Source: Gammaproteobacteria bacterium (GTDB lineage Bacteria > Pseudomonadota > Gammaproteobacteria > Arenicellales > Poriferihabitantaceae). Taken from it: 64,000 bases of DNA. How positions within the stretch are numbered: the first letter of the stretch is position 1; every line of letters starts with the position of its first letter. The notes below the pieces were generated by a model, which worked only from the letters and a program-made list of their open reading frames with translations, was not told where the DNA came from and made no database searches. Below are positions 1 to 64,000 of this stretch, piece after piece. The position numbers and the translations under genes are program-made. The stretch is taken from positions 20,261 through 84,260 of the forward strand of contig JAPOSW010000128.1 of NCBI GenBank assembly GCA_026709505.1. Reading direction: 5' to 3'.

Positions 1-857
1 TAGTCAGCGTTGGTGCCCTAGTGCTCTCGATCATCGCCGCCCTGATCCTGGGCCGGCGCATTGCCCGACCCATCGTAAGGTTTTCCGCGGCAACCGGACA
101 AGTCCGCGACCTCAATATCAATGAGATCGGAGACCTGCCGGGTAGCGTCTTCCGCGAACTCGACCAGCAGGCCAAGTCCTTCAACGCCATGCTGCGCGCC
201 CTCCGCTGGTTCGAACTGTACATTCCCTGGAAGGTAGTCGAGCGACTGGTAAAGCACGGCGAAATCGAAGACGCGGCCTCCGCCGAGCGGGAGGTTACCG
301 TCATGTTTACCGACATTACAGGATTTTCGTCGGTTGCCGAAAACCTGTCCGCACCGGATGTTGCTGCCCTGGTAAATCGCCATTTTGAAATCGTTGCCGG
401 ATGCATCGAGGCCGAAGACGGCACTGTCGACAAATTCATCGGCGATTCCGTGATGGCTTTCTGGGGCGCCCCGGAAGCACAGCCAGATGCCGCTGAACGG
501 GCCTGCCGCGCGGCACTGTCAATCGCCGATGGGGTGAGGACGGAGAATGTCCGGCGTCGGGCCGCAGGCGAGGTACCGCTCGACATCCGAATCGGCATAC
601 ATTCCGGTAACGCTACGGTCGGCAATATCGGTGCGCCCGGTCGCATCAACTATACCATTATCGGTGACACCGTCAACATAGGCCAGCGTCTCGAGCAACT
701 CGTCAGGACGCTATATCCAGCAGGCAACGAGGCGACGATTCTGGTAAGCGGCACGACGGCATCGGAACTTGGCCCGGATTTCTGTCCTACGCCAGTCGGC
801 AGGTATCCCTTGAAAGGCCGGTCTGGCGAGGTCGATGTCTTCAAGCTCGGCGGCTGA
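1..857 (+). CDS. Class III adenylate/guanylate cyclase, C-terminal part (HAMP-like linker + cyclase domain); the 5' end lies outside the window
   Basis: Frame open from nt 1. Cyclase motifs VTVMFTDITGFS, KFIGDSVMAFWGAP, IRIGIHSG. TGA at 855-857. Confidence 0.8.
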   Translation, partial: VSVGALVLSIIAALILGRRIARPIVRFSAATGQVRDLNINEIGDLPGSVFRELDQQAKSFNAMLRALRWFELYIPWKVVERLVKHGEIEDAASAEREVTVMFTDITGFSSVAENLSAPDVAALVNRHFEIVAGCIEAEDGTVDKFIGDSVMAFWGAPEAQPDAAERACRAALSIADGVRTENVRRRAAGEVPLDIRIGIHSGNATVGNIGAPGRINYTIIGDTVNIGQRLEQLVRTLYPAGNEATILVSGTTASELGPDFCPTPVGRYPLKGRSGEVDVFKLGG

Positions 858-941
858 AAGACGATGCAATCACCGGTTCGAAGGTGGGATGACGACAATT
901 CAATTGGGCAATCGGATATGCATCACCCTCCCAATCAACGA

Positions 942-1322
942 CTATAGCATGTCATGCTCTTTAAGAACTTTACGCGCAACCCGGAAGCATTCGAGAGACT
1001 GGGGTACGCCACAATAAATGCCGATGACATGAATGATGGCCCGGATTTCCTGCATGCTGACGCCATTGTTTATTGCTCCGCGACAATGGATTTCCCACTC
1101 GTTCATTTTGCCCAAAGCACCGATCATCGCAAGGTTCATCATGGACCGAGTCTTGGGCTCAATAACTTCATCGCCCCACCCAAATCCCCAGCACCATGCG
1201 GTCATTGCCTCCTGAAACGACCGGGTTAACTCGTCTGCGTTATCAAGATTATTTTGTACATATGCATCCCCAAGAGTCTCTTTGCGTTTTGCAAGGCCTT
1301 TGGAAAAAAGATCATTATCCAT
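942..1322 (-). CDS. Carboxymuconolactone decarboxylase (CMD/AhpD-like) family protein
   Basis: 126 aa. The pattern WGD..IEPKTRSMMNLAMIGALGK..E...H.RGA.NNGVS..EI is typical of gamma-CMD family proteins. Confidence 0.7.
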   Translation of the reverse strand: MDNDLFSKGLAKRKETLGDAYVQNNLDNADELTRSFQEAMTAWCWGFGWGDEVIEPKTRSMMNLAMIGALGKMNEWEIHCRGAINNGVSMQEIRAIIHVIGIYCGVPQSLECFRVARKVLKEHDML

Positions 1323-1405
1323 GGTAATTTACCCTGTATTCTAAAATTGCGTGAGGCATATATTATGCTATACAATGCCTCGACCGAATCCGAAATCTGG
1401 CGGCA

Positions 1406-3847
1406 TCAGTCATCTGAACGTGGTCGTCTGTTTTCCGGGTCAAACTGGGCATCAGCGATAACCGAAGCCCTTCGTGGCGTGTTGAGGACCAGAACTTCAA
1501 GCTCGGTACCCGGCAGTGCAAATTCAGGTTTCACATAGCCAAACGCCAGATACTGTCCGATTGCATAGCCATATCCTCCGGAAGAAATATGCCCGACCGG
1601 GAGATTTCCGTGAAGAACCGTTTCACCGCCCAATGGGTCGGCAATGGGTGCAGAATTATCCGGCTCTTCCAGCCTGAGATAGGCCAATTTCCAGCGCACG
1701 GCCTCAGCGGTTGAAATTCCCGCGCCCTGAAAGCCACGATCCCTCGAGAAGCGCATGACGCCTGCTTCGGATAGCGTCACCTCCGATGTTATCTCGTGGC
1801 CGGACCGATAGGCCTTTTCCATGCGCATGGCATTCAGCGAAGCAGAACCAGTGTGGACGATATCCTGACTGAGCGACGTGTTCATGAGGGCAGTATAAAC
1901 CTTGAGCATTTGATTCACGGGCACATGCAGCTCCCAGCCCAGTTCTCCAGAGTAGGCAACACGCATCGCCCTGATATTTTCAACCTCGCCGACCTTCATG
2001 GTCTGGGCAGACAGCCATCGAAAATTCGCATTGTGTAGATTGGCATCGGTGCATTCTGCGAGGATTCGGCGAGATGCCGGGCCGGCAAGCATGATGACCC
2101 CCAGTTTGCTGGAGACATTGGCAAGAGTGATGCTTTCATCATCGAGCTTTTGTGAATTCAGCCAATGGAACAGGTAAGCCTCCCGGGCTGCGGCATACAC
2201 CAGGTAATATCGATTTTCCCCGAGTTTGACAAGCGTGGTCTCGCCTTCAATCCTTCCATTTGCGGCAATGAGGTAAGTCAGAGAAATGCTGCCCCGTTTG
2301 GCAGGAATACGATTGGAGGAAATCCGGTTCAAATACTGGTCTGCATGCTCGCCGGATAGCTCAAGTTTTGAAAAAGCGCTCAAGTCGGCAATTCCGGCAT
2401 AGGCACGAAGCTGCCTGACCTCTTCTCCGACAACATCATGCAAGCGAGTCCTGGTGAAACTCTCGATATGCTGTTGAGGTATATTTCCTGTCGCATACCA
2501 GTAAGGCCTCTCCCATCCTCCGATATCCTGGTAGACCGCGCCTTTTTGCTTGAGAGCATCGTACAGGGGGGTCGTTTTCGAATGCGATGGACGACAACCC
2601 GGACGATCAAGGGCAGGGAACGGGATTTCGTGCCTCAGCAGGTAGTCTTCCCTGGCTTTTTCAATGCGGTAGGTATCGTCAAGCCGAGCCCCGAAACGCA
2701 TGGGGTCAAAGCTGTTCATTGAAATATCCGCTGCACCATGAGTCATCCACTGAGCCAGGTATTTTCCTGCACCCGGCCCCCAGGCAATGCCCACTTGCGA
2801 ACCGCAGCACAGCCAGTAGTTTGGAATCTTGCAGGGTCCCAGCAGCATGTTGCCATCCGGGGGATGGGTGATGGCGCCATGAACGACGCGGCGAATGCCA
2901 AGTTCGGCAAAGACCGGCATTCTTTCCATTGCATTTTCAAGCCAGGGCATAATTCTCCCGAAATCCGGTTCAAACAGTTCATTTTCCGATGCCCATGGGG
3001 TTCCCTGGTCCCACACGGTCGCTGCATTGGCTTTCTCGTAGATGCCGATCAATCCTGACTGCTGCTCCATGCGGATGTAGCCTGAAACTTTTTGATCATC
3101 CCTGACCACCGGGAGTTCCCGCTCAAGGCCCGCAAATTCCGGCACCGGCTCTGTCACCAGGTAATGGTGTAGAAGGTTGGCGATCGGAAGGTCAAGGCCC
3201 GCCCATGCGCCAACCTGGCGTGCATAGGCGCCAGCTGCGTTGACTACCCGTTCAGCAAGAATCTCGCCTTGCTCGGTTTGAATGCGGAATTCTCCGTTGC
3301 TGAGTATTTCCATCCCAATAGCGCGCCGGTTGCGCAAAATGCTGCACCCCATCATGCGCGCACCACGAGCCATGGCAAATGTCACCCCGGCTGGGTCAAC
3401 ATGACCATCGTCCGGCGTATGCAGGGCAGCCTTGACTCCATCAAGATTGTAGAAGGGGTGGAGCTCGCGAATCCTGTCCGGCTGGATAATTTCCATGTCA
3501 TGTCCGATGCCACGACCCATTGAGGCGGTGTAATGCAGCCAGTCCACCTCATCATCCAGGTAGGCAAGGCGCAGGCTTCCACAGCCATGCCAGCTGCAGG
3601 ACTGTCCGGTTTCACTCTCGAGTTGCGGATACAGCCCTGTCCCGTGGGAGGCCATCTTGGCCAGTGAATAATGACTGACAGAGTGAGTAATTTGGCCTGC
3701 CGCATGCCAAGTTGAACCGCTGGTCAGTTCGCCCTTTTCCAGCAATACAATATCGCTATCGCCTTCCTTGCAAAGGTGATAGGCGAGTGAGCAGCCCATG
3801 ATCCCGCCGCCAATAATCACGGTTCGTGCCTGAATCTGATTGGTCAT
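1406..3847 (-). CDS. FAD-dependent oxidoreductase fused to a GcvT-like folate-binding domain (dimethylglycine/sarcosine dehydrogenase family)
   Basis: N-terminal dinucleotide fold VIIGGGIMGCSLAYHL. About 810 aa, the DAO + aminomethyltransferase architecture. ATG at 3847 chosen just before the GxGxxG motif (ORF extends to 3874). Confidence 0.85.
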   Translation of the reverse strand: MTNQIQARTVIIGGGIMGCSLAYHLCKEGDSDIVLLEKGELTSGSTWHAAGQITHSVSHYSLAKMASHGTGLYPQLESETGQSCSWHGCGSLRLAYLDDEVDWLHYTASMGRGIGHDMEIIQPDRIRELHPFYNLDGVKAALHTPDDGHVDPAGVTFAMARGARMMGCSILRNRRAIGMEILSNGEFRIQTEQGEILAERVVNAAGAYARQVGAWAGLDLPIANLLHHYLVTEPVPEFAGLERELPVVRDDQKVSGYIRMEQQSGLIGIYEKANAATVWDQGTPWASENELFEPDFGRIMPWLENAMERMPVFAELGIRRVVHGAITHPPDGNMLLGPCKIPNYWLCCGSQVGIAWGPGAGKYLAQWMTHGAADISMNSFDPMRFGARLDDTYRIEKAREDYLLRHEIPFPALDRPGCRPSHSKTTPLYDALKQKGAVYQDIGGWERPYWYATGNIPQQHIESFTRTRLHDVVGEEVRQLRAYAGIADLSAFSKLELSGEHADQYLNRISSNRIPAKRGSISLTYLIAANGRIEGETTLVKLGENRYYLVYAAAREAYLFHWLNSQKLDDESITLANVSSKLGVIMLAGPASRRILAECTDANLHNANFRWLSAQTMKVGEVENIRAMRVAYSGELGWELHVPVNQMLKVYTALMNTSLSQDIVHTGSASLNAMRMEKAYRSGHEITSEVTLSEAGVMRFSRDRGFQGAGISTAEAVRWKLAYLRLEEPDNSAPIADPLGGETVLHGNLPVGHISSGGYGYAIGQYLAFGYVKPEFALPGTELEVLVLNTPRRASVIADAQFDPENRRPRSDD

Positions 3848-4014
3848 ACAAGGATATGCGGGGTGCAAAAACAATGCCGTGAATGATACACTCGTATCAA
3901 AATACAGGGCAAGTGTTCATTTGTCACATTTCAGCATTTTAATTGAAGCCGAACTGGCCTGGCAATGAATGACCACGAATCAATCTTGAAACGCGCGAGG
4001 TAATCACGAACCGT

Positions 4015-4905
4015 ATGCCCAGCAGCGAGTCAAAACCGGCCAATCAGGAAGCAGTCGTCAAGCGATTGCTCGAAATGATTGACGATCTGCCGGGCAAGCT
4101 GCAGATAGCGGCCCGGTACATCATTGATCATCCTCATGAAGTGGGCATCAACACCATGCGCAATCTGGCTTCGGAGGCAGGAATTCACCCCAACTGTTTC
4201 GTGCGTCTTGCACGTGAACTGGGCTTCAGTGGTCATGAGGAGATGCGTGAGCGATTTCGTGATTTTGTCAGAAGCGGTTTCGGCAGCAGTTCACACCGAG
4301 TCAAGCATCTGCAGAAACTCGAGAAACAGGGAGGAACTTCGAGCATCATGGCTGGAATCGCTGAATCAATTCTCAATAATCATGTGCAGACCATCCAATC
4401 CCTGGATGCACAGGTCCTTGAGCGGGCTGCCGAGTGGATGTGGAACAGTGATCGGGTTTATGTCCTGGGTTTGGGGGCAGGATATCCTCTGGCCTTCAAC
4501 TTCTGGTATGTGGCCCGCATGATTCGTGAGCATTTCATACTGATTCCGAGGCATGGCAGCCTGGCAATGGATGACATGCTGCATGCGGGAGCCGGGGACT
4601 TGCTGTTCTGCATGACGTTTCAGCCATATCGCACGGATATACTGGAAACCATGCGTTTTGCCAAACGGCAAGGGGTCAGGGTTATCGGCTTGTCCGACAG
4701 CTCGGCGGCAAAGATATACCGGGAGGCCGATCTTGGCCTGTGCGCACCCACCCACACCCCGCAGTTCTTTCACAGCAATGCTGCTGTGACGGGTCTTCTG
4801 GAAATGCTGTGTGCGATTCTGGCTGTAAAGGGCGGAAAGACGGCTTCCCGTCATATTGAAGAACTCAATTCCCTGCGTTGGGAGTGCGGGATTTATGAAG
4901 AGTAG
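4015..4905 (+). CDS. MurR/RpiR-family transcriptional regulator (HTH + SIS domain)
   Basis: 296 aa. N-terminal HTH region (LQIAARYIIDHPHEV...NTMRNLASEAGIHPNCFVRLAREL) and C-terminal SIS-like region (RVYVLGLGAGYPLA). Divergent from the flavoenzyme gene. Confidence 0.8.
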   Translation: MPSSESKPANQEAVVKRLLEMIDDLPGKLQIAARYIIDHPHEVGINTMRNLASEAGIHPNCFVRLARELGFSGHEEMRERFRDFVRSGFGSSSHRVKHLQKLEKQGGTSSIMAGIAESILNNHVQTIQSLDAQVLERAAEWMWNSDRVYVLGLGAGYPLAFNFWYVARMIREHFILIPRHGSLAMDDMLHAGAGDLLFCMTFQPYRTDILETMRFAKRQGVRVIGLSDSSAAKIYREADLGLCAPTHTPQFFHSNAAVTGLLEMLCAILAVKGGKTASRHIEELNSLRWECGIYEE

Positions 4906-4993
4906 CCAGACGCATCACAGTCCGTTTGGGACCAGGATATTATCCATGGGGACCAAGCGGACGATTGAGGGTTATTAGGAAACAGTCCCTGCC

Positions 4994-5028
4994 AAAAAAA
5001 AGCCCACCGTCCGAAACCGGACGATGGG
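4994..5028 (-). terminator. Rho-independent terminator of the phasin gene
   Basis: Minus-strand RNA: CCCAUCGUCCG-GUUU-CGGACGGUGGG, an 11-bp stem with one G-U pair, followed by C + U8. The same position is a C-A mismatch on the plus strand, so it is strand-specific. Lies 46 nt after the phasin stop. Confidence 0.65.
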
Positions 5029-5073
5029 ACACCAACAAGAGGAGGTTAATGATAAAGTTGCGATCGGTTGCGA

Positions 5074-5409
5074 TCAGGCCGCTTTCTTGACGACAGGAGC
5101 CGCTTTTTTCGCTGTCGGCAGCCTGCGAGCTTCTTCAATGAACTCGGCATTGATTTTGCCCAGGGCTTCCAGATCGCCGGTGACCTGCTCGTTGACTTTC
5201 TTGGCCACTGCCTTGAGATCTTCCACGTAGGCATTGAGTTCTTCAATGGTCTTGACTTCAAGCCCGGCATTCAGGTTTTTGAACCCCAGGTCAGCATAGG
5301 CCTTGAAGCTATCGAGCTGCATTCCAATGACGGTTTCAGCGTTTTTCAGAACCAGCTGATTGAACGCAATGGCCGGTGCCATGAAGTTGTTAATTTCGGA
5401 TGTTTTCAT
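5074..5409 (-). CDS. Phasin-family (PHA granule-associated) protein
   Basis: 111 aa, helical, low complexity, with a Lys/Ala-rich tail (PTAKKAAPVVKKAA). N-terminal AFNQLVLKNAETV..MQLDSFKAY resembles phasin family proteins. Confidence 0.7.
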   Translation of the reverse strand: MKTSEINNFMAPAIAFNQLVLKNAETVIGMQLDSFKAYADLGFKNLNAGLEVKTIEELNAYVEDLKAVAKKVNEQVTGDLEALGKINAEFIEEARRLPTAKKAAPVVKKAA

Positions 5410-5440
5410 TTTTCAGTACCTGTAATTGATATTTGATTGA

Positions 5441-5480
5441 ATTGTGCAATGCATCATAATGCCGTTTATTGTGCATTGCA
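5441..5480. promoter_or_regulatory. Candidate operator: two copies of ATTGTGCAWTGCA upstream of the phasin gene
   Basis: ATTGTGCAATGCA (5441-5453) and ATTGTGCATTGCA (5468-5480), 27 nt apart. Each contains a TGCA-N-TGCA near-palindrome. An extremely AT-rich tract follows at 5485-5530. Confidence 0.3.
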
Positions 5481-5693
5481 ACATTTTTTACATATTATTT
5501 TTTTATTAATATAATAAATATTATGTATATGTTATGCTTCAGGCAGAAAACATTGTGCGACAGGCGCAGCATGCCCGATCGCAATAAAACTAGCGCGACT
5601 GATTGTTCGATGATGGAAATGGGGATCGATGCGCCACTCTTCTCCCGGGATACGCACCGATGCCGAACAGCAAAGCGAGAAAGCGAGAATCAG

Positions 5694-6023
5694 TCACAAT
5701 TTGAAATCGGCTTGACCGTGCGGCAGGTTGCCGGCCGGAGCCATCATGGTGCTCGGAATTGGCATGGTCTGTGCCAAGTTGGGATAGCATGACATTCCCA
5801 TGAACCCCATGATTGGCATGAGCACAAGGGAACTCGCGGCTACGGCGAGAGCAGAAATCCGGCACCGGGAACGAACAGCCCAGAAAACCTCGAGTGCATG
5901 CTCAACGGGGCTTGATTGAGCAACCGTGAACTCAATTTCCCTGCCTGCAGCATCAAGGCTGAATAGTACTATGCTGACGGTTTCTGGATCTGCTTGGCTT
6001 TCTGGACCTGCCTCAATCTGCAT
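5694..6023 (-). CDS. Hypothetical protein with a Met-rich C-terminus (coding status uncertain)
   Basis: ORF 5694-6131. Internal ATG at 6023 would overlap the PPTase stop by only 11 nt. C-terminus LMPIMGFMGMS..MPIPSTMMAP. Competing ORFs exist in other frames. Confidence 0.25.
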   Translation of the reverse strand: MQIEAGPESQADPETVSIVLFSLDAAGREIEFTVAQSSPVEHALEVFWAVRSRCRISALAVAASSLVLMPIMGFMGMSCYPNLAQTMPIPSTMMAPAGNLPHGQADFKL

Positions 6024-6900
6024 GCCTGTGATGAGCGCACAGCGATTCGGCCCCAGTTTCAAGTGAAGAATCTGCAGTCCACCTGAATGCCCGCAGTTCG
6101 GGATGGAGGGGATTGGCGCGAGGTGCGTCATACATCAATGCAGCAGAGCCGGGAATCGGCAGCCTGACCTGAATGCCGTAAACACTGTCATTGGCCATTC
6201 GGTTCTGCGTCTGATCAAAGAGGCCTGTGACCTTTGATTCCCAACATGCTGACCTCAAGCTCTCGATCAGGGTCGTTTGGTTCATGCTGTACAAAATGCC
6301 TACACCCAGCAGCTTGCCATATGCTTCCTTTCGCGTCCAAAAATCCAGCATGGCTTCATTATGGCGAGAAGAATCAATCTGGCTGAATTGCCTTCTCTCG
6401 TACAGGGAAAGGATTCGGCGTGACAAGCCCTGAACATGCACTTTTCTCGGATGCACCTCAAGGTCGATGCCCAGCTCCCGGGTCTTGGAAAATGCATACA
6501 GTGCATAATTCGACGAGACCGAATAGTTGAAATTCAGCTGACCTGAGTCCCTGGCCAGTGCGGGCTTTCCCTTTGCCCCGTGCTCAAGCCGCACTTGCCG
6601 TACCGGACAACCGGTATAGGCACTGACAAGCACTTTCAGCCCAACTCGTCCGGCTATGTAGATTGTCCGTCTGTTGGCGTTGAGCAGCCTTGCGGCTCGT
6701 TCTCGTTCCCGACCGCTCAACAATTCTTCAGGATTTGCTTTTTGCAGGGAATTCAGCAAATCATCAGCACAGACCAGCCATAGGTGCACTTCATTCGGAT
6801 CGATGGACATTGGACGAAAGGCCGAAATCCAGGTCATTGCAAGGCTAGCCGGCCATTGACACGCTCCGTCATTCTTTGCATTATTCGATATTGTAGTCAC
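6013..6900 (-). CDS. Sfp-type 4'-phosphopantetheinyl transferase
   Basis: Family signature FWTRKEAYGKLLG (W/F-x-x-K-E-A) and upstream GKP/ FN.S motifs (GAKGKPAL, NFNYSVS). Start uncertain (alternative ATG at 6837). Confidence 0.75.
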   Translation of the reverse strand: MTTISNNAKNDGACQWPASLAMTWISAFRPMSIDPNEVHLWLVCADDLLNSLQKANPEELLSGRERERAARLLNANRRTIYIAGRVGLKVLVSAYTGCPVRQVRLEHGAKGKPALARDSGQLNFNYSVSSNYALYAFSKTRELGIDLEVHPRKVHVQGLSRRILSLYERRQFSQIDSSRHNEAMLDFWTRKEAYGKLLGVGILYSMNQTTLIESLRSACWESKVTGLFDQTQNRMANDSVYGIQVRLPIPGSAALMYDAPRANPLHPELRAFRWTADSSLETGAESLCAHHRHAD

Positions 6901-7152
6901 TGGATATCAAGCATAGAGAGAAAATAACCACGTCACTATTGCAATAGCTTCTTCCGGCAGATTGGGAGGCATGCAGCGAAACCCTCTTCATGCTGATTGC
7001 GCGGAACACTCTGGAATTTTTTGGAAATGTCAGCCCGATTGCCCAGCGCAGCCGGCAAGCCTGGATTCAACAGTCCTCAGGCGGAGCTGATTACGATCTC
7101 AGCCTTGGCACTGGAATGCACGGAATCGGCTACCGAATTGAATTCTGCTCGC

Positions 7153-8280
7153 CTATAACAATTCTCGAATGTATTTTTCCCGGGCAAGGCGCCAGAACAC
7201 GACAATGAACGCGGTCAGTGGAATCGCAAGAATCATGCCTAGCAAGCTGTTTAGGGCCGCGCCCCAGAAAAACACGCCAACGATGATCATCAGGGGATTC
7301 AACCCGGTTGCCTTGCCCATGATGCGGGGAGTCAGAATGTAGCTCTCAATGAGCTGCACACCCGCAAAAATACCAAGAGTCAGAGCAGCCAGCATCAGTC
7401 CCCCGTCGATCTGGAACCATGCGGTAGGCAGGCAGATTGCGAGCCCCAGGATGGTGCCGAGAAACGGTATGATGTTCAACAAGCCAAGAATCAGGCCGAG
7501 GGCAACACCGTATTGAAGTCCGATCACGGAGAATCCGATTGCCAGAATTACGCCTTGGATCAAGGCAATCACAATCTGTCCTCTGAAAAACACCACGATC
7601 AGGCTGAAGAACTCTCGGATTAGATTAATGACAGTGGCGGCGGTTGTCGATTTGAGAAATGGCAGATGCCGTGGTTCCAGAGAGCCGGGGCGAACCTTGT
7701 CCATGACCAGAAACAAGGCCAGATAGACAGGGGTGACGGCCCAGCCCAGAAGAGAGAGCACCGTCGATGCAATACTGGAGCCGGCAGAGACAACGCCGGA
7801 GACCAGTTGCTTGCCGAACGTCAGTAGCGGCCCGGCCAAGTCGTCCTTCATCGATGCGAGTTGTTGCTTGAGCTGCTCAAATCCGATCAGTCTATCGAGT
7901 TTGGGCAATTGTTCTCGAGACCAGTTGATCAGCACATTCAGCATGCTCGGAACCTGTTCCAGAATGCCGACAGCCTGATTGAGGATGAGTGCGCCAAAAG
8001 TCGTCATAATGGCGATGATCGGCACAAGCAGCGACAGGAATACTGACAGCACTGCCAGTGGCGCGGGCATTCTTGCACGCAGCAGCTTGTACCAGGGATC
8101 CAGTACCATGGCGATCACGGCGGCCACTGCTAACGGCAAAAACACTGCTTCAAAGGCTTGGAAGAACTTTGCCAGGAAATACAGGAATACGACCACTCCA
8201 GTGATCACCAGCCCGGACCCCAGCACGGTAACGCCAGCTGCAATGATTTTCTTCTGGATGTCCGAAGGTTCTATATTCAT
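7153..8280 (-). CDS. AI-2E family transporter (PerM/UPF0118)
   Basis: 375 aa polytopic membrane protein. The C-terminal half (IPFLG..., L.P.IMG, FWG...G..G..LA.PL) is typical of the family. Confidence 0.8.
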   Translation of the reverse strand: MNIEPSDIQKKIIAAGVTVLGSGLVITGVVVFLYFLAKFFQAFEAVFLPLAVAAVIAMVLDPWYKLLRARMPAPLAVLSVFLSLLVPIIAIMTTFGALILNQAVGILEQVPSMLNVLINWSREQLPKLDRLIGFEQLKQQLASMKDDLAGPLLTFGKQLVSGVVSAGSSIASTVLSLLGWAVTPVYLALFLVMDKVRPGSLEPRHLPFLKSTTAATVINLIREFFSLIVVFFRGQIVIALIQGVILAIGFSVIGLQYGVALGLILGLLNIIPFLGTILGLAICLPTAWFQIDGGLMLAALTLGIFAGVQLIESYILTPRIMGKATGLNPLMIIVGVFFWGAALNSLLGMILAIPLTAFIVVFWRLAREKYIRELL

Positions 8281-8495
8281 GGATGCAGGGAAAGGACAGT
8301 ATGCAATGCGCTGAGCCGCATTCGGTCAAGATCAGTCATGCCTGCAATCATGCACGGTTGACCTTGCAGAATCAAGAAAACCAGGCGATGAAATACTCGA
8401 AAATTCATATGTATCAATATTGATTTTTCTGGTACAAATGTACTATATTAGATCTGTCGGGCGATTTCCCGGCTTGTTTGTCTTGGTGAATTCAC

Positions 8496-9620
8496 ATGTC
8501 TTCGAATGCCATTTCCGAACCGATTCCGGGACTCTCTGCCGAGTATTTCACGGATGTCCGAATCCATGAAAAAATCAAGCGCAAGGTGTTCTTCAAGACA
8601 TGGCAGCTTGCCTGCCATGAAAGTCGGGTCCGGCGCAAGGGCGATTATTTCACCCTGACCCTGCTTGATCAGGATATCGTTATTGTCCGGGATGGAAAAA
8701 TGCAGCTGCAGGCCTTCTACAATGTTTGCCAGCATCGGGGGCATCGACTTCTTGAAGGTCAGGGCAACAAGCAGCGCATCAGTTGTCCTTATCATTCCTG
8801 GACCTATGATCTGGCGGGCCAGTTGATCGCTGCTCCCAATTCCAGCTCGGTTTCCGGATTTGATGCCTCCCGCATTTGCATCCCGAAAATCCGCATCGAG
8901 AATTTCCTGGGTTTCGTGTTCATCAATCTGGATGAAAAGGCTCCCGGCATGGATGAATGCTATTCCGGCGTTCGGCAGGCAATACTGGATCTGTGTCCCG
9001 ACATTGAGTCGCGCCAATTTGCTTTTGAACATCATGCCAATGAAGGCTGCAACTGGCTGACTGCGGTCGAGAATTACAACGAATGCTATCACTGCAAGCT
9101 TGCCCATGCCGAGTTTGCCAAGGGAATTATTGATCCGGCCAGCTACAGCATCGTGCCGTTTGGCCAAGGCAGGGTGCTTGAACACACCTCCAGGCCGAGT
9201 CAGAGTAGCCAGGCCTGGTACGACATGCAGAGTTCGGACTATGCCAGCTATTACCTGTGGCCGACGAGTTCAATCCAGGTTTATCCGGGCGGATTGGTCA
9301 ATACTTATCACTGGCGGCCATTGTCGGTTGATGATGTATGCGTATATCGAGGCTGGTATTCCGACGACGGTCAAATAAGCGATACATTGCAGAAAGTCAT
9401 TGATCTGGATCGCAAGACTACGTTTTCAGAAGATTTGGAACTGGTACGCAATGTCCAGCGCGGCCTGCACTCCCTAGGGTACCGCCCTGGCCCATTAGTC
9501 GTTGATCCGGCCGGTGGGATAGACAACGAATTATCGATTGCTGTTCTTCACGAGTGGCTGAGAGAATCGCTTGGCGAGTCCCGAGTCCGCACAGCCATCC
9601 TTTGCAGTCCGGTACAATGA
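8496..9620 (+). CDS. Rieske [2Fe-2S] non-haem-iron oxygenase alpha subunit, CntA/GbcA-like
   Basis: Rieske motif CQHRGHRLLEG..x..CPYHSWTY. Mononuclear iron motif ENYNECYHCKLAH. C-terminal SEDLELVRNVQRGL matches the carnitine/betaine monooxygenase pattern. Confidence 0.85.
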   Translation: MSSNAISEPIPGLSAEYFTDVRIHEKIKRKVFFKTWQLACHESRVRRKGDYFTLTLLDQDIVIVRDGKMQLQAFYNVCQHRGHRLLEGQGNKQRISCPYHSWTYDLAGQLIAAPNSSSVSGFDASRICIPKIRIENFLGFVFINLDEKAPGMDECYSGVRQAILDLCPDIESRQFAFEHHANEGCNWLTAVENYNECYHCKLAHAEFAKGIIDPASYSIVPFGQGRVLEHTSRPSQSSQAWYDMQSSDYASYYLWPTSSIQVYPGGLVNTYHWRPLSVDDVCVYRGWYSDDGQISDTLQKVIDLDRKTTFSEDLELVRNVQRGLHSLGYRPGPLVVDPAGGIDNELSIAVLHEWLRESLGESRVRTAILCSPVQ

Positions 9621-10945
9621 ACAGGCCTACGCAAGCAAGTTCAGCCAGTTCATGCCGGCATTCGGATAGGCTATTCGAGATTGCCGAGAGCGTCATCCCG
9701 GGAGCCGGTCTTGGAAGCTACGCCCTGGCACAGGATGTTCGCCTGATCTACAGTCATGGTCAAGGGTCGCGCATATGGGATGTAGACGGGCGTGAATATA
9801 TTGATTATGTGGGTGGTGCAGGCGCCCTGATCCTGGGCCACAGTCATCCAGCGGTTGTTCGAGCCTCAAAAGACCAGCTGGAGCGCGGAGCACATATGTT
9901 CGGTTCGCTGAACGACATGGCCATCGCTCTTGCCGAGAGATTGGTCAACGATATTCCCTGTGCAGAGAAACTGATTTATGCGACAACCGGTTCGGAAGCG
10001 ACTGCCTATGCAATGCGTCTTGCCCGCGCCTTCACCGGTCGGGAAAAAATCCTCAAATTTGAAGGGGCATATCATGGAAATCATGATTATGCGGTTGTCA
10101 GTTGCTTTCCCAGGGAGAGCGGGGACTATCCACAGGGCGTTGCGGATTTCTCGGGCCAGCCTGCAGCTACTACCTCGACGATGCTGGTCAGCCCCTTCAA
10201 TGATCTTGAGACTTTGGGCAGTGTGGTAGCGCAATATAAAGACGAAATCGCCGCGATCATTGCCGAGCCGGTCCAGCGAATCATTCCTGCGAAACCGGAG
10301 TTTCTGCATGGCATACAGAATATTTGCCGAGACAATGATATCGTGTTCATTCTGGATGAGGTCGTTACGGGTTTTCGCTTGAGTTACGCAGGAGCTCAGG
10401 GTTGGTATGGCATCAAGCCCGATCTGGCAAGCTTTGGGAAGATTGTCGGGGGAGGCGGTCCGATGTCCTGTGTTGCAGGGCGTGCCGATATTCTTGATCT
10501 CGCCGACCCGGGTTACAAGGGCCGACCCGGCTACACCTATGTTAATGGAACGCTGCATGGCAATCCAGTAGCTGCCAGCGCAACCCTTGCCATGCTGGAT
10601 GAATTACGTCAGCCTGGAGTCTACGAGCGCATGAATGCTTATACCGAGGAGCTGTGTGCCGCCTGCCAACAGGTATTGAATAAATACAGAATTGACGCGA
10701 TTGCCGAATGTACGGGATCGCTGTGGCAAATCCTGTTTATGGATCAATCGCCGGTCAGCATTTCGGATATTCTGGCTTCCAATCAGGATGCCATGCGCCG
10801 CCTGGATACAGAGTTGCTGAAACAGGGGCAATATGTACTCCCCGGGGTACGGCGTTTTGTTTCAGCCGTGCACACTGTCCGGGATATTGAAGACACGGTT
10901 CGTGGACTGGATGAGGCATGCCGGATATTCAATAAATTAGGATAA
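9617..10945 (+). CDS. Class III PLP aminotransferase (glutamate-1-semialdehyde aminomutase-like)
   Basis: GSEATAYAMRLARAFTGREKILKFEGAYHG, DEVVTGFR, and PLP-Lys motif SFGKIVGGG. ATG 9617 overlaps the Rieske stop (ATGA). Confidence 0.85.
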   Translation: MNRPTQASSASSCRHSDRLFEIAESVIPGAGLGSYALAQDVRLIYSHGQGSRIWDVDGREYIDYVGGAGALILGHSHPAVVRASKDQLERGAHMFGSLNDMAIALAERLVNDIPCAEKLIYATTGSEATAYAMRLARAFTGREKILKFEGAYHGNHDYAVVSCFPRESGDYPQGVADFSGQPAATTSTMLVSPFNDLETLGSVVAQYKDEIAAIIAEPVQRIIPAKPEFLHGIQNICRDNDIVFILDEVVTGFRLSYAGAQGWYGIKPDLASFGKIVGGGGPMSCVAGRADILDLADPGYKGRPGYTYVNGTLHGNPVAASATLAMLDELRQPGVYERMNAYTEELCAACQQVLNKYRIDAIAECTGSLWQILFMDQSPVSISDILASNQDAMRRLDTELLKQGQYVLPGVRRFVSAVHTVRDIEDTVRGLDEACRIFNKLG

Positions 10946-11348
10946 CGGGTATCAACGTTTCCAGATTCCGGCAATCTTCCGGAAAAACGCACCAGCCCGG
11001 ACAGATTGGACAGGTTGATTCTGAATTTCTTGTTGCGTAGCCGCTTGCTTCCGACAATATTTCCATGATTTTGACTTTATCCTTTCCCCTTGACACAACG
11101 AGTGGGGCATGTCCCAAATCGTTTGGAACTTCCGGATCTGCACTGGCAGCCAACAATGCTTGTACTGCCTCAGCATTGCCAGGTTTTGATGCACGATGTA
11201 GCGGTGCCGGGTCGTATGAGTTTTCTGCTTCAAGGAACGCTCCATTCGCCAAAAGTGCCGTGACCGCATCAACGGAATATGATGCAGCAGCTATGTGCAA
11301 AGAGGTCATGCCTTCTCTGTCGCGAGTTTCAATTTCAGACGAATTCAT
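10929..11348 (-). CDS. Ankyrin-repeat protein
   Basis: At least two ANK repeats (GMTSLHIAAASYSVDAVTALLANGA; DPAPLHRASKPGNAEAVQALLAASA). Its ATG overlaps the stop of an upstream 67-aa ORF (ATGA). Confidence 0.55.
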   Translation of the reverse strand: MNSSEIETRDREGMTSLHIAAASYSVDAVTALLANGAFLEAENSYDPAPLHRASKPGNAEAVQALLAASADPEVPNDLGHAPLVVSRGKDKVKIMEILSEASGYATRNSESTCPICPGWCVFPEDCRNLETLIPVILIY

Positions 11349-11624
11349 TCAATAATCACTGGATTGGCTGTTGGAACATGGAATCGTTTGAGAAAAGCAA
11401 TGGTCTCACAACTGCCCCGACATGAGGTCGCACCCGATAACGAAATGCAAGGCGGGAGATACATTCGAGCGTGACGCCAAAGAAGCTCCGAGGGTAACTC
11501 CGACATGATCGCTGGAAAATACGTTTTCATGTACCTGCTCCTTGTCATTGGCGAGCGCTTCTCGGCAGGAGCTGTTATTGCTTGATCTGGAGAATTTACC
11601 GCCAGTGCAGGCAGCAGAATCAGG

Positions 11625-12047
11625 TCAAGAATTCAAGGGCTGTTTTGACAGTGGCTCATTGAGTTCGATCGGATAGCCGTCCGGATCCTTGATGAAGGCG
11701 AGAATGCGGGTTCCTCCCTTCATCGGCGAGGGTTCCTTGGTGAATTCCACGCCATGCGATTTCAGGTATTCGCTGGCGGCATAGACATCGGAGACCTTGA
11801 GTGCTATGTGCCCCCATCCATTTCCCCGATCATAGGGCTGGTCCTGATCCCAGTTGTAGGTCAACTCAAGCGTGGTTCCGGAATCTTCGTCTTGATAACC
11901 CACAAATGTGTTGGTGAAGCGGCCGTTGGGATACTCGTTCTGCCGGAGTATTTTCATGCCGAGTATACCGACATAGAACTGCAGGGATTTTTCGAGATCC
12001 CTGACGCGCAGCATCGTGTGATCAATTTTAAATTCAGGCTGTGTCAT
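11625..12047 (-). CDS. gloA: Lactoylglutathione lyase (glyoxalase I)
   Basis: HTMLRVRDLEKSLQFY, ELTYNW and GHIA..V.D motifs. About 140 aa from ATG 12047 (ORF extends to 12158). Confidence 0.85.
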   Translation of the reverse strand: MTQPEFKIDHTMLRVRDLEKSLQFYVGILGMKILRQNEYPNGRFTNTFVGYQDEDSGTTLELTYNWDQDQPYDRGNGWGHIALKVSDVYAASEYLKSHGVEFTKEPSPMKGGTRILAFIKDPDGYPIELNEPLSKQPLNS

Positions 12048-12201
12048 GCTATTGTCCAGATGAAAATGATTGAAAGAAAAGTAAATCCAGGATATGCGCT
12101 CTGCACATGGCCTCTTATCCCTTTGTTGGTGCCCCTGAAGCAAGTTTCCAGTCAACAATGACCAGGAAAATCGAGGAATAGGGCTTATTGTACAACTTGA
12201 G

Positions 12202-13299
12202 TCAGGCGACCTCGACAGATCGAACCAGTCGCTCCTGAAAATCTCGGAGACTGGTCTCCCAGTGCGGCGAAAGAATACCGGAATCGGCTCTCATGGAATG
12301 GCGCCCTTTTTGCAACCGTTCGCAAATTTCATGGTCTTCCTTGTGCACCCGATACCATAGCGATTTGGTTTGCTCGATTTCGGCATCGTTGATCGGATTG
12401 TCCTTGTGTACGTAAATGACCCGTCTTTGCGAGGTTCGATCTGCACTGAGCGGTGTATTGAGGTGGACTCCTATCTGGTCGGGTTCATACAGTCCGATCA
12501 CGAAATTCGGAAACAAGGTTAGAAATCGGGACGAGACCGCGAGCGTGGCTGTCCTGACCGCATTCTTGTCGGTCACAATGCGGCATCCGCTTCCCAGACA
12601 ATGCTCATCAAGGACCGTAAAATGATCGACAAGAGGTTGGGAGGTGGTTGACTGATGAACGAACTGCACATGATACGGTTCAATGAAGTTCTCCATCAGG
12701 GCCTTCCAGTTCGTCTGGACCTCGCCAAAATCGATGCTGCCAATCGGCTTTAGCTCATCAAGGGCGATGCCCTCGAGTTGTCTTTCAAGCGGTTTGATAA
12801 ATGCTTCAAAGGTGAGTTCAGGTTTATCCAGACACACGAAAATCCAGTCATGCCAGGTCCGGCACTCAATCTGATGCAGCCCGAAATCCGATATCTCAAA
12901 CTCCCTGGGTGGTGCAATATCCCTGCCTCCAAAGTAGGGAGCGGCTTGCAGTTGACCGTTTAATCTGTAGCTCCAGGAATGATAGGGACAGCGAATAAGG
13001 CGGCCGCAGTTCTTCGGAGCCTCAACCAGCTTGAGGCAGCGATGCCGACACAGGTTGTGGAATCCGTGAATGTCAAGCGCTTCGTCGGCAACCAGCAGGA
13101 TCGGTTGACCGGCCACCGTGACCGGCATGACGTCGCCCACTCGGGATAGTTCATGGTGATACCCGACAAATACCCACTGTTTGGCAAACAGCGCGCGACT
13201 TTCCAGTTCGAAGAACGCAGAACTGGTATATGCCTCGGCCGGCAAGCCGGCCTTGAAGGCCTGATCATTGCCCCAGAAATGCTGGAAATCGATACCCAT
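12202..13299 (-). CDS. Rieske [2Fe-2S] non-haem-iron oxygenase alpha subunit (second copy, more divergent)
   Basis: CRHRCLKLVEAPKNCGRLIRCPYHSWSY and the iron motif ENFIEPYHVQFVH. Confidence 0.85.
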   Translation of the reverse strand: MGIDFQHFWGNDQAFKAGLPAEAYTSSAFFELESRALFAKQWVFVGYHHELSRVGDVMPVTVAGQPILLVADEALDIHGFHNLCRHRCLKLVEAPKNCGRLIRCPYHSWSYRLNGQLQAAPYFGGRDIAPPREFEISDFGLHQIECRTWHDWIFVCLDKPELTFEAFIKPLERQLEGIALDELKPIGSIDFGEVQTNWKALMENFIEPYHVQFVHQSTTSQPLVDHFTVLDEHCLGSGCRIVTDKNAVRTATLAVSSRFLTLFPNFVIGLYEPDQIGVHLNTPLSADRTSQRRVIYVHKDNPINDAEIEQTKSLWYRVHKEDHEICERLQKGRHSMRADSGILSPHWETSLRDFQERLVRSVEVA

Positions 13300-13474
13300 T
13301 TAAGCAGTAGCCCGTCCGGCTCGGAAAATTTCCTCAATGATACTGAGGTAAACGTCGCATGATGGCAACCTTGACCCAACAGTTTATACAATCATCGCAA
13401 GATCTTTCGATCTTGGCGGGATTTTACGTCCCTGCTTTGCTTTTCGCCATTGTTTTTTTCAGGCAAACATGTTT

Positions 13475-14083
13475 TCATGAAAGCTTCTCGGGCTTTCTCC
13501 ACCGGAATATCCAGCCATTGCATGTATCTTCTGGTGTGAAGACGGCAACTTGTTTAAAGATCGGTGACACTTTGTGCAGCGGTTCAAAACAAGTCATTGG
13601 GAAGTCCAAGAGCACGAGGCTCGACTGGATCATGTTGTCAGGAAAGTCATCTATTTGATCCGACCAGGCATTGCTGCCTCCATTACGTTTCATTTTTCTT
13701 GCTCGAGCTAGATTTAGAGCGACCAGTCTTCATTTTTATGTGACCCAGTCCCAGCCCGAAGTGCAACACTGCTCCTGTCTCTATTTTGTGGAAGGCATCA
13801 TCAACCCCATGAACGAGAATGATCTTGTGGTCTTGATCAATCTTGAACTGACTGTAATGCCCAGCTGTTGCACAAGTTCCTGACAAAATCGTCATTCAAG
13901 GCGGTAACGAACATTGCTGTCCAGTCGGTCGGAACGAGCCAAGCGCTCAGCAATACAGAAACTTGCGTCATGATAGTGTCGTTTGAAGGGTGGGCGGCAA
14001 GTAAGAAAGCCGCAACGAAAAAGACTCCCTTGATGTGAAAATTGACTTGACTCAAGCGAATGCATCGCTATATAACTAGCCAT
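13475..14083 (-). pseudogene. Possible frameshifted gene remnant: four short end-to-end minus-strand ORFs in an AT-richer gap
   Basis: ORFs 14083-13892, 14055-13837, 13895-13683 and 13693-13475 tile the same strand in shifting frames. No recognisable domain. Confidence 0.25.
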
Positions 14084-14330
14084 GATCTTTCAAATCCAGC
14101 CGCTGCTTTTGATTATCAGCAGGTGTCATCAATGCTTGGACCAAAGCCAGTATTTTCATAGCCCGCCAATTCAACAGTAAATGCTGATTTGACACGCTCG
14201 CAAGTGGTTGCTTTTGAAGTTGAATACTCAGGTTTCGTTATTAGAGTCTTCGTGCATGTGGGCCAGAAGCTGGATCTCGCTCCTGTAATGCTTAACCTAA
14301 ATGGATATCTACTCCTTGAGGATGTCGCTC

Positions 14331-17300
14331 ATGCCTAAAAAACCCCTGAAACATGGTCATGACAAGTGGGAATTCTGGGTCGATCGGGGCGGCACCTTCA
14401 CCGACATCGTTGCACTGCAGCCAGACGGTCAAATGCTCACTCACAAGCTTCTCTCTGAAAGCCCGGGATATCGCGATGCGGCGATCCAGGGCATTCGTGA
14501 TATCCTGAAAATCCCATCCGGGGACAACTTGCCTATTGAGAAAATTGCTGCCGTAAAAATGGGAACGACAGTGGCGACCAATGCACTGCTGGAAAGAACC
14601 GGGGAACCGACACTGCTGGTGACCACTCGCGGTTTCAGAGACCAGCTCAGGATTGGCTACCAAACCCGACCCGACCTGTTTGCACTCGATATCCAGCTGC
14701 CCGAAATGCTGTACTGTGATGTTCTGGAAGTCGATGAACGTCTCGATGCACACGGGAAGGTCATCAAATCCCTGGATGATGAAGCAGCCCGTCTGGGACT
14801 TGAACGATACTATGACGAGGGCATTCGCTCGGTGGCGATCGTGCTACTGCATGGCTATCGATATACGATGCATGAGGACTCCCTCAAGACTATCGCCGAA
14901 GCGATTGGGTATTCGCAGGTCTCGGTCAGTAACCAGGTCAGCCCGCTAATGAAATATGTGCCGCGTGGCGATACAACCGTTGTCGATGCATACCTTTCAC
15001 CGGTTATTCGCAAATATGTGGCGGAGGTAGCCGCTCAGTTAGGCGCGACTGACACTCCAGCTGGTCAACTCAAGTTGATGCGTTCGAACGGAGGTCTTGC
15101 GGATGCCCGCTTTTTTTACGGCAAGGACGCGATCCTGTCAGGCCCGGCCGGAGGCGTGGTCGGCATGGCCCGGGTCAGTGAAGCGGCCGGGTTCAGTGAG
15201 GTGATTGGATTCGATATGGGAGGAACCTCAACCGATGTCAGCCACTACAACGGCGAGTTTGAAAAATCCCATGAAACCGAGGTTGCAGGCGTCAGGCTAA
15301 GAGCCCCGATGATGATGATTCATACCGTTGCAGCCGGGGGCGGGTCCATTCTGCATTTTGACGGTGCCCGCTACCGGGTGGGTCCGGATTCAGCAGGCGC
15401 CAGCCCCGGTCCGGTCTGCTACCGAAACAATGGACCGTTGACCATCACGGACTGCAATGTCATGACTGGCAAACTACAGCCAGACATGTTTCCATGCGTG
15501 TTCGGCGAGACGGGCGACCAGCCAGTTGATGCAAGCCAGGTACGCATCAAGTTTGCTGAACTTGCCGAAACGATCCAGCAGCAAACCGGCGATGCCCGAT
15601 TGCCCGAAGAAGTGGCTTCAGGATTTCTCGCAGTCGCTGTTGGCAACATGAGCAATGCCATCAAGAAAATTTCAGTCCAGCGAGGCTATGATGTCACCCG
15701 CTACACGCTCTGCTGCTTTGGCGGAGCTGGCGGCCAGCATGCCTGCATGGTTGCCGATGCACTGGGCATGAACAAAATTCTGGTGCATGAGTTTTCAGGC
15801 ATCCTGTCTGCCTATGGCATGGGACTGGCTGACACGGTCGTGGACCGCCAGCAAGCGGTTGAGCAAATACTGGCAGGGCAGCTTGTGCAGGAACTCGAAA
15901 GCATAGCCAATGGCCTCAAGGCCGAGTGCGATAAACTGCTTGCCAGGCAAATTCCCCAAACCCACATGCAAAAGACACACTACAGAAATCTGCTGCATGT
16001 GCGTTATGAGGGATCCGACACCTCCTTTCCCGTTCTGCTCGCGCCGGTTGAACGGATACAGAGCCAGTTCGAGGAGGTTCACCGGATGCGTTTCGGATTT
16101 ACCTCCCCGGACAAGAAGCTGATTGTCGAATCCATTCAGGTAGAGGCGGTTCACAAGGCACGCTCAGCTGTAGCCGGCCCAAGCAAGGCGCAATCGCCTG
16201 TACAGTCGCACATGGCAGAGCCCGTTGCCGAAAGATCCTGCTACATGGATGGCGAGTGGCGTCAAACCCCGTTTTTTGAGCGTGAATCCCTGTTTCCCGG
16301 ATGTCAGGTCAAGGGGCCATCAGTAATTCTTGATGCAACCGGGACACTGGCTGTCGAGCCCGGATGGCAGGCCATTCTTGATGAGGGCGCAAATCTCCTG
16401 ATTGAGCGTTACGTCCCGCGCAAGGAATCAGTGGCAATTGGAACTGACGTAGATCCGGTTATGCTTGAAGTATTCAATAACCTGTTCATGTCAATCGCCG
16501 AGCAGATGGGTTCGGTGCTTGAGAACACCGCGGTTTCGGTCAATATCAAGGAGCGACTGGACTTTTCCTGCGCAATCTTTGATCCGGAGGGTGCGCTGGT
16601 AGCAAATGCCCCTCACATGCCGGTCCACCTGGGATCAATGTCAGAGAGCATCAAAACCGTGATTCGCGAGCGGTCCGGCCGGATGCGGCCAGGTGAAGCC
16701 TACATCTTGAATGCGCCATACAACGGGGGCACGCATTTGCCTGATGTTACGATTATTCGCCCGGTATTTTCCGAACAGGCAGAATTGCTCTTCTTTACCG
16801 CATCGCGTGGACATCATGCAGACATCGGGGGTAAATCCCCGGGCTCTGCGCCGGCAGACTCCACCCGCATCGAAGAGGAGGGGGTGGTCATCGACAATGA
16901 AAAACTGGTCGAGAATGGGCAATTTGCGGAGCAGTCAATCCGCAATCTTCTGACTGACAGCCCCTGGCCTGCCCGAAACCCGGATATGAACATTGCGGAT
17001 TTCAAGGCACAGCTTGCGGCCTGCGAAAAGGGAGCGCATGAGTTGCTGGGCATGATCGACTGGTACGGAAAAGAGACCGTCCATGCCTACATGAAACATG
17101 TTCAGGATAATGCAGAAGAATCGGTACGCCGAGTGCTGGATGTACTGAATGACGGACAATTTACCTATCGCATGGATGACGGACATCGGATTTCCGTCAG
17201 GATTTCCGTCGATCACAAGGCCCGCAGGGCAGTGATTGACTTCACGGGAACAAGCGGTCAGCATCCGGGAAATTTCAATGCTCCTACGGCGGTGGTCCGT

Positions 17301-17981
17301 GCGGCAGTGCTGTATGTTTTTCGCTGTCTGGTCAATGATCAGATTCCGCTCAATGAAGGCTGCCTAAAACCTCTTGAGATTATTATTCCGGAAGATTCAA
17401 TGATCAGTCCCAGGCATCCCGCTGCGGTGATTGCAGGCAATGTGGAGACTTCCCAGTATCTTGTCGATACCCTGTTTGGCGCACTGGGTACAGTTGCCGC
17501 AGCCCAGGGAACCATGAATAACTTCATCTGGGGCAACGATCAAGTGCAGTATTATGAAACAGTCTGCGGGGGCTCAGGTGCAGGCGCAAATCATCATGGT
17601 ACGCACGCCGTGCACACTCACATGACTAATTCCCGTCTTACCGATCCGGAAGTCCTTGAATGGCGATTTCCGGTACGCGTAGAATCGTTTGAAATTCGCA
17701 AGGGTTCGGGTGGACGAGGGCGTTTTACTGGCGGTGATGGCGTGATACGTAAAATCCGTTTCGGTGAGGCTGTAACCGCGAATATCATCTCGGGACATCG
17801 CAAAATAGCCCCCTATGGGCTTGAAGGCGGGGAGCCTGCACAAGTCGGCGTCAATCGTGTTGAACATGCCGATTCCCGGATAACCGAGTTGGCAGGCAGT
17901 GGCTCGATTGATCTGGAATCGGGCGATGTCTTTGTGATCGAAACCCCCGGAGGTGGAGGATTTGGAACACCATCGTCGTAA
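14331..17981 (+). CDS. Fused hydantoinase A/B (HyuA-HyuB) ATP-dependent amidohydrolase, 5-oxoprolinase / N-methylhydantoinase family
   Basis: About 1,217 aa. N-terminus [16 protein letters not shown], then DMGGTSTDV. The HyuB half carries [12 protein letters not shown] and the C-terminus [12 protein letters not shown] 14331 has GAGGA 9 nt upstream. Confidence 0.9.
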
Positions 17982-18237
17982 TGGTTTCTTAGGGAATGGC
18001 CCCCGGTTTTTGATGCTCGTTAGTGAATGGGCATCCCGAAAACCTTGTTACACCAGCATACAGCGCTCATCTTTAATCCGGGGCAGGGACTATGTCATTG
18101 ATGGAATTATTCCGAGAGCGCATGGCTTGACGTGGATCCAGAATGGATTGATCAGCAGAACATTTGCAGCAAAACTACATGCATTCATGAACCAGAGAAA
18201 TCTTCATTGATTTCGGTCTGATTACAGAAAAAAGCTT

Positions 18238-19104
18238 ATGAAGCAAACTTTCAGGAAAACCGGCATGTCTTTTCCAGGCATCAAAAGAAAAACACGATGG
18301 GTCACTGTCGCCTTGTTGATATCCTTTATGCTGGCAAATTCCTTGTCCGCAGACCGGGATTCCCGGATCGTAAGAATTGCAACCACAACCAGTACTGAAA
18401 ATTCCGGCCTTATGCGATATCTTCTTCCCGAAGTTGAAAAGGATACCGGATTCCAGTACCAGACCATAGCAGCAGGAACCGGCAAGGCACTACAGGTTGG
18501 CAGGGCGGGGGATGTCGATGTGGTCATGGTTCATGCGAAGAGTTCAGAACTGGAATTCGTAGAACAGGGCTATGGTGTTGACCGAACGGAGTTCATGTAC
18601 AACGATTTCGTGATTGTAGGACCTTCAGAAGCCAGGGGCGTCATTGATTTCAGCGGAATGTCCTCTGTTGTCCAGGTCTTTCAGAATATCCGGGATAATC
18701 AGGTTTTGTTTGTTTCCCGTGGCGATGACTCCGGTACTCACAAGAAGGAATTGCAAATCTGGGAGATGGCAGGCACTCTTCCTGACGGAAGTTGGTATCG
18801 GGAAGTGGGTCAGGGTATGGGTAAGACCCTGCAGATCGCTGGGGAGCTTGGAGCTTATACCCTTACCGATAGGGGCACTTGGCTATTCGCGAAAGAGCGC
18901 TCGCCGCTTGAGATCATGTTTGAAGGGGATCCGGAACTGTTCAATCAGTACAGCGTCATGGCGGTCAATCCGAATCGCCACGACATCAACTATCCGGGTG
19001 CGAAAGCATTGATTACGTGGCTATCGGGAGATAAAGGTCAACGCATGATAAATGAATTCCGGATTGGCGGAGAACAGTTATTCAATGCCAATGCCGGGAA
19101 CTAG
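18238..19104 (+). CDS. Periplasmic oxyanion-binding protein, TupA-like (tungstate ABC substrate-binding)
   Basis: Signal peptide, then IATTTSTENSGL and GTGKAL..G..GDVDVVMVHA, which I recognise from TupA-type binding proteins. No permease or ATPase gene follows. Confidence 0.65.
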   Translation: MKQTFRKTGMSFPGIKRKTRWVTVALLISFMLANSLSADRDSRIVRIATTTSTENSGLMRYLLPEVEKDTGFQYQTIAAGTGKALQVGRAGDVDVVMVHAKSSELEFVEQGYGVDRTEFMYNDFVIVGPSEARGVIDFSGMSSVVQVFQNIRDNQVLFVSRGDDSGTHKKELQIWEMAGTLPDGSWYREVGQGMGKTLQIAGELGAYTLTDRGTWLFAKERSPLEIMFEGDPELFNQYSVMAVNPNRHDINYPGAKALITWLSGDKGQRMINEFRIGGEQLFNANAGN

Positions 19105-19873
19105 TGCAGAATAGGGCAGGAAAATTAACAGCGGAGAAAATCCATGAAGCAACACTTTAGATTCGCTCCCTGTACCAGGTTTAAGGCAAGTGCTCTGCAA
19201 TAGTCCCTGATCCAGCAGAAACAGGAAAAGGATTGCTGCAGGTCCTGTGGAGCTGTGGACACAGGACATCAACGCACCGGGACTATTCAGTCAGCCCGCT
19301 TGCGGAAGTGGACATGGGCCACAACATTGGCGGCAGTCATCTAGTCCTGAACGCAAGTGCGATAAATACTGCTGGCTCGCAGACACTTTTTACAAACAAC
19401 CTTTCTGCAGCTAAATGCTCGTTTTACGCGGACGGACTGGAGATGGTTCCTCAATCACTTCGTTTCCCATGAGGACAGGGACTACAGCAACAAAATCATC
19501 CCAGGGGGATTTAGGGACAGTAGATTCAGGAAACCCAGCAGGTAGGGGAACCAACAGAATGAATTTGACTGCGACAACACCCCATGTTGCCATCTAGTAT
19601 GCAGAAGTAGCCGGGACTGGAACTAATAATCCTGTTAATACGCTCTGCTTCATGACGGGCGGAACCTACACGCCATCGAATACAACCTTCTTCAATCCGG
19701 ATCCGAGTTCAACCGGAAGCTTCACGATCAGCTTCCTAACCCCTCTTGATATTCGCAGTTGCCTATGTGAACGGAGCGATCTATCTCAAAGCGGCGGCGC
19801 CAACAATCGGCCTTCGCATACGCACCAAGATGCGAGGACGGCATTGGGATGTAACATGAATTGACAACAGCCT

Positions 19874-20155
19874 TTAATGCAGACAGGGCGGCTGCAGTAG
19901 CTCAGTTCGAACTGTCCGATTTCTTTTTGTAGGTTTTGGTGCGGTCTGTGCATCTTCAGCCGTTTTCTCAATATCTTCTACATCCCAAAGCCGGTCAGTC
20001 ACTCCTGCTTCCACTGCCGGGGGCGCTTGCAGTGTTTGGCGGATCCTACAGAAATTACAGTGCATGATATGCAGTGTCACTGCATGGGCATGGTTTTCCA
20101 TTTTCCTTGAAAGGGCATTGGTCAGCCGCCTGAACCGGCGCATGGACATAAGCAT
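19874..20155 (-). mobile_element. C-terminal fragment of an IS1-like transposase
   Basis: RRLTNALSRKMENHAHAVTLHIMHCNFCRIRQTL..PPAVEAGVTDRLWDVEDI matches the conserved C-terminus of this transposase type. Only 93 aa, with no catalytic N-terminal part. Confidence 0.55.
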
Positions 20156-20157
20156 TG

Positions 20158-20706
20158 TCAGATTTTGACGTTTGACACAAGATGTAGAAATGTTATCGGG
20201 GTTAGGATATCAATCAGCGTTTCAATCTCTCCGGCCTTGACGGTCTTGCTGGTGTTTCTTGCCCATTGCATGCCGATTTCGGTGTCGTTGCCATAGACGA
20301 CCTTGGGGATATCCCGGATTTTTTCAAGAGCGTTATGCAAGTCAAGAATCCCGATGGCTTTCGGAAACAATTCTGAATAACACGACCATATCCACCTGGT
20401 TCCATCTCTGATTGCCACCTGATGGCTGGCATTGTAGAACCCCCGCCGCATGGCTTCGCGCTTCATGCGCCGGGCAAAGCACGCCAGCTGGGTTCCCGGC
20501 ACCTGCACTTTCGATGGCCGCGGTGTGGGTGACCGAAGCAGCATCGATATTCGAGCCTCTACTTTCTCGTCAAGACGACCGCATGTCCAGGCCGTTGCCA
20601 CCCTCATTTTCCGGGTTTTCGAGGTGCCGTCGGGCTGCTTGCCCTTCACCCCTTCGGTCTCGGACCTGACCATCGGCACCCCAGTGCCGTCAATACCCAA
20701 ATACAT
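20158..20706 (-). mobile_element. Internal fragment of an ISKra4-like DDE transposase
   Basis: YLGIDGTGVPMVRSETEGVKGKQPDGTSKTRKMRV is the first-Asp region typical of ISKra4-type transposases. 182 aa, truncated at both ends. Abuts the IS1-like fragment. Confidence 0.55.
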
Positions 20707-20813
20707 GGTATTTGCCGGAGACGATTCCTGTTGGACCTAGCGGAACTCGTACTGTCTGATGTCCTCTCCCAGACGCTCGGAAGTCCGTTTCACCCGCATG
20801 GCGCCGACCCGCC

Positions 20814-22649
20814 CTAGTCCGGCGTTTCCGGCTGCAGCCTTGGATTCTGGTGCTCGAATGACTCCTCGTCAATATCGTCCAGCTCCAGAGTCTGCTCAAG
20901 CTGTTCCCGGGAATGCAAAGCGACCGAAATCAGTTCTTTTTCCTGATCACGGTTATCGACCTGTCGCATGAGTTTCTGAATGTCCCGTTCCACGTAAGCA
21001 TCAGCCATGTTGTCGATGTGTTCTTTCGAGAACCCGAGATGTTTCAGGATTCGCTTGCCCATCTCGACCGAGGAATAAAACGTGTCCCGGGTGACCTCCT
21101 TGACATTCATGCTGTGCAAGTCAATGGCATGGTCCCGGTCTTTGGCTCTCGCGATGATTCGCAGACCCGGGTATGCATCCTGAATCAGTTCGACAGCCTG
21201 ATTGGTCACTGCAGCATTGTTCATGGTCAGAATGATCATATCGGCCTGATCGGCGTTCACGGCCTTTAGCACATCATGCTTGAACAGGTCTCCATAGTAG
21301 GTTTTGTATCCAAATCGTCGAACTCGCTCAATGTGGTCAGGATCGTTTTCGATCACGACCGGCTCAATGCCATTGACATGCAGCATGCGACCGATAATCT
21401 GGCCGACTCGCCCGAAACCGACCAGGATCACTCGGCTCTCATGATCAATCTCGTCCATTTCCAGATTCAATTCCGTGTTCTTGCGATAACGGGGCTCGAT
21501 CAGCCTATCGTTCAATACCACAAGCAGTGGCGTCATCATCATTGTGAGAGTCACAATCAGAATCAGCTTGGAAGACAAGTCGGGTTCCAGTGCACCTGAA
21601 GCCGCCGCAAATGCAAACAGTACAAAGGCGAATTCTCCGCCTTGCGAAAACAGGAATGAAAACAAGGGGCGTTCGCTGACATCCAGCTTTGTCAAGATCG
21701 CAAGTCCGTAAAGGACAGCTGCCTTGATGATCAATATCCCGAATGCGGCAGTTGCGATCGATAGCGGATTATCGAACAGCAGACCGAAATTCATGTTCAT
21801 TCCGACCGATATGAAAAACAACCCGAGCAGCAGTCCCTTGAATGGTTGAATATCGGACTTGAGTGCATGCCGGTACTCGGAGTCGGCCAGAATGACGCCG
21901 GCCAGAAATGCCCCCAATGCCAGTGAAAGCCCCAGTTCATGCATGATTGTGGAGAGACCCAGTATCAGAAGGAGCGACAATGCGGTGAATATTTCGGGCA
22001 AACGTGTCGAGGCTACGAACCTGAAGATATGGGACAAGGCGTAGCGGCTGACCAGAAATATGCCGATTGAAGCCGCAATCAGGGTCAGGCCGAGCATGGT
22101 GGGGTCGGTAACTTCCTGCGATTCAGCCTGACTGTCCGACAGGAAGGGAATTAATGCCAGGACCGGGACCACCAGCAAATCCTGAAACAGCAGGACGGGA
22201 AACCCGGTTTGTCCGATTGGGCGCTTGAGAAGATTTCTTTCATTGATAATCTGCAGTGACATCGCTGTCGATGACAATGCCAGGGCTAGGCCGATGATCA
22301 CGGCAGCTTGCCAGCGGAGCCCCAGCAGCATGACGACTCCGCCTATCAACAGGGTGCTGAGCCCCATCTGAAAACCGCCAAAGTAGGCGATAGGCTTTCT
22401 CATCGCCAGCAGTCTTCGAGGTTCGAGTTCTAGGCCGATGATGAACAGCAGCAGCATGATGCCAAGCTCGGAAAGTTCGAGGACGTCTTGGACATTGTCG
22501 ATGAATCCGAAGCCCCAGGGACCAATCAACATGCCGGCAAAAAGATAGCCGAGCACGGATCCGAGACCGAGTCGGGCGAATATAGAAACCAGAACAACGG
22601 CCGAACCGAGGTAGATGAGGACATTGAGTATGAGGCCGCCAGTATCCAT
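20814..22649 (-). CDS. Glutathione-regulated K+-efflux type monovalent cation:proton antiporter (CPA2, KefB/KefC-like) with KTN/TrkA-N domain
   Basis: 611 aa. Multi-TM N-terminal domain followed by the Rossmann motif RVILVGFGRVGQ. Confidence 0.85.
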   Translation of the reverse strand: MDTGGLILNVLIYLGSAVVLVSIFARLGLGSVLGYLFAGMLIGPWGFGFIDNVQDVLELSELGIMLLLFIIGLELEPRRLLAMRKPIAYFGGFQMGLSTLLIGGVVMLLGLRWQAAVIIGLALALSSTAMSLQIINERNLLKRPIGQTGFPVLLFQDLLVVPVLALIPFLSDSQAESQEVTDPTMLGLTLIAASIGIFLVSRYALSHIFRFVASTRLPEIFTALSLLLILGLSTIMHELGLSLALGAFLAGVILADSEYRHALKSDIQPFKGLLLGLFFISVGMNMNFGLLFDNPLSIATAAFGILIIKAAVLYGLAILTKLDVSERPLFSFLFSQGGEFAFVLFAFAAASGALEPDLSSKLILIVTLTMMMTPLLVVLNDRLIEPRYRKNTELNLEMDEIDHESRVILVGFGRVGQIIGRMLHVNGIEPVVIENDPDHIERVRRFGYKTYYGDLFKHDVLKAVNADQADMIILTMNNAAVTNQAVELIQDAYPGLRIIARAKDRDHAIDLHSMNVKEVTRDTFYSSVEMGKRILKHLGFSKEHIDNMADAYVERDIQKLMRQVDNRDQEKELISVALHSREQLEQTLELDDIDEESFEHQNPRLQPETPD

Positions 22650-22777
22650 TTTCGAAGATGCCGTCCTGGACTGAAAGATAAAAAAGCTCTAAAGTTGCTT
22701 CGATGCAGCCATATTATAGAGCCGAATCGTTCAACTTGCAGAATGATAGTTCCTGTGCCATGCTATGAGCCTGTACT

Positions 22778-23338
22778 ATGAAAATCATGAGTCCTCGCAT
22801 GCGATTGATTGTTAAAGCCGTTTTCTTGAGCCTATTCCTCTCGACAGGGTCACCGGCAGATCAGAATGACCCTCAGCTAGATGGCTTGTTTGACCGCTTG
22901 CAGACGACTCAGGATGCCAATGAGGCCCAGGTCATCATCCAGAAAATCTGGTTCATCTGGTATCAGCATGAAAATCAGGAGATTGAATATCTCATGGAGC
23001 AAGGCGAGGTCAGCATGCGGCATGCCGATTATGAGGAGGCCATCAGCATCTACACTCGTGTAATCGCAATTGATCCTGATTTTGCCGAAGGCTGGAACCG
23101 GCGGGCAACAATTTACTACTTGATGGGCAAGTACGACCTCTCTACCCAGGATGTCGAGAAAACCCTGGCGCTGGAGCCCCGCCATTTTGGTGCCTTGTCG
23201 GGACAGGGGCTGATTTACCTGAGACAGGAAAAGCCAGCACGGGCAGTTGAATATTTCAGGCAGGCGCTGGAGATGAATCCGCACATGTCGAACATCCGGC
23301 AGAATCTGGAAGCTTTGGAAGAGGATGACGTTGTCTGA
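22778..23338 (+). CDS. Secreted tetratricopeptide-repeat protein
   Basis: Signal peptide (LIVKAVFLSLFLSTGSPA) and TPR units (YEEAISIYTRVIAIDPDFAEGWNRRA; ARAVEYFRQALEMNP). Confidence 0.7.
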   Translation: MKIMSPRMRLIVKAVFLSLFLSTGSPADQNDPQLDGLFDRLQTTQDANEAQVIIQKIWFIWYQHENQEIEYLMEQGEVSMRHADYEEAISIYTRVIAIDPDFAEGWNRRATIYYLMGKYDLSTQDVEKTLALEPRHFGALSGQGLIYLRQEKPARAVEYFRQALEMNPHMSNIRQNLEALEEDDVV

Positions 23339-23431
23339 TTCTGGCTGAGCAAGCAAGAATCATTCAAAAAACCTACCAACAGTCTGGAGTTGAGTACATG
23401 GGTGGTCCTGAGAACGCACCACGAGTGATTC

Positions 23432-23653
23432 ATGCGTTTGATTGGAAATCGCCATCAAGCTGAGAAGGGCGATATCCGACAGAAATTCATGGATGAGCAT
23501 ACCAGCAGAAACAAGCGGTCGCATCCATCTGATCAACAGCCGGACATGAAACTGAAACCGGCTGAAACGATCGCTATTGTTCAACTGATTTTGGATTCCG
23601 GGTTGCTCCGTTCCGAACTGGCCGCGCTAGCCTGGGGCGATATTGAGGTTTAG
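23432..23653 (+). pseudogene. Tyrosine-recombinase (phage integrase) remnant
   Basis: Ends ...LDSGLLRSELAALAWGDIEV*, the box-I Arg region (R-x-x-E-L-x-x-L-x-W-x-D-I) of integrases. A stop follows, and no catalytic C-terminal domain is present in any frame that I could read. Confidence 0.4.
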
Positions 23654-24489
23654 CCCAACCAGACTGGGGAAGTCGCAAGCATAGCCATCACCGCATGGGC
23701 TGTCCACGGTCTGGACCGGGTAGCCTGCCTTCGGGGGTCTCCTGCAATGCCGGCGATTTTCAAATTGAGACACTGCCGAATTTTCGGTTTCAGCATTAAA
23801 GTCAATCTGGAACATCCAGTTCTGATGTGCTGTCATTTGACGTACATGGATAGGTGTTTTTCGGCTTATGCCGAAATTTCAGCGCGAACGACATGACCCT
23901 TGTCAAGGGTGAGGAATTGCCATTTTGGATACATGTGTATAGGCTTGGTATCGTTAGGCTGAAACCCGAATGAGTGCTGCAGTTGCACAAGCCTGATCGG
24001 ATAGGGCAGCTGTACATGTCGAATATGTATTTCCAGTCTTCAGAGTCATCAACTCTCTAAAGCTGATGACCATCGCCCTGTCTGGCATGTCTGTTCCGAT
24101 CATGGTGCTTGGCCCAGTCTCCATGAAGTTTCCGGTCGGTCAAGGAGATGCCTCTTTACCCTACGCCTTTTAACATGATCGGCTTTGGTGCTGGCAATGT
24201 ACTGCTTGACAGAATAATGAACAGACAGGGGCTGTTGCCATTGTGATTTCCGCGAGTCATCTTGCTGGTGCAATCTGGCCGCTGATTTTACAGGGCTGGA
24301 TTGATGCACAGGGATCGCGGAAATCCCTAAGGCAGCTGTGTCAGTATTGTGTGCACTGACCCATGCCCATATTATTTCTGGCCTGCCTCCGCAAGCCCGT
24401 GTTGACTGAATCACCGCCTCGAGCTTCTTATGTACGAGAAATTCAGCGTTGTGGAACCAGCCAAATCTGGATCCCGGAAAGAATTCCGG

Positions 24490-25101
24490 TCAGTCGTTGC
24501 CGGGTGGCTTGCGAGCAAAAACGAAACTCATTCTCTCATCCGAAACCAGTCCTCCTCGCTTGGTATCGGAAGCATGTATGTCAAGTCCGGAAAATATCTC
24601 GTCCAATTCTCCTGGCTCGACCGTATACTCGGGGTTGAATCCCGGATTGGTCATCAGAAATCGGCTGTTGAAGGTCTTGTAGAACAGCCATCCACCCGGA
24701 CGAATCCAGCTCGGCAGAATCGGCAGCAGTTTTCGATTGAGATAGCGAACCACGACCAGTAAATCAAACTGGCCTTCACTGAACCGGTAGGTCTCAAGGT
24801 CACAGACCATGCAGGAGACATTGAGGCCATGATCCCGTGCGAACCTTGAACACCCTGAAAGAGCAGCCTCGGCGCCGTCACAGGCAATAACCCGATAACC
24901 AAGTTCGGCAAGGAACAGGGCAGTTCGACCGCGACCAGCCGCCATATCAAGAGCCAGGCCCTCATTATCCAGCAGATCAGCAAGCGCCATTAATTCGGGT
25001 TCCCCTTTGGGCTCGATCTTCCTTGACTGACCCTTCTGGTATTTGAGATTCCAGCGAGCAATGTCCGAATTGGCTGCCGATTGTGCAGTCATTTCACTCA
25101 T
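24490..25101 (-). CDS. Class I SAM-dependent methyltransferase
   Basis: Motif I LALDMAAGRGRTALFLAELGYRVIACD and post-I/II motifs (FDLLVVVRYL, GGWLFY). Confidence 0.75.
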   Translation of the reverse strand: MSEMTAQSAANSDIARWNLKYQKGQSRKIEPKGEPELMALADLLDNEGLALDMAAGRGRTALFLAELGYRVIACDGAEAALSGCSRFARDHGLNVSCMVCDLETYRFSEGQFDLLVVVRYLNRKLLPILPSWIRPGGWLFYKTFNSRFLMTNPGFNPEYTVEPGELDEIFSGLDIHASDTKRGGLVSDERMSFVFARKPPGND

Positions 25102-25141
25102 CCATTTGAAGGGGCAGGCCCGGAATCAGGGATTGTGACGT

Positions 25142-26416
25142 TCACATACCGTTCGGAAAAGGTTGGACCTGAACCCAATCTCCGGCTTTCGCTCCATCTG
25201 AATCATCCGGAAGAATGATAAAGCAGTTTGCCTGACTCATGGAGCTCAATATCCCTGATCCTTGCTCTCCGGTTGATGAGACGATTGCTTCACCGGAAGC
25301 ATCAACAGATATTATGCCCCGTTGATATTCCATCCTGCCAGGTCTTTTTTTCAGGTCTGAAACGGTTTTCATCGATAGTCGCGGCTCCAGAAATTCTGCT
25401 TCTCCAGCTAGTTTCGAAATGGCTGGCTTGACAAAAATCTGGAAAGTCACCATCACTGATACTGGATTGCCCGGCAACCCGAAAAACAGGGATTCACCCA
25501 ATTTCCCGAAAGAGAGAGGACGTCCCGGCTTGACTGCAACTTTCCAGAATGCCACTTGACCGAGCCGGCCTAGTATGTCTCGAATATAATCCGCTTCGCC
25601 AACCGATGCTCCGGCTGTCGAGATAATGAGATCAGCCTCGTGCGTAGCCTCTGTTATGACCTTTGCAATCATATCCGGATCATCCCGGACCACCCCCAAA
25701 TCGACAGGCTCCACACAGAGGCCATTCAGCATTGAAGATAATGTATATCGATTCGAGTCATAGACCTCGCCCAATGCAAGCGGCATCCCGACTGCCCGAA
25801 GTTCATCACCATTTGAAAAGTAGGCGACTCGCGGCTTCTGAACCACCCTGACCTGCGGCAGGCCCAGTGAAGCCAGCACTCCCAGTTGCGATGCTCCGAT
25901 TCGGGTGCCTTTCCCGACCACAACATCGCCCGAGCGGATATCTTCGCCCGCATGTCTGACATTGGCTCCGGGCTTTTCTCCAGCACTGACCGTGACTTGA
26001 CCGGAATCGACTTGCACGCGCTCTTGCATGACTACCGAATCGGTGCCTTCTGGCATGACTGCACCGGTCATAATCCGAACGCATTCATCGGCATTCACCT
26101 GGCCATGGTATGGTGAGCCAGCCAAGGCAGTTCCCGCAACCCGGAATTGCCTGTCACCGGAGACTGGCAGACCGGATCCGCAAAACGCGTAGCCATCCAT
26201 TGCCGAATTGGTGTGATTCGGCACATCGACAGGACTGACAACATCATCCCCAACGACACGGCCCAGGGCCGACTTGAGTGCAACGGTCTCACACCCTTTT
26301 ATTGGTTCGATGGCTTGCATAATGCGCGCCATGGCCTCGGCCACGGTAATTGAAACAGTATCGACATCACAGGAAAAGACGTCTGGCTTGTCGTTCATGG
26401 CGTCAATGGCCGGCAC
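25142..26416 (-). CDS. moeA: Molybdopterin molybdotransferase
   Basis: SAMDGYAF and [14 protein letters not shown], with the MoeA domain order throughout. GTG 26416 or ATG 26398 as start. Confidence 0.85.
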
Positions 26417-26897
26417 TGTTGCGGTTCCATTCTCCAGATTTGCCGCCTGCCTTGCGTATCAGCCTTACGCCGCTAATCTCCATACCACGGTCTGATGACT
26501 TGCACATGTCATACACTGTCAGCAGAGCAACCTGAACGGCAACCAAGGCCTCCATTTCTACCCCCGTCCTTTCAGTAGTTCGAGCGGTGCCCCGACAGTT
26601 GACGGATTGACGACTTTCATCCAGATCCAGCAAAATATCGACATTGGTCAACATTAGGGGATGGCACAGAGGAATCAATTCGGAAGTTTTCTTGGCGGCC
26701 ATGATGCCTGCGATACGAGCTACAGCAAGCACATCGCCCTTTTTGGTTTTGGCGGATTTGATCAGTTCGAGTGTTTCGGCGGACATCTTTATCCAGCCTT
26801 CAGCAATCGCGATGCGTTCTGTCTCTTTCTTTCCTCCAACATCAACCATGTGAACTTCACCGTCTTTGGTCAAATGCGTCAAGTTTTTCTCGATCAT
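26403..26897 (-). CDS. moaC: Cyclic pyranopterin monophosphate synthase
   Basis: [18 protein letters not shown]...[28 protein letters not shown]. Start ATG 26897 gives the usual length of about 165 aa (ORF extends to 27062). Confidence 0.85.
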
Positions 26898-27540
26898 TGC
26901 TTTTTCCGAAAAATCTTTGAGTCTGTCTACCTGAATCTCGAAGCAGCTGAGTCTGGCCTTTCCAGAATACTGAAAAAGACCCGCTGTGTCATTTTTACCG
27001 GCGGTTTTCGGTTTTGTCCAAGAAGGCCGAATTGGCAAGATTGTATCAGTAGTTGCAAGCATGGGGTAGTCGCGATTTGGAGCGTTGTTGATTGATCGCT
27101 ATGTTGTCGTGACGAATCGTTCCAGTCTTTCACCATGCATGACAATTTCTGCGGAGTCTTTTATCGTTCCTGAAGGGCAATGCCGGGCTAAACGCCAAAG
27201 CCGGCTATTGCGAACTCGCCTTTATTCAATGCGATCGACCTCTCTGAATGCTTGAAACAGCCACTCGATAAACCGTATTTCATTCCGTCATGTTCGATAA
27301 TGCATTGCTGCATGCGGGACCGCTCCGTATTTCAAGCGTTCATATCGCCATCAAGTGAACCCGGATTTACGGTTACACTTGGCATGTGCACTCTGCCACA
27401 CCAGTTAACCGATCGCCAGAACCACTCCCTGGTCTTCTGGATTTTCCAATTCATGAATAGCAAGTGGTACATTGATTCGCTGGCAAACCCACAAACTTGC
27501 ATGACCCGGCCTCTGCCAAAACAACCCCCCATTTACCGTC

Positions 27541-28533
27541 ATGAAAATCCCTCTTTTTGAACGATCCAGAGAGGATCGGCCAATTCTGGCATTAGGACTG
27601 GTGCTAATCGGAGTACTCACTCTGGGCTTTCAGGATTCGCTAATCAAACTGATGTCCTCCGATTCGTCATTCTGGCAAATCCAGACATTGCGTTCCATAG
27701 GCAATATCATCTTCACGGTGATTCTTGCAGCGGTTGGCGGCGGACTTTCCCTCCTGATTCCCCAAAACTCGAAAGCTGTCTGCCTCCGGTCTTTTCTCTT
27801 GATTTGCACGATGTTTTGCTTCTTTGCCGGAGCACCTTTCCTGTCCCTGTCCCAAATGGGTGCGGGACTTTACACCTATCCACTGTTTGTGACCCTGCTT
27901 GCCGGCCCTTTGCTGGGCGAAAAAATCGGCATATGGCGCCTCGGTTCCCTGGGTGCTGGACTGTTGGGTGCATTGCTCGTCTTCGAGCCCTGGCATGATG
28001 ACTTCTCGCCCGTCCAGATTCTTCCAATTGCGGCTGGCCTCTTCTATGCCGCAAACATCATTACCATCCGGCATGCCTGTCGGTACGAAAGCCCATTAAC
28101 CCTGGCTTTTTTTGTCGCAGTCGGCTTTACCATCTCCGGGCTTGCCGGCATTGCATTGCTGAGCTTGTTTCCGCTTCCTCTATCGGTTCAAGCAGCCATG
28201 CCATTTGTTGCTATAGGATGGCCGGGGCTGACAGTCGGTATTTTGGCTCTGATAATTCTTGCATCAATCCTTAACCTCACCGGGAATATTTGCCTGGGAC
28301 GGGCTTACCAAACCGCGGAAAGCAGCTGGCTGGCGCCAGTGGATTTCAGCTACCTGATTTTTGCCGCGCTCTGGAGCAAGATCATCTTCGGTGAGTGGCC
28401 CAGTGGACTTGATATAGTCGGGATGGCGTTGATTGCCGCAGCCGGAGCAATCACCGCATGGCGTGAAAATGTCAAGGGCATATCGGCGCCTAAAAGGGCA
28501 AAAGTTCGCTCCCGAAACTCACGGCCTCTCTGA
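27541..28533 (+). CDS. DMT-superfamily (EamA-like) transporter
   Basis: 330 aa, about 10 TM segments in two repeated halves. Confidence 0.75.
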   Translation: MKIPLFERSREDRPILALGLVLIGVLTLGFQDSLIKLMSSDSSFWQIQTLRSIGNIIFTVILAAVGGGLSLLIPQNSKAVCLRSFLLICTMFCFFAGAPFLSLSQMGAGLYTYPLFVTLLAGPLLGEKIGIWRLGSLGAGLLGALLVFEPWHDDFSPVQILPIAAGLFYAANIITIRHACRYESPLTLAFFVAVGFTISGLAGIALLSLFPLPLSVQAAMPFVAIGWPGLTVGILALIILASILNLTGNICLGRAYQTAESSWLAPVDFSYLIFAALWSKIIFGEWPSGLDIVGMALIAAAGAITAWRENVKGISAPKRAKVRSRNSRPL

Positions 28534-28610
28534 AAGACCGGGCCCGTCTGTCAAACGGCCGCTGCTCGGCATCCGCTTGGTGGAAGATACATCTCTCTCA
28601 CCAGCACTAT

Positions 28611-29522
28611 TTAATTCCAGACATCGGTGCTCAAGTACCGCTCTCCTGTATCCGCCAGAATCGCCAGTAGGTTCCTGTCCCGATATTTTCCGGAACGAGC
28701 CAGTTCCAGCATTCCCCAGGTCGCTGCCCCACAGGAGATGCCAGCAAAGATCCCCTCCTGCTCCGCGAGGTCGCGGGTGGTCCCATAAGCCTGCCCAGTG
28801 GTGACCGGAATGATCCGATCAAACGATTTCATATCGAGCGTATCAGGTATAAAGCCGGGCGCAGTTCCCATGATCTTGTGCTTGCAGGCTATGCCCTGGC
28901 TGAGTATCGGTGAATCAGCCGGCTCCGTGGCCACGATTTCAAGATCAGGATTGCCGGGCCGCAAGTATCTGGACAAGCCGCTAATCGTCCCTCCGGTTCC
29001 AGTGGTCAGTATCACGGCCGCCAGATCAGAACCGAAATCCTTCTGGATCTCGCTGGCTGTCTGTTCGTGTGATTCAGGATTGGACGGGTTGTAGTGCTGC
29101 CCCACAAAAAAATAGCCCTTCTCCTTCTCAAGCCGCCTTGCTTCTTCAATGGCGCCCACCGTACCCTTCTCGGCAGGAGTGAGAATGACTTCTCCTCCGT
29201 AGATCTTGAGAATCAGCCTACGCTCCTCGCTCATGTCCTCGGACATCACGAATATGGATTGGTAGCCCTTGACCGCTGCTACCATAGCCAGGCCAATGCC
29301 GGTATTTCCGGAGGTGGGTTCGATAATCGTGTCTCCGGGCTTCAGGCGGCCATCGGCTTCGGCATCTTCAATCATGCGAAGTGCCGGGCGATCCTTGACC
29401 GATCCTCCGGGATTGAAGCGCTCCAGCTTGACCCATAGATTGGCACCGGTATCATGTCCGAGTTCGTTCAGTCTCACGACAGGAGTCTCGCCGATGCATT
29501 CAAGTATATTCTCGTATCTCAT
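28611..29522 (-). CDS. Cysteine synthase family PLP enzyme (CysK/CysM/CBS-like)
   Basis: PLP-Lys motif NPGGSVKDRPA, with TSGNTGIGLA and GTGGTISG. Confidence 0.8.
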   Translation of the reverse strand: MRYENILECIGETPVVRLNELGHDTGANLWVKLERFNPGGSVKDRPALRMIEDAEADGRLKPGDTIIEPTSGNTGIGLAMVAAVKGYQSIFVMSEDMSEERRLILKIYGGEVILTPAEKGTVGAIEEARRLEKEKGYFFVGQHYNPSNPESHEQTASEIQKDFGSDLAAVILTTGTGGTISGLSRYLRPGNPDLEIVATEPADSPILSQGIACKHKIMGTAPGFIPDTLDMKSFDRIIPVTTGQAYGTTRDLAEQEGIFAGISCGAATWGMLELARSGKYRDRNLLAILADTGERYLSTDVWN

Positions 29523-29652
29523 GCTGCGTTGTCTGATTCCGCATCAGCCACAAAATTACGCTTCCGCGATTCATGAGGCCTAAACGGTTTGGCTATAACT
29601 ATGTGCCTGAAGTTTACGCTATCACTGCCGGTTTCAGGCTGCCGTAAAGCAG

Positions 29653-30591
29653 TCAATCAATTGGATCGCAACGCTTCCGGCTTTGCAAATACCCAACGAT
29701 CAATGCATCACGCCTTTGACTTAACTCTTGAGTGGTATCGCCCCTGGCTTCCCGGGCAACCCCGTCATACAGCATTTTGGCCAAATCTTCCGTCAACTCG
29801 ACCTCGCCAAGATCGTCCCACCATCTTCTGAAACTGTCTGCATACCGCTTGCAAAACTCATTGAGACCACCGGGACCAGCACCAAGATGAAACAGCATGT
29901 GTGGACCCATTGCCGCCCATCTGAGTCCGGGGCCTGCCCAGACCGCCTTGTCGACATCCTCAACCGAGGCTACCCCGTTTTCGACCAGGCTGATTGCCTC
30001 ACGCCACAGCGCGGCCTGAAGCCTGTTGGCAACATGAGCGGGAACTTCCTTGTTGACTCGAATCGTGATCTTGCCAACTCGTTCATAGAACTGTTCAGCG
30101 ATCTCCAGAACACCCTCTGCGGTTTTCGAATTGACCAGCAGTTCCACCAGAGGAATCAGGTGCGGTGGATTAAAGGGATGCCCGAGAAGAAACCGGGAAG
30201 GATTTTGCCATCCACGCTGCATCTCGCTCAGCATCAATCCTGAAGCTGAAGAGGCAACGACCGCGTCCTGCCCAAGGCGAGCTTCAATGTCCCTGAACAG
30301 GCTGAATTTCAGCTCAAGCCGTTCCGGCACGCACTCCTGAATAAACTGTGCATTTTCAACCGCCAGACCGGCGCTGGCATGGACATGCAAGGCATCAGGG
30401 CTGCCATGCTTGGTCATTCCAAGTGCTTCAAGGGTCGGCCAGCACGCCTCGACATAATCCTTCAAGCACCGTTCGCTCTCCGGTGCAGGATCATGGACAT
30501 GGACGCGCAACCCGGCCGACAAGAATAACGCGGTCCAGCTTGAACCGATGACTCCGGTGCCCAATACCGCAACTTCCTCAATCTCAGACAT
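29653..30591 (-). CDS. 3-hydroxyacyl-CoA-dehydrogenase-fold enzyme, L-carnitine dehydrogenase-like
   Basis: VAVLGTGVIGSSWTALFLSAGLRVHVHDPAPESE....ACWPTLEALGM mirrors the GxGVIGxxW...DPAP...WP.L signature I recall for LcdH/CdhA. Confidence 0.7.
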   Translation of the reverse strand: MSEIEEVAVLGTGVIGSSWTALFLSAGLRVHVHDPAPESERCLKDYVEACWPTLEALGMTKHGSPDALHVHASAGLAVENAQFIQECVPERLELKFSLFRDIEARLGQDAVVASSASGLMLSEMQRGWQNPSRFLLGHPFNPPHLIPLVELLVNSKTAEGVLEIAEQFYERVGKITIRVNKEVPAHVANRLQAALWREAISLVENGVASVEDVDKAVWAGPGLRWAAMGPHMLFHLGAGPGGLNEFCKRYADSFRRWWDDLGEVELTEDLAKMLYDGVAREARGDTTQELSQRRDALIVGYLQSRKRCDPID

Positions 30592-30611
30592 ATCTCCGAG
30601 CTCCGCTTGAC

Positions 30612-31385
30612 CTACTCGAGATCCAGATTAAGCGGCGATGTGGCGGTCAATCCACCATCCAGCGCATAGCACTGGCCGGTTGCAAAGGATGCGGCATCCG
30701 AAGCAAGCCAGGTTGCCAGCTCCGCTATATCCGAGGGACTTCCGAATCTTCCAGCCGGATGTCTCGACAAAGCGTCCTGCCTTGCCCTTTCGGGATCTTT
30801 TGCAGCTGAGAATGCGGCATCGGCCATCTCAGTCATAATCCATCCGGGCGCGATGGCATTGCATCGAATTCCGGGACCATGATCAACGGCAATTGACCGC
30901 GTCAGGCCGTGCACAAATGCTTTCGATGCGTTATAAATCGCCAGACCGGGGTCGGCAGCCTTTCCTGATATCGATCCCATATTGATAATCACGCCCCCAT
31001 CATGCATTAGCGGGATCAGCTCCCTGGAGCATGCGAACACTCCAAAAGCGTTAACTCCCATCAGCGTTTGCCAGTCTTGGTCGGTGGTTTCAAGAATGGT
31101 TTTTTCAATCTGCACGCCGGCGTTGTTCACCAGAATTGACAGCCTGCCGAATAACTGCTCTACCGTGCTTCGCAATCGCTGCACGTCTTCCATTCGCGAG
31201 ACATCGGCTCTCAGCCAATGTGCTTCAACAGGATAGCCATCCGGCCTATTGCTTCGACCACAGCAAACAACCGAAGCACCTGCCCGTATGTATTGCTCGG
31301 CAATCGCCCGACCGATACCTCGACCGCCGCCGGTGATTACTGCGGATTTTCCAGCAAGGACCCCGCTTGACTGACAGTCTGGCAT
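30612..31385 (-). CDS. Short-chain dehydrogenase/reductase (SDR)
   Basis: TGGGRGIGRAIA, NNAG and YNASKAFV (YxxxK). Confidence 0.85.
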   Translation of the reverse strand: MPDCQSSGVLAGKSAVITGGGRGIGRAIAEQYIRAGASVVCCGRSNRPDGYPVEAHWLRADVSRMEDVQRLRSTVEQLFGRLSILVNNAGVQIEKTILETTDQDWQTLMGVNAFGVFACSRELIPLMHDGGVIINMGSISGKAADPGLAIYNASKAFVHGLTRSIAVDHGPGIRCNAIAPGWIMTEMADAAFSAAKDPERARQDALSRHPAGRFGSPSDIAELATWLASDAASFATGQCYALDGGLTATSPLNLDLE

Positions 31386-31388
31386 TGC

Positions 31389-32318
31389 TCAAAATCCAAC
31401 CTGACCGGATCCTTTGAGTGCCAGCCGCTGGCGAGCCTCGTCAGGAGTCGCCACTTCAAGTCCCGATGACTCTATGCCAGACTTGATCCTCTGAACCTGC
31501 TGGGCATTGCTGACTGCCAGTTCGCCCCTGTCAATCCACAGGCTGTCTTCAAGACCAACCCTGAGGTTGCCGCCCATCTCATACGCCCTGGCCGCAAACG
31601 GCATCTGGTGCCGCCCCGCCGCCAGTACTGACCATTCATGATCATCGCCAAACAATTTGCCTGCGATTTGATGCATGTGCAGAAGGTTGTCAAAATCGGC
31701 GCCGACCCCGCCCAAAATGCCGAATATAAACTGTATGAACAGGGGCGGCTCGATCAGCTTGCGATCCACGAAATGTGCCAGATTATATAGATGTCCAAGA
31801 TCGTAGGATTCAAGCTCGAAGCGCGTGCCATGCTGGTCACCAAGCTCCTTCAGTGCATATTCAATGGTCTTGAATGTATTCGGGAAGATGAAGTCCCGCG
31901 TCATTTCCAGAAACGGCTTTTCCCAGTCGTACTTCCACGACTCATGCTTCTCCGCCATCGGGAATATTCCGAAGTTGAGAGAACCCATGTTCAGGGATGC
32001 CATCTCCGGACTGGCTTTCAGGGCCGCCGCCAGGCGCTGCTCAATGGACATCCCGAGACCGCCTCCGGTTGACACATTCACTACCGCATCACACCGATTC
32101 CGAATGCCCGGCAGAAACTGCATGAACGTCTCCGGTCGATAGTCAGGCTGGCCATTATCGGGATTACGAGCGTGCAGATGAACAATCGAAGCGCCGGCCT
32201 GACAGGCCTCGACCGCAGCATCTTCGATCTGCTTCGGGGTGATCGGCAAGTACGGCGACATGCTTGGGGTGTGGATACCCCCAGTGACTGCACAGGTAAT
32301 GATTACGGATTTTGGCAC
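31389..32318 (-). CDS. Beta-keto acid cleavage enzyme (BKACE / 3-keto-5-aminohexanoate cleavage family, DUF849)
   Basis: N-terminal IITCAVTGGIHTPSMSPYLPITPKQI, then IVHLHARNP and the TIM-barrel length of 309 aa. Confidence 0.85.
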   Translation of the reverse strand: MPKSVIITCAVTGGIHTPSMSPYLPITPKQIEDAAVEACQAGASIVHLHARNPDNGQPDYRPETFMQFLPGIRNRCDAVVNVSTGGGLGMSIEQRLAAALKASPEMASLNMGSLNFGIFPMAEKHESWKYDWEKPFLEMTRDFIFPNTFKTIEYALKELGDQHGTRFELESYDLGHLYNLAHFVDRKLIEPPLFIQFIFGILGGVGADFDNLLHMHQIAGKLFGDDHEWSVLAAGRHQMPFAARAYEMGGNLRVGLEDSLWIDRGELAVSNAQQVQRIKSGIESSGLEVATPDEARQRLALKGSGQVGF

Positions 32319-32383
32319 GGTTTTCTCTACATGGATAGTGACTCAGAAAAACTGATCGTCATCGGCTTTCATCAATCCGCTGC

Positions 32384-33145
32384 TCATAGGCGCATTTGCT
32401 GCACCTGAGCAGTCAACCCCCCATCAAGTATCCACAGCTGCCCTGTAGCATAGCCCGCCTCATCACTGGCCAGCCAAAATACCAGATTTGCAACATCCTC
32501 AGGGGTTCCATAGCAGCGAATCGGGTGAACTTCTCGCGCTGCCTCCCAGGATCGTTCACTGTCGCCCCCTTCGCCAAAGAAGCTCTTTAGCATGGGAGTA
32601 TCAATAAAACCCGGACAGATGGCATTCACGCGAATATTTTCCGGCCCATGGTCACATGCCATGGCCCTGGTCAGGGCATGAACTGCTCCTTTGGTTGCAC
32701 AGTAAGCTGCCAGTTTGGGGTCGGCAATGAACCCGTCATAGGAACCGAAATTGATGATGGAACCACCGGTTTTGCGCATCAAGGCAATTGCATGTTTCGA
32801 AGCCAGGAAAGTACCGGTCACGTTGATTGCAAAAATCCGGTTCCATTCATCCAGGGTTGTTTCCTCAATGGTTTTTTCGATTTCAATTCCGGCCGCATTG
32901 ACCAGAATATCGAGCCGGTCATGATGGCTCTTGATGTGTTGAACCAGATCAATCGAGCTTTGCTCACAGGTCACATCGCATTCCAGGTACTTGACTTCGG
33001 GATGCGTTTGCCTGACAAGGTCTGCCGCATACACTCTGGCACCCTCCCTGACCAGTCGCTCACAAATCGCCCGGCCAATCCCGCCGCAGCCACCGGTGAC
33101 GACGGCAATCCGGCCATGCAAGGGATGGTCCCTGTTTGCATTCAT
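32384..33145 (-). CDS. Short-chain dehydrogenase/reductase (SDR)
   Basis: TGGCGGIGRAI, NAAG and YCATKGAV. Start overlaps the Rieske stop (ATGA at 33142-33145). Confidence 0.85.
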   Translation of the reverse strand: MNANRDHPLHGRIAVVTGGCGGIGRAICERLVREGARVYAADLVRQTHPEVKYLECDVTCEQSSIDLVQHIKSHHDRLDILVNAAGIEIEKTIEETTLDEWNRIFAINVTGTFLASKHAIALMRKTGGSIINFGSYDGFIADPKLAAYCATKGAVHALTRAMACDHGPENIRVNAICPGFIDTPMLKSFFGEGGDSERSWEAAREVHPIRCYGTPEDVANLVFWLASDEAGYATGQLWILDGGLTAQVQQMRL

Positions 33146-34272
33146 GTTGAACAGGCTCTCCTGTAGGCATCCAAAACCAGGCCATGGAAATGGTGCACCG
33201 CATGTTCACTCATGCCGCTTTGCTCCGGGTCGACAAGGTAGCGCCCTTGCTTGAAGCCGGGTGTGCGCATTCCTCTCTGTACGCTTTCCACCAAACCGAT
33301 ATCTTCGGGTTGCAGGACCTCGTCAATAAAACGGATCGCCTCGAGCTCTGCCTCAATAGGCTGCTCGGTTTCGTAAAAGAAATCGAATTCTTCATGGGTC
33401 TGTTCCGGGCCCGCCGGGATGAATTTCCAGACCATGAAGTTCCCTCTTCCGGGATAACGCAACAGTGCCGTGTTTGGCCACAAGTACCAGACCGCATGAT
33501 CGGTGACCGTTGCATTGGCTACATCGTAAGCCTGATTGCCAGACATGCCGGCCCTGGCCATGTGACTGGAATAAATTTCGTGAGTGCGGACCTTGTAGCT
33601 ATCCATGTCCACCAGAGTACAGAAGTCCTTGTGCGCGACCGGACAGTGATAGCATTCCAGAAAATTGTCAACGACTGTCTTCCAGTTTGCCTGGATAGTG
33701 TAGGTCAGGCGATGGGCGAACTTGAGATCGGCAATGTCCGGCGCGTAAGAGCGAATCTCCTTCCGCAGATTTCCGGATAGCACAGACAGCGAGTCAGCTT
33801 CAGGATCCAGATTGACGAATACCAGGTCGCAAAATACCTCGATTCGGACAGCATCAAGACAAACGTCTTCCGGGTCAAAATTACTGATGTACTCGGAACG
33901 GCGCGCGGCTTGCAGGGTTCCATCGAGTCGATAGCTCCACGCGTGGTAGGGACAGACAATCAAGTTCCGGTTTCCCTCGCCTTCCAGCAACTCGTGCCCG
34001 CGATGCTTGCAGACATTGTAAAATGCCCTTAATTGGCCATGATGATCGCGAACAGCAAAGATGCCCTGTCCCTGGATTTGGGCTGTAATGTAGCTTCCGG
34101 TCTGCCTGAGTTTTTCAGCATGACAGAAAAACTGCCAGCTACGGTGAAAAATCTGGCTTCTCTCGATATCCAGAAATTTTGCATCGCTGTAGCAGTTCGC
34201 ATTGAGGGACCATGATCTGAGCGGGTCGGATACATAACCGCTGCTGATTCGATCAAATTCATCTTGATCCAT
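33142..34272 (-). CDS. Rieske oxygenase alpha subunit, closest in pattern to carnitine monooxygenase CntA
   Basis: LRAFYNVCKHRGHELLEGEGNRNLIVCPYHAWSYRLDG, ANWKTVVDNFLECYHCPVAH and QPEDIGLVESVQRGM...SGMSEHAVHHFH track the CntA sequence as I remember it along its whole length. Confidence 0.85.
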   Translation of the reverse strand: MDQDEFDRISSGYVSDPLRSWSLNANCYSDAKFLDIERSQIFHRSWQFFCHAEKLRQTGSYITAQIQGQGIFAVRDHHGQLRAFYNVCKHRGHELLEGEGNRNLIVCPYHAWSYRLDGTLQAARRSEYISNFDPEDVCLDAVRIEVFCDLVFVNLDPEADSLSVLSGNLRKEIRSYAPDIADLKFAHRLTYTIQANWKTVVDNFLECYHCPVAHKDFCTLVDMDSYKVRTHEIYSSHMARAGMSGNQAYDVANATVTDHAVWYLWPNTALLRYPGRGNFMVWKFIPAGPEQTHEEFDFFYETEQPIEAELEAIRFIDEVLQPEDIGLVESVQRGMRTPGFKQGRYLVDPEQSGMSEHAVHHFHGLVLDAYRRACST

Positions 34273-34543
34273 GCCGATTACCCCTGTCTATTCAATGTCC
34301 CTGTTGAATTCAGGCCAACTGAAAAACCGAACAATACGCCCAGAAAAACGGGACAAGCACTTTACCGTAATTCTCAAATTCACTTCCATGGCATTGAAGC
34401 TAGATGGTGTCCCGAAAAAGCAATTCGGAGCGATTAGACAAAGGAAGAGGTCCTGGATTGCATTGAAGTTTTTGCAGCGACATGTGTTCTGATCGTTTGC
34501 GTCTTTATTGGTCTTGCTTGCTACGGAGGCCTATTTGGGAACT

Positions 34544-35179
34544 TTACGGGGCCAATCGCTCAATGGACCAGCCTTCGGCCTGTCTGGTATACAGGAACCG
34601 GTCATGCAATCGATCTGCGCCCCCCTGCCAGAACTCGAGCGTATCGGGACAGACCCGAAACCCGCCCCAGAAATCCGGCAATGGAATCTCCCCTCCGGCA
34701 AACTTCTGCTTCATCCGCGCAAACTGCGTCAGCAGCATCTGCCTGGATCCAATCCGAGTGCTTTGCCCGGAAGCCCAGGCTGCGAGCCGGCTATCTTCGG
34801 GCCGCGAAATAAAGTACTGTGCTGATTCCCTGTGGGTTATTTTCTCGGCTTCTCCGGTAATCCTGACCTGGCGATCCAGCATGTGCCACGGAAAATGCAG
34901 GGCAACTTTGGAGTTGCCGGAAATCTCGCTGGCTTTCTGGCTTCCATAGTTGGTAAAGAACACAAAACCCCTCTGATCAAATGACTTCAAGAGGACCATG
35001 CGCTGACTGGGCCGCCGGCCTTGGCCAACCGTTGCCAGGGTCATTGCATTAGGATCGCTGATCTTCGCTTCAACAGCCTGGTTAAGCCATGATTCGAACT
35101 GGCGAAACGGATCACCATCAAGATCCTTGCGCCGCAAACCGCCCTTGACAAAGTCTCTTCTGAATGATTCAAGATCCAT
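34544..35179 (-). CDS. pdxH: Pyridoxamine 5'-phosphate oxidase
   Basis: KGGLRRKDL..DPF.QFE.WL and the C-terminal LEFWQGGADRLHDRFLY. Confidence 0.85.
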   Translation of the reverse strand: MDLESFRRDFVKGGLRRKDLDGDPFRQFESWLNQAVEAKISDPNAMTLATVGQGRRPSQRMVLLKSFDQRGFVFFTNYGSQKASEISGNSKVALHFPWHMLDRQVRITGEAEKITHRESAQYFISRPEDSRLAAWASGQSTRIGSRQMLLTQFARMKQKFAGGEIPLPDFWGGFRVCPDTLEFWQGGADRLHDRFLYTRQAEGWSIERLAP

Positions 35180-35696
35180 GCACAACACCGCCTGCTACTC
35201 TTTGCTCAGGCAACCAAATGCCGAAGCGATAGAATGTGTCATTTTTATCTTGTTTGCAATACCTGTATCAGCTTTCCTGTCCGCTAATTTCCGTCGCTGT
35301 GACTCGAAACCAGTCCTTGCCTGCATGCCGAAATTGCCTGTCTAGCTCTACGCTGTCCGTCATTTACGCCTCCCTCGGAGTCTCCGGCAATTCGCGCCTG
35401 GCCTGATTTTGCAAGGGCGGCCGCCTATGGCCGAGGCATTTCAACCCCGGCTCAAAATCGGCATTTTTCCATTTGGCATCTCCTAAATGCTTGATTGAAC
35501 GGTGTCATGCCAGCACCAGCCATGCGCAAGCCACTCTGGCATCGAAGCCAAAAAGTCCAGTACAACTGCAGAACCTGGTTTTCACATTCCCGTATGGAAT
35601 CCACATCAAGGGCATTTCCGGCCAATGAATCCGAATTTACCCCAAAACCCGCCGATAGGCGGACCTGCCCGTCTCGGTCTTTCCGATAAGTCGCCG

Positions 35697-36398
35697 CTAG
35701 ATTCCTAAATACCTTGTTTTCAATTCGGGATTAGCCTGAAGAGTACCGGGAGGCCCGTCCCAGACCACTCTGCCTTTTTCGATGATGTAATGATGGTCGG
35801 CAATCCGGTTTAGCTCTTCGATGTTCTTGTCGATTAGCAAAATGGTCATGCCGGATTCCTTGAGTCTGTTCAGGCATTGCCATATTTCCTGTCTGACCAG
35901 AGGTGCCAGCCCCTCCGTTGCTTCGTCGAGAATAAGGACTAGCGGATTGAGCATTAGGGCACGGCCAATTGCCAGCATTTGTTGCTCCCCTCCGGACAGC
36001 TGGTCGCCCGTATTGTTCAGTCGAGCCTGTAGTTCCGGAAAAAATTCGACGACCCGGTTCAGTGTCCATGGAGACTTGCTTGCCGCATAATTGCTGGACG
36101 CAACAGATAGATTCTCCCGTACACTCAGGTTGGGAAAGATCTGTCGTCCTTCGGGTACCAGCCCAATTCCTCTTTGCGCCACCTGATAAGGGGGCTTGCC
36201 GTCAATTCGGGAATCAAGAAAGGTGATTTCACCGGAACGACAAGGGGTAATGCCCATTATCGAACTGACTGTGGTGGTTTTGCCCATGCCGTTGCGGCCA
36301 ATCAGTGTCGTGACTTTTCCCTGCTCTATGTGCATGCTCATGCCGAAGAGTGCCTGTATTGAACCATAAAAGGTTTCTACTCCTTTCAGGTCAAGCAT
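35697..36398 (-). CDS. ABC transporter ATP-binding protein, LivF-like (HAAT family)
   Basis: GRNGMGKTT, LSGGEQQMLAIGRAL, LILDE. Its ATG overlaps the upstream gene by 8 nt. Confidence 0.85.
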   Translation of the reverse strand: MLDLKGVETFYGSIQALFGMSMHIEQGKVTTLIGRNGMGKTTTVSSIMGITPCRSGEITFLDSRIDGKPPYQVAQRGIGLVPEGRQIFPNLSVRENLSVASSNYAASKSPWTLNRVVEFFPELQARLNNTGDQLSGGEQQMLAIGRALMLNPLVLILDEATEGLAPLVRQEIWQCLNRLKESGMTILLIDKNIEELNRIADHHYIIEKGRVVWDGPPGTLQANPELKTRYLGI

Positions 36399-37143
36399 GC
36401 TCTTCACCCAGATAGGCACGCTGTACTTCGGGATTGGCACGGATGTTCTTTACGGTGCCGGTGGCAATGACGCTGCCGTGAACCAGCACGGACAAGGTAT
36501 CGGCCAGCGAAAAAACCGCATCCATGTCATGCTCGATCAGCAGGATGGTTGTCTGCTCTCGGAGCTTGGCCAGAAACCGGATCATCCGTGAACTTTCCTC
36601 CAGTCCCATTCCGGCCATTGGCTCATCCAGCAGCAGCAAGCGGGGCTTCATGGCCAGAGCCATGGAGATTTCCAGCTGACGCTGCTCCCCATGGGATATT
36701 TCAGCGGCGAGATGCCGAGCACGGTCTGCCAAGCCGACTTGCTGCAGGTAACCCATGCTCTTTTCAAGCATTTCGGAGTCCTTGTGTACTGGTCGCCAGA
36801 ACCGGTAGGAGTGGCCGTCGGCTCCCTGAACTGCCAGCATGACATTTTCAAGCACAGTCATCGGCATAAATACGCTGGTCACCTGGAAGGACCGTGCCAG
36901 CCCCAGCTGGGCCCGGCGAGACGAGGATAAAGAGGTGATATCGTGACCGTTGAATTCGATCTGACCCGCATCTGGCTTGAGTGCGCCGGAGATTTGGGCG
37001 ATCAGGGTGGTTTTGCCCGCTCCGTTGGGACCGATGATGGCATGGATAATTCCGGGCAGGATATCCAGCTCAACATGGTCGGTTGCAACAATGCCGCCAA
37101 AGCTCTTGCAGAGTCCGTTGGTACGCAACAGCGGTCTTGTCAT
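36391..37143 (-). CDS. ABC transporter ATP-binding protein, LivG-like
   Basis: GPNGAGKTT, ISHGEQRQLEISMAL, LLLDEP. ATGA overlap with the permease gene. Confidence 0.85.
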   Translation of the reverse strand: MTRPLLRTNGLCKSFGGIVATDHVELDILPGIIHAIIGPNGAGKTTLIAQISGALKPDAGQIEFNGHDITSLSSSRRAQLGLARSFQVTSVFMPMTVLENVMLAVQGADGHSYRFWRPVHKDSEMLEKSMGYLQQVGLADRARHLAAEISHGEQRQLEISMALAMKPRLLLLDEPMAGMGLEESSRMIRFLAKLREQTTILLIEHDMDAVFSLADTLSVLVHGSVIATGTVKNIRANPEVQRAYLGEEHA

Positions 37144-38135
37144 CGGTCGGATTGCCGTGTCCTCGAATCCAGTTTCGACAACATGCCATGGATGCCGCCC
37201 TTGCCGAAAAGCACCAGCAGGACCAGCAGCAGCCCGAATGGCAGATGCCAGTATTCTAGCCATGACGGATTCAGGAATTTCATGAACTCCGGCAGATATT
37301 GTTCCAGAATTACGAAGGCGCCGGTTCCAACCAGTGGCCCGAACAGGAAACCCGAGCCACCCATGACTACCATGAATATCAGTTCGCCGGAACGAATCCA
37401 GCTCATCATTTCCGGGCTGATGAATCCAGTGAAATTGCCGAGCAGCATGCCGGCAAGACCGCATGTGACCCCTGAAATCACGTAGCAGGTCAAGCGATAT
37501 CGATACGTATCGAAACCCAGTGACTGCATGCGCTGTTCATTATGTTTAGCGCCCGCAATAACGCGCCCAAATCGGGCCCGAACCAGCCGGTGCACCAAAA
37601 ACAGGGTTAACAGCAAGGTTGCAAATATCCAGTAATAGAGGGCAACAGGGCCCTGCATGGTGAGAAAGTCCGGAAATTCGCTTCTGAGGTAAATGACCAG
37701 GCCATCATCCCCGCCATACTCTTCAAGACTGACGAAGGCAAAGTAAACCATCTGGCTGAAGGCCAGAGTGATCATGATGAAATACACGCCCCTAGTGCGG
37801 AGACTTACCGCTCCCGCAAGGAGCGCAAAGACTGCACTCACAACGATAGTCAACCCGAGATGAAACCAGCCGTTGTAGAGATCGTAGTAGGCAGGGATTC
37901 CGACGCAATAGGCCCCAATGCCGATAAAGGCAGCATGCCCAAGACTGACCATGCCTCCATACCCCATAATCAGATTAAGGCTGGTGGCTGCGATTGCCAG
38001 TATCAGTCCCCGACTCAACAGATCCAGAAGAAACGGTTGGTCGGTCCACTGAAAAATCCATGGAGCGACCGCAAGCAGCACCAGCAGTACACAGTAGCAC
38101 CGTCCGGAAATGGATGACGGGAACCATGCCGTCAT
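37140..38135 (-). CDS. ABC transporter permease, LivM-like
   Basis: 331 aa polytopic protein. G(Y)GG(M)VSLGHAAF motif. ATGA overlap with the upstream permease. Confidence 0.85.
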   Translation of the reverse strand: MTAWFPSSISGRCYCVLLVLLAVAPWIFQWTDQPFLLDLLSRGLILAIAATSLNLIMGYGGMVSLGHAAFIGIGAYCVGIPAYYDLYNGWFHLGLTIVVSAVFALLAGAVSLRTRGVYFIMITLAFSQMVYFAFVSLEEYGGDDGLVIYLRSEFPDFLTMQGPVALYYWIFATLLLTLFLVHRLVRARFGRVIAGAKHNEQRMQSLGFDTYRYRLTCYVISGVTCGLAGMLLGNFTGFISPEMMSWIRSGELIFMVVMGGSGFLFGPLVGTGAFVILEQYLPEFMKFLNPSWLEYWHLPFGLLLVLLVLFGKGGIHGMLSKLDSRTRQSDR

Positions 38136-39058
38136 GCCCGGATTCCGGCAGGAGGGAACAGTCCCTGTGGCCTGAATGCCAGTACCACCGCCATGAGAAT
38201 ATAAACCAGCATCGCGGACAGTGCCGGTGCTGCTGTTTCAGCATAATCAAGCGACATGAATATTTTCAGCAGATCATCCAGGTAGGATCTTCCCAGAGTG
38301 TCGATCAGCCCGATCAGGATGGACGCATGGAAGGCACCCTTGATGGAGCCGATGCCTCCCACAATCACGACTACAAAGGCAATGATGATGATATCGTTAC
38401 CCATGCCTATGCTGGCCTCGGTAATCGGGGCGATCAGCATGCCGGCAAATCCCGACATGGTGGCACCGATTGCAAATACGATCAGAAACAGCTTGTGGAT
38501 ATTCACGCCAAGAGCCTCCGCCATGGTTCGATTGGAAGCCCCGGCCCGTATCATCATTCCAAGACGGCTGCGGGTAACGAGTACGCTGAGAATGGCTGCG
38601 ACAAGCAGACCGCCGGAAATGATAACCAGCCGGTAGGTTGGCAATACCAGAGATCCCAGTGTAACCTGACCGTCGAGAATTGCCGGCAGGGGAATGGCCA
38701 TCCCGGAGGGGCCCCAGACAATATGCACTATCGCATCGAAAATCAGAATCAGTCCGAACGTTGCCAGAACATGGTCCAGATGATCAGCGCGATAAAGACG
38801 TCTGGCAATAACCCGTTCAATCAGCGCACCCACTATAAACATGCCGACAAGGGCAACCAGAACGGCCACCAGAAAAGAGCCTCCGCGAGCCACAATGGAT
38901 CCACAGAAATAGGCTCCAATCATGTAAAACGACCCATGGGATAGATTGATGAAGTCCATGATCCCGAAAATAAGGGTCAATCCGGATGCCAGCAGGAACA
39001 ACAACAGCCCCAACTGCAATCCGTTCATCAATTGGGTCAGGAGCAGGCTCCAGTCCAT
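38132..39058 (-). CDS. ABC transporter permease, LivH-like
   Basis: 308 aa. N-terminus LTQLMNGLQLGLLLFLLASGLTLIFGIMDFINLSHG is typical of LivH. Confidence 0.85.
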   Translation of the reverse strand: MDWSLLLTQLMNGLQLGLLLFLLASGLTLIFGIMDFINLSHGSFYMIGAYFCGSIVARGGSFLVAVLVALVGMFIVGALIERVIARRLYRADHLDHVLATFGLILIFDAIVHIVWGPSGMAIPLPAILDGQVTLGSLVLPTYRLVIISGGLLVAAILSVLVTRSRLGMMIRAGASNRTMAEALGVNIHKLFLIVFAIGATMSGFAGMLIAPITEASIGMGNDIIIIAFVVVIVGGIGSIKGAFHASILIGLIDTLGRSYLDDLLKIFMSLDYAETAAPALSAMLVYILMAVVLAFRPQGLFPPAGIRA

Positions 39059-39097
39059 GGGGTCATGGCAATCTAGCCAAATCGTTCGAATGCCGAA

Positions 39098-40309
39098 TTA
39101 CATCTGGCATTCGGCAGCATAGGGGTCTTGGTGATTTTCGAATACGGTATCCACGATCCGGGTAGTCCAGCGCCCGGCTTCATCCTCCACCACCTCTCGA
39201 AGATAGAAATTCTGGATCGGCATGTGGTTATTGCCGTAGAGGTATGGCCCACGAACCGACTCGAAATTCGCCGCTTTCAAGGCTGCTCGAATTCCATCCT
39301 TGTCATCCAGATTCCCGCCCACAGCTTCTACTGCACTGTGAATCAGCATGATGGCATCATAAGACTGAGCACCGTAAAACGAAGGATATTTGCCGTGCTT
39401 ATCGAGATAGGCGGAGACGAACCTGCGGTTCCCCGGAGTATCCAAATCCGGCGACCAGAACATGGTCATCTTTGATCCGAGAACCCCCGACATCCCGGCA
39501 TCCTGAAAACGGGGCAGGTTGATTGAATCGACTGTGAACACCGAATACAACGGGAGCACATCCTGCAAGCCGGCCTGCTGGTACTGCCGGATAAAAGCCC
39601 CGCCGGCCTTGCCCGGATAGAACACGAAAAGTCCTTCAGCGCCCGATGCTTTCGCCTTGGCCAGTTCTGCCGAAAAATCCAGCTGGGCATCAGCTCCCCA
39701 CTTGGTTAAATCCCTGCCGACCACCTCACCCTGGAATGTCGACTCCGTTCCAGACAGCATATCCTTGCCAGCGGCATAGTTGGGAACCATGATGTACAGT
39801 GATTCAATGCCCTGCTGGGTCAGATATGCTCCCATGGCCATGGGGGTTTGATCATTCTGCCAGGATGTCGAGAAAAAATTCTCATGGCAAAGGACTCCGG
39901 CCATCTTTGAAGGTCCGGCATTGGCGCTGATCAGGAACTTGCCCGAATCCAGTGCCGACTGGCGCGAGGCCAGCAGTACATGGGACCAGATAAATCCGGT
40001 CACAAAGTGGACATCATCCTGCTTGACCAGCTTGTCGGTCTTTTGCTTGCCGATATCGGGCTTGAAACCATCATCCTCGATGATCAGTTCCACATCCAGA
40101 CCTCCCATCTTGTTTCCGATATGCTCCAGTGCCAGCTCGACCGAATTTTTCATGTCGGCGCCAATCACGCCCGCCGGTGTCGTCAATGTGGTCACGAATC
40201 CAATTCGCACAGAGTCCGCAGCCACCAATCCAGCCGGTAAAGCAGTGAACAGGATCGGCAAAATGACCCGGATCATGTAATGTTTCATGCTCATGATCTT
40301 ATTCCTCAT
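39098..40309 (-). CDS. Periplasmic substrate-binding protein of the Liv/HAAT (type 1 PBP) family; ligand unknown
   Basis: Signal peptide, then VRIGFVTTLTTPAGVIG and a length of about 400 aa. An alternative ATG at 40294 has GAGGA upstream. Confidence 0.8.
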   Translation of the reverse strand: MRNKIMSMKHYMIRVILPILFTALPAGLVAADSVRIGFVTTLTTPAGVIGADMKNSVELALEHIGNKMGGLDVELIIEDDGFKPDIGKQKTDKLVKQDDVHFVTGFIWSHVLLASRQSALDSGKFLISANAGPSKMAGVLCHENFFSTSWQNDQTPMAMGAYLTQQGIESLYIMVPNYAAGKDMLSGTESTFQGEVVGRDLTKWGADAQLDFSAELAKAKASGAEGLFVFYPGKAGGAFIRQYQQAGLQDVLPLYSVFTVDSINLPRFQDAGMSGVLGSKMTMFWSPDLDTPGNRRFVSAYLDKHGKYPSFYGAQSYDAIMLIHSAVEAVGGNLDDKDGIRAALKAANFESVRGPYLYGNNHMPIQNFYLREVVEDEAGRWTTRIVDTVFENHQDPYAAECQM

Positions 40310-40555
40310 GTCGGTATTCTGTATTAAATTACACCCGTCAAAAATGCAGCGGCGGCAACCTCGGCTATATTATCTGTAATCACTACCTTGTTCAACTGCT
40401 GCGCTGTTCAGGGGATTTGTTTTGGCAATGACGCCATGACCTGTTGAGCTGGGCTTTGGACTCATCCATGCATTGTATTGAAAGAAGCAGGAATGGGTCT
40501 TCGATTTTCCAAATCCGAAAATGTAGTTTCTATCCGGAAAGTCATTGAGGCAAGC

Positions 40556-40901
40556 GGGAGTCGGTCGATAAGCCGGGTTCTGTCTTGGGCAGCCATTCAT
40601 CTGGAATACCTGTCACCAGATATTTCAAGCAACCTACCCGGATCCGATGCGGGCCACATCTTCAGGATCCCTATTTGGTCTTGCTCCAGGTGGGGTTTAC
40701 CCTGCCACTTCTGTTGCCAAAAGCGCGGTGCGCCCTTACCGCACCATTTCACCCTTACCTCCGAGAAATCCGAAGGCGGTATATTTTCTGTTGCACTAGC
40801 CGTCGATTCACATCGCCCAGGCGTTACCTGGCACCCTGCCCTGTGGAGCCCGGACTTTCCTCAATACCCTATTGGATACTGCGACTGCCTGGCCGACTCC
40901 C
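40556..40901 (-). ncRNA. rnpB: RNase P RNA, bacterial type A
   Basis: The minus strand reads GGGAGUCGGCCAGGCAGUCGC...GAGGAAAGUCCGGGCUCCACAGGGCAGGGUGCCAGGUAACGCCUGGG...GGUAAGGGUGAAAUGGUGCGGUAAGGGCGCACCGC...AGAUGAAUGGCUGCCCAAGACAGAACCCGGCUUAUCGACCGACUCCC. P1 pairs the two ends. All universal blocks match E. coli M1 RNA. Confidence 0.92.
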
Positions 40902-41181
40902 AAGCTCAATGCTACCACCGAAGTGCCGGATAATACAATGATTTTCTGCCTCATCCAATTGACAGATGCTGTACGTTCTCGAGAGATCGGGAATTCTGCC
41001 ATTTCCATCATTTTTTGATCCGGGCATACACTGTCAATTGACAACCCATCCACAACGCTCGAGGTCAATTGCGCTTCAGGCCTCTCAATTCGAGAAACCT
41101 GGCAATGCCGAAGGGGTTGCCACTTCAAATTTGCTCGCCCTTTGCCCTTGCCTGAAATCCAGTGACCAGTTTCTGGCAAAA

Positions 41182-42021
41182 TCAGTTCTTCTTTTGCTCA
41201 ATCATCCTCCTGTACAGCCGCTTTCGATTGACTGAGAATGTTTCGGAAACTATGCGGCTGGCCTCGCTTGCGGGAAGCGATGAACCCAAGCGTTCAAGGA
41301 GTTCGCAAGCTCTTTGCCATTCGAGATCGACGTCAGGGTTGCCGCCCACCACCAGGACAAATTCTCCTTTTCTCTGGTTCTCGTCTGAATGTGTGAAATG
41401 CAGTGCTTCATCAAGACTCCCAAGAAAAAACGTCTCGTGAATCTTGGTGATTTCGCGACCAATCATGACCGGCCTGTCCCAACCCAGTACATTGGCCATG
41501 TCTTTCAAGCATTCCTCTATCCGGTGGCTGGATTCATAGAAAACCAGAGTGCGGGATTCATTCCTCAATGCGCGAAGTGCATTCTGACGCCGCTTTGCCT
41601 GAGATGGCAGAAATCCCTCAAAGCAAAAGCGATGGCAGGGTACGCCGGAAACGCTCAAGGCTGCAATCGCCGCATTCGGACCGGGAACCGGAGATACTCT
41701 CAGTCCCTGCCTGTGGACTTCCCGAACCAGCGAGAATCCGGGATCACTGATCAACGGTGTTCCCGCATCACTAACCAGCGCAATGTCCTGTCCATCCCAT
41801 AATCGCTGCACTACCCAGCCTAGCAGCTTGTTTTCGTTATGGTCATGGAATGATCGAGCGCGGGCGCTTATCCCGTATGCCTGAAGCAATCGGGCAGTCC
41901 GCCGAGTGTCCTCGCACAATACCAAGTCAGCTTCGGATATGACTGATCGCGCCCGCTCGCTCAAGTCGGACAAGTTACCGATCGGGGTGGCAACCACATA
42001 CAGTATGCCTGAACTATCCAT
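41182..42021 (-). CDS. rsmI: 16S rRNA (cytidine1402-2'-O)-methyltransferase
   Basis: LYVVATPIGNLSDLSERA...LCEDTRRTARLL. 279 aa. Confidence 0.9.
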   Translation of the reverse strand: MDSSGILYVVATPIGNLSDLSERARSVISEADLVLCEDTRRTARLLQAYGISARARSFHDHNENKLLGWVVQRLWDGQDIALVSDAGTPLISDPGFSLVREVHRQGLRVSPVPGPNAAIAALSVSGVPCHRFCFEGFLPSQAKRRQNALRALRNESRTLVFYESSHRIEECLKDMANVLGWDRPVMIGREITKIHETFFLGSLDEALHFTHSDENQRKGEFVLVVGGNPDVDLEWQRACELLERLGSSLPASEASRIVSETFSVNRKRLYRRMIEQKKN

Positions 42022-42067
42022 GGCTAGACAGGAGGCGCCTCTCGAAAAACCAGCAAAAGCAACGGCA

Positions 42068-42817
42068 TTACTTCAAGGAAAAATGACTGCGAAAGACTTT
42101 CAAGTCCTGTTCGGTATCAATGCCGGTCGGGGGCAAGTCATCCGCCTGTACACACTTGATCTTCCCTCCATGCCACAGCACCCTTAACTGTTCAAGTTGT
42201 TCCAGCTCCTCCAGCGGACAAGGATTCATCTTTGCATAATCCCGAATGAACCCGGCCCGATAGCCATAGATTCCAATATGCCGTTTTGCACAGGCCAGAT
42301 TCAGTCCACTTCGATTGCGGTCAAACGGAATCGGCGCCCTTGAGAAATACAGCGCCTCACCCGCAGCATTCACAACCGCCTTGACCACCGAGGACTCGAT
42401 CATTTCTGATTCTGACTGGATCGGCGTGACGGCTGTCGACATGACCCAAAGACCCGACTCGGGCAGAACATGGGCAACCTGATTGACGAGAGATGGAGGT
42501 ATGCCAGGCTCATCGCCCTGCACATTGACAATCACCTCATGATCGTCAAGGCCCAAGATTCCGGCTGCTTCAGCAACCCGTTCACTCCCTGAGCGATGTC
42601 GATGCGAAGTCATCACCGAAATGGCTTCGGACTGGTTTGCTATTTCGGCAATCCTTTCATCATCGGTCGCCACGATAACACTGCTCGCATCACTCTGTTG
42701 ACACTGCTCAATTACGCGCTGGATCATCGGCTTGCCCGCAATATCCGTCAGAGCCTTGCCGGGAAGGCGGGTCGAGGCATAACGAGACGGAATAATGATG
42801 TGAAAAGGATTGTCCAT
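42068..42817 (-). CDS. kdsB: 3-deoxy-manno-octulosonate cytidylyltransferase
   Basis: IIIPSRYASTRLPGKAL, VIVATDDERI, NVQGDEP. Confidence 0.9.
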   Translation of the reverse strand: MDNPFHIIIPSRYASTRLPGKALTDIAGKPMIQRVIEQCQQSDASSVIVATDDERIAEIANQSEAISVMTSHRHRSGSERVAEAAGILGLDDHEVIVNVQGDEPGIPPSLVNQVAHVLPESGLWVMSTAVTPIQSESEMIESSVVKAVVNAAGEALYFSRAPIPFDRNRSGLNLACAKRHIGIYGYRAGFIRDYAKMNPCPLEELEQLEQLRVLWHGGKIKCVQADDLPPTGIDTEQDLKVFRSHFSLK

Positions 42818-42840
42818 GCGAATGAATTGTTTTCGGCTAT

Positions 42841-43833
42841 TCAGGTCAGCTTGTCCAGACGGATTTCTATCTCGCGAAAGAAGTCATCATGCACCACGGC
42901 CTCGGCCTCGGCCACGAGCAAATGCCCGGTGTGCGGAAGGTCATGGCACTTGACTGCATCCTTCTCACTCATCAGGACAGGCAGGTCATCATCAAACATC
43001 AAATCCCCGGCAGAATAAAAATGATGGTCAGCAAAACGATGCCGAACGATATCAAGTCCCAAGCCTTCGAGCTGCATGAAAAACCGCTCTGGGTTCCCCA
43101 GCGCAGCCACCGCATGCACAGGCCCATTCTTCAAATCGGCAATATCGACAGTCCTGCGGTCCGACAAGTTTCGAATGGCCCGTATTTGCATGTCCATTGT
43201 ATGGCCATCTCCTTCATGCTTGTACCCGTAGTTGCCGTTTCTGACCTTGATGTCTGCACGCTTTAGCCCTCCAATGGGTTCCCGCAAGGGGCCGGCCGGC
43301 AGACACCATCCGTTGCCAAACCCGAACTCCGAATCAATAACCGCGATATTCAAATCCCGATAGAGGGCAAGATGCTGCAATCCGTCATCGCTGACAACAA
43401 CGTCGCAATTGCATTTCTCAATCAGCACCTTTGCATCCTGTGCTCGATCAGGGCCAGCTACAACCGGCAGATCGGCAGTCAACCGAACCAGCAGTGCCTC
43501 GTCCCCGACTTCCAGCACTGGCGTATCCGGTTTTACCACTCTTGGCCAGCGGGTGGATTGTCCTTTATAGCCCCGGGTAATGACACCGGGTCGATAGCCC
43601 CGGGCTTTGAGCTGCCTTGCGATCGCAATCACCAGGGGAGTCTTGCCGCTTCCGCCTGCCGTGATCGCTCCAACCACAATCACTGGAACCGAAACTCTGG
43701 CGGTTCTTTTCAGGCCGGTACGGTACATCCAGACCTTGATGCCATGCAGGAGAATATACAGCCATGACAGGGGCAGCAGCGCATAGTTGATCCACCCCGG
43801 CGTACTCCACCCGGCCTGCAGCTTATTCCTCAT
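42841..43833 (-). CDS. lpxK: Tetraacyldisaccharide 4'-kinase
   Basis: VIVVGAITAGGSGKTP P-loop and RGY...DEALL. 11-nt overlap with the msbA stop. Confidence 0.9.
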   Translation of the reverse strand: MRNKLQAGWSTPGWINYALLPLSWLYILLHGIKVWMYRTGLKRTARVSVPVIVVGAITAGGSGKTPLVIAIARQLKARGYRPGVITRGYKGQSTRWPRVVKPDTPVLEVGDEALLVRLTADLPVVAGPDRAQDAKVLIEKCNCDVVVSDDGLQHLALYRDLNIAVIDSEFGFGNGWCLPAGPLREPIGGLKRADIKVRNGNYGYKHEGDGHTMDMQIRAIRNLSDRRTVDIADLKNGPVHAVAALGNPERFFMQLEGLGLDIVRHRFADHHFYSAGDLMFDDDLPVLMSEKDAVKCHDLPHTGHLLVAEAEAVVHDDFFREIEIRLDKLT

Positions 43834-45574
43834 CCGAATGCTTGAGGAACTGGCTATTGACCAGTTCGGTGTAGAGTCCCTTGGCCTTGATCAGCTGTTC
43901 ATGGGTGCCCTGTTCGACAATCTGTCCCCGATTGATCACCAAGATGCGATCGGCATTCTGGACAGTGCTTAACCGATGCGCAATAACCAAAGTAGTGCGA
44001 TCCGAGATCAGGCGCTCAATTGCCTTGTGGATGAAGAGCTCGGAATTGGAATCCAGCGACGAGGTGGCTTCGTCCATCACCAGTATCCTGGAATCCTTGT
44101 AGAGTGCGCGTGCGATTGCAACCCGCTGTCGCTGTCCGCCTGAAAGCCTTAAGCCTGATTCACCCAGCAAGGTGTCCTGCCCATCCTTGAGATCCTTCAC
44201 AAAGTCGGTGATATGAGCCGCATCACAGATCTCCTCCAGTCTCTGCAGGTCAATCGGACCTTTTCGGCCATAGGTGATGTTGTTCCTCAGCGTATCGTCA
44301 AATAACAGGATATCCTGGCTAACCAAGGATACATTGGCACGAAGCGACTTGATGGTCAAATTGCTGATGGGTATTCCGTCAATCGTGATTTGCCCTTCTG
44401 CTGGCGTGTAAAGACGCAGCAGCATTGATGCCAATGTCGACTTTCCTGCCCCTGAAGGACCAACCAGCGCTACGGTTGCCCCTGCAGGAATTTCGAAACT
44501 GATATCGCGAGCAACTTCGGCAGAATCCGAACTGTACCGAAACGATATGGAATCAAACGACACCTTGCCGACCACATCTTCAAGGACTCGGGTTCCGGTG
44601 TCTGGCTCACGTTCCAGATCTATCATGCGGAAGATCGAAGTGGCGGCGGCCAATCCGGCCTGGATCACCTCGTTAATCTTCAGCAGGTTCTTGACCGGGG
44701 CAACTACCATGGTCATGGCCACCAGGTAGGAAGTGAAAACGCCGGGCTGGACTTCAAACTTGAGGGCAAGCCAGATTACTGCCGCCACGCCAACACCCAT
44801 GATCAGGACGATAGTGGGAACACTCAAGGCCACAATCACCACGCGTTTCATGATTTGCTGCCGATTATGGTTGTTGGCATTGAAGAACACGTTCTTCTCA
44901 TGGTCATACGCATCAAACAGCTTGACCACCCGATGGCTTTGAAAGACCTGCTTGGCGATGTGCGAAATATCACCGACACTTTCCTGAACACGCATACTGA
45001 TGCGCCGAATTCTCCCGCCGGTGCGGGTAAAGATGAAAATGGAGACCGGCACAATGACCATGAAGATCAAGGACAGCTGCCAACTCAGATAGAACATCAA
45101 TCCGAGCAGAAACATCACCTTGACGAAATCCCTGAAAACGATCCTGAGCGCGTCACCACTCGCATTCGCCACCTGCTCCACATCAAACGTCAAACGGGAT
45201 ACCAGTGAACCGCTCGGTTCACGATCATAAAATTCGGCCGGAGCATACATCAGGTTCTCAAACATGATCTGACGCAAATCCTGGATGACCTTGCGCGATA
45301 CCCAGCTCATGCAGTAGGTGTCGATAAAATCTCCGAAAGCCCGCCCGAAGGCTATCAGCAGTAATACGATGGGTATGATTCGGATAAAATCGGCATCGCG
45401 CCCGACAAAGCCATCATCCATCAGAGGCTGAAGGATCCAGGCAAACCCAGTATCGGCTGCGGCCGCCATAATCATTCCGGCCATTGCAATCAGAAACACC
45501 CACTTGTACGGCAGCATGTGCTTGGTCAAACGCCAATACAGTGCTTTGTTACTGGGTGCTTGCATGGTTTGCAT
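43823..45574 (-). CDS. msbA: Lipid A export ATP-binding/permease protein
   Basis: Six-TM ABC exporter domain, then GPSGAGKST, LSGGQRQRVAIARAL, ILVMDEATS. ATG 45574 avoids overlap with the upstream regulator gene. Confidence 0.9.
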   Translation of the reverse strand: MQTMQAPSNKALYWRLTKHMLPYKWVFLIAMAGMIMAAAADTGFAWILQPLMDDGFVGRDADFIRIIPIVLLLIAFGRAFGDFIDTYCMSWVSRKVIQDLRQIMFENLMYAPAEFYDREPSGSLVSRLTFDVEQVANASGDALRIVFRDFVKVMFLLGLMFYLSWQLSLIFMVIVPVSIFIFTRTGGRIRRISMRVQESVGDISHIAKQVFQSHRVVKLFDAYDHEKNVFFNANNHNRQQIMKRVVIVALSVPTIVLIMGVGVAAVIWLALKFEVQPGVFTSYLVAMTMVVAPVKNLLKINEVIQAGLAAATSIFRMIDLEREPDTGTRVLEDVVGKVSFDSISFRYSSDSAEVARDISFEIPAGATVALVGPSGAGKSTLASMLLRLYTPAEGQITIDGIPISNLTIKSLRANVSLVSQDILLFDDTLRNNITYGRKGPIDLQRLEEICDAAHITDFVKDLKDGQDTLLGESGLRLSGGQRQRVAIARALYKDSRILVMDEATSSLDSNSELFIHKAIERLISDRTTLVIAHRLSTVQNADRILVINRGQIVEQGTHEQLIKAKGLYTELVNSQFLKHSDEE

Positions 45575-45615
45575 CGGGGATTTCGGAAAAGAAGCTGGAA
45601 TATCGGCAAGCTTCT

Positions 45616-46596
45616 TCAGTTCAGAATCAAGGCAGGTCGTCTTTCGCCACTCGGCGGATAACTGAAATGTTCGCGATAGCACTTGCTGAAATGATTTGAA
45701 GAATTAAACCCGCAGGACATGGCAATTTCAGATACCAGCATATTGGTCTGCTGCAAGAGATGGCGGGCCTGAATCAGTCTGAGTCGCTTGTAGTATTCAA
45801 TCGGACTGCAGTTGAGGTACTTGCGAAACAGCCGTTCAAGCTGGCGCCTCGAGACGCCGATATGACCTGCGATTTCCTCAAGCTCCAGCAATTCCTCCTT
45901 GTTGGCCTCCATGTAGACCACGGCTTCGGCTAGCTTGGGCTGGCTACCGCCAAGCAAAATCCGCAGCGACGAGGGCTGTCGGTCGTTCTGGTCACGCACT
46001 CTCTCAAGCATGAACTCTTCGGCAACCTCGTTGGCCAAAACGGTTCCGTGATGTCGGGCTATAAGATATATCATCAAGTCCATCGAAGCAATGCCGCCTG
46101 CGCAGGTATAGCGATTGCGGTCGACCTTGAACAGCACAGGACTAACGATCAAGTCGGGAAACTTTTCCATCAGACTCGCCATATTCTCCCAGTGGATGGT
46201 GCATCGATAACCTCTCAGCAGGCCAGCTTCAGCCAAGATGTAGGAACCTGTACACAATGCGCCAATATTGACGTGTTTCTTGGCCTGCATGCGCAACCAG
46301 TCACGAACCGGCTTGCTGACGCAGTCCTCAATCTGGAGTCCACCGCATACAAATACGCCATCGAGCCGACCGCAGCGCTTGAGTTTGGCGACATTGAACT
46401 GAATTCCGCAACTGGAGGTCACGGGATGTTTGCCCTCGCCAAGCAATACCCATTCATAGAGTTCATCGTTTAACAACCGGTTGGCCATGCGCAGTGGGTC
46501 CAGAGCCGCCGCAAAGGGCGTCAGCGAAAACCCGGGAAGGAGCAGGAAACCATAGCGAGTGGTTCGATTACGTGATTCTGGAACCTGCATTGGCAA
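45616..46596 (-). CDS. GlxA-family (DJ-1/PfpI-like domain + AraC HTH) transcriptional regulator, same architecture as GbdR/CdhR/SouR
   Basis: N-terminus YGFLLLPGFSLTPFAAALDPLRMAN...LCTGSYILAEAGLL. C-terminal AraC HTH VSRRQLERLFRKYL..SPIEYY...R...A..LL..T...V.EIA..CGF.S..HFSK.YR. Divergent from the MttB gene. Confidence 0.85.
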   Translation of the reverse strand: MPMQVPESRNRTTRYGFLLLPGFSLTPFAAALDPLRMANRLLNDELYEWVLLGEGKHPVTSSCGIQFNVAKLKRCGRLDGVFVCGGLQIEDCVSKPVRDWLRMQAKKHVNIGALCTGSYILAEAGLLRGYRCTIHWENMASLMEKFPDLIVSPVLFKVDRNRYTCAGGIASMDLMIYLIARHHGTVLANEVAEEFMLERVRDQNDRQPSSLRILLGGSQPKLAEAVVYMEANKEELLELEEIAGHIGVSRRQLERLFRKYLNCSPIEYYKRLRLIQARHLLQQTNMLVSEIAMSCGFNSSNHFSKCYREHFSYPPSGERRPALILN

Positions 46597-46755
46597 ACAT
46601 GTTTAGAGCTTAGGCGGATTATCGCTATACTTCACGCATGACGCAATTCATTCTGAGCAAGTCGTAATAAAACACGAAAAGTTTTCGACATATTTCTATT
46701 ATCCGTTATTTGGACTCAGTTCAGAACCTTGTATTTTCATTCCTTTTCATTCGAC

Positions 46756-48285
46756 ATGCAGAAATCCACAAGAAAACGCAGCGGTCGCCGGAGTCGTCCC
46801 CAAACGCATAATCCCGAGCCCGCTGGCATTGCCTATCTCAATCGTCAGATCCCCGATACGCAGTTGTTGAATGCCGAGGGTCTTGAGCTGATTGAGCATA
46901 ATGCCGACACGATTCTTGAGGAAATCGGCATTGATTTCAGGTATGAGCCGGCAAAAAAACTGTTCAGGGCGGCTGGTGCAGAAATTGATGGTGACCGAAT
47001 CCGTTTTCCGCGAGGGATGTGTCGGGGCATTATTCAGGAGAGTGCACCCCGTGAATTCGAGCAGAAAGCCCGTAATCCAAAACGCAATGTAACGATTGGC
47101 GGCAATTCCACGGTGTTTGCACCGGTATATGGACCGCCATTTGTCAGGGACCTTGATCAAGGCCGGCGCTATGCGACGATTGAGGATTTCCGCAATTTCG
47201 TAAAACTGGCTTACCTGCTGCCCTCGCTCCACCATTCGGGGGGTACGGTTTGCGAGCCCACAGACGTGCCGGTCAACAAGAGGCATTTCGACATGGTTTA
47301 CAGCCATATTAAATACAGCGACAAGCCCTTCATGGGTTCAGTCACCCACCCTGAACGGGCCGAAGACTCGGTCGAGATGTGCAAAATCCTGTTTGGCGCG
47401 GACTATGTTGATCAGAATACGGTATTGGTGAATCTCATCAATGCCAATTCTCCGATGACTTTTGATGAGACCATGCTGGGCGCATCGGAAGTCTACGCAA
47501 GAAACAATCAGGCCAGTATTGTCTCGCCGTTTATCCTGTCGGGTGCCATGTCGCCGGTCACCGTGGCTGGAACCATGGCGCAAATTCTGGCCGAGGCACT
47601 GGCGGGAATCGCATTTACCCAGCTTGTTCGACCGGGATCGCCGGTTATCTTCGGGACCTTTTCAAGCTCGATTTCCATGCAATCCGGGGCACCCACATTC
47701 GGTACGCCTGAACCGGCACTGGTGATTTACGGCTGCGCTGAACTTGCGCGGCGTCTCGGGGTGCCTTTTCGAAGTGGCGGGTCGTTGTGCGGTTCAAAGA
47801 TCACGGATGCACAGGCTGCCTATGAAAGTTCAAGCACCTTGTTGCCGACAATGCTGGCGGGAGTCAATTTTGTCCTGCATGCTGCCGGCTGGTTAGAGGG
47901 CGGTCTTGTTTCAGGTTATGAAAAGTTGATCATGGATGCCGATCAGCTGGGCATGATGGGGGTATTTGCAGGCGGCTATGACCTCACGGAAAACGGCCAG
48001 GCATTGCGAGCGATTCGAGAAGTGGGGCCGGGATCGCATTATCTGGGCTGTGAACATACTCAGGATAATTTCAAGACTGCGTTCTATCGATCTTCAATTG
48101 CCGATAACAACAGTTTTGAGCAGTGGGAGCTTGAAGGCAGTCTGGATGCGACAGCCAGGGCGAATGCGATCTGGAAACGGATGCTGAACGAATACGAGGC
48201 GCCGCCAATAGATCCGGCGATTGATGAGGCATTGCTGGAATTTATCGAAACTCGAAAGAGTTCGTTTCTGGATGCCAATTATTGA
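46756..48285 (+). CDS. MttB-superfamily methyltransferase without pyrrolysine (quaternary-amine:corrinoid methyltransferase candidate)
   Basis: 510 aa uninterrupted ORF. Arg-rich N-terminus, then family-typical blocks (L..E.L..I...A..ILEEIG, NANSPM.FD, GA.SP.T.AG...Q..AE.LAG, LHAAGWLEGGL..S.EK...D). Confidence 0.85.
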   Translation: MQKSTRKRSGRRSRPQTHNPEPAGIAYLNRQIPDTQLLNAEGLELIEHNADTILEEIGIDFRYEPAKKLFRAAGAEIDGDRIRFPRGMCRGIIQESAPREFEQKARNPKRNVTIGGNSTVFAPVYGPPFVRDLDQGRRYATIEDFRNFVKLAYLLPSLHHSGGTVCEPTDVPVNKRHFDMVYSHIKYSDKPFMGSVTHPERAEDSVEMCKILFGADYVDQNTVLVNLINANSPMTFDETMLGASEVYARNNQASIVSPFILSGAMSPVTVAGTMAQILAEALAGIAFTQLVRPGSPVIFGTFSSSISMQSGAPTFGTPEPALVIYGCAELARRLGVPFRSGGSLCGSKITDAQAAYESSSTLLPTMLAGVNFVLHAAGWLEGGLVSGYEKLIMDADQLGMMGVFAGGYDLTENGQALRAIREVGPGSHYLGCEHTQDNFKTAFYRSSIADNNSFEQWELEGSLDATARANAIWKRMLNEYEAPPIDPAIDEALLEFIETRKSSFLDANY

Positions 48286-48484
48286 TCCCCGACATCCGAA
48301 ACAAGGCGTGCATCAATTCAGTCAAGCCTGAGAATATGGGCTTCACAGCTTTCCCATAATCATTTGTCTTGCCGCAACAGCCGAAGAAAAACCAATCGTG
48401 CAGTCACTGGTCTGGCAGCACGGGGAATAAGGGGCGGGAGATCCATATCCGGCAATTATCAGAGAAATTGGCAGACCTTGGATT

Positions 48485-50506
48485 TCAGGGGCGCTTTCTC
48501 CGTCTTCTCCGCCCATCACTTCCTGATTGACCGGTTATCGGCGCATCATCGGCTTGCGGCAATTTGACCTGTTGGGCGAGTTTCTCGAATCTATCTGATT
48601 GATGGGGTATGCCCAGTGCTTCTACAAAATACTCCTGGAATTTATCCTCGACTGCAGTCTCAATTTTCTGAATCTGTTTTACAGTGTGCTCGATTTCCTC
48701 CCTTGCATCGGTATCCAGTAGAGCAATGCTGGCTCCCTTTCCGGCTGCATTGCCTGCCGAAGTGACCTGAGATAATTCGCAGTCGGGAATCATTCCCAGG
48801 ACCATGGCATATTTCACGTCAATATGGGCGCCAAAGGCTCCGGCCAACCGGATGCGATCGACCTGATCTACACCCATCTTGTCCATCAGCAATCTGGCCC
48901 CGGCATACAGAGCCGCCTTGGCTAGCTGTATGGCCCGGACATCGTTTTGCGTGATCAGGATTCTCACCGTATCCCTCTCGAAGAGCACATAGCTCCAGGT
49001 TTTGCCGTCTTGAACAATCCGATCTGACCGCTTTGCCAGTTCACCGTTGATCATTCCGTTCTTCAGGATAATTCCACATAAAAACATCTCGGCGATAACT
49101 TCGATAATGCCTGAGCCGCAAATTCCGGTAATGCCGGTATTGCCGAACTTGTCGAAGAACCCTGCATGATCGGACCAGAGATCACATCCGATCACCTGAA
49201 ACCTTGGTGCAAGCGTCTCGGCATTAATGCGCACCCGTTCGATGGCACCGGGTGCTGCGCGCTGCCCACTGCTGATCTGTGCTCCTTCAAATGCCGGACC
49301 GGTCGGGCTTGATGCAGCCAGCATCCGTGAGCGGTTGCCCAGTACGATCTCGGCATTGGTCCCGACATCCACCAACAGGGTTAATTCGTCCTGCTGGTAA
49401 GGGGCTTCCGACAGGGTTGCTGCCGCAGCATCGGCTCCCACATGTCCTGCGATGCACGGCAATACGTAGGTGCGGGCACCCGGGTGCAGCTGGATGTCAA
49501 TGTCGGATGCCTTGATACTGACCGACCGATCAGTCGCAAGAGCAAATGGGGCACCGCCCAGTTCGATAGGATTAATGCCCAATAGCAGATGATGCATAAT
49601 GGGATTGCCTACGATTGTCATGTCAAGAATATCCCCAGTCTCGATTTTGGCGATTTCGCACAAGTCGGCAATTTGCCCTTGCACGGCCTCGCGAACTGCG
49701 CAGGTCATGTCGACCTCGCCACCGGGATTCATCATCACATAGGAGACACGGCTCATCAGATCCTCGCCAAATCGAATCTGAGGGTTCATGCGGCCAGTTG
49801 AAGCGATCGCCTCACCGCTTATCAGATCGTACAGGTGCGCGGCAATGGTTGTTGATCCAATATCTATCGAAACTCCGTATACGGTACTTTTAAAGCCCGG
49901 CCACAAAGCAATCACCTCCTGTGCTTGATGCACTGCAGCCGTGATCTTCCACTCTCCTTCTCGGAGCAAATGCTGCAGAACACCCAGTAACCCAAAATCA
50001 AACTTGAGATCGCTGAGTCCCCATTCGAATTCGAGCGCATCCAGAATACGCTCGATATCCCCGGAGGGATGGTGCATATCGGGTTCCTGAACCTCGACAT
50101 AATGCAGGCGAACTGCCGGATTGACGGTCATCTCGTGAACATCAAGACGCTTTCTGACAATCTGTCGATGCGCCTGGCTTTCCGGCGGGATATCGATTAC
50201 GGCATCACCCTGAAGCAGGGCCTGACAGCCGAGACGTCGAGTGGGCGAGATATCATCCAGAAAATATGCCTCCTCGCTTGACGTGTGCCCGGAGAGGTTT
50301 TCCGGCCTGGAGTGAATCTGAAACTTCGGGAACTCCCCAACGCTCAAATCGATCTGGCATCGATCACAAATTCCCCGACCGCCGCACACCGTGTCGAGGT
50401 CGACTCCAAGCTGCTGAGCGGCGGCGAGTACAGATTTGCCGCTTTGTATCTCTCCCCGCTTGCCTGATGGCGTGAAGACAACCTTCACGAACTCACGGTC
50501 TGTCAT
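48485..50506 (-). CDS. Reductive activator of corrinoid enzymes (RamA/RACo-like): plant-type 2Fe-2S ferredoxin domain + ASKHA ATPase domain
   Basis: N-terminal CGGRGICDRCQ...C cluster. ASKHA phosphate motifs SIDIGSTTIAAHL and LVDVGTNAEIVLG. 673 aa. Confidence 0.8.
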   Translation of the reverse strand: MTDREFVKVVFTPSGKRGEIQSGKSVLAAAQQLGVDLDTVCGGRGICDRCQIDLSVGEFPKFQIHSRPENLSGHTSSEEAYFLDDISPTRRLGCQALLQGDAVIDIPPESQAHRQIVRKRLDVHEMTVNPAVRLHYVEVQEPDMHHPSGDIERILDALEFEWGLSDLKFDFGLLGVLQHLLREGEWKITAAVHQAQEVIALWPGFKSTVYGVSIDIGSTTIAAHLYDLISGEAIASTGRMNPQIRFGEDLMSRVSYVMMNPGGEVDMTCAVREAVQGQIADLCEIAKIETGDILDMTIVGNPIMHHLLLGINPIELGGAPFALATDRSVSIKASDIDIQLHPGARTYVLPCIAGHVGADAAAATLSEAPYQQDELTLLVDVGTNAEIVLGNRSRMLAASSPTGPAFEGAQISSGQRAAPGAIERVRINAETLAPRFQVIGCDLWSDHAGFFDKFGNTGITGICGSGIIEVIAEMFLCGIILKNGMINGELAKRSDRIVQDGKTWSYVLFERDTVRILITQNDVRAIQLAKAALYAGARLLMDKMGVDQVDRIRLAGAFGAHIDVKYAMVLGMIPDCELSQVTSAGNAAGKGASIALLDTDAREEIEHTVKQIQKIETAVEDKFQEYFVEALGIPHQSDRFEKLAQQVKLPQADDAPITGQSGSDGRRRRRKRP

Positions 50507-50880
50507 GCTTCAGCGTCGAGACTCGGTAGTTCATGATAGTCGCTCATGTCTTCAACGAATATGTTCTGGATAGATTTGACATGAGTGGGGGGATCCAGAG
50601 TTCCTGCCATGATGCTTATCCTGTCACTCCGGTTAAGCTTCCAGAACAGGCTTGACCCGCATTGACTGCAAAAACCCCGTTGTGCGATTTCGGAGGAACG
50701 ATACCAGACGAGGGTTTTATCCTTCATGATTTCCAGTTGGTCCAGCGCACATTGTACCGCTGCCACATGATGCCCTGAGGTTTTTCGACATTGACTGCAG
50801 AAGCAGTTGATGACGCCGCGGATATCCCCGGCTATCCGATAGCTGATTTCACCGCATAGGCAGCTTCCTTTTCGAATCAT
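50503..50880 (-). CDS. GFA-family (glutathione-dependent formaldehyde-activating enzyme / CENP-V fold) zinc protein
   Basis: GSCLCGEISY...CFCSQCRK.SG...FCSQCGSSLFW Cys pattern. Stop overlaps the activator start (ATGA). Confidence 0.8.
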   Translation of the reverse strand: MIRKGSCLCGEISYRIAGDIRGVINCFCSQCRKTSGHHVAAVQCALDQLEIMKDKTLVWYRSSEIAQRGFCSQCGSSLFWKLNRSDRISIMAGTLDPPTHVKSIQNIFVEDMSDYHELPSLDAEA

Positions 50881-50901
50881 TGGACCGTCGGCCGAACCAC
50901 T

Positions 50902-51822
50902 TTACCCTACTGCTGCCCGGCGTCGTCGCCGCCCTGAACGTCCGGCCCGGGCTTCGGCGAACATGTCATGGACTACTGCCGGCTGACGGTATTTCCTGAG
51001 CCACCTTGCACAGTTTTGATCATGGCCCATAACCACGTTGGCTGCCATCACGCCCTGCATGACTTCTTCGTGAAGAGGGTTGGTAATCGCAGAGGTCATG
51101 CCTGCTCCGATGGCCATGCTGATGAAATGTCCATCCATGCCCTTGCGATTGGGAATGCCAAAGCTGAAATTGGATGCACCGCAGGTGGTGTTGACCTTGA
51201 GTTCCTCCCGCAAGCGTTTCACCAGATGCAAGACCTGGCGGCCTGCGCTGTTGACTGCCCCGACCGGCATCACCAGTGGATCGACCACGATATCGCTGTG
51301 ATGGATTCCATAATCGGCTGCCCGTTCGACGATTTTCCTGGCGACATCAAAGCGCTCGTCAGGGTTTTCGGAGATTCCTGCCTCATCGTTGGAGATGGCG
51401 ACCACGGCACAGCTGTACTTTGCGACCAGCGGCAGCACCGCCTCCAGACGTTCTTCCTCACCGGTGATTGAATTCAGCAAGGGTTTGCCCTGATAGACCT
51501 CAAGCCCTGCTTCAAGAGCTCCGACGATGGATGAGTCAATCGACAGCGGAACATCGGTTACTGACTGCACGAGCTGAATGCATTCGGCAAGGATTTTCGG
51601 TTCGTCGGCAAGCGGGATACCGGCATTGACGTCCAGCATGCCTGCACCAGCCTGCACCTGGGCTATTGCATCCTGTTCGACACGTGAATAGTCACCTTGT
51701 TTCATCTCCTCGGCAAGAATTTTCCTCCCGGTCGGATTAATGCGCTCGCCAATAATCATGAATGGCTGTTCAAAGCCAATGCGAACTTCGCGACTGGCTG
51801 AACTGATAACGGTATCGGTCAT
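50902..51822 (-). CDS. Pterin-binding methyltransferase (methyltetrahydrofolate:corrinoid methyltransferase, MetH pterin-domain/MeTr-like)
   Basis: IIGERINPTGRK, LDVNAG and a TIM-barrel length of 306 aa. Arg-rich C-terminal tail. Confidence 0.8.
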   Translation of the reverse strand: MTDTVISSASREVRIGFEQPFMIIGERINPTGRKILAEEMKQGDYSRVEQDAIAQVQAGAGMLDVNAGIPLADEPKILAECIQLVQSVTDVPLSIDSSIVGALEAGLEVYQGKPLLNSITGEEERLEAVLPLVAKYSCAVVAISNDEAGISENPDERFDVARKIVERAADYGIHHSDIVVDPLVMPVGAVNSAGRQVLHLVKRLREELKVNTTCGASNFSFGIPNRKGMDGHFISMAIGAGMTSAITNPLHEEVMQGVMAANVVMGHDQNCARWLRKYRQPAVVHDMFAEARAGRSGRRRRRAAVG

Positions 51823-51890
51823 AACAAGGCTCCGGATTTGTCGGTGTAGATCAGTAAAATTTAATTATCGGGTCATGCTGCCCAATCCTC

Positions 51891-52205
51891 TTACTGGCTT
51901 TTTTTCAATGGTTCTTCATGCCCACATCGTTGGACCAGGCCTTTCAGGCGGTCCGTATGGTATTCCTGTTCAATGCGGGATGCGGCCGCTTCAACTTCTG
52001 ACTTCAAGTCATCACTACAGGGGACTGATACGCGGCGCCACTCTTGAAGATAGGCATCTGTCCCTGAAAGACCTGCACGCATCGCTGCAGCATCGATGGC
52101 GATGGCGAATCTATTGCTCAATTCGAGTTTTTCTGCCTGTCGACGCTGTTTCGCCATGACCTGAGCGGGAATGTCTCTCCAGAATACGGTTACAAGATCG
52201 GTCAT
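51891..52205 (-). CDS. Small conserved protein that accompanies corrinoid methyltransferase clusters ('virulence factor'-annotated family, by recollection)
   Basis: 104 aa. N-terminal VTVFWRDIPAQVMAK...AIDAAAMRAGLSGTDAYLQEWRR matches what I recall for this family. Function unknown. Confidence 0.5.
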   Translation of the reverse strand: MTDLVTVFWRDIPAQVMAKQRRQAEKLELSNRFAIAIDAAAMRAGLSGTDAYLQEWRRVSVPCSDDLKSEVEAAASRIEQEYHTDRLKGLVQRCGHEEPLKKSQ

Positions 52206-52217
52206 GGTCGTCGGTCC

Positions 52218-52865
52218 TTATGCTTGCGAATCGGCTACACGGCCAAAATCGTTGACGACAACCTTGAGTGAGTCGTTCAGCCCGGTGTCGCCCGTGAATT
52301 CCTGTTCGAACGCAAGCCCGAGAAACTCGGCTGCCTGGCGGGCCTTGTGTTCGGTTTTCGAATTTTGTTTCTGGGCGAGATAGATCAGTTTGCTGTAGTG
52401 TCCGAAGTACTGGTCCTTGAGCTCGGGATATCGATCGATTCCGAGTCCACTGACAATCAACCGATCGAAATTGCTGGCTAGATAATCAGTCAGGTAAAAG
52501 GTGCCGATTTCATATTCATGCAGGGCATTGAATTTTTCGGCCCCTGCGAATAGTTCATAGCAATGGGCACCGGGCAGTCGCTCGATGCCCTCTTGCTCAA
52601 TCACCTTGTCGAGCAGTCCTCCGGTTCCACAATCTGCATATCCGATGAAGATTTTGGAGAAATGATCCCGGTTCTCGCGGATTTTCTTCCGAACAGCCTC
52701 GGGGATTTTCTCCGGATAATTGTGCAACGCTGCTGGCAGGCACTGGAATTCGATATGGTTCCAGTTATTCAAGTCGCGCACTCGCACGAGTTCATGAGCA
52801 AGGGCGCCACAGGCAATCACCAGCAGCTTCCCGTTTGCACAATCTGAATGCTGTTCAGGCTGCAC
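52218..52865 (-). CDS. DUF1638-family protein
   Basis: LLVIACGALAHEL...GYADCGTGG...CYE resembles DUF1638. Start uncertain: GTG 52865 gives an 11-nt overlap with the corrinoid gene, while ATGs at 52913, 52928 and 52958 overlap more. Confidence 0.6.
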   Translation of the reverse strand: MQPEQHSDCANGKLLVIACGALAHELVRVRDLNNWNHIEFQCLPAALHNYPEKIPEAVRKKIRENRDHFSKIFIGYADCGTGGLLDKVIEQEGIERLPGAHCYELFAGAEKFNALHEYEIGTFYLTDYLASNFDRLIVSGLGIDRYPELKDQYFGHYSKLIYLAQKQNSKTEHKARQAAEFLGLAFEQEFTGDTGLNDSLKVVVNDFGRVADSQA

Positions 52866-53550
52866 GCTTCTCAGCGATTTTTGCTTGTGCCGTCTCAACG
52901 GCAACCGCAGCATCCCGACAATAGGCATCGGCACCGATAGCCTTGCCAAACTCTTCATTCAGGGGGGCCCCGCCGACCAGCACGATATAGTCTTCGCGAA
53001 TCCCCTGTTCGACCAGGGTATCGATCACGACTTTCATGTAGGGCATGGTGGTGGTCAACAGTGCAGACATGCCCAGTATATCGGGCCGGTGCTGTTCAAG
53101 AGCCTCAAGATAGTTCTCGACCGGATTGTCAATGCCGAGATCAATGACTTCGAAGCCTGCGCCTTCCATCATCATGGACACCAGATTCTTGCCGATGTCA
53201 TGGATATCCCCTTTGACGGTGCCGATCACCATCTTGCCAATCGGTTCTGCGCCGGTTTCAGCCAGCAAGGGACGGAGGATTTTCATGCCGCCTTTCATGG
53301 CATTGGCAGACATCAGGACTTCGGGAACGAACAGTATGCCGTCCCGGAAATCGATACCGACAATGCGCATGCCTTCAACAAGCGCCTCATCAAGCACCCT
53401 GGTTGCGGCCCAGCCGCGATCGAGCAGTATCTGTGTGCCTTCGATAATCTCGTCACGCAGACCATCATAGAGATCATCATGCATCTGCTCTACCAGTTCT
53501 TCATCTGACAGGGCAGACAGGTCAATATCATCGTATTCTTCTTCGCTCAT
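52855..53550 (-). CDS. Corrinoid (cobalamin-binding) protein, MtgC/MetH B12-domain-like
   Basis: B12 cap helix region, then the Rossmann B12 domain with DxHxxG (VKGDIHDIGKNLV) and SALLTTT. Strongly acidic N-terminus. Confidence 0.85.
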   Translation of the reverse strand: MSEEEYDDIDLSALSDEELVEQMHDDLYDGLRDEIIEGTQILLDRGWAATRVLDEALVEGMRIVGIDFRDGILFVPEVLMSANAMKGGMKILRPLLAETGAEPIGKMVIGTVKGDIHDIGKNLVSMMMEGAGFEVIDLGIDNPVENYLEALEQHRPDILGMSALLTTTMPYMKVVIDTLVEQGIREDYIVLVGGAPLNEEFGKAIGADAYCRDAAVAVETAQAKIAEKRAA

Positions 53551-54226
53551 CGTGGCTACCCATACGAAAAAATAACCGAAAACCAAGACCACTGCGGAGG
53601 TATTCGCAAGCCCGAGGCATTTTTTGGAATATACAAATCCGCTATCATTTCGATATGTCCATTTGCGACAATAAAAACGGATTTTACGACTCTATATTGA
53701 AGATTCCTTGAATTTTCCGAACTATTTTGAAAAGATTATCATTAATTTGAAAATACGAAACCGGCGTGGACCTGTTTTCGGCAATTTCATCGAAGGTCAT
53801 GCTGCAGCGCACACGGGATTCAAGTTATCCAATGACTGCTTCGAGAGGGTCACGGAATCATACAGGGTATCGAGGGTGCTTTCGGGTTTTCCATTTACGG
53901 ATTGGGGCATACCGCCAATATTGCAAGGTAAAAAGCCAAACAGACCGGAGGCGATACCATGCAGCTAACACCAGCGGAAATAACCCTGTTGATCAACCAG
54001 CACAAAATTCTGAAAATTCTTGATCCTGAGAGGCATCGCCATGCCAGACCCCGACAATGAGGCCTGAAGTCGCCGGAGAATGTTTTCCCTCCCGGACGCT
54101 GGGAAGCATCAGGCAGTGCTTCGCCAGCGGTGGCGTGTTTCTGAGTCATGCCGCAGAACAATATGAAAAAATGGGTGATGGGCTGTTGATGCTTGACCCT
54201 GTCGTGAACAATAGGCCGGGGATTTA

Positions 54227-54526
54227 TGGTGCGGGCGGAGGGAGTCGAACCCTCACTGCCATCTGGCAAACGGATTTTCGTACCAGCTACGATTTGCACC
54301 GCCCTCATGATTCGAGGTTTGTGGTCTGGACTATCCCTTCACCCTAGCTGTTTGCCTTAGGTGCTGCCCGTCTAGTCTCTACACCTTCCCGTTCGAAATC
54401 GGGCTTGGCTCGGGATTGCCATATTCCAGGTTTTTCCGAGTTTGAGCAGTTCTACATTTCCGGTTTCCCGAAAAGCACTCAAATTATAATTAAGTCCGTT
54501 GCGTCTACCGATTCCGCCACGCCCGC
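54227..54526 (-). tRNA. tRNA-Leu(UAA) gene interrupted by a group I intron. Exons 54526-54492 and 54278-54227; CCA encoded.
   Basis: The joined exons give GCGGGCG-UG-GCGGAAUCGGUAGACGC-A-ACGGA-CUUAAAA-UCCGU-UUGCCAGAUGGCAGU-GAGGG-UUCGACU-CCCUC-CGCCCGC-ACCA. This has a 7-bp acceptor stem, a 5-bp anticodon stem, a long variable arm and a canonical T loop. Confidence 0.9.
54279..54491 (-). ncRNA. Group I intron (IC3-like), 213 nt, no ORF, inserted between U34 and A35 of the anticodon
   Basis: Core strings CUCAAACUCGGAAAAACCU, GGCAAUCCCGAGCCAAGCC, GAAGGUGUAGAGACUAGACGGGCAGCACCUAAGGCAAAC and GGGAUAGUCCAGAC. Terminal G (54279) immediately before the 3' exon. 5' exon ends in U. Confidence 0.85.
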
Positions 54527-54545
54527 AAGATTTTGATGAAAGTGT

Positions 54546-54573
54546 AGTTTATGATAAGAGAGATTCATGTCAA
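54546..54573 (-). promoter_or_regulatory. Candidate sigma70 promoter of the tRNA-Leu gene
   Basis: Minus strand: TTGACA - 16 nt - TAAACT, ending 19 nt upstream of tRNA position +1. Confidence 0.4.
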
Positions 54574-54765
54574 TAGCTTGTACCGGCAGAAACTCTGAAG
54601 CAGGGCAATGCGCAATGCAGGAAGTAAATGAACGGATAAGTTGAACCTGCGCTTCCATGGTGTAAGCGGACATTCCATATGCAAAACGGTATCAGCCTGT
54701 TGCGGATGCTCAAACGTCAAATCCACTCGGAGCTATCAGATGATCCGAATCCAGGCGTGAAATCT

Positions 54766-55572
54766 CTAGCGTTCATGTAACTGGCTGTTCGCTTCTTTCG
54801 GCGAATTCAACTCCTTTATCCGCTGAACGGCCTTTCCTCGAATGTTTTCCTGATAAACCTCCTGTGCCGGAAGTTCCGCAACACGCAGCAGGAGGCCTTC
54901 TGCCTTTTTTCGATATTTCCTCTTGCCCAAAGCCAGATATCCATTCGCAGACCCGTAATGAGTATCAATGCCATCGGGATCCAATTCCAAAGCTCGCTCA
55001 ATATGAAAAAAAGCATCCTTCCTGTTCGCGCCAAAAAGAACCCCCGCCAGAAACGACCCCATAACTTCAATGAGACCCGCATGCCAGCTGCCCAAAGCAA
55101 GATGGGCATCTGCAGAATTGTCGTCCAGCGACAAGGCAATTTCGAGATGCTCGCGAATCTGCTCGGCATACTTCTCATTCATCGCCTTGATTCGCCCAAT
55201 GCCCTGTGCATATTTGCCCATCGCTCTTACCAGCTCGAAATGTCCCCGCAAACTTTTTGGATCAATCTCAACCGCTCTCTCTGCCAAGTCCATCGCATGG
55301 CGAAATAATCCGCTCTGCTCCTCCTTTTCGGCATAGTAAAGTGCATGTGTGTTGAGTGAATTTGCCGCAAGAGCAAAACCGCTTGCGCCGCCAATCTTTT
55401 CAGCAATTTGAGCGGCTTCCAGATAACGACCTTCAGCATAGGCCGTTCCTGCTTCTTCCAGAGATGCCGCTCTGGCACCTCCAGAAATGAATGCCAAGCA
55501 AGCAAGCAGAACCCAGTAGCGGCTACACCTGTCGATGTTGCGCCTGTCCGTGAATTTTGCTGAACAAGTCAT
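54766..55572 (-). CDS. Secreted helical-repeat (TPR/Sel1-like) protein, function unknown
   Basis: Signal peptide (YWVLLACLAFISGGARAA) and repeated A..Y..G.Y..A-type helical units. Confidence 0.5.
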   Translation of the reverse strand: MTCSAKFTDRRNIDRCSRYWVLLACLAFISGGARAASLEEAGTAYAEGRYLEAAQIAEKIGGASGFALAANSLNTHALYYAEKEEQSGLFRHAMDLAERAVEIDPKSLRGHFELVRAMGKYAQGIGRIKAMNEKYAEQIREHLEIALSLDDNSADAHLALGSWHAGLIEVMGSFLAGVLFGANRKDAFFHIERALELDPDGIDTHYGSANGYLALGKRKYRKKAEGLLLRVAELPAQEVYQENIRGKAVQRIKELNSPKEANSQLHER

Positions 55573-55609
55573 CGCTAGAACCAGAATTGGATGCCATGAT
55601 CAGCCAATT

Positions 55610-56116
55610 TCATTGAACGCCCAGTCCTGCCAGAAACTCGGGGTCTTTGTATTCAATCAGCCTCTGGGAACTGTCTTCAAAAGATTTCCACATTTCCAGA
55701 AAACCAATCCCGGCAAGCGGATGAATATCTTCGGGATACAAGTCAGACAAGGGCTTAAGAACAAATGCATACTTGGTGATCTCGTCTCGGGGTATATTGA
55801 ATTCAGAATCACAAAGATCACCATAAAGCAGCAAATCAATATCCAGTACCCGGTCATCAAACGTTTTCGGCCCCTTGACCCGGCCTAGATTTTTCTCGAC
55901 ATCCTGCATGTGGGTCCGGATTTGTTCGACCGGCGATGATGAGTGCAGTCCAACAACCAGATTCAAGAAAGCCGCACCCTGAAATCCCACCGACTCCGTC
56001 TCGTATACTGGCGAAATCTCAAGCTGCCCGTATTCGTCTCGAATAGCGCCCACCGCACTGGTGATATTCTCTTCTCGATTGATATTGCTGCCAAGCCCAA
56101 GCACCACACGAATCAT
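55610..56116 (-). CDS. folK: 2-amino-4-hydroxy-6-hydroxymethyldihydropteridine diphosphokinase
   Basis: VVLGLGSNI...SPVYETESVG...LDIDLLLYG. Confidence 0.85.
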   Translation of the reverse strand: MIRVVLGLGSNINREENITSAVGAIRDEYGQLEISPVYETESVGFQGAAFLNLVVGLHSSSPVEQIRTHMQDVEKNLGRVKGPKTFDDRVLDIDLLLYGDLCDSEFNIPRDEITKYAFVLKPLSDLYPEDIHPLAGIGFLEMWKSFEDSSQRLIEYKDPEFLAGLGVQ

Positions 56117-56493
56117 GTCCTGCTGCCCCGCTCAATAATTATTCCGACGTCCCGCGCACCCGAAACAGCCCCAAACTTGTTGAGCCTGACCCGGCACCAT
56201 GTCGCTGGAAACTCATTCAGTATAATCCTGGCAATCTCTTCTGCCAGCTTCTCGAGCAAATTGAATTTTGACTCCGCCACAAAACTCGCCACTCTTTTTG
56301 CCACATCCTTGTAGCTCAAGGTATCTTTCAGACAATCGGATTCTGCCGACTTGATGGTTTCAAACCCCATATCCAGGTCAATCACCAGACTCTGAACAAT
56401 GCGCTGCTCCCATTCCCAGCAACCGATCACGCAATCGACTTTTAAACCATGTAGGTAGATAATATCCATAACCGAAACAACAGCTGCATTCAC
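56113..56493 (-). CDS. folB: Dihydroneopterin aldolase
   Basis: MDIIYLHGLKVDCVIGCWEWEQ...Q.LVIDLDM...D.L.DTLSY. ATGA overlap with folK. Confidence 0.85.
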   Translation of the reverse strand: MNAAVVSVMDIIYLHGLKVDCVIGCWEWEQRIVQSLVIDLDMGFETIKSAESDCLKDTLSYKDVAKRVASFVAESKFNLLEKLAEEIARIILNEFPATWCRVRLNKFGAVSGARDVGIIIERGSRT

Positions 56494-56508
56494 CTCTCTT
56501 TCAAACCA

Positions 56509-57099
56509 TTGGATTATACACTCCCCATACTTGCCTATCTGATCGGCTCGATCTCCTGTTCAGTCCTGATTTGCAGGCTGGCCGGACTGCCGGACCCCCG
56601 GCAAACCGGCTCCAATAACCCTGGCGCCACCAATGTACTCCGAATCGGTGGCAAGCAGGTTGCCGCCCTGGCCTTGATTGGCGATATCCTCAAGGGCTGT
56701 TTACCCGTCATGCTTGCCAGCCTGATCACCAGTGACACTCTGATCTTGAGCCTGGCGGGCCTGTCTGCCTTTCTAGGACATCTGTACCCGATCTTCTTTC
56801 AATTCAAGGGAGGCAAAGGTGTAGCGACTGCTGCTGGCGTCTATCTGGCTCTGGCGTGGCCTGTCGCACTGGCCTTGATTGTCATCTGGCTGATCACCGC
56901 ATTGATGTTCAAGTATTCATCGGCGGCATCACTGGCCGCAGCAATTTCAGCACCAGTACTGATTGAAATTCATCTGCATGATATATTCCACACCCTGTCC
57001 GGCACGCTGATCGCCGCGCTGGTCTTTTGGCGACACCGCGCAAACCTGCTGCGCCTAAAAAAGGGGACGGAGAGTAAAATCAGGCTGCAGCGACCCTGA
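56509..57099 (+). CDS. plsY: Glycerol-3-phosphate acyltransferase (acyl-phosphate dependent)
   Basis: YLIGSI....I.......DPR..GS.NPGATNVLR, FKGGKGVAT. TTG start in the ORF track. Confidence 0.9.
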   Translation: MDYTLPILAYLIGSISCSVLICRLAGLPDPRQTGSNNPGATNVLRIGGKQVAALALIGDILKGCLPVMLASLITSDTLILSLAGLSAFLGHLYPIFFQFKGGKGVATAAGVYLALAWPVALALIVIWLITALMFKYSSAASLAAAISAPVLIEIHLHDIFHTLSGTLIAALVFWRHRANLLRLKKGTESKIRLQRP

Positions 57100-57225
57100 T
57101 ACTGTTCGATTGAGATTGAAATCCCTTCACTTGATTCCGCTATTTCTGCCTTCAAGGCGGGGTAAACCTGGATACAATTTCACCGACTCATTCAAGACAT
57201 CACTTCTTTCAGGATTACAGAAGCC

Positions 57226-58281
57226 TTGACCATACTGCCTGAACTTCTCAAGGAACGCGGAGTCCTGCTCGCTGACGGGGCGACTGGATCGAACCTGTTC
57301 AAAATGGGTCTGCAGTCCGGGGATGCCCCAGAATTGTGGAATGACTTGTTTCCGGATCGTATTGCGGCCAACTACCGGAGCTTCATTGAGGCGGGTTCGG
57401 ATATTATTCTGACCAATACATTCGGCGGTAACCGGTTTCGCCTTGGACTTCACGATTCGTCAGATCGAGTTCATGAGCTCAATGTAAAGGCCGCCAGCAT
57501 CGCGAAGGCTGAGGTCAATAAAGCCTCAAAGCGAATTATCGTCGCCGGTTCAATCGGGCCCACCGGCGAAATTCTGGAACCACTCGGTTCACTCAGTATC
57601 GAAAGCGCGGCGGAAGTATTCGCTGAACAGGCCCTGGCACTCGAAGAGGGAGGCGTCGACTTGCTCTGGATCGAAACCATGTCTTCGCTCGAAGAGGCCA
57701 CAGCAGCACTGCAGGGAGTCGCCGCATGCAGCCTGCCATCGGTCCTCACCTTCAGTGTGGATACCAATGGCCGAACCATGATGGGGCTGACCCCTGCCGA
57801 CATTATCAGGTTCGCATCCGAAACCCTGCATAGACCTCAGGCCGTCGGTGCTAATTGCGGGATTGGCGCCGCCGATCTTGTCGCCAGCCTGATCAACATG
57901 CATCATGCAGCCAAGGACCTTTCCATCCCGATAATCGTCATCGCCAAGGCAAACTGCGGCGTCCCGGAATACATTGACGGCGAGATTGTCTACAGCGGGA
58001 CCGAGGAAGTCATGTCGGACTACGCCTGTATTGCCATGGATGCCGGAGCCAGAATCATCGGCGGCTGTTGCGGTACTACACCCAGCCATATCCGCGCAAT
58101 GCGCAAGGCTATTGACAGGCACCAGACAGGCGAGTTGCCCGATATCGACAAAATCGAGGCCAGCTTGGGTACAATCACTGCAGGAGCTCGCTCACAGATG
58201 CTCGGAGACCTGAGCATCGCCGGCGGTGCAAAACGCCCGCCACGAGAACGCAAATCAAGACGCTCTCGTCGTGATGCATGA
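57226..58281 (+). CDS. Homocysteine S-methyltransferase family protein (MetH Hcy-domain / BHMT-like, zinc-dependent)
   Basis: VLLADGATGSNLF, TNTFGGN, the Zn ligands ANCG and IGGCCGTTPSHI. Arg-rich C-terminal tail. TTG start in the ORF track. Confidence 0.8.
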   Translation: MTILPELLKERGVLLADGATGSNLFKMGLQSGDAPELWNDLFPDRIAANYRSFIEAGSDIILTNTFGGNRFRLGLHDSSDRVHELNVKAASIAKAEVNKASKRIIVAGSIGPTGEILEPLGSLSIESAAEVFAEQALALEEGGVDLLWIETMSSLEEATAALQGVAACSLPSVLTFSVDTNGRTMMGLTPADIIRFASETLHRPQAVGANCGIGAADLVASLINMHHAAKDLSIPIIVIAKANCGVPEYIDGEIVYSGTEEVMSDYACIAMDAGARIIGGCCGTTPSHIRAMRKAIDRHQTGELPDIDKIEASLGTITAGARSQMLGDLSIAGGAKRPPRERKSRRSRRDA

Positions 58282-58322
58282 CCCCACAAGCTTAAACTGA
58301 GCACAGCTGAAGATCAAAAGCC

Positions 58323-59264
58323 ATGAAAACCGCCTACATCTATGATCCCGTTTTTCTGGATCACCATACCGGTATGGGCCATCCCGAAACAAGCCAGCGA
58401 CTCGTCTCGGCGCATACTCATTTGGCTTCGCAGGATTTCTTCGACAAACTTATCCTGCTCAAGCCGCGCGATGCTGAAATCAAATGGGTCGAAACCATTC
58501 ATCAACCGGAATACATCGAACGAGTCAAGTCATCCTGTGAAGCCGGCATGCGCATGATCGATACCCCGGATGTTCAGGTCTGCTCTGTATCGTATGAGGT
58601 ATCAATCAAGGCAGCGGGCTCTCTTCTGGAATTGTCTGATCGAGTCATGTCCGGTGAAGCTGACAACGGATTCGCAATGGTGCGCCCCCCGGGACACCAT
58701 GCCGAAAATTCAACCGCCATGGGCTTCTGCCTGTTCAATAGCGTAGCCATTGCAGCCCGCTACCTCCAGCAGCAATACCATCTCGAACGAATATTGATTC
58801 TTGACTGGGACGTTCATCATGGAAACGGAACCCAACATGCCTTCGAAGAGGATCCGAATGTGCTTTACATCAGCCTGCACCAGTATCCGCACTACCCGGG
58901 AACCGGTGCCCTATACGAGACCGGTACCGGCAAAGGAGAAGGAGCAACCCTGAATTGCCCCATGAGCGGCGGCTCAGGCGACGCTGTATATCGGGAAGCC
59001 TTCAAGGAGAAAATCCTGCCGGCCGCTTGCACCTTCAATCCCGACGCAATTCTGATCTCTGCTGGATTTGACGCTCATCATGCCGATCCCCTCGCCAGTA
59101 TCCGGCTCGATACAGAGAGCTATGGCTGGATGACCGAAGAGATGATGTCCCTGGCTGAAAAGCATTGTGAAGGAAGGCTGATCTCTGTGCTTGAAGGAGG
59201 TTATGACTTCACGGCCCTTGCCGAGTCAGTCACCAAACACGTTCGGGTGCTGAGTCAGTCCTGA
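58323..59264 (+). CDS. Histone-deacetylase-family amidohydrolase (acetoin utilisation/APAH-like)
   Basis: RPPGHHA, ILDWDVHHGNGTQ, SAGFDAH, EGGY. Confidence 0.85.
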   Translation: MKTAYIYDPVFLDHHTGMGHPETSQRLVSAHTHLASQDFFDKLILLKPRDAEIKWVETIHQPEYIERVKSSCEAGMRMIDTPDVQVCSVSYEVSIKAAGSLLELSDRVMSGEADNGFAMVRPPGHHAENSTAMGFCLFNSVAIAARYLQQQYHLERILILDWDVHHGNGTQHAFEEDPNVLYISLHQYPHYPGTGALYETGTGKGEGATLNCPMSGGSGDAVYREAFKEKILPAACTFNPDAILISAGFDAHHADPLASIRLDTESYGWMTEEMMSLAEKHCEGRLISVLEGGYDFTALAESVTKHVRVLSQS

Positions 59265-60223
59265 AAATACTCTACCGCCTGTTCAAGCGTTTCCTGATTG
59301 ATGACCGGGGTATAGCTCAAATCCTGACCCCGATAGGCCTTTTTGATCATGGCTTCAAGATTCGGACGCTTCTCGGCAGGAGTTTCCCCTTTGCCGATCC
59401 CGCCCCCGAACTCGATAATTCGGGCAACTTCCAGTTCCTGCAGCGCCAGTAGATTGCGGTACCAGAGCACCGGATTAAACAGCTGAAAAAACAATCTGGC
59501 CCGGATTGACTCTGCATCAGTATCGTGTATTCCACCCGAATAATTCGACAATGCCTTTATTCCGCTCGCCATGAATGCTGTTTGCGCCAACTTCCCACGA
59601 AACTGCTTGCCGGCCTCGACCATATAGAAAGTATGAAATGCCCCTTCCGTCTTTAACCTGGCACTTCTGCGTTTTGGAAACCGCTCGGCCATATCCTTGA
59701 CCAGCGCATCAAGGTCCTCTCTCCGACCGCCGACCACAGTCTGCTCCGGCAGATTGCAGGCCGAAATCCCGCAAGCATGACGGTCTGCTAAAACCTGTGC
59801 CGATTCAAGATCCAGCATTAGTGCTTCCATCTCCCCTTCGCCATATTCCCCCATCAACTCTCCACGTGACTTGACCAGTTTCAAGGCCTCTGCAAAGTCG
59901 AGGATTCCGGCACATACCAGCGCAGAATATTCACCAAGGCTGTGCCCCGCAACCGCAACCGGCTGTATCCGGCCCCCGCTCAAACTGGAAAAAAGACGAT
60001 AGCAGGCGATCGAATGGACAAGCAAGGCCGGCTGGGTAAAACGCGTGAGGTGGATACTGCCGTCTTGATCCTCAAAACAGAGGTGCGGAAGATCGTATCC
60101 CAAGGCATCGCTCGATTCACTGTAGGTTTCCCTGACCTCTCGATACGCCTCGAACAAATCTCGACCCATACCGGGATACTGAGAACCTTGACCCGGAAAC
60201 AGGAATGCAGTATTTTCACTCAC
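59255..60223 (-). CDS. Malonyl-CoA:ACP transacylase-like acyltransferase (FabD paralogue, not in a fab cluster)
   Basis: [14 protein letters not shown], the active-site motif [10 protein letters not shown], and GAFHT. Confidence 0.7.
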
Positions 60224-60428
60224 CGATGTTCTCCCTTTTGCGCGTATCTGGGCTATCGTCAGCCCAGTTAAAAATCACAAGGAAGTTCATAACAGTATTG
60301 CCCTTGTGCACTGCTTGGATTTTAGCCCATATGCCGAAAATCTGAAAAGCCATTTAGAGACCCGGGGAATCCAGTCACAGATGTCGATGCACCCTTTTGA
60401 TTTAATCAACCGCCAGCCTGATAACACT

Positions 60429-61316
60429 ATGAGCACCGTAATTGATGGAAAAGCATTTGCCGAAACACTTCGCTCCCGCATAAAAAAAGCGGTCAGCGAA
60501 CTTCAGGCAAAACATGATATTGTGCCCGGACTCGCAGTCGTTCTGGTTGGCGAAAATTCAGCAAGCCAGATCTACGTCAGGTCCAAAGCGCGCCAGACCG
60601 CTGAGGCCGGCATGCAATCCTTTGAGCATCGGCTGCCGGAAAACACTTCAGAAAGCGAACTCGTCCAGCTAGTCGAAGAACTCAATCGGAACCCGCAAGT
60701 GAACGGCATTCTTGTTCAGCTTCCGCTCCCTGCTCAAATCAATTCAGAACGCATCATCAACACCGTCAACGTGAACAAGGACGTTGACGGTTTTCATGTC
60801 GAAAGCACGGGTCGCCTGTCTATCGGCATCGATTCACTGGTGCCCTGTACGCCCGCAGGCTGTCTAATGCTGCTCAAACAAGCGGTCGGTGACCTAACCG
60901 GACAACATGCGGTCATTATTGGCCGATCAAATATCGTCGGCAAGCCAGTCGCCCAGCTATTGCTCAAAGAACACTGCACCGTCACAATAGCCCATTCAAG
61001 AACCCGTGACCTACCCTCGGCATGTCGTCAGGCAGATATTGTGATTGCTGCTGTGGGAGTACCTGAAATGGTCAAAGGCGATTGGATCAAGCCCGGAGCA
61101 ACCGTCATCGATGTTGGGATTAACCGAGTTGCCGATAACTCAGGAAAAAGCAAACTGGTCGGAGATGTCGACTATGCGTCCGCCTCGGAGGTGGCTGGGG
61201 CAATCACGCCCGTACCGGGCGGAGTGGGCCCGATGACTATTGCATGCCTGCTTCAGAATACGATCATCGCAACCTGCCGGCAGCGACAGATCAAATTACC
61301 GGAAGCAATCAGCTAG
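60429..61316 (+). CDS. folD: Bifunctional 5,10-methylene-THF dehydrogenase / methenyl-THF cyclohydrolase
   Basis: [62 protein letters not shown] 60429 chosen (ORF extends to 60306). Confidence 0.9.
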
Positions 61317-61560
61317 CGCCATTCAAAATAATCCTCTCGCTATCACTGGACCGGATCAAGCACATGCAGTGCAGGCCTGGACAACAGGGAGAACCTCTTT
61401 CTCGCTTGCTATCGAATTGGCGAGATGGACGTATTTTTTGGATATCCGCAATCTTCATCACATCATGCATTCAGTGATGAGTTGAGACATGTACTTGATG
61501 CTCCTGTGAACCCGGCGCTGATACGGAACTGGGCTTGGCAAGCCTTGAATATAATGCCGT

Positions 61561-62184
61561 TCAGGGCTGCAGTGCAGAGATATACAACGCCAGCTGCCTG
61601 ATCTGCTCTCCTGTAAGAGGATGGGCGATCGCTTGCATCTCAACATTCTTTCTCGCACCTGACTTGAATGCATGCAGCTGCATTTCGGTATAGGCAACAT
61701 GCTGTCCGCCCAGGCGCGGATAATGGGGCGGTATTCCGGATCCATCAGGACCATGGCATGCCATGCAAGCGGGTACATCATATCCTGCATAGCCAGCACG
61801 GTACAATTGCTGGCCGGCCAGTACTTCCTCCATATCTTCCTCGGAGACACCCTCTATGCTCGGGGCCTGGGACGCATAGTACGCATCCAGGTCTGCCATG
61901 TCCTGCTCACTCAAAGACCCGACAATGCCCAGCATAACCGCATTTTCCCTTGCTCCGGTTTTGTAGGCCTGTAATTGAACCGCCACGTATCCCGGTACTT
62001 GACCTGCAATTTTAGGGAACTGGTCTACCGGACTGTTTCCATCGACACCATGGCAAGCCACACACAATGCAGACTTGGCCTTGCCAGCTTCAATATCGCC
62101 TTCTGCCTGAGAAACCGCTGGATTAAACAGTAAAACAGCAGCTGCCACTGTCAATAACAAACTATATGAACGAATCATGGACAA
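61561..62184 (-). CDS. Dihaem cytochrome c4
   Basis: Signal peptide and two CxxCH sites (CVACHG, CMACHG) in repeated halves. Divergent from engB, as in many gammaproteobacteria. Confidence 0.85.
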   Translation of the reverse strand: MSMIRSYSLLLTVAAAVLLFNPAVSQAEGDIEAGKAKSALCVACHGVDGNSPVDQFPKIAGQVPGYVAVQLQAYKTGARENAVMLGIVGSLSEQDMADLDAYYASQAPSIEGVSEEDMEEVLAGQQLYRAGYAGYDVPACMACHGPDGSGIPPHYPRLGGQHVAYTEMQLHAFKSGARKNVEMQAIAHPLTGEQIRQLALYISALQP

Positions 62185-62548
62185 GACTATGATTAATGTT
62201 GAAATGCGAAATTGAAATTACGGACCACTTCCTGAAACCTCAGAATGCCGAAGAAGTACCCATGACCACACCGGACATGGAATGAACTGAATGCTTATAG
62301 TCTTTCAGGCAACGGTTTTACGAGGCACTCCACAAATATCGGCGGCGGCTCCTTACTGCTCGTTGCTATTATATACTTAAGCATTGCAGTTTTTTATCAG
62401 CAAATCCTGTTTTCTGCCGGGCTGGCTGTTTGCACGGGCTTCAAGCCTGAAAAGACGCTCTCATCAAATTACAGATTACACTCCAGATTTTCTGACCGCT
62501 CAACAAGCTTGCCACAGTAAATCACCACTTTCAGGGTCGAGGTTCATC

Positions 62549-63154
62549 TTGGATAGCAACACATTCAGTCATGCTCGGTTCCAGTTGGCCGCAACAAAGC
62601 GCTCACAATGGCCGGGGGCAAGTCGTGCCGAAGTTGCATTCGCTGGGCGCTCGAACGTTGGCAAATCGAGCGCCATCAACGCTATAACAGGCCAGCAAAG
62701 CCTTTCCCGAACCAGTAAGACTCCAGGCAGAACTCAGCAGATCGTGTTCTTCGAGCTTCCTGAAGGTCGGTACCTTGTTGATCTTCCCGGATATGGCTAT
62801 GCTAAGGCGCCAGTCAGCCTACGGCAGGAATGGGAGAAATTCATCACCGATTACCTCTTTAATCGAGCGAGCTTGAAGGTCTTGTGCATCCCGATGGATA
62901 TTCGCCGTCCGCTCACCCCGCTTGATCAGAACATGCTGGATTTTTGCCAGGATATCGAACTGCCTGCACACATCTTGCTGACCAAGGCTGACAAATTCAA
63001 ACCGGGAAAAGCAAAATCCCTGTATCGACAGGTAAGCCGGCAATTGGCTGAGCAGCCAATGGTCTCGGTTCAGCTGTTTTCAGCGAAAACCGGGACCGGG
63101 GTTCAGGAAGCGAAGCTGACTTTGCGGGATTTCCTGATAGAGAACAGCAGATAG
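62549..63154 (+). CDS. engB: Ribosome-biogenesis GTPase YihA/YsxC
   Basis: EVAFAGRSNVGKSSAIN, DLPGYGYA, LTKADK. In-frame TTG 62549 gives the usual length of about 200 aa (ORF extends to 62384). Confidence 0.8.
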   Translation: MDSNTFSHARFQLAATKRSQWPGASRAEVAFAGRSNVGKSSAINAITGQQSLSRTSKTPGRTQQIVFFELPEGRYLVDLPGYGYAKAPVSLRQEWEKFITDYLFNRASLKVLCIPMDIRRPLTPLDQNMLDFCQDIELPAHILLTKADKFKPGKAKSLYRQVSRQLAEQPMVSVQLFSAKTGTGVQEAKLTLRDFLIENSR

Positions 63155-63236
63155 CCATTCTGATAATCCAGGGCATTGCAAGCTTCGCTTGGCATGGACG
63201 GGTTTTCTCGAGTTTTCTGGTTGGACAGAGGCGTGT

Positions 63237-64000
63237 CTAGTCTCTGGCAAGGCCATCGCTGCTTACGACATATTTCTGGCTGGTTAATCCCTCAAGACCG
63301 ACCGGTCCCCGCACATGCAGCTTATCGGTACTGATTCCGATTTCTGCTCCCAAGCCATATTCATAGCCATCGGCAAATTGCGTAGAAGTGTTAATCATCA
63401 CGGAACTTGAATCAACCCGTCTTATGAACTCGTTTTGGTGACTTGAATTCTCGGTGATGATTGCATCCGTGTGTCCCGATCCAAAGGTTTCGATATGTGA
63501 AATAGCCTGATCCAGGCCATCGACTATGCGTATCGAGAGAATTGCATCAAGATACTCGGTGGTCCAATCCTGGGCAACGGCAGGCATTAGCCCTTCCACG
63601 AGCAGTCGTGAATTCGGACATCCGCGAATCTCGATCCCCTTGTCATGGTATAAACGGCACAGTTCTGGCAATACCTTTGGTGCAATATCTTTCGCTACCA
63701 GCAAAGTCTCCATGGCTCCGCATATTCCATATCGACGAGCCTTGGCGTTATAGGCTACCCGAATTGCCTTCCCAATATCGGCATCACTGTCAATGTATAC
63801 ATGGCAGATTCCGTCTAGATGCTTGATCACGGGTACTGTTGCATGCTCACTGATACGCTGGATGAGCCCCTTCCCGCCACGTGGAACAATAATGTCGACA
63901 TACTCATCCATTGACATTAGGCAATCGACCGCGGCACGATCGGTGGTTTCTACAAATTGAATACAATGCTCACTGAGGCCTGCATCGATTAGCCCCTGCT
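63237..64000 (-). CDS. proA: Gamma-glutamyl phosphate reductase, C-terminal part; the 5' end lies outside the window
   Basis: [45 protein letters not shown]. The frame stays open upstream of the listed ATG up to nt 64000 (...[27 protein letters not shown]). Confidence 0.85.

Follow-up and report, generated by a model that had tools for sequence, protein, structure and literature searches.

The gene cluster analysed here lies in a 64,000-nucleotide stretch of gammaproteobacterial DNA (the window) and resembles several described systems in part. CntA/YeaW (group Va, PDB 6y8j) is like the cluster's Rieske oxygenase in fold, length, full-length alignment, Rieske and 2-His-1-carboxylate ligands, bridging Glu, CxxC pair, conserved Tyr225 and an aromatic residue at the pi-cation position, but the cluster has no adjacent cntB, and its partners are SDRs and a BKACE rather than malic semialdehyde and malate dehydrogenases. 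The canonical carnitine-to-glycine-betaine pathway (cdhCAB of Pseudomonas aeruginosa; the Rhizobium operon at locus L092) comprises L-carnitine dehydrogenase, a dehydrocarnitine-cleaving BKACE, a betainyl-CoA thioesterase and a CdhR/GlxA regulator. It shares with the cluster and its relatives these three enzyme families, the regulator family and the logic by which a beta-hydroxy acid is converted to a beta-keto acid and then to an acyl-CoA and acetoacetate; the cluster differs in adding a Rieske oxygenase and two SDRs and is without genes for a CoA-ligase, acyl-CoA dehydrogenase or dehydratase. Islands of BBOX, carnitine dehydrogenase and BKACE (NetSyn BKACE cluster 0; the Arctic SAR11 island, PMC12421898) likewise bring together an oxygenase, dehydrogenase, BKACE, thioesterase, aldehyde dehydrogenase and betaine ABC importer, although their oxygenase is a 2-oxoglutarate-dependent dioxygenase that is no kin of Rieske enzymes. 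In TsaMBCD-type pathways (PMC10579966), an SDR alcohol dehydrogenase and an aldehyde dehydrogenase likewise come after a Rieske monooxygenase, but the substrates are aromatic methyl groups, the Rieske group is different and no BKACE is included. BKACE15 of Paracoccus denitrificans (PDB 8RIO) and the structural-genomics entry 3e02 belong to the same ~310-aa subfamily as the window's BKACE; BKACE15 lies in an unrelated context (MFS transporter, cyclase), is not an orthologue of the cluster BKACE, and has neutral C5-C6 keto acids as its known in vitro substrates (PMC11961710). No characterised pathway with this gene set was found in the literature, and the earlier note on this DNA had likewise known of none.

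The features of the cluster and its surroundings are as follows.

33142-34272, minus strand: Rieske non-haem-iron oxygenase alpha subunit, 376 aa (Pfam Rieske and Ring_hydroxyl_A)
32384-33145, minus strand: SDR1, classical short-chain dehydrogenase, 253 aa (adh_short_C2, 206 bits)
31389-32318, minus strand: BKACE, 309 aa, GTG start (PF05853, 336 bits)
30612-31385, minus strand: SDR2, 257 aa (adh_short_C2)
29653-30591, minus strand: 3HCDH-family dehydrogenase, 312 aa (3HCDH_N and 3HCDH)
34273-34543, minus strand: intergenic region 5' of the Rieske gene, 271 nt (read from the sequence)
34544-35188: pdxH
28611-29522: cysK (TIGR01139, 361 bits against a cut-off of 351)
35697-40309, minus strand: Liv-type (Peripla_BP_6) ABC importer, five genes
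39098-40309, minus strand: Liv binding protein
38132-39058 and 37140-38135, minus strand: two Liv permeases
about 36391-37143 and 35697-36440, minus strand: two Liv ATPases
45616-46596, minus strand: GlxA/GbdR-type regulator (DJ-1_PfpI and AraC HTH, Pfam)

The five cluster ORFs, separated by -4, +65, +3 and +20 nt, matched exactly the minus-strand genes, coordinates and -4 to +65 nt gaps of the earlier note, and the families named there (Rieske, two SDRs, BKACE and a carnitine-dehydrogenase-like enzyme) were upheld by Pfam domain matches. The neighbours it had listed (pdxH, a five-gene Liv importer and a CysK-family enzyme) were also recovered, and only the start of LivG needs trimming: the listed ORF (36391-37464) is too long at this end, its ABC domain beginning at residue 129, and the orthologue at locus L002 has 250 aa. 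The intergenic stretch at 34273-34543 is the likely candidate site for a promoter/operator of the cluster's own. A pattern scan of this stretch yielded no promoter match above chance, and a weak terminator-like hairpin at 34327-34343 was the sole such element within it; promoter and terminator pattern scans gave no excess over shuffled expectation.

The Rieske protein was matched over its full length to the CntA structure 6y8j (258 bits, 35% identity). Its identity to CntA/YeaW was 35-38%, against 57-93% inside its own orthogroup with a clean gap between, and on sequence comparison it is a group Va (quaternary-ammonium type) enzyme of an orthogroup distinct from CntA. The Rieske ligands C88, H90, C107 and H110, the Fe ligands H209, H214 and D324 and the bridging E206 were invariant in 81 orthologues, as were F204, Y226, R272 and L320. 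With the metal ligands, Cys pair and Y226 retained, the position of CntA Y203 is an invariant Phe (the Y203F variant of CntA keeps activity, and Phe also occupies this site in OxyBAC; PMC7948474), the invariant Arg272 falls at CntA N270/V271 in an alignment uncertain by one residue, CntA Y295 is replaced by Phe in 60 of the 81 orthologues (window included), CntA F319 by Leu and, in the window's protein, CntA Tyr315 by Ile. The anion-binding end of the pocket is rebuilt in a way that fits a shifted binding register. N-dealkylation by this enzyme, one option raised earlier, is unlikely, as the residue at CntA position 203 is aromatic, which is the signature of group Va, and not the Asn typical of Vb demethylases.

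SDR1, with a 4-nt overlap between its start and the Rieske stop codon, has its TGGxGGIG motif and Ser...YxxxK in place and reached no NCBIfam equivalog cut-off; SDR2 is its paralogue (47% identity), with catalytic residues intact. The BKACE scored 491.8 bits (cut-off 430) against NF053538, named 3,5-dioxohexanoate:acetyl-CoA acetone transferase, a model that takes in BKACEs from unrelated contexts. Its nearest structure was 3e02 (422 bits), with 8RIO at about 359 bits, and it was 31% identical to the BKACE of canonical carnitine operons. The 3HCDH protein fell below the cut-off of the L-carnitine dehydrogenase model NF005471 (248 bits against 414), had lambda-crystallin as its best PDB match and was 34.5% identical to canonical carnitine 3-dehydrogenase; judged from these matches, it is of the free beta-hydroxy-acid type, kin of L-carnitine dehydrogenase and lambda-crystallin. 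Together with the 35-38% of the Rieske protein, the latter two identities bear out the earlier suspicion that these are not ordinary carnitine-pathway isozymes.

Orthogroup-specific motifs located the Rieske orthogroup in at least 599 species-level genomes, and partner counts were taken over 54 non-redundant loci. SDR1 follows the Rieske gene in 50 of these loci and SDR2 in 40, with the 3HCDH enzyme present in 29 and the BKACE in 24. Comparison of gene neighbourhoods, as proposed earlier, found the window's gene order again in Gamma- and Alphaproteobacteria at 55-93% protein identity, including full sets, and in an alternative order (Rieske-3HCDH-SDR1-BKACE) a beta-hydroxy-acid dehydrogenase and BKACE again lie close 3' of the oxygenase. 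Judged from this recurrence, the shared arrangement is far beyond chance and not a chance neighbourhood. Retention of the set across classes favours the functional unit that had been claimed, which is conserved but not invariant: its core is the Rieske gene with SDR1 and usually SDR2, joined by BKACE and 3HCDH in about half of cases. pdxH and cysK stand beside the cluster in 3/54 loci and, like the Liv-type importer, are lineage-specific neighbours.

In cultured Ruegeria, Paracoccus, Mesorhizobium and Pseudomonas, the operon is extended by a GbdR/CdhR-type regulator, choline sulfatase, amino-aldehyde dehydrogenase, reductase, betainyl-CoA-type thioesterase and betaine/choline ABC importers. 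Across the 54 loci, a GlxA/GbdR-type regulator was found in 18, a true choline sulfatase (695 bits, cut-off 433) lying inside the operon in 15, an aldehyde dehydrogenase as Rieske partner in 10, an adjacent reductase in about five and an adjacent thioesterase in three; the reductase, thioesterase, aldehyde dehydrogenase and cluster-adjacent regulator are absent from the window. The aldehyde dehydrogenase falls in the 4-aminobutyraldehyde/betaine-aldehyde subfamily (657 bits, cut-off 615) and shares just 31-33% identity with the malic semialdehyde dehydrogenase from the cnt operon of Acinetobacter; the match of the thioesterase to fused carnitine 3-dehydrogenase is confined to the thioesterase domain of the latter (33-44% identity). 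Neighbouring genes serve demethylation of glycine betaine or proline betaine, and no trimethylamine-oxidation genes were present in 85 neighbourhoods. Given the aldehyde dehydrogenase subfamily, the thioesterase type and these neighbours, the nitrogen appears to be retained. In Roseovarius pelagicus, a BKACE with 66% identity lies together with another Va-like Rieske oxygenase and with an aldehyde dehydrogenase, a choline dehydrogenase and a thioesterase, and analogous operons (including those of the NetSyn supplement) combine BBOX or a CoA route with 3HCDH, BKACE, thioesterase and GlxA regulator. This quaternary-amine context, like the conservation, family assignments and non-orthology to the canonical enzymes, was observed directly.

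Liv genes are syntenic with the cluster at L002, L003, L006, L007 and L065, and a homologue (46-51% identity) lies 3' of it at L047 (a Puniceispirillales MAG); outside the window's lineage and L047, importer partners are OpuAC/ProU-type or choline-type. Amino-acid-type ABC import, as earlier suggested, does not hold as a property of the module, and the Liv importer is a candidate importer for the cluster's substrate in the window's lineage only. The best PDB relatives of its binding protein are aromatic-acid binders, at just 138 bits. Of the kind of regulator associated with the cluster, the window has just one (45616-46596), 11 kb from the cluster. By tblastn it is 34-36% identical to the regulators beside the cluster at L087 and L010, and it probably serves only the MttB system next to it.

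We tentatively read the five genes as a conserved, widespread module for catabolism of a carnitine-like quaternary ammonium (betaine-type) compound via non-canonical enzymes. In the preferred reading (probability roughly 0.4), the Rieske oxygenase would beta-hydroxylate a gamma-butyrobetaine-like betaine without CoA activation, an SDR would oxidise the alcohol and the BKACE would form acetoacetate and a betainyl-CoA-like thioester; the substrate, regiochemistry and order of steps are inferred here. The trimethylammonium head would be held against the invariant Phe204, electrons would come from a reductase encoded elsewhere in the genome, and a methylene of an omega-trimethylammonio carboxylate would be hydroxylated with the C-N bond uncut, in the simplest case C3 of gamma-butyrobetaine to give carnitine. 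The translationally coupled SDR1 would convert the new alcohol to a beta-keto acid (3-dehydrocarnitine or a homologue), SDR2 possibly taking the other enantiomer, and an imported, pre-formed beta-hydroxy acid would reach the same keto acid via the 3HCDH-family enzyme. By known family chemistry, as for the latter step, the BKACE would transfer the acyl part to acetyl-CoA, yielding acetoacetate and the thioester. In other genomes a betainyl-CoA-type thioesterase of the same operon would free glycine betaine, which in the window's genome could be demethylated by the MttB/corrinoid system 11 kb off. Of the chain put forward earlier (hydroxylation or N-dealkylation, then oxidation that yields a beta-keto acid, then BKACE cleavage, with gamma-butyrobetaine as a possible substrate), all but the dealkylation option is most consistent with the evidence.

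Several points count against this proposal. We know of no Rieske enzyme that makes carnitine, and three dehydrogenases exceed what the scheme needs, so that the role given to SDR2 is ad hoc. BKACE and 3HCDH are missing from about half of the loci, and there the scheme needs both from elsewhere in the genome; thioesterase and reductase are seldom adjacent and both missing from the window, a gamma-butyrobetaine route leaves no role for the choline sulfatase of 15 loci, and R272 can be placed on CntA only to within one residue. The NCBIfam name of the BKACE also counts against it, as do two precedents: CntA, the sole characterised close homologue, cuts the C-N bond, on gamma-butyrobetaine too (PMC7948474), and BKACE15, the one well-studied member of the ~310-aa subfamily, accepts neutral C5-C6 beta-keto acids (PMC11961710).

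The main rival, which we consider unlikely, is that the oxygenase hydroxylates the carbon beside the betaine nitrogen of carnitine, gamma-butyrobetaine, beta-alanine betaine or a sulfonium analogue, giving trimethylamine and an aldehyde-acid, and that the SDRs, 3HCDH enzyme and BKACE process the nitrogen-free skeleton, possibly from malic semialdehyde through 3,4-dihydroxybutyrate and 4-hydroxy-3-oxobutyrate to glycolyl-CoA and acetoacetate, or from malonate semialdehyde out of a C3 betaine. No characterised enzyme is closer than CntA, which matches over the full length and with catalytic features and pi-cation aromatic position all retained, yet the low identity and clean gap to the orthogroup speak for a different enzyme, CntA is not the PGAP name, and most loci lack an adjacent cntB-type reductase. 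Tight coupling to a dehydrogenase would keep a reactive aldehyde from doing harm, and Arg for Asn could suit a shorter, C3 substrate, but reducing malic semialdehyde and then re-oxidising it would be wasteful compared with direct oxidation to malate. Such genes have already been read as cntA in sponge and ocean studies, and BKACE15, a relative of the cluster BKACE, prefers neutral substrates and even takes malonate semialdehyde (PMC11961710); against this, the aldehyde dehydrogenase is an amino-aldehyde enzyme rather than one for malic or succinic semialdehyde, the thioesterase is a betainyl-CoA-type enzyme, and trimethylamine-oxidation genes occur in 0/85 neighbourhoods while betaine-demethylation genes recur.

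The choline sulfatase inside the operon, with a BADH-related aldehyde dehydrogenase and a choline-type binding protein, would instead suit independent enzymes under a shared GbdR-type regulon, acting on different quaternary amines, with glycine betaine as the point where all their routes meet. The Rieske protein would then be a bacterial choline monooxygenase (or oxidative choline-O-sulfate cleaver) working with the aldehyde dehydrogenase, and the SDRs, 3HCDH enzyme and BKACE would degrade D-/L-carnitine separately, stereoisomers that would fit the SDR pair. Some members are labelled choline monooxygenase by JGI, plant CMO is likewise group Va (PMC7948474) and bacterial CMO-like proteins are mentioned (PMC6157903). 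This is nevertheless improbable: the steady partner of the Rieske gene is SDR1 (50/54), often with a stop/start overlap, and the aldehyde dehydrogenase accompanies it in just 10/54; the invariant pocket Arg suggests an anionic group, missing from choline; the 3HCDH enzyme and BKACE are not the canonical carnitine enzymes; and a second cluster type likewise pairs this BKACE clade with a Va-like Rieske oxygenase. Degradation of a neutral or aromatic compound via 3,5-dioxohexanoate-type intermediates, as the database names would have it, is very improbable, even with a NF053538 score above cut-off, a generic PGAP name of ring-hydroxylating oxygenase and a Liv binding protein most like aromatic-acid binders, for the Rieske protein is of group V with a CxxC pair and pi-cation aromatic residue, the relatives' regulators, importers, sulfatase, aldehyde dehydrogenase and thioesterase are all of betaine/choline/carnitine type, ring-cleavage and beta-subunit genes are absent, and NF053538 is broad in the contexts it covers.

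If beta-hydroxylation with the C-N bond left intact, the reading we prefer, is true, the cluster would shorten a betaine by two carbons in a manner dependent on oxygen and independent of CoA. This would stand as a third route next to the CoA-dependent one and that of the 2-oxoglutarate-dependent gamma-butyrobetaine hydroxylase. Because the oxygenase belongs to a separate enzyme lineage, ocean and sponge surveys may be mistaken in naming it cntA.

The five minus-strand open reading frames that the earlier note had placed in one tight operon agree exactly with the ORF list, and the upstream importer named with them was likewise recovered; their products were assigned as follows.

33142-34272, minus strand: Rieske [2Fe-2S] plus Ring_hydroxyl_A oxygenase, 376 aa
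32384-33145, minus strand: SDR1, a classical SDR, 253 aa
31389-32318, minus strand: BKACE, 309 aa (PF05853, 336 bits)
30612-31385, minus strand: SDR2, a classical SDR, 257 aa
29653-30591, minus strand: dehydrogenase with 3HCDH_N and 3HCDH domains, 312 aa
35697-40309: Liv/Bra-type importer, with a Peripla_BP_6 binding protein, two BPD_transp_2 permeases and two ABC_tran ATPases in a row

Intergenic distances within the five-gene cluster, taken from the ORF list, are -4, +65, +3 and +20 nt, a spacing from which co-transcription is likely. Base composition is uniform over the cluster region, and scans of that region for promoter and terminator patterns returned nothing above shuffled expectation. 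The other named neighbours, pdxH and cysK, were also present by family searches, pdxH upstream of the Rieske gene across a 271-nt gap and a true cysK downstream of the cluster across a 130-nt gap. A weak terminator-like hairpin with a T-run was seen at 34327-34343, between pdxH and the Rieske gene, whose start codon lies ~55 nt further downstream; such matches are no commoner than in shuffled sequence. The consecutive binding protein, two permeases and two ATPases identify the importer as Liv/Bra-type, and solved structures offer its binding protein no more than weak relatives, which are aromatic-acid binders. Its ATPase ORFs (36391-37464 and 35697-36440) are too long at their 5' ends, the orthologues in a locus fetched from another genome (L002) having 250 and 233 aa; in the former the ABC domain begins only at residue 129, and the true LivG start probably lies around 37143, where it overlaps the stop codon of the permease gene. 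The 64-kb window was found to be without a reductase, thioesterase, aldehyde dehydrogenase, sulfatase or OpuAC gene.

Searches of environmental sequences with the Rieske protein gave 7367 matches at E <= 1e-20, the best 120 of which are all ~380 aa and 66-93% identical. Relatives of this protein, referred to here as the orthogroup, were counted by scanning one genome per GTDB species with two peptide motifs peculiar to it, DNFLEC[YC]H and DHAVW[YF]LW, and confirmed motif matches were obtained in at least 599 species-level genomes. Among the matches listed, most carriers are MAGs from marine or sponge-associated sources (Arenicellales, Ca. Spongiihabitans, Poriferihabitaceae, Puniceispirillales, Hyphomicrobiales, Rhodobacterales and Acidimicrobiia), and cultured carriers are Pelagibius, Paracoccus sp. 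MKU1, Tropicibacter and Ruegeria; at the protein level the window itself shows 93% identity to a Gammaproteobacteria MAG and 88% to an Arenicellales chromosome.

Partner genes were counted by calling ORFs in the fetched loci and searching them with the window's proteins, using 54 non-redundant loci with 7 kb or more of sequence downstream of the Rieske gene. SDR1 accompanied the Rieske gene in 50 of the 54 loci, SDR2 in 40, the 3HCDH enzyme in 29 and BKACE in 24; Rieske and SDR1 thus form an invariant core to which BKACE and 3HCDH are often attached as a module. Comparison of gene neighbourhoods across genomes, which had been proposed as a check on the cluster, showed that the order Rieske-SDR1-BKACE-SDR2-3HCDH repeats in Gamma- and Alphaproteobacteria. 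Elsewhere a minimal form (Rieske-SDR1-SDR2), an alternative order (Rieske-3HCDH-SDR1-BKACE) and an extended form (Rieske-(betC)-SDR1-BKACE-Aldedh-SDR2-3HCDH) were found. Because order and partners recur in this way, the cluster is genuine and more than a chance neighbourhood. The flanking genes of the window recur far less: the Liv-type importer is a neighbour of the cluster in the window's own lineage and otherwise in just one Puniceispirillales MAG (there at 46-51% identity), and pdxH and cysK adjoin the cluster in 3/54 loci. Complete operons are present in the cultured strains Ruegeria sp. THAF33, Paracoccus sp. MKU1, Mesorhizobium amorphae CCNWGS0123 and Pseudomonas sp. MPC6. A plasmid and insertion elements show the module to be horizontally mobile: in Pseudomonas sp. 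MPC6 (L087) it lies on a conjugative plasmid with an adjoining IS6 element (9712-10401), in M. amorphae (L088) an IS66 element lies ~7 kb upstream (1372-3811), and at a further locus (L001) an IS110 transposase directly follows the last cluster gene (14725-15735).

The Rieske protein aligns over its full length with the structure of CntA (258 bits, 35% identity). Identity to Acinetobacter, E. coli and Klebsiella CntA/YeaW is 35-38%, compared with 57-93% inside the orthogroup, and even the plasmid-borne orthologues (Rhizobium, Shinella, Ruegeria, Mesorhizobium, Roseovarius and Pseudomonas) stand at 57-62%, leaving a clean gap; judged from these alignments, the protein is not a CntA/YeaW orthologue. 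PGAP names the orthologues of cultured strains only 'ring-hydroxylating oxygenase subunit alpha'. No adjacent CntB-type reductase gene was found within the 64-kb window, and the PDR-type reductase of Pseudomonas sp. MPC6 is 35% identical to CntB. Across 81 orthologues, the Rieske CxH...CxxH ligands, the 2-His-1-carboxylate site and the bridging Glu (C88/H90/C107/H110, H209/H214/D324 and E206) are invariant, as are F204 and the CxxC pair C207/C210 beside the iron site. Quaternary-ammonium Rieske oxygenases with the CxxC pair are divided into group Va, with an aromatic residue at CntA position 203, and group Vb, with Asn there (PMC7948474, PMC10952381). Since the orthogroup has Phe at this position, and since CntA Y203F is active and OxyBAC carries Phe (PMC7948474), its residues place it in group Va and not among the Vb demethylases. 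The substrate contacts of CntA (PMC7948474) were then compared with the corresponding residues of the orthogroup.

Pocket residues of CntA and their counterparts in 81 orthologues
CntA Tyr203, pi-cation contact with trimethylammonium: invariant Phe
CntA Tyr225, polar contact: retained
CntA Asn270/Val271, polar contact by Asn270: invariant Arg, with the alignment uncertain by one residue
CntA Tyr295, polar contact at the carboxylate end: Phe in 60/81, including the window; Tyr in 20/81
CntA Tyr315, hydrophobic contact: Ile/Leu/Val
CntA Phe319, hydrophobic contact: invariant Leu

The window's protein departs from the CntA pocket at Tyr295, Tyr315, Phe319 and Asn270, where it has F296, I316, L320 and R272. 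From this comparison, the cation-binding end of the pocket is conserved and the anion-binding end rebuilt, which fits a zwitterionic betaine held in another register or of another length; choline fits less well. Plant-type choline monooxygenase is marked by an aromatic box and an acidic residue for choline; JGI gives some relatives of the window's Rieske protein the label choline monooxygenase, and CMO-like proteins of bacteria are noted in PMC6157903.

The remaining enzymes were compared with those of canonical carnitine operons, in which a fused carnitine 3-dehydrogenase is encoded beside BKACE. The suspicion in the earlier note that the cluster enzymes are other than ordinary carnitine-pathway isozymes was borne out by their identities to the canonical proteins, 35-38% for Rieske, 34.5% for 3HCDH (against the fused carnitine 3-dehydrogenase) and 31% for BKACE (against the Rhizobium leguminosarum enzyme encoded beside carnitine 3-dehydrogenase, of which it is therefore not scored as an orthologue). 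The 3HCDH enzyme falls below the cut-offs of both L-carnitine dehydrogenase models (NF005471, 248 bits vs 414; NF005716, 242 vs 592). SDR2 is a paralogue of SDR1 (47% identity) and catalytically intact by its residues; no close characterised relative of either was found among solved structures. The canonical carnitine-to-glycine-betaine operon also has an adjacent betainyl-CoA thioesterase and CdhR/GlxA regulator, whereas both are absent beside the window's cluster.

BKACE covers PF05853 in full (profile positions 2-274 of 274, 336 bits) and passes NF053538, 3,5-dioxohexanoate:acetyl-CoA acetone transferase (491.8 bits vs a cut-off of 430). This subfamily is probably functionally mixed, and its name is an unreliable guide to physiological function, because members at 54-62% identity occupy unrelated contexts. 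These ~310-aa BKACEs of the same subfamily lie in plasmid loci L089, L090, L091, L095 and L096, among MFS/cyclase, aminotransferase, sugar-acid SDR/lactonase and CoA-ester lyase genes. Degradation of phloroglucinol or triacetate, suggested by the 3,5-dioxohexanoate name, was rejected, there being no associated genes. BKACE15 of Paracoccus denitrificans (PDB 8RIO), which accepts neutral C5-C6 keto acids in vitro (PMC11961710), was considered as an orthologue of the cluster enzyme and rejected; the BKACE of the Paracoccus cluster is only a 390-bit relative, and the context of BKACE15 is different. A second type of cluster was seen on a Roseovarius pelagicus plasmid (L094, 8989-17061). It encodes a BKACE 66% identical to the window's, an alpha/beta-hydrolase and two Rieske proteins, one of them a different, Va-like oxygenase whose pi-cation position holds Phe (ENFMEGYH); genes for an aldehyde dehydrogenase, a GMC choline dehydrogenase, a PaaI thioesterase and sarcosine oxidase are also present.

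Neighbouring ORFs of all loci were clustered and the recurrent families annotated, the annotated records of cultured strains providing the fullest versions. A regulator of GbdR/CdhR type (GlxA/AraC, carrying a DJ-1 domain) was found in 18/54 loci, a true choline sulfatase in 15/54 (TIGR03417, 695 bits vs a cut-off of 433), an aldehyde dehydrogenase of the 4-aminobutyraldehyde/betaine-aldehyde subfamily in 10/54, a PDR/VanB-type or FAD-type reductase in about 5/54 and a 4HBT_2 thioesterase in 3/54. Importers near the cluster in relatives are OpuAC/ProU-type or choline-type ABC systems. No canonical carnitine genes were found beside the Rieske loci. Arenicellales loci of the minimal form (L016, 2611-9114; L022, 2717-9220; L013, 464-4833) adjoin two more Rieske oxygenases, which are GbcA-like at 130-140 bits, below the cut-off, together with an MR/MLE-family enzyme (epimerase), an OYE+FAD enzyme, a GNAT protein, a sulfotransferase-domain protein and an RpiR regulator, a set that resembles proline-betaine/hydroxyproline-betaine catabolic loci. 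In gammaproteobacterial MAG loci L039, L049 and L050 (about 1900-8800 and 12740-14130), the minimal form is flanked by other conserved genes (an EamA transporter, an adenylate/guanylate cyclase, an MR/MLE enzyme, a fatty-acid-hydroxylase-family protein and a cNMP-binding Ser/Thr kinase), among which a link to betaine metabolism is not evident.

In the window itself, a methyltransferase system was found 11 kb from the cluster.

45616-46596, minus strand: GlxA/GbdR-type regulator, divergent from the MttB-superfamily gene
46729-48285, plus strand: MttB-superfamily methyltransferase, 778 bits to PDB 4yyc
48485-50506, after the MttB gene: RACo corrinoid activase
50503-50880, after RACo: GFA protein
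50902-51822, after the GFA protein: pterin-binding methyltransferase

Against the glycine betaine methyltransferases 2qne and 9yce the MttB protein scores about 436 bits, and 45616-51822 looks like a corrinoid-dependent demethylation system of the glycine-betaine type in an aerobe. That it serves as a sink for the cluster product is plausible.

Several lines of evidence favour a pathway that retains the nitrogen to its end and yields glycine betaine or a near analogue. The aldehyde dehydrogenase of the operons is of the amino-aldehyde type and shares only 31-33% identity with its malic semialdehyde counterpart in the cnt operon of Acinetobacter; in fused carnitine 3-dehydrogenase, only the thioesterase domain is matched by the operons' thioesterase (33-44% identity); the regulators resemble GbdR/CdhR, betaine-demethylation genes often adjoin the cluster, and the window has its MttB system with a GlxA-type regulator; the R. 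pelagicus BKACE (66% identity) adjoins a Va-like Rieske, an aldehyde dehydrogenase, a choline dehydrogenase and a thioesterase; and known analogous operons join a gamma-butyrobetaine-activating step to 3HCDH, BKACE and thioesterase. Those operons carry BBOX or a CoA-dependent route and are under a GlxA regulator. The scheme considered most economical, to which a probability of about 0.4 is given, runs from Rieske through the SDRs and 3HCDH to BKACE. The Rieske enzyme would hydroxylate a methylene of an omega-trimethylammonio acid, in the simplest case gamma-butyrobetaine to carnitine, SDR1 would oxidise the resulting alcohol, SDR2 would perhaps handle the other enantiomer, the 3HCDH enzyme would oxidise hydroxy acid taken up from outside, and BKACE would cleave the keto acid with acetyl-CoA. 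More specifically, and only tentatively, the Rieske protein may beta-hydroxylate gamma-butyrobetaine or some other omega-trimethylammonio acid, and together with the SDRs and BKACE it would carry out a CoA-independent, oxygen-driven 'beta-oxidation' of betaines to glycine betaine.

The scheme leaves one dehydrogenase too many and must allow for the absence of BKACE from half of the loci. CntA/YeaW converts carnitine to trimethylamine and malic semialdehyde. That CntA cuts the C-N bond, of gamma-butyrobetaine included, speaks against hydroxylation and for a CntA-like release of trimethylamine followed by processing of the aldehyde acid; the evidence for retained nitrogen makes this rather unlikely, and no trimethylamine-oxidation genes were found in any cluster neighbourhood looked at. 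Choline sulfatase is given no role in the hydroxylation scheme and would find one if choline and carnitine enzymes acted independently in a funnel at the level of a regulon, the Rieske protein being a choline monooxygenase, a reading considered improbable given the poorer match of choline to the pocket and the pairing of the Rieske gene with SDR1 in 50 of the 54 loci. Characterised BKACE relatives favour neutral substrates, which counts against the scheme; a substrate other than a betaine nevertheless seems very improbable beside the conserved cation-binding end of the pocket. Vitamin B6 catabolism, raised by the adjacent pdxH and by weak pyridoxal 4-dehydrogenase and FHMPC dehydrogenase matches, was rejected; the scores are far under the cut-offs and pdxH is a neighbour in only 3/54 loci.

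The earlier statement that no characterised pathway has this gene set held up in full-text literature searches, which turned up none. The NetSyn catalogue of BKACE contexts contains BBOX-type and CoA-type carnitine clusters and nothing with a Rieske oxygenase, and sponge and ocean studies speak of "cntAB homologues" or a "CntA-like pathway", assigned by homology only. Neither the enzyme families nor the general logic is new; the orthogroups and their combination are, and so, probably, is the substrate or regiochemistry. With complete operons in cultured strains, the proposal of hydroxylation and BKACE cleavage is directly testable. If true, it would provide a new regiochemistry for group V Rieske oxygenases, a third route in biology to carnitine-type intermediates, not homologous to the others, and a physiological role for a BKACE clade now named from in vitro activity. 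With at least 599 species-level genomes and thousands of environmental sequences, the orthogroup is widespread; sponge symbionts, Roseobacters, SAR116-type bacteria and rhizobia are among its hosts, as is a conjugative Pseudomonas plasmid. Metagenomic surveys take such genes for cntA and deduce from them the formation of trimethylamine, and then methane, from carnitine. Should the enzyme retain the nitrogen and supply glycine betaine, these deductions would be wrong for this lineage, and if it is a beta-hydroxylase, the cntA-like genes so abundant in marine and sponge-associated bacteria would yield no trimethylamine.

Follow-up and report, generated by a model that had tools for sequence, protein, structure and literature searches.

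The 64,000-nucleotide stretch of gammaproteobacterial DNA analyzed here (the window) contains a gene for a pyrrolysine-free MttB-family methyltransferase beside an operon for corrinoid-dependent methyl transfer, which raises the question of what substrate such a module demethylates, and where the methyl groups go, in an apparently aerobic host. The region probably encodes an MtgBCD(E)-type cobalamin methyltransferase system of an aerobic, sponge-associated gammaproteobacterium, with glycine betaine as the most likely substrate and a dual role in methionine synthesis.

Open reading frames were found, at the positions given, for all eight genes in which a preliminary description of this DNA had recognized a complete corrinoid methyl-transfer module around a pyrrolysine-free MttB, and profile searches, proposed there as a check, matched every predicted family with strong scores, all six core families scoring high (Table 1). 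The conserved small protein of about 100 residues noted in that description proved to be a member of PF13769, and the presence of a GFA zinc protein within the operon was borne out. The module had been drawn too narrowly, however, as a functionally linked homocysteine S-methyltransferase gene was left outside, 3.6 kb from the corrinoid gene. Within the six-gene operon, the corrinoid and DUF1638 genes overlap by 11 nt, gaps of 12, 68 and 21 nt separate DUF1638 from PF13769, PF13769 from the pterin methyltransferase (MeTr) and MeTr from GFA, and GFA and RACo share a 4-nt ATGA overlap at the RACo start. The mttB gene faces this operon in convergent orientation across a 199-nt gap, and it diverges from the regulator gene. 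The automated GFA gene call on the source contig, of 87 aa, is too short; a 125-aa reading frame regains the N-terminal CxC motif and spans nearly the whole Pfam model. FolD is a probable downstream C1-oxidation step, weakly linked and by proximity only, while the DAO + GCV_T flavoenzyme, encoded 43 kb away, is a candidate for the next demethylation step.

Table 1. Predicted genes of the methyl-transfer module and associated genes, in window coordinates
Predicted product	Coordinates	Strand	Match or remark
GbdR-like GATase1(DJ-1/PfpI)-AraC regulator	45616..46590	-	HTH_18, HTH_AraC, DJ-1_PfpI in Pfam search
Non-pyrrolysine MttB-family methyltransferase, MtgB-like	46756..48285	+	PF06253, 761 bits
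RACo/RamA-like ATP-dependent reductive activase, [2Fe-2S] + ASKHA	48485..50506	-	RACo_linker, Raco_middle, RACo_C_ter
GFA/CENP-V-family zinc protein	50503..50880	-	PF04828, 73 bits
Pterin-binding methyl-corrinoid:tetrahydrofolate methyltransferase, MtgD-like	50902..51822	-	PF00809, 97 bits
PF13769 ('Virulence_fact') protein, 104 aa	51891..52205	-	PF13769, 75 bits
DUF1638 protein	52218..52865	-	PF07796, 98 bits
Corrinoid (cobalamin-binding) protein, MtgC-like	52855..53550	-	B12-binding_2 + B12-binding, DxHxxG motif
Stand-alone homocysteine S-methyltransferase, Bmt/MtgE type	57226..58281	+	PF02574, 216 bits
FolD, methylene-THF dehydrogenase/cyclohydrolase	60306..61316	+	THF_DHG_CYH + THF_DHG_CYH_C; link by proximity only
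DAO + GCV_T flavoenzyme, dimethylglycine/sarcosine dehydrogenase-like	1406..3874	-	DAO, GCV_T, GCV_T_C

The MttB protein is 509 aa long from its ATG, or 518 aa from an upstream TTG, and its reading frame contains no in-frame TAG codons and therefore specifies no pyrrolysine. It shares 68.8% identity with PDB 4YYC and 45.8% with MtgB of Desulfitobacterium hafniense. The protein has more than 120 cluster relatives with at least 75% identity, and orthologues with 67 to 90% identity were found in 80 genomes, among them those of the cultured aerobes Sinorhizobium, Inquilinus, Afifella and Denitromonas; the protein belongs to a tightly conserved proteobacterial clade. Picking et al. (2026, PMC13080624) validated four residues of MtgB, Y97, R312, H348 and F356, as those that contact glycine betaine. 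Three of these four are kept in MttB, as Y125, R339 and H375, each conserved in 202 to 203 of the 203 clade members. F356 is replaced by Gly383, a change seen clade-wide, and Y355 by Gly382. A tryptophan invariant in the clade, W379, lies at position i-4 to Gly383, where MtgB has I352, and it is our speculation that W379 stands in for the missing F356 contact. The substrate had previously been regarded as unknown; residue, synteny and orthology evidence favors glycine betaine, and the enzyme is predicted to act on a betaine-type compound with a carboxylated quaternary amine structure, of which glycine betaine is the most likely.

There is a smaller but appreciable chance that the same architecture serves another such amine, be it proline betaine, carnitine, gamma-butyrobetaine or a sponge betaine (homarine or trigonelline). 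R312 and H348 are kept also in MtcB, MtpB, MthB and MtyB (PMC13080624) and so mark only an acidic substrate, which, like the clade-wide change of F356 to glycine, is compatible with these amines; Y97, by contrast, is kept here, and the aromatic pair to which it belongs is not kept in those four enzymes (PMC13080624). MttB paralogues of differing specificity are common, with up to 7 per genome (PMC12478193), carnitine is present in sponges (PMC9999580), and the three Rieske oxygenases, BKACE cluster and hydantoinase of the window could belong with a different substrate. On the other hand, an identity of 67 to 90% among orthologues from Alpha-, Beta- and Gammaproteobacteria points to a single, ubiquitous substrate, and the closest curated match of the regulator was GbdR (best NCBIfam match, 394 bits; equivalog cutoff, 480). 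In 21 of 80 loci a homologue of this regulator is encoded no more than 10 kb from the MttB orthologue.

The surroundings of the orthologues also argued for glycine betaine over the other amines. The same collinear block was linked to MttB orthologues in ∼35 of 80 genomes, indicating that the gene arrangement is not due to chance, and the order Corr-DUF1638-PF13769-MeTr-RACo was strictly collinear in ∼24 of 33 loci containing a corrinoid gene, as well as in divergent clusters. The MttB clade is physically embedded in an MtgC/MtgD/RACo operon. In most relatives the operon begins with mttB, whereas here it forms a separate, convergent transcription unit. In Sinorhizobium sp. CB7, whose MttB is 90% identical to PDB 4YYC, mttB lies within a Corr-DUF1638-PF13769-MetV-MetF-MeTr-RACo cluster that adjoins a Bmt gene and a ProV-like ABC(CBS) transporter. 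In 30 of 80 loci the MttB orthologue has next to it a family-level homologue of the dimethylglycine dehydrogenase-like (DAO-GCV_T) protein, though with only 25 to 46% identity. Weighing the other way, the DAO-GCV_T gene lies 43 kb away here, and the 64-kb window contains no betaine transporter of the BCCT or OpuA type.

A system of this type has been demonstrated genetically and by proteomics in the aerobe Ruegeria pomeroyi (Mausz et al. 2025, PNAS, PMC12478193), and the earlier statement that non-Pyl MttB enzymes come from strict anaerobes alone is therefore outdated. The R. pomeroyi system demethylates glycine betaine and, as a split MetH, also makes methionine; deletion of mtgC or mtgD abolished methionine prototrophy as well as growth on glycine betaine, and both proteins were needed for glycine-betaine catabolism even when methionine was supplied, while MtgB was assigned by proteomics only, the deletions being those of mtgC and mtgD alone (PMC12478193). 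MtgBCD is reported from marine members of the Alpha-, Gamma- and Deltaproteobacteria, frequently in operons with reactivation genes, and such operons are explicitly noted for the Gammaproteobacteria (PMC12478193). By its family content, the present module appears to be the MtgBCD(E) + RamA-like + DUF1638 system already described in 2025 in aerobic marine bacteria. With the system of Ruegeria pomeroyi DSS-3, Phaeobacter inhibens and Sinorhizobium meliloti it shares an aerobic host and the families PF06253 (MtgB), corrinoid MtgC (B12 cap + B12 domain), PF00809 (MtgD), PF02574 (MtgE), [2Fe-2S]-DUF4445/RACo activase and DUF1638. In contrast to the scattered genes of R. pomeroyi and P. inhibens, six genes here form one operon, in which a GFA gene is interposed between those for MtgD and RACo. 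Further differences are that mttB converges on the operon instead of being co-transcribed with it, and that MetF2/MetVF is absent from the operon and window.

All of the modules of classical MetH (homocysteine, pterin, B12-cap and B12) are represented at this locus by three separate proteins, MetH models matching MtgE, MtgD and MtgC at 135 to 152 bits each. The Bmt/MtgE-type protein scored 448 bits against NCBIfam PRK07534 (cutoff, 338) and 16 of 80 loci, that of Sinorhizobium among them, encode a homologue no more than 10 kb from the MttB orthologue; the protein probably supplies the homocysteine-binding module that completes the split MetH. The pterin methyltransferase scored 364 bits against PRK07535 (cutoff, 259). 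By contrast with classical MetH, no AdoMet-binding reactivation domain (PF02965) was detected here, and reactivation would follow an ATP-dependent RACo-type route. A split MetH, raised in the preliminary description as an alternative to a betaine system, thus appears to be the other half of the same system, given the nearby Bmt/MtgE-type gene. The MetVF genes usual in related operons are missing from the operon of this lineage, a feature newly observed here. No MetF or MetV was found in the 64-kb window or ∼14 kb of flanking sequence to account for the catabolic fate of CH3-THF, a point against the favored reading; methyl groups may go mainly to methionine or be oxidized via a MetF encoded elsewhere.

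It is unlikely that the operon is essentially a split cobalamin methionine synthase plus the factors that reactivate it (MtgC, MtgD, RACo, DUF1638 and the nearby MtgE), mttB being an unrelated or dispensable neighbor. Such a role is served by the P. inhibens homologues (PMC5764234) and would agree with the proximity of the MtgE/Bmt-type gene and the lack of MetVF for CH3-THF oxidation, but not with the linkage of the block to MttB orthologues, usually with mttB as first gene, nor with the requirement for R. pomeroyi MtgC and MtgD on glycine betaine despite a methionine supply (PMC12478193). That mttB here lies outside the operon with its own regulator can be read either way, as a dedicated GbdR-like regulator beside mttB argues for an inducible catabolic function. 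A genuine trimethylamine methyltransferase system, as implied by the automated name 'trimethylamine methyltransferase family protein' in the source databases, by membership of Pfam MTTB and by an Rfam PYLIS_3 match inside the gene (39.4 bits; gathering score, 38), is highly improbable in view of the absent UAG and hence pyrrolysine, the TIGR02369 score of 262 bits (cutoff, 525), the mere 119 bits to the Pyl-containing MttB structure 7XCL against 436 to MtgB, and the occurrence of the PYLIS_3 match in all non-Pyl orthologues, which indicates coding-sequence homology.

The favored MtgBCD(E)-type system can be set beside other characterized systems. Like D. hafniense MtgABC (Ticak et al. 2014; Picking et al. 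2026; PDB 2QNE, 9YCE), it would pair a non-Pyl MttB with a cognate corrinoid protein, transfer methyl groups to THF and employ a RamA-type activase, but D. hafniense is a strict anaerobe. Apart from the MtgB substitutions described above, the corrinoid protein, with its DIHDIG motif (DxHxxG) at residue 115, falls below the curated MtgC cutoffs (best NCBIfam match MtgC_2, 210 bits; cutoff, 370). The present THF methyltransferase belongs to the PF00809/AcsE-MetH type, which, to our knowledge, does not include D. hafniense MtgA. MtgA is described as having no sequence identity to known structures. The pyrrolysine MttB/MttC/RamA system of methanogens likewise combines an enzyme of the MTTB TIM-barrel fold with a corrinoid protein bearing DxHxxG and with an ATP-dependent activase; its pyrrolysine-containing MttB is distant, however, it uses coenzyme M rather than THF or homocysteine as methyl acceptor, and its RamA carries [4Fe-4S] clusters, unlike the [2Fe-2S] RACo-like activase here (TIGR04270, 111 bits; cutoff, 500). 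Carboxydothermus hydrogenoformans RACo (3ZYY, 4C1N) has the same succession of N-terminal [2Fe-2S] domain, linker, middle domain and ASKHA ATPase, and the activase aligned to it full-length (3ZYY, E = 8e-85), scored 398 bits against NCBIfam AcsV and carries the [2Fe-2S] motif CGGRGICDRC. The partner of that RACo is CoFeSP, whereas here it would be a small MtgC-type corrinoid protein, in an aerobic host and with DUF1638 and PF13769 genes alongside.

The closest genome was a Ca. Poriferihabitans MAG in which the gene order is the same, and an ankyrin-repeat protein is encoded on the contig; the host appears to be an aerobic, sponge-associated (symbiont) gammaproteobacterium. O2-dependent enzymes were present as previously stated, the window encoding three Rieske/Ring_hydroxyl_A oxygenases, a DAO + GCV_T flavoenzyme, PdxH and a dihaem cytochrome c, together with uncharacterized catabolic genes (the BKACE cluster and hydantoinase). 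The Rieske proteins were ruled out as GbcA orthologues, as they scored ∼150 bits where the cutoff is 670 and aligned over the Rieske N terminus only; a coexisting oxygenase route for the same substrate, suggested earlier for methylated amines, is consequently not supported.

In the proposed mechanism, the GbdR-like regulator would turn on mttB upon sensing a betaine-type inducer, and the MtgB-like MttB, judging from homology and residues, would bind a carboxylated quaternary amine, glycine betaine being the likeliest, and move one N-methyl to Co(I) of the MtgC-like protein, yielding dimethylglycine. The MtgD-like enzyme would pass the methyl from CH3-Co(III) to tetrahydrofolate, feeding C1 metabolism. 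In reverse, MtgD would load MtgC from CH3-THF and the MtgE-type protein would methylate homocysteine, so that the same core could double as a split methionine synthase, genetic proof of which comes from the R. pomeroyi homologues only. Co(I) is easily oxidized to inactive Co(II), the more so in an oxic cell, and the RACo-RamA-like [2Fe-2S]/ASKHA activase, by homology to the characterized enzyme, would re-reduce it at the expense of ATP, presumably with help from DUF1638 and the PF13769 protein.

The role of DUF1638 had been called uncharacterized, which holds for its biochemical mechanism but not for its genetics, as evidence from other bacteria implicates it in cobalamin reactivation: a P. 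inhibens DUF1638 mutant is a methionine auxotroph cofit with split MetH (Price et al. 2018, PMC5764234). RamA-like mutants of P. inhibens are also methionine auxotrophs (PMC5764234), and RamA and DUF1638 are induced on N-osmolytes in R. pomeroyi (Mausz et al. 2025, PMC12478193). Residues C19, C42, H48, C79, H101 and C102 of DUF1638 were invariant in the close clade; comparison of its AF2 model (pLDDT, 83) with the PDB found no structural analogue, and structure comparison found no solved analogue of the PF13769 protein. The PF13769 gene was present and collinear in 31 loci, and also collinear in divergent clusters. It is a collinear core member of the Corr-DUF1638-PF13769-MeTr-RACo block, newly recognized here; neither the R. 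pomeroyi paper (Mausz et al. 2025) nor the P. inhibens paper (Price et al. 2018) mentions it. Fusions of PF13769 to DUF1638 (P0449; on two contigs that stem from two sequencing runs) and to the N terminus of [2Fe-2S]-RACo (P0395; one contig) tie it to corrinoid reactivation, and we propose that it is a partner of the reactivation proteins. Weighing against such a role, the P. inhibens fitness screen did not single out PF13769 (PMC5764234), and one of the two fusion types rests on a single 977-bp contig.

The GFA protein scored only 21 bits against the true Gfa model TIGR02820 (cutoff, 234) and matched PDB 8AJQ, a CENP-V/GFA protein (E = 3e-8). Only 11 of 80 loci have a GFA gene close to that of the MttB orthologue, and its position varies among them. 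GFA is thus a lineage-variable accessory outside the core, a feature newly seen here, and may be involved in thiol or formaldehyde handling.

All eight genes of the preliminary description were recovered where it had placed them, and profile searches returned strong family scores for each (see the table). One of them, the conserved small protein of roughly 100 aa, matched the Pfam family PF13769 ('Virulence_fact'). The six minus-strand genes form an operon convergent on mttB, with junctions of -11, +12, +68, +21 and -4 nt, the last being an ATGA overlap. The activase aligned over its full length with the RACo protein of C. hydrogenoformans (3ZYY; E = 8e-85) and contains the features of the RACo/RamA group, namely, an N-terminal Fe-S domain and an ASKHA ATPase (DUF4445/RACo_C_ter). 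Among the NCBIfam profiles, the top curated match of the regulator was Pseudomonas GbdR, with a score of 394 bits. As this score is below the equivalog cutoff of 480, the putative regulator is termed only GbdR-like and not a demonstrated GbdR orthologue, though it shares the domain architecture of GbdR and has this protein as its best match. A functionally linked gene was detected outside the region first described. Its product, a homocysteine S-methyltransferase (MtgE-like), scored above the cutoff of the NCBIfam 'betaine-homocysteine S-methyltransferase' model of Sinorhizobium type (PRK07534; 448 bits, cutoff of 338) and, together with the corrinoid and pterin-binding proteins, supplies all the modules of a split MetH. 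Also present in the neighbourhood were folB, folK and FolD. A histone-deacetylase-family (acetylpolyamine amidohydrolase-like) gene (58323-59264, plus strand) begins 41 nt after the MtgE-like gene, and these two genes may be co-transcribed. The module is real, complete and non-random.

Features of the methyl-transfer locus and its surroundings (window coordinates)
Feature	Position	Strand	Characteristics
Regulator	45616-46590	-	DJ-1/PfpI domain and AraC HTH; divergent from mttB
MttB	46756-48285	+	509 aa; PF06253, 761 bits; zero in-frame TAG
RACo-type activase	48485-50506	-	Three RACo Pfam domains; CX5CX2C [2Fe-2S] motif
GFA-domain protein	50503-50880	-	Broad PF04828 domain match alone
Pterin-binding methyltransferase	50902-51822	-	PF00809, 97 bits; PRK07535, 364 bits (cutoff, 259); stand-alone, MtgD type
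PF13769 'Virulence_fact'	51891-52205	-	104 aa; profile match
DUF1638	52218-52865	-	Profile match; same operon as RamA-like activase
Corrinoid protein	52855-53550	-	PF02607 (B12 cap) and PF02310 (B12 domain); DIHDIG motif; stand-alone, MtgC type
tRNA-Leu(UAA)	54227-54526	-	Exons 54526-54492 and 54278-54227; intron 54491-54279
Homocysteine S-methyltransferase (MtgE, S. meliloti Bmt type)	57226-58281	+	PF02574, 216 bits; stand-alone

The preliminary description took characterised non-Pyl MttB systems to come only from strict anaerobes, a premise that is outdated by work on the aerobe Ruegeria pomeroyi (PMC12478193). Methionine prototrophy of this organism depends on both MtgC and MtgD, as does its growth on glycine betaine (Mausz, PNAS 2025, PMC12478193). 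N-osmolytes induce MtgB1 and MtgB2 (both PF06253) together with RamA and DUF1638 (PMC12478193). A classical MetH is usually absent where aerobic bacteria carry this MtgBCD(E) system (Mausz 2025, PMC12478193). In P. inhibens, the three-part methionine synthase is cofit with a RamA-like protein and with DUF1638, and methionine rescues mutants of the latter two (Price 2018, PMC5764234). In the sponge Aplysina aerophoba, transcripts of non-Pyl mttB have been recorded (PMC9999580). As such systems are described in these reports, the locus is assigned, from its sequence, to the known system published in 2025. MtgC, MtgD, a non-Pyl PF06253 MtgB, MtgE, a RamA-like protein and DUF1638 were all present in the window, whereas the MetF2/MetVF component of that system, used for CH3-THF oxidation, was detected neither in the window by tblastn nor in ~14 kb of contig flanks. 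The locus adds a gammaproteobacterial lineage of sponge symbionts to the known range of the MtgBCD system, in the form of a compact operon that would be handy for heterologous reconstitution. MtgBCD has recently been recognised as a dominant aerobic pathway, one that also couples vitamin B12 demand to methionine synthesis. In exchanges of animals or algae with their bacteria, glycine betaine and similar osmolytes serve as major currencies of carbon, nitrogen and methyl groups.

MetV (DUF5981) and MetF are encoded between PF13769 and the pterin-binding methyltransferase in 21 related loci. In the sponge-symbiont clade, to which the window belongs, the operon is without MetV-MetF. Either CH3-THF is oxidised via a gene located elsewhere in the genome or the methyl groups pass mainly to methionine through MtgE. 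In lineages without MetVF, this sponge symbiont among them, an MtgB-MtgC-MtgE relay may function as a cobalamin-dependent shuttle of methyl groups from betaine to methionine.

The clade of MttB is large and tightly conserved, comprising over 120 90%-clusters with at least 75% identity. Orthologues with 67-90% identity were found in the genomes of 80 species of Alpha-, Beta- and Gammaproteobacteria, cultured aerobes included. The protein is 68.8% identical to PDB entry 4YYC, itself 90% identical to MttB of Sinorhizobium sp. CB7. In the latter strain, mttB lies in a cluster ordered corrinoid protein-DUF1638-PF13769-MetV-MetF-methyltransferase-RACo, adjoined by a Bmt gene and a ProV-like ABC(CBS) transporter. 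Identity to the biochemically validated MtgB of D. hafniense was 45.8%, while the match to Pyl-containing MttB was far weaker (119 bits). A Pyl-dependent trimethylamine methyltransferase was rejected, there being no in-frame UAG and a TIGR02369 score of 262 bits against a cutoff of 525. A match to Rfam PYLIS_3 at 47785-47884 (plus strand) exceeded the gathering score, as it did in every orthologue checked (L002 to L005, four of the compared loci). Since mttB has no UAG, this match is attributed to coding-sequence homology, and its recurrence in all the non-Pyl orthologues led to its dismissal as a functional element. Both PYLIS_3 matches and 'trimethylamine methyltransferase' annotations are misleading in such genomes, the former being a likely source of false 'pyrrolysine' annotations.

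The assessment of substrate relies on residue signatures from Picking 2026 and on synteny. In D. hafniense MtgB, mutagenesis and a ligand-bound structure identified Y97 and F356 as pi-cation contacts of glycine betaine and R312 and H348 as contacts of the carboxylate (Picking, JBC 2026, PMC13080624). These residues were mapped onto MttB, once the numbering had been confirmed, and were scored across 203 clade members. Both carboxylate contacts, R339 (R312 of MtgB) and H375 (H348), were conserved in 203/203 members and Y125 (Y97) was conserved in 202, such that three of the four contacts are present in the window protein. At the fourth position, F356 is replaced by G383; adjacent changes are Y355 to G382 and I352 to an invariant W379. 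The aromatic pair Y97 and F356 is not kept in MtcB, MtpB, MthB or MtyB (Picking 2026, PMC13080624). The main rival reading is that MttB acts on another carboxylated betaine. It is a matter of speculation that W379, located one turn upstream (i-4) of G383, restores the aromatic cage. Additional support for glycine betaine came from synteny, with DMGDH-like genes flanking the MttB orthologue in 30 of the 80 loci and GbdR-like regulators doing so in 21. On this evidence, we consider with moderate confidence that glycine betaine is the most likely substrate of MttB. The clade-wide change of the pocket (F356 to Gly with I352 to Trp) is explained by no paper and provides a testable lead.

Among the 80 loci, all those with the block keep the order corrinoid protein-DUF1638-PF13769-(MetV-MetF)-methyltransferase-RACo in strict collinearity, with ~24 complete blocks among the 33 loci having a corrinoid gene. 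MttB was mostly the first gene of the block and on the same strand. Divergent PF13769 homologues occurred in the same block beside MTHFR, GMC oxidoreductase, ETF and DAO genes. PF13769 is a core component of the block. In one divergent cluster (L083, 8306-8864), three tandem 62-aa ORFs without a Pfam match were observed between PF13769 and the methyltransferase gene. No mention of PF13769 was found in the literature searched or in the text and available supplements of Mausz 2025.

An exhaustive profile search yielded 1,232 representatives of PF13769, almost all of which were stand-alone proteins of ~100 aa. Two fusions were detected. P0449 consists of DUF1638 and PF13769 connected by a low-complexity linker and is present on two contigs from two sequencing runs; in P0395, encoded on a single 977-bp contig, PF13769 is joined to the [2Fe-2S]/linker N terminus of RACo. 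As both of these fusion partners are reactivation proteins, we infer that PF13769 acts with DUF1638 and RACo. A more tentative proposal, which we regard as possible rather than probable, is that PF13769 is an unrecognised third component of corrinoid reductive reactivation, working with DUF1638 and the RACo/RamA-like activase to enable cobalamin methyltransferases in oxic cells. If so, this machinery would serve both glycine-betaine demethylation and the split MetH under oxic conditions. The conserved partnership of PF13769 with DUF1638 and RACo is a lead open to experiment for which the literature offers no explanation.

Within the close clade of DUF1638, residues C19, C42, H48, C79, H101 and C102 were invariant, and all except C42 were retained in the distant fusion protein. 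An AF2 model of DUF1638 (pLDDT 83) placed C19, C42 and C79 at or just past the C-terminal ends of the first three strands, which suggests that the Cys and His residues may form a metal or cofactor site. This conserved constellation is a further testable lead, again one that no paper explains. Sequence searches of the PDB gave zero matches for either DUF1638 or PF13769. Foldseek searches of the PDB with the AF2 models of both proteins (pLDDT ~82) produced only generic alpha/beta matches (best E = 3e-3 and TM = 0.30 for DUF1638; E = 0.1 for PF13769), and the folds gave no function.

The GFA-domain protein is a lineage-variable accessory. Only 11 of the 80 loci have it close to the MttB orthologue, in variable positions; placement between the methyltransferase and RACo was restricted to the sponge clade, while elsewhere the gene follows RACo or DMGDH or separates MttB from the corrinoid protein. 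A true Gfa (S-(hydroxymethyl)glutathione synthase) was rejected on a TIGR02820 score of 21 bits (cutoff of 234). The protein may plausibly act in the handling of thiols or formaldehyde. On the source contig, automated annotation had shortened this gene to 87 aa; the complete ORF of 125 aa regains the N-terminal CLC motif and spans 2-114 of the 115 positions in the Pfam model. In locus L050, an unannotated 114-aa ORF (4079-4423) occupies the slot between the methyltransferase and RACo where the window has GFA. No mention of 8AJQ was found in the literature searched.

By homology to characterised enzymes, MttB would methylate Co(I)-MtgC from a betaine. MtgD would exchange the methyl group between MtgC and THF, given its homology and the R. 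pomeroyi genetics. MtgE would methylate homocysteine, given its homology and the P. inhibens genetics. Any Co(II) formed would be re-reduced by RACo with ATP, as expected from homology to the characterised enzyme. DUF1638 and PF13769 may help in this reactivation, the former having genetic support elsewhere and the latter synteny and fusions only. The regulator may sense a betaine-type inducer, a suggestion drawn from family resemblance only.

The window forms part of a metagenomic contig of 101.8 kb (ENA ERZ27276890). The best genome match for MttB was at 90% identity in a 'Candidatus Poriferihabitans' MAG, whose genes are arranged in the same way, with MsbA, the regulator and GFA in place; MAGs of Ca. 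Spongiihabitans and Poriferihabitaceae came next. The host is a gammaproteobacterium associated with sponges. Poriferihabitans was not mentioned in the literature searched. A 139-aa ankyrin-repeat protein is encoded at about 10929-11348 (minus strand; 16915-17334 in L085). Such proteins are eukaryote-like and typical of sponge symbionts, and its presence is consistent with the host assignment.

The window also encodes three Rieske oxygenases, PdxH, a dihaem cytochrome c and, at 1406-3874, a DAO+GCV_T protein resembling dimethylglycine/sarcosine dehydrogenases, indicating that the host uses O2. The preliminary description had proposed that oxygenase routes for methylated amines coexist with the corrinoid route. 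The oxygenases and cytochrome c bear out an O2-using host, but none of the Rieske proteins qualifies as a GbcA orthologue (~150 bits; cutoff of 670). The 1226-aa ORF at 14301-17981 (plus strand) was considered as a MetH and proved to be a hydantoinase A/B fusion of the oxoprolinase/N-methylhydantoinase family. It shares the window with the 1406-3874 gene and could function in creatinine or hydantoin catabolism feeding sarcosine. A cluster at 29653-34272 (minus strand) encodes a 3-hydroxyacyl-CoA-dehydrogenase-like protein, two SDRs, a BKACE protein and a Rieske oxygenase and is adjoined by a Liv-type ABC transporter (35697-40309, minus strand). The idea that the segment at 29653-33145 forms a carnitine dehydrogenase and dehydrocarnitine-cleavage route to glycine betaine was dropped as unsupported: the dehydrogenase fell under the carnitine-dehydrogenase cutoffs, and BKACE passed another model, the NCBIfam 3,5-dioxohexanoate:acetyl-CoA acetone transferase (492 bits; cutoff of 430).

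The 1.2-kb gap upstream of the operon contained no cobalamin riboswitch or other RNA element at Rfam gathering scores. Scans for promoter and terminator consensus sequences were uninformative, with fewer matches than in shuffled sequence. The gap contains an intron-bearing tRNA-Leu(UAA) gene, which ARAGORN missed in the genomic sequence and called as tRNA-Leu(taa) from the spliced exons. The 213-nt group I intron (Rfam RF00028, 52.2 bits, E = 2e-10) is inserted between U34 and A35, the classic cyanobacterial/plastid position. A similar intron was reportedly found in a gamma-proteobacterium in 2002. The Ca. Poriferihabitans MAG (L002) carries the same intron-bearing gene, 90% identical over 340 nt, and the syntenic tRNA-Leu(UAA) of Ca. 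Spongiihabitans (L003) was without an intron. A bacterial class A RNase P RNA was detected at 40553-40900 (minus strand; 342 bits) and was syntenic in the Ca. Poriferihabitans MAG.

What the first reader, a model, noticed from the sequence alone, without database searches (positions are those of the whole stretch)
46756..58281. Four methyl-transfer partners carry Arg-rich termini while the corrinoid protein has a highly acidic N-terminus
Seen directly in the translations:
- MttB-family enzyme N-terminus: MQKSTRKRSGRRSRPQ.
- Activator C-terminus: ...GQSGSDGRRRRRKRP*.
- Pterin-binding methyltransferase C-terminus: ...ARAGRSGRRRRRAAVG*.
- Stand-alone homocysteine methyltransferase C-terminus, about 4 kb away: ...AKRPPRERKSRRSRRDA*.
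- Corrinoid protein N-terminus: MSEEEYDDIDLSALSDEELVEQMHDDLYDG.

No other protein in the window ends in such a poly-Arg tail.

Inference:
- The tails may be a shared electrostatic docking tag.
- Such a tag would let each enzyme that must visit the cobalamin find the acidic cap region of one shuttle protein. The visiting enzymes are the substrate methyltransferase, the THF methyltransferase, the homocysteine methyltransferase and the reductive activator.
- If so, the tails also functionally link the remote homocysteine methyltransferase to the module.
- I am not aware of a described function for these tails.
Basis: partly seen in the sequence, partly recalled or inferred. Interest (0 to 1): 0.6.

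Follow-up and report, generated by a model that had tools for sequence, protein, structure and literature searches.

The report
Arginine tails on B12-carrier partner enzymes
In a known split vitamin-B12 methyl-transfer system, every enzyme that must visit the small B12 carrier protein has a floppy arginine-rich end and the carrier has a matching acidic tip. The pairing is conserved, appears undescribed, and probably tethers the separate proteins, but no binding has been shown.

Summary
The cluster is an MtgBCDE/RamA-type split methionine synthase and quaternary-amine demethylase (Price 2018; Mausz 2025).

**In this genome**
- The three partners with C-terminal tails rank first for C-terminal arginine among about 2977 crude ORF calls.
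- All eight MttB paralogs begin with an Arg-rich stretch.
- Two B12-independent homocysteine methyltransferase paralogs have no tail.

**In related genomes**
- About 130 related loci from at least six bacterial classes keep both the acidic tip and the tails.
- About 80 anaerobe-type loci, solved homologues and two natural fusion proteins lack both.
- One GC-rich genome holds a tailed and an untailed system side by side, so base composition is not the cause.
- One MttB subfamily carries the tail at its C-terminus instead.

**Structure**
- AlphaFold2 predicts that the carrier tip (residues 1-6, pLDDT below 50) and the pterin methyltransferase tail (residues 284-306) are disordered.

**Reading**
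- Electrostatic docking or tethering is the best reading (about 0.6).
- It is unproven. Charge correlations are weak, and 8 of 14 Chloroflexota homocysteine methyltransferases lack the tail.
- No paper I could search mentions the tails.
- This scan has noted the same pairing in at least seven other genomes.

The parts
45616..46596 (-). AraC-family regulator with a DJ-1/PfpI (GATase1-like) N-domain, divergent from the MttB gene. The GbdR-like architecture is my inference.
   Evidence: Pfam HTH_18, HTH_AraC and DJ-1_PfpI
46756..48285 (+). Pyrrolysine-free MttB-family substrate:corrinoid methyltransferase (MtgB-like)
   Evidence: PF06253, 761 bits. Closest solved structure is 4YYC, E = 3e-233.
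46756..46803 (+). Arg-rich N-terminal extension of MttB (MQKSTRKRSGRRSRPQ)
   Evidence: Absent from DhMtgB 2QNE/9YCE, which begin at query residues 27-32. Present in all 8 paralogs of the genome and in all MttB hits of the canonical related loci.
48485..50506 (-). RACo/RamA-like ATP-dependent reductive activase
   Evidence: Pfam RACo_linker, Raco_middle and RACo_C_ter. Matches 3ZYY, E = 8e-85.
48488..48514 (-). Poly-Arg C-terminal tail of RACo (GRRRRRKRP). It ends a 37-residue extension beyond the last residue aligned to 3ZYY.
   Evidence: The codons mix CGG, AGA and CGC, so this is not a DNA repeat. Arg-rich ends are seen in every complete orthologue of the first set and in 29/31 of the second set.
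50902..51822 (-). Methyl-THF:corrinoid methyltransferase (MtgD-like, pterin-binding)
   Evidence: PF00809. NF005719, 364 bits.
50905..50973 (-). Disordered C-terminal extension of the pterin methyltransferase, ending GRSGRRRRRAAVG
   Evidence: AF2 pLDDT below 50 for residues 284-306. Homologue 4O0Q ends at query residue 281.
51891..52205 (-). Small PF13769 ('Virulence_fact') protein, a conserved cluster member of unknown role with no charged tail
   Evidence: Found in 62 of 80 related loci.
52218..52958 (-). DUF1638 protein. Its start is uncertain and overlaps the 3' end of the MtgC gene. No conserved charged terminus.
   Evidence: PF07796. Orthologue termini.
52855..53550 (-). MtgC-type corrinoid carrier (cap plus Rossmann B12-binding domains), net charge -26, pI 4.25. 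It is the only such protein in the genome.
   Evidence: PF02607 and PF02310. Single copy. 76-91% identical to homologues in several phyla. Charge.
53491..53550 (-). Acidic N-terminal extension of MtgC (MSEEEYDDIDLSALSDEELV). Residues 1-10 are a floppy tip of net charge -6. Residues 11-20 are folded.
   Evidence: AF2 pLDDT is 53 for residues 1-10 and 97 for residues 11-20. Absent from 1Y80, 4JGI, 3EZX and 7XCN and from 96 anaerobe-type corrinoid proteins.
57226..58281 (+). Stand-alone homocysteine-binding methyltransferase (MtgE-like; the family NCBI names 'BHMT')
   Evidence: PF02574. NF005718, 448 bits.
58120..58278 (+). 53-residue C-terminal extension of MtgE, ending KRPPRERKSRRSRRDA
   Evidence: The Hcy domain aligned to MetH structures ends near residue 298. 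Arg tails are seen in 11/11 and 7/7 canonical orthologues.

Best explanation
The cluster is an MtgBCDE/RamA-type split cobalamin methyltransferase system.
- One small, very acidic carrier (MtgC) holds the B12.
- It is visited in turn by substrate methyltransferases (8 MttB paralogs here), the methyl-THF methyltransferase (MtgD), the homocysteine methyltransferase (MtgE) and the reductive activase (RamA/RACo).

Each of these clients has a disordered extension ending in a cluster of 5-8 arginines. MtgC has a clade-specific acidic N-extension: a floppy tip of about 10 residues followed by an acidic first cap helix.

I infer that the tails act as interchangeable electrostatic tethers.
- They overcome the repulsion between the net-negative enzyme bodies and the net-negative carrier.
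- They raise the encounter rate and hold the carrier near the client while its cap opens.
- This does non-covalently what the inter-domain linkers do in single-chain MetH. In MetH the C-terminus of the folate domain is joined to the N-terminus of the cap, and those are the two ends that carry opposite charges in MtgD and MtgC.
- Because all clients use the same kind of tag, they would compete for the one carrier.

Shown here: presence, specificity, conservation, co-occurrence and predicted disorder of the tails. Inferred: physical binding and its kinetic effect.
For: 1. **Specificity.** The three C-tailed clients rank top of the genome. All 8 MttB paralogs are N-tailed. Two tail-less PF02574 paralogs, one MmuM-type, serve as internal controls. 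In 80 related 20-kb loci, 82 of 1010 crude genes have a poly-Arg C-terminus. Of these, 73 fall in the client families: 72 are RACo, pterin methyltransferase or homocysteine methyltransferase, and one is a divergent MttB homologue. The other 9 are spurious antisense ORFs.
2. **Conservation of charge, not sequence.** This holds in about 130 loci from Gamma-, Beta- and Alphaproteobacteria, Acidimicrobiia, Thermoleophilia and Chloroflexota.
3. **Co-occurrence.** In 79 anaerobe-type loci there is no acidic extension on 96 corrinoid proteins and no N-extension on 95 MttB homologues. Those loci show 0.6 and 1.3 Arg in the last 20 residues of RACo and pterin methyltransferase, against 6.1 and 6.3 in the MtgC-type loci. 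Solved homologues also lack all the extensions.
4. **Within-genome contrast.** Genome G002 has a tailed MtgC system (L075) and a second corrinoid system (L241). In L241 the corrinoid protein, pterin methyltransferase and RACo have neither the acidic extension nor tails.
5. **Independent acquisitions.** Tails occur on four unrelated folds, and at the opposite terminus in one MttB subfamily.
6. **Natural fusions.** A corrinoid plus pterin methyltransferase fusion (P0071) and a Hcy plus corrinoid fusion (P0133) lack tails.
7. **Charges.** MtgC is -26. Client bodies without their tails are -12 to -30.
8. **Predicted disorder.** AF2 predicts disorder for MtgC residues 1-6 and MtgD residues 284-306.
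9. **Precedent.** The N-terminal extension of MtaC docks into MtaB (PMC9842639).
Against: - There is no direct evidence of binding. No complex could be modelled with the tools available.
- The charge of the MtgC extension correlates only weakly with tail charge (Spearman -0.16 to -0.37, nominal p 0.04-0.13, no phylogenetic correction).
- In the Chloroflexota sister clade, 8 of 14 complete homocysteine methyltransferases have no tail although the neighbouring RACo and pterin methyltransferase do.
- DUF1638, genetically required in Phaeobacter, has no tail.
- The contrast between MtgC-type and other systems may trace to a single evolutionary origin, so the co-occurrence is few independent events on the carrier side.
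- Poly-Arg also binds RNA, polyphosphate and anionic lipids.
Confidence: 0.6

Rival explanations
1. The Arg tails bind a common cellular polyanion other than the MtgC tip: anionic membrane lipids, RNA or the nucleoid, or polyphosphate. This would co-localise all the enzymes of the pathway, for example near betaine or B12 transporters or in a condensate. The acidic MtgC would then be recruited only indirectly.
For: - The other poly-Arg termini in this genome belong to nucleic-acid-binding proteins: DNA methylases, Cas9 and ribosomal protein L2.
- Arg is strongly preferred over Lys, as is typical for phosphate binding.
- The charge correlation with the MtgC tip is weak.
Against: - The tails occur only in systems whose carrier has gained an acidic extension. 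They are absent from a second corrinoid system in the same cell.
- The tails have no hydrophobic or amphipathic element for membrane insertion.
- Other enzymes of the pathway in the neighbourhoods, and DUF1638, are untailed.
Confidence: 0.17
2. The tails only offset the strongly negative surface charge of the clients. They would tune solubility or pI, or lower general repulsion from MtgC, without any defined docking site. The acidic MtgC extension would have a separate role, such as stabilising the cap over the cobalamin in aerobic cells.
For: - Client bodies are net -12 to -30.
- MtgC residues 11-30 are predicted to be a folded part of the cap with very high confidence.
- The clade is typical of aerobes (PMC12478193).
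Against: - A concentrated terminal cluster on a flexible linker is a poor way to shift bulk charge.
- The tails add only about +4 to +7.
- Relocation of the tail from the N- to the C-terminus in one MttB subfamily, and its loss in covalent fusions, point to a tether.
Confidence: 0.15
3. The tails are neutral by-products: composition drift at unconstrained termini, or DNA- or RNA-level signals at gene ends.
For: - Many related genomes are GC-rich, where Arg codons are common.
- Tail sequences are poorly conserved in detail.
Against: - This genome is 50% GC.
- The Arg codons are mixed.
- The tails persist across several phyla and are specific to the client families.
- A GC-rich genome has both tailed and untailed paralogous systems.
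Confidence: 0.03

Closest known systems
MtgBCDE / split methionine synthase with RamA-like activase and DUF1638 (Phaeobacter inhibens, Price et al. 2018, PMC5764234; Ruegeria pomeroyi, Mausz et al. 2025, PMC12478193)
   Same: - Same gene set: MttB-family, MtgC, MtgD, MtgE, RamA-like, DUF1638.
- MtgC is about 80% identical to roseobacter homologues.
- There is a single carrier and multiple MttB paralogs.
- The genome has no MetE and no MetH activation domain.
   Different: - The host is an Arenicellales/Spongiihabitans-like gammaproteobacterium.
- A GFA-domain gene is inserted in the cluster.
- The papers say nothing about arginine tails or the acidic tip. That feature is what is new here.
Single-chain cobalamin-dependent methionine synthase MetH (Hcy-Fol-Cap-Cob-Act)
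   Same: - Homologous Hcy, Fol, Cap and Cob modules.
- The carrier must visit several active sites in turn.
   Different: - In MetH the modules are joined by covalent linkers.
- Here they are separate proteins, and the ends that correspond to the Fol-to-Cap junction carry opposite charges.
- Reactivation is by an ATP-dependent RACo-type activase rather than the SAM-dependent Act domain.
Anaerobic three-component corrinoid methyltransferases (D. hafniense MtgABC, Eubacterium limosum MttB-family systems, methanogen MttBC and MtaBC)
   Same: - Same protein families and the same shuttle logic.
- MtaC uses an N-terminal extension to dock on MtaB (PMC9842639).
   Different: No acidic extension on the carrier and no Arg tails on MttB, pterin methyltransferase or RACo homologues.
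Hub proteins recognised through charged elements. Examples are the acidic C-terminal tail of bacterial SSB, helix II of acyl carrier protein, and the ribosomal stalk L7/L12. These come from my own knowledge and were not tested here.
   Same: One small acidic hub serves many unrelated clients. Recognition depends largely on charge, through a flexible or exposed element.
   Different: - In those systems the clients carry basic pockets or patches on their folded surfaces.
- Here each client carries a disordered poly-Arg appendage, so both sides would be tails (a 'fuzzy' contact).
- No binding data exist.

Membership tests
MtgBCDE/RamA split methionine synthase and glycine-betaine methyltransferase | Stand-alone corrinoid protein with cap (PF02607) and B12-binding (PF02310) domains, belonging to the MtgC clade of aerobes | tested here: met
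   - Pfam domains.
- 76-91% identity to 80 loci, including Tritonibacter, Epibacterium and Roseovarius.
- Scores below the cut-off of the anaerobe MtgC models NF047996 and NF047995.
MtgBCDE/RamA split methionine synthase and glycine-betaine methyltransferase | Separate pterin-binding methyltransferase (MtgD) and separate homocysteine-binding methyltransferase (MtgE) | tested here: met
   PF00809 and NF005719; PF02574 and NF005718 at 448 bits against a cut-off of 338.
MtgBCDE/RamA split methionine synthase and glycine-betaine methyltransferase | Pyrrolysine-free MttB-family (PF06253) substrate methyltransferase(s) | tested here: met
   PF06253 at 761 bits, with an uninterrupted ORF. The genome has 8 paralogs. 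Substrate not determined.
MtgBCDE/RamA split methionine synthase and glycine-betaine methyltransferase | RamA/RACo-type activase and DUF1638 in place of the MetH activation domain | tested here: met
   RACo domains and PF07796. No PF02965 and no PF01717 in the genome, which is 94% complete.
MtgBCDE/RamA split methionine synthase and glycine-betaine methyltransferase | Carrier required for both methionine synthesis and betaine demethylation | not testable with these tools
   Shown genetically only in R. pomeroyi and P. inhibens (PMC12478193, PMC5764234).
Electrostatic tail-mediated hub-client docking (functional class, not a sequence family) | Charged terminal segments that are disordered and conserved in composition rather than sequence | tested here: met
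   AF2 pLDDT below 50 for MtgC residues 1-6 and MtgD residues 284-306. Orthologue comparisons.
Electrostatic tail-mediated hub-client docking (functional class, not a sequence family) | Opposite charges co-occur on hub and clients and are jointly absent in related systems | tested here: met
   Exception: tail-less MtgE in 8 of 14 Chloroflexota loci.
Electrostatic tail-mediated hub-client docking (functional class, not a sequence family) | Quantitative matching of charge between hub and client tails across lineages | tested here: inconclusive
   Spearman rho -0.16 to -0.37, nominal p 0.04-0.13, not corrected for phylogeny.
Electrostatic tail-mediated hub-client docking (functional class, not a sequence family) | Direct, salt-sensitive binding of the tail to the hub | not testable with these tools
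   No multimer prediction or experiment was available.

The most novel reading that the evidence does not exclude
The poly-Arg tail and the acidic MtgC tip form a portable, position-independent 'client tag / hub tag' pair. It evolved to replace covalent domain linkers when a B12 methyltransferase was split into free subunits.

If so:
- It sets up a fuzzy, competitive time-share of one carrier among ten or more enzymes.
- It could serve to predict new MtgC clients from sequence alone.
- It could serve to engineer synthetic corrinoid methyl-transfer cascades.
Probability: 0.4. Interest if true: 0.75.

Novelty: new variant of a known kind. Interest (0 to 1): 0.6.

Why it matters
The MtgBCDE system is a major route of glycine-betaine demethylation. 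In many marine and soil bacteria it is the only methionine synthase (PMC12478193). How one carrier is shared among many separate enzymes is not known.

A conserved charge-complementary tag would give:
- a concrete, easily testable mechanism for partner recognition;
- a sequence criterion that separates true MtgE and MtgD clients from B12-independent paralogs, including genes now annotated as 'BHMT';
- a natural example of disordered tails substituting for the covalent linkers of a multidomain enzyme.

Tried and rejected
- **Other tailed client families.** A genome-wide scan of N- and C-termini found only DNA methylases, Cas9, ribosomal protein L2, PPK and ABC proteins. In 80 related loci, every remaining tailed 'gene' was a spurious antisense ORF.
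- **DUF1638 and PF13769 as tailed clients or acidic receptors.** Neither has a conserved charged terminus, and both are near neutral.
- **Tat signal for the MttB N-terminus.** Rejected: no hydrophobic region follows the arginines.
- **Quantitative charge co-variation.** It is weak and not corrected for phylogeny, so it is not used as support.
- **Intermediate carrier P0040.** This search gave only two loci. One fell in the Chloroflexota clade and one was unrelated.
- **The genome search with a locus as centre.** I redid it through handles.
- **Complex modelling.** The tools fold single chains only, so no complex was modelled.
- **Literature.** Six look-ups found no mention of the tails.
Full report
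**1. What is there**

The stretch 45616-58281 encodes the following:
- an AraC/DJ-1-type regulator;
- a pyrrolysine-free MttB-family methyltransferase (46756-48285, +);
- a RACo/RamA-type activase (48485-50506, -);
- a small GFA-domain protein;
- a pterin-binding methyltransferase (50902-51822, -);
- a PF13769 protein;
- a DUF1638 protein;
- a corrinoid protein with cap and B12-binding domains (52855-53550, -);
- 3.7 kb further on, a stand-alone homocysteine-binding methyltransferase (57226-58281, +).

This gene set is known. It is the split methionine synthase of Phaeobacter inhibens, which has three pieces plus a RamA-like protein and DUF1638 (PMC5764234). It is also the MtgBCDE system of Ruegeria pomeroyi. 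[quoted passage not shown]

The window's genome has:
- one carrier, one activase and one pterin methyltransferase;
- eight MttB paralogs;
- no MetE and no MetH activation domain, at 94% completeness.

The split enzyme is therefore probably its only methionine synthase. NCBIfam places the homocysteine methyltransferase in NF005718, above the cut-off.

**2. Is the pattern more than chance?**

I made a crude gene call of the whole 3.5-Mb genome (2977 ORFs, 50% GC).
- The homocysteine and pterin methyltransferases rank first and second for Arg in the last 20 residues. RACo ties for next place with ORFs that are short and look spurious.
- With a stricter score (Arg in a window of 8 within the last 15 residues), RACo and the pterin methyltransferase are alone at the top. 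The homocysteine methyltransferase shares the next level with a DNA-methylase-like protein, an ABC permease and one short ORF.
- All eight MttB paralogs begin with an Arg-rich stretch, for example MSRRTGGRAARHALRS, MARRSRRQTGSPSRG and MTAVVKRRNRRGRKK.
- Two further PF02574 paralogs end directly after the catalytic domain. One is an MmuM-type, cobalamin-independent homocysteine methyltransferase. This is an internal control.
- Arg is preferred over Lys 68:10, against 1.5:1 genome-wide.
- The Arg codons of the RACo tail are mixed.

**3. Conservation**

The carrier is extraordinarily conserved. It is 76-91% identical in 80 loci from Gamma-, Beta- and Alphaproteobacteria, Acidimicrobiia, Thermoleophilia and Chloroflexota.

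All 80 carriers keep an N-extension with consensus M-(D/E)n-D(I/L)(D/I)L..L.D.EL(V/T)(E/Q)Q(M/V)HDDLY. Over the 63 loci with a clear start codon, its mean length is 19 residues and its mean net charge is -7.8.

In that first set, the ends are Arg-rich in:
- every complete RACo;
- every complete pterin methyltransferase;
- every complete homocysteine methyltransferase;
- the start of every MttB homologue.

The mean is 6.1-6.3 Arg in the last 20 residues.

A second, non-overlapping set of 52 canonical loci gave RACo 29/31, pterin methyltransferase 31/32, homocysteine methyltransferase 7/7 and MttB 33/33.

Within the 80 neighbourhoods, 82 of 1010 crude genes have a poly-Arg C-terminus. Seventy-three fall in the client families: 72 are RACo, pterin methyltransferase or homocysteine methyltransferase, and one is a divergent MttB homologue. 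The other nine are antisense artefacts of GC-rich DNA.

**4. Co-occurrence and controls**

*Solved homologues from anaerobes lack every extension.*
- DhMtgB (2QNE, 9YCE) starts at query residue 27-32.
- Corrinoid proteins 1Y80, 4JGI, 3EZX and 7XCN start at query residue 21-27.
- RACo 3ZYY ends at query residue 636 of 673.
- The MeTr-like 4O0Q ends at 281 of 306.
- The Hcy domain ends near residue 298 of 351.

*Anaerobe-type loci.* In 79 loci retrieved with DhMtgB (Bacillota, Desulfobacterales, Methanosarcinales):
- 96 corrinoid proteins have no acidic extension;
- 95 MttB homologues start at MLPK(F/Y)N/DVLT;
- 14 RACo and 7 pterin methyltransferases end within 3-19 residues of the domain, with 0.6 and 1.3 Arg in the last 20.

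*Natural fusions.* Two proteins from the representative search have neither feature. One joins the corrinoid domain to the pterin methyltransferase (P0071). The other joins the Hcy domain to the corrinoid domain (P0133).

*A contrast inside one genome.* The Thermoleophilia genome that holds L075 has a canonical system with tip and tails. It also encodes a second corrinoid system (L241). In L241:
- the carrier starts MTNEEILQQIYDETL;
- the pterin methyltransferase ends ...WIAAHRRALAATA;
- the RACo ends ...FIEQLAFPAVP.

So the tails follow the type of carrier. They do not follow the organism, its lifestyle or its GC content.

**5. Variation that informs the mechanism**

A Chloroflexota sister clade has a carrier about 61% identical.
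- It keeps the hydrophobic motif of the extension, with fewer acidic residues.
- It keeps basic tails on RACo and the pterin methyltransferase.
- 8 of 14 complete homocysteine methyltransferases there have no tail. This is evidence against a strict requirement.

In the same loci, and in one gammaproteobacterial locus, a divergent MttB subfamily has no N-extension. It ends instead in ...PQRRRRRRQRVLSN or similar. So the tag is independent of position and was acquired more than once. Counting four unrelated folds plus this relocation gives at least five separate acquisitions on the client side.

**6. Physical plausibility**

- MtgC is net -26 (pI 4.25). Without their tails the client bodies are -12 to -30, so the bodies should repel one another.
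- For MtgC, AlphaFold2 predicts pLDDT below 50 for residues 1-6 and a mean of 53 for residues 1-10.
- Residues 11-20 average 97, with a short helix at 11-13 and the first cap helix at 16-28.
- The acidic element is therefore a floppy tip followed by a folded acidic helix.
- For the pterin methyltransferase, residues 284-306 are below pLDDT 50.
- In single-chain MetH the folate domain is followed directly by the cap (alignments). So the C-terminus of MtgD and the N-terminus of MtgC correspond to the two ends of that linker. This is my inference from the known domain order.
- There is a precedent for a carrier N-extension used in docking: the N-terminal domain of MtaC fits a groove of MtaB (PMC9842639).

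**7. What is not shown**

- No tool here could model or measure a complex.
- Tip charge and tail charge correlate only weakly, and the test ignores phylogeny.
- DUF1638 and PF13769 carry no charged terminus.
- Poly-Arg can also bind RNA, polyphosphate or anionic lipids. The other poly-Arg termini of this genome are on nucleic-acid enzymes.
- On the carrier side, the acidic extension may have arisen only once.

**8. Comparison with what is known, and novelty**

The gene cluster is a new member of the known MtgBCDE/RamA system. The charge-complementary termini are not mentioned in the two founding papers, in a 2025 preprint on the system, or in any paper found by four full-text searches.

This scan has noted the same pairing before, in at least seven other genomes. 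Each follow-up read 'observation confirmed, reading partly supported'. My tests were run independently and agree.

Points I did not see in those short notes:
- the within-genome contrast;
- the tail-less fusions;
- the relocated MttB tail;
- the tail-less MtgE of Chloroflexota.

**9. Verdict**

This is a real, conserved and specific feature of a known system. Its most likely role is an electrostatic tether between the clients and the B12 carrier (about 0.6). That role remains unproven.

Noticed in passing
window 45616-46596 (-): An AraC-family regulator with a DJ-1/PfpI (GATase1-like) N-domain lies divergent from the MttB gene. From memory, this is the architecture of the betaine-responsive regulator GbdR, which hints at a betaine-like substrate.
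   Followed up: no
window 50503-50880 (-): A GFA-domain (glutathione-dependent formaldehyde-activating-like) gene sits between the pterin methyltransferase and RACo and overlaps the RACo start by 4 nt. Only 5 of 80 related loci have a homologue nearby.
   Followed up: partly
window 51891-52205 (-): A small PF13769 ('Virulence_fact') protein is a conserved member of the cluster (62 of 80 loci). It also occurs in the untailed second system of genome G002 (L241, near 13.5 kb). Function unknown.
   Followed up: partly
genome contigs C49, C128, C4, C130, C91 (outside the window): Seven further MttB paralogs exist, all with Arg-rich N-termini, against a single corrinoid carrier. This implies many methylated substrates feeding one carrier.
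   Followed up: partly
genome contig C15:248-3634 (outside the window): A 1128-aa Cas9-like protein. It surfaced because its arginine-rich bridge helix scored in the N-terminal Arg scan.
   Followed up: no
L160, L164, L165, L168 (Chloroflexota) and L010: A divergent MttB subfamily has no N-extension but carries a C-terminal poly-Arg tail.
   Followed up: partly
P0071, P0133, P0038, P0096 (representative library): Natural fusions of the corrinoid domain with a pterin methyltransferase, a Hcy domain or URO-D-like methyltransferases. The two I inspected at their termini (P0071, P0133) lack charged tails.
   Followed up: partly
window 55610-57099: The folate-biosynthesis genes folK-like (55610-56116) and folB-like (56113-56493), plus a plsY-like gene, lie between the corrinoid module and the homocysteine methyltransferase. 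I assigned them by eye from the translations.
   Followed up: no
window 52855-52958: The longest DUF1638 ORF overlaps the 3' end of the MtgC gene by about 100 nt. Orthologues start much closer to the conserved LLVIACGA motif, so the true start is probably downstream.
   Followed up: partly

Follow-up and report, generated by a model that had tools for sequence, protein, structure and literature searches.

The 64-kb stretch of DNA analyzed here (the window) comes from an uncultured gammaproteobacterium and carries an interrupted gene for tRNA-Leu(UAA), in which an intact 213-nt IC3-type group I intron (class Leu.3Ug) sits between U34 and A35. We put the probability of this reading, in which the intron is a structurally constrained passenger that is vertically inherited within its lineage, at roughly 93%. 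Judging from its sequence the intron is probably functional, and its mechanism would follow the canonical group I pathway.

Exons, splice sites and detection of the split gene

Reading of the minus strand placed the two halves of tRNA-Leu(UAA) at positions 54526–54492 and 54278–54227; the original prediction, which had named these halves and the 213 nt between them, was exact to the base. Exon 1 (54492–54526, minus strand, 35 nt, GCGGGCGUGGCGGAAUCGGUAGACGCAACGGACUU) comprises the 5′ strand of the acceptor stem, the D arm, the 5′ strand of the anticodon stem and residues C32, U33 and U34, and its last four nucleotides (ACUU) also serve as the 5′ strand of the intron helix P1. Exon 2 (54227–54278, minus strand, 52 nt) contributes A35, A36, A37 and A38, the 3′ strand of the anticodon stem, a long variable arm, the T arm, the 3′ strand of the acceptor stem, the discriminator A (A73) and an encoded CCA. 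The intron between them (54279–54491, minus strand, 213 nt) starts with AAUUAUAAUUUGAGU and ends with GGUACG. Its insertion point between U34 and A35 is, as had been proposed, the classical cyanobacterial one (CUU/a...g/AAAA), in the terms of a recent survey (Williams, 2020; 10.1101/2020.01.27.920355). When the exons are ligated in silico the junction reads ...GGACUU/AAAAUCCG..., and the resulting 87-mer is a class II tRNA-Leu(UAA) with a long variable arm (ARAGORN: tRNA-Leu(taa)), in which the anticodon loop CUUAAAA is restored as expected from the joined halves.

ARAGORN with default settings reported zero tRNAs in the whole 64-kb window, so that its intron mode is needed; with intron detection it returned tRNA-Leu(taa), i(36,213), that is, a 213-nt intron at position 36. 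The assignment to group I that had been made from the letters alone is borne out by a match to the Rfam model Intron_gpI (RF00028) at 54501–54311 on the minus strand (52.2 bits, E = 2.2e-10, model positions 1–253), with a margin of only about 2 bits over the gathering score of 50 and with a model that stops before P9. ARAGORN in intron mode, Rfam Intron_gpI and the full P1–P9 model described below are all concordant, and the classification as an IC3 group I intron without ORF draws on these and on covariation. A second Rfam match, PYLIS_3 at 47785–47884, was rejected as a PYLIS: it lies inside an uninterrupted MttB-family ORF and probably reflects coding-sequence similarity.

Upstream of exon 1 a consensus scan identified a sigma-70-like site (54546–54573, minus strand; TTGACA, 16-nt spacer, TAAACT; 10/12 positions), which ends about 20 nt before the 5′ end of the tRNA and is, by its sequence, the putative promoter of the gene.

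Five mechanically called ORFs of at least 40 amino acids overlap the locus. The original prediction had described the ORFs over it as spurious, which stands, but had counted three of them, which does not. A 64-aa ORF (54479–54673, minus strand) reaches across exon 1 into the beginning of the intron and is annotated as a gene, without Pfam hit, in one public assembly of the same DNA; a 96-aa ORF (54057–54347, plus strand) runs antisense to the 3′ half of the intron and exon 2 and is annotated in the same way in five public assemblies. Gene callers do put ORFs over the split gene, and ORF-based annotation hides the locus as anticipated. None of the ORFs in the list (≥40 aa) is contained within the 213 nt of the intron, in agreement with its initial description as ORF-less.

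Secondary structure of the intron

We drew a complete group I model from P1 to P9.0, P9 and P9a, in which every pair is canonical in the window sequence. The P3–P7 and P4–P6 elements that had been expected are both present, and covariation was found in 32 relatives. Positions are given in pre-tRNA numbering (1–300; the window coordinate equals 54527 − n), and all elements lie on the minus strand.

The P1 hairpin (54477–54495; 32–37/45–50), all of whose pairs are canonical, joins ACUU of the exon and AA of the intron to the internal guide sequence UUGAGU (54482–54477). At the exon end it consists of A32-U50, C33-G49, U34-A48 and U35.G47, the last of these (U54492.G54480) being the wobble at the 5′ splice site. 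This U.G is kept in 116/116 relatives, with U-1 likewise invariant (116/116). Three U residues of L1 could pair with AAA of exon 2 and form P10. The 7-bp P2 hairpin (54457–54474; 53–59/64–70) is closed by a GAAA tetraloop (54467–54464) and shows both-side changes at all seven pairs across the relatives. P3 (54444–54449 with 54369–54364; 78–83/158–163) forms a pseudoknot together with P7, and is 100% paired with compensatory changes at 4/6 pairs. The domain P4-P5-P6-P6a (54384–54440), immediately preceded on its 5′ side by J3/4 (AAA), combines the nearly invariant helices P4 (87–91/114–118) and P6 (119–120/142–143) with the covarying helices P5 (97–98/107–108), which has only 2 bp, and P6a (124–127/136–139); J4/5 and J5/4 are A-rich.

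The 5′ strand of P7, G-A(bulge)-GACUA (54373–54379; 148, 150–154), is part of the R element AGAGACUAGACGG, has A149 bulged and pairs with 54333–54328. It is invariant in 32/32 and 116/116 relatives, as is the opposite strand UAGUCC of the S element (54328–54333; 194–199) in being invariant; both core strings quoted in the original prediction are present in the intron. The sequence shows the pattern G148-A149(bulge)-G150...C198-C199, which does not vary among the relatives, and by analogy with established group I introns the pair G150-C198, with the preceding bulged A, is the predicted guanosine-binding site. P8 (54340–54363; 164–167/184–187 and 171–173/179–181), a covarying helix, holds CCUAAG...UAGGG, a variant form of the 11-nt receptor for GAAA tetraloops, which we take to be the likely docking site of L2 because of its resemblance to P8 of Azoarcus. 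P9.0 (ACCA/UGGU; 54282–54325; 202–205/242–245) encloses P9 (CCUC/GAGG; 210–213/221–224) and P9a (CGGU-GCAA-AUCG; 226–229/234–237), the latter with a GNRA loop (GCAA); all three covary, and the P9.0–P9a region lies outside the coverage of the Rfam model. The last intron nucleotide, omega-G (54279; 248), is invariant in a 32-sequence alignment. Departures from the family majority are found in the P8 receptor (UAGGG) and in L9 (GCAA vs GAAA). The lack of P5abc, the short P5, the GNRA-looped P2, P9.0 with its hairpins and the absence of an ORF together correspond to the IC3/Leu.3Ug architecture.

Covariation was assessed in two sets of relatives. Among 116 non-redundant relatives the proposed pairs are 79–100% canonical, except for a single P8 position (G171.U181, 54%), and multiple pair types occur in P2, P3, P5, P6a, P8, P9.0, P9 and P9a. 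In the alignment of 32 sequences from named genomes (MAFFT), pairing reached 96.2% of cells compared to 82.1% in column shuffles, with 0/500 shuffles attaining the observed value, and fell to 27–42% when the partners were slid by 1–3 columns as a control; both-side changes were seen at 32/57 pairs. The residues invariant in this alignment, all of which the window copy has by construction, map to the internal guide sequence, J3/4, P4, J4/5, J6/7-P7-J7/3, J8/7 and omega-G. Single-sequence minimum free energy folding recovered most hairpins and not the pseudoknot, with an unexceptional z-score (z = −1.14), as expected for a pseudoknotted ribozyme.

On the canonical group I pathway, the split gene would be transcribed from its own promoter and the intron would fold into P1–P9 with the P3/P7 pseudoknot. 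An external guanosine bound in P7 would attack the phosphate after U34, which the internal guide sequence would hold through the U.G wobble. Omega-G would then take the place of the external guanosine, exon 2 would dock via a short P10, and the exons would be ligated. Ligation would restore the anticodon loop CUUAAAA and yield a tRNA for UUA and UUG, and the intron, which has no homing endonuclease, would be a tolerated passenger of a tRNA gene that the cell needs.

Host genome, sister species and alternative readings

NCBI proteins that bear the label "Gammaproteobacteria bacterium" match MsbA from the window at 100, 93, 86 and 75% identity, and the window with its extensions also encodes LpxK, KdsB, LptE, KefC, MoeA and a divergent plsY/folB-folK pair. 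By these identities and the proteobacterial gene set, the host is neither a cyanobacterium nor a plastid but an uncultured gammaproteobacterium, as the original prediction had supposed. The same FolK and DNA of 99.6–100% identity were found in the metagenome-assembled genomes GCA_026708905.1 and GCA_026710135.1, as well as in ENA, JGI and Logan assemblies; the sample labels may point to studies of sponge microbiomes. Since the full split gene is unchanged in five of six such contigs (the sixth stops 29 nt into the gene) and is repeated across independent assemblies, it is not an assembly artefact.

Homologues of the adjacent TPR protein (81, 77, and 65% identical) led to three other species, each of which has a tRNA-Leu(UAA) gene with a 212–213-nt intron at the corresponding position immediately downstream of folB-folK-TPR, with 93–95% nucleotide identity to the window copy. 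A route to sister genomes through MsbA was also followed, and in one of them the tRNA lies beyond a rearrangement. Across the four species of the lineage there are 28 variable sites, mostly in the loops L1, L5, L6a, L8 and L9; five helix pairs are changed and none is broken, and a compensatory double change (U129-A134 to C-G) extends P6a. Substitutions that leave the helix pairs intact are the mark of an RNA that is passed on vertically while purifying selection maintains its structure, and the sequences clearly point to vertical inheritance at a fixed locus within the lineage. In the window the gene is solitary, between the TPR-protein gene and a corrinoid-methyltransferase cluster. Of the 38 long ORFs in the window, 23 contain UUA codons (39 in all), and decoding of UUA requires a tRNA-Leu with U34.

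Three other readings of the locus were weighed against that of a functional split tRNA gene. A protein-coding locus, with the 64-, 96- or 137-aa ORF real and the RNA-like features coincidental, is hardly credible: gene callers did annotate the two shorter ORFs in several public assemblies, but neither has a Pfam hit, the overlapping ORFs lie on both strands, and the substitutions track RNA base-pairing instead of codon structure. Moreover, the same 300 nt align over their full length to tRNA-intron genes elsewhere, with differing flanks, in alpha-, beta- and gammaproteobacteria, Acidobacteriota and plasmids. We give equally little credence to the idea that the contig derives from a cyanobacterium or plastid, or represents a chimera of a cyanobacterial tRNA gene with proteobacterial DNA. 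The insertion site and architecture are indeed those of the cyanobacterial tRNA-Leu intron, yet the same junctions recur at 99.6–100% identity in five other independent assemblies (ENA, NCBI, JGI) and in the three related species, the flanking genes are proteobacterial, and the core variant GGUGUAGAGACUAGACGG is the form found in proteobacteria and Acidobacteriota.

The intron might also be a relic that has lost its activity, which would make the split gene a tRNA pseudogene and leave the reading of UUA to an uninterrupted tRNA-Leu(UAA) encoded at another site of the genome. The tRNA search covered the 64-kb window, where no other tRNA was found, and a second intact tRNA-Leu(UAA), if it exists, would weaken the argument from UUA codons that the gene must splice; the position outside the tRNA-Gly/Cys/Leu cluster used by other gammaproteobacteria and the borderline Rfam score would fit a relic as well. 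We nevertheless consider decay very improbable, as the family-invariant core residues are all intact, the 28 substitutions in four species break no helix pair, the region is 93–95% conserved next to a protein that is 65–81% identical, and the exons form a flawless tRNA with encoded CCA. Within the reading as a functional gene, a more far-reaching and rather improbable variant is that the only UUA-reading tRNA of the lineage comes from this solitary, separately promoted split gene. Ribozyme folding and the availability of guanosine would in that case determine whether UUA is decoded, and the intron, rather than being a neutral passenger, could serve as a conditional gate for the supply of tRNA-Leu(UAA).

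Relatives, origin and distribution of the family

The classical Leu.3Ug intron of cyanobacterial and plastid tRNA-Leu(UAA) (Nostoc, Anabaena) resides in the same host gene as the window intron, at the same insertion site (CUU/a...g/AAAA), and shares U-1 and omega-G with it; both have the IC3 architecture, in which P5 is short, P5abc is lacking and P9.0 surrounds two hairpins, and neither contains an ORF. The two differ in the host, which is gammaproteobacterial in the window, and in the core, which reads GGUGCAGAGACUCGACGG in Anabaena and GGUGUAGAGACUAGACGG in the window. The intron in pre-tRNA-Ile(CAU) of Azoarcus sp. [quoted passage not shown] It resides in a different tRNA, in which its insertion site follows approximately position 37 (class Ile2.5Ug). 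Its R/S core and J8/7 appear nearly identical to those of the window intron, L2 is a GAAA tetraloop and the P8 receptor reads CCUAAG...UAUGG. Its P5 and P6 are extended and it has a single P9 hairpin, in contrast to the 2-bp P5 and the two hairpins of the P9 domain in the window. The intron of tRNA-Arg(CCU) in Agrobacterium and Bartonella (Paquin, 1999; Wachter, 2020, PMC7717549) is likewise small, of the IC3 type and located in a proteobacterial tRNA gene that had escaped annotation, with a different tRNA and insertion site (Arg.5Ug). [quoted passage not shown] In Gammaproteobacteria a tRNA-Leu intron has already been reported for Beggiatoaceae (Flood et al.), in the same tRNA as in the window; there, the tRNA was absent from automatic annotation because of the intron.

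A scan with one genome per species for GTAGAGACTAGACGG followed by GAAAATC after a gap of 65–95 nt, an exact-match pattern that combines the core with the 3′ junction of tRNA-Leu, yielded at least 120 loci. ARAGORN assigned 95 of the matches listed to tRNA-Leu(UAA), with introns of 194–282 nt, and most of the others appear to be boundary miscalls (e.g., 15 "Phe(gaa)"). Among the genome matches listed, and as an approximate lower bound read from record titles, there are about 83 Alphaproteobacteria (including Paracoccaceae, Caulobacterales, Sphingomonadales, Bradyrhizobium, Rhizobium and Azospirillum), 17 Acidobacteriota, 8 Burkholderiales, 6 Gammaproteobacteria, 1 member each of Planctomycetia and Pseudobdellovibrionaceae, and 4 unclassified genomes. 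The Gammaproteobacteria are Halioglobus and Microbulbifer (both verified) and four "Ca. Porisulfidus," which is probably gammaproteobacterial, in keeping with its Gly-Cys-Leu tRNA cluster. Viral contigs, when scanned for the core GGTGYAGAGACTMGACGG, also gave at least 120 loci; 118 of the matches listed have the T/A variant of the window, and ARAGORN recognized 66 of those listed as tRNA-Leu(UAA), with introns of 185–220 nt (one of 300) at the same site. A full-text literature search for the core sequence gave no match. A full-length homologue of the split gene is furthermore present on 1,269 plasmid records. On enterobacterial plasmids (>1,000) it lies unannotated beside aac(3)-IId; the RefSeq tables of the E. 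coli genomes examined have no feature at the homologous element, and a literature search for group I introns together with tmrB returned no match.

The split genes of Halioglobus, Microbulbifer, "Ca. Porisulfidus," Alphaproteobacteria, Burkholderiales, Acidobacteriota and plasmids are 72–85% identical to that of the window over the full length and form the same helices. Halioglobus is the nearest relative among the matches listed (exons 96%, intron 80%), beyond which the alphaproteobacterial, gammaproteobacterial and acidobacterial copies listed are about equally distant. Unlike the solitary gene of the window, those of other gammaproteobacteria (Halioglobus, Microbulbifer, Porisulfidus) lie downstream of tRNA-Gly(GCC) and tRNA-Cys(GCA), an order that corresponds to glyW-cysT-leuZ of E. 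coli. When metagenomes were scanned for intron-less alleles, one contig proved to carry an uninterrupted tRNA-Leu(UAA) of 94% identity within a Gly-Cys-Leu cluster. No counterparts of the proteins that flank the gene in the window were found in 8-kb stretches surrounding 120 other intron-split genes, which makes synteny uninformative outside the lineage.

These comparisons bear on whether exons and intron were acquired horizontally as one cassette, as opposed to an intron ancestral to the gammaproteobacterial tRNA-Leu(UAA). Acquisition would account for a gene that stands apart from the Gly-Cys-Leu cluster under a putative promoter of its own, for the intron-less allele in such a cluster, and for exons that are 85–93% identical to some of the alphaproteobacterial and acidobacterial copies listed, a value as high as that for most gammaproteobacterial ones; the plasmid copies demonstrate that whole split genes are mobile. 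Nonetheless, we regard it as unlikely, if a serious contender, given that the nearest relative of both exons and intron among the matches listed is a gammaproteobacterium, that inheritance within the lineage is vertical at a fixed locus and that the flanks are devoid of integrase and mobile-element genes. For the family at large, whole split-tRNA cassettes of the Leu.3Ug type might, although this is again rather improbable, travel as units from one phylum to another and onto plasmids.

The intron is not rare, its size is not unusually small, and it has nothing special to tell about intron origins; on these points the original prediction did not hold. It had called such introns only sporadic in proteobacteria, a premise explained by the limited list of a 2014 review, in which tRNA group I introns are listed only for cyanobacteria, alpha- and betaproteobacteria. 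Against this stand the loci of the genome scan, the report on Beggiatoaceae and the survey of Williams (2020; bioRxiv 10.1101/2020.01.27.920355). In that survey, 5,292 group I-split tRNA genes were found in 80,413 bacterial genomes, the classical setting CUU/a...g/AAAA is named Leu.3Ug and catalogued across bacterial phyla, and additional Leu introns are restricted to Proteobacteria. The intron had also been presented as being as small as the minimal Azoarcus ribozyme and perhaps a compact new one, whereas the 194–282-nt introns of the listed relatives make 213 nt typical, not minimal. Neither does it have a special bearing on the question of vertical versus horizontal descent, as the family is common and Leu.3Ug already catalogued across phyla: the window intron adds to a known, surveyed class and raises no new question on intron origins.

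The textbook view of tRNA group I introns as a cyanobacterial feature that is only sporadic in proteobacteria is therefore out of date. The practical value of finding the split gene is the correction of annotation, since standard procedures, such as ARAGORN with default settings, overlook a whole class of tRNA genes. For the host genome, a missing essential tRNA is restored and two or more spurious "hypothetical proteins" are removed.

Other features of the window and of a sister genome

Besides the split tRNA gene, the window encodes a full-length bacterial RNase P RNA of class A (positions 40553-40900, minus strand, 342.5 bits) and a corrinoid methyltransferase cluster (46729-53592), which adjoins an AraC/DJ-1 regulator. 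The cluster comprises genes for MttB-family, RACo-type reductive activator, GFA-family, pterin-binding methyltransferase, DUF1638 and B12-binding proteins, and its MttB-family gene is free of in-frame stops. A weak match to Rfam PYLIS_3 (47785-47884, 39.4 bits against 38) lies within the MttB open reading frame and probably reflects coding-sequence similarity rather than a pyrrolysine signal. In a sister genome (L247) with 86% identity in MsbA, a defence island that is missing from the window lies downstream of msbA-lpxK-kdsB (14332-21755); it contains an integrase, AAA_21/RloB, a KAP NTPase and a large gene for Type ISP restriction-modification.

The intron core in viral contigs and other genomes

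An identical 18-nt intron core was found in the introns of other tRNAs in viral (IMG/VR) contigs. Among the matches listed (L007-L126), ARAGORN -i called Met(cat) in six, Gln(ttg) in three and Asp(gtc) in two, with further calls for Lys, Thr, Glu, Arg(tct), "Stop(tta)" and "SeC(tca)"; for 33 of these listed matches it made no tRNA call. Part of the non-Leu calls may reflect wrong intron boundaries. For a minority of unambiguous tRNA-Leu(UAA) genes, the same program placed the intron boundary wrongly, labelling 15 of the 120 listed loci from the one-genome-per-species scan (L127-L246) as Phe(gaa), and the plasmid copy described below (L253) as tRNA-Stop(tta).

In five of the IMG/VR contigs (L031, L044, L062, L070, and L106), this intron interrupts, at the same site, a tRNA with anticodon UAA whose variable arm is short and whose D arm differs. 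Their spliced tRNA has a class I shape of approximately 73 nt, which is unusual for a bacterial-type tRNA-Leu.

Intron presence and absence in a conserved tRNA cluster

An uninterrupted tRNA-Leu(UAA) gene, 94% identical to the exons of the window, is present in metagenome contig LKMJ01000840.1 (L252, 1807-2105), as a member of a tRNA-Gly(GCC)-Cys(GCA)-Leu(UAA) cluster. The split Leu gene of Halioglobus, Microbulbifer and Porisulfidus (L141, L146, L151, L201, and L208) is located downstream of these two tRNA genes, Gly and Cys, directly adjoining them in some loci and at a distance of 1.2-2.4 kb in others. The intron is therefore present or absent within one conserved tRNA operon.

A split tRNA-Leu(UAA) gene on resistance plasmids

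A complete tRNA-Leu(UAA) gene with an intron of approximately 212 nt, of the same family as the window intron, is found on plasmid pCTX-M3 (NC_004464.2, 61823-62121; L253 3001-3299; also H10-H32). It is flanked by a hypothetical ORF on one side and an "AAA family ATPase"-aac(3)-IId module on the other, in a region bordered by ISCfr1 and IS26. PLSDB has 1,269 plasmid records with a full-length match, from Escherichia, Klebsiella, Salmonella, Acinetobacter and others. Among complete E. coli genomes, 636 of the 5,426 contain a match of at least 99% identity. The gene is unannotated in pCTX-M3, and the RefSeq tables examined for E. coli genomes show no feature at its position. P7 of the plasmid intron shows a compensatory change (A-U to G-C). 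The closest relatives of the plasmid gene are alphaproteobacterial copies (85-87% identity), a hint at the source of this resistance-gene fragment.
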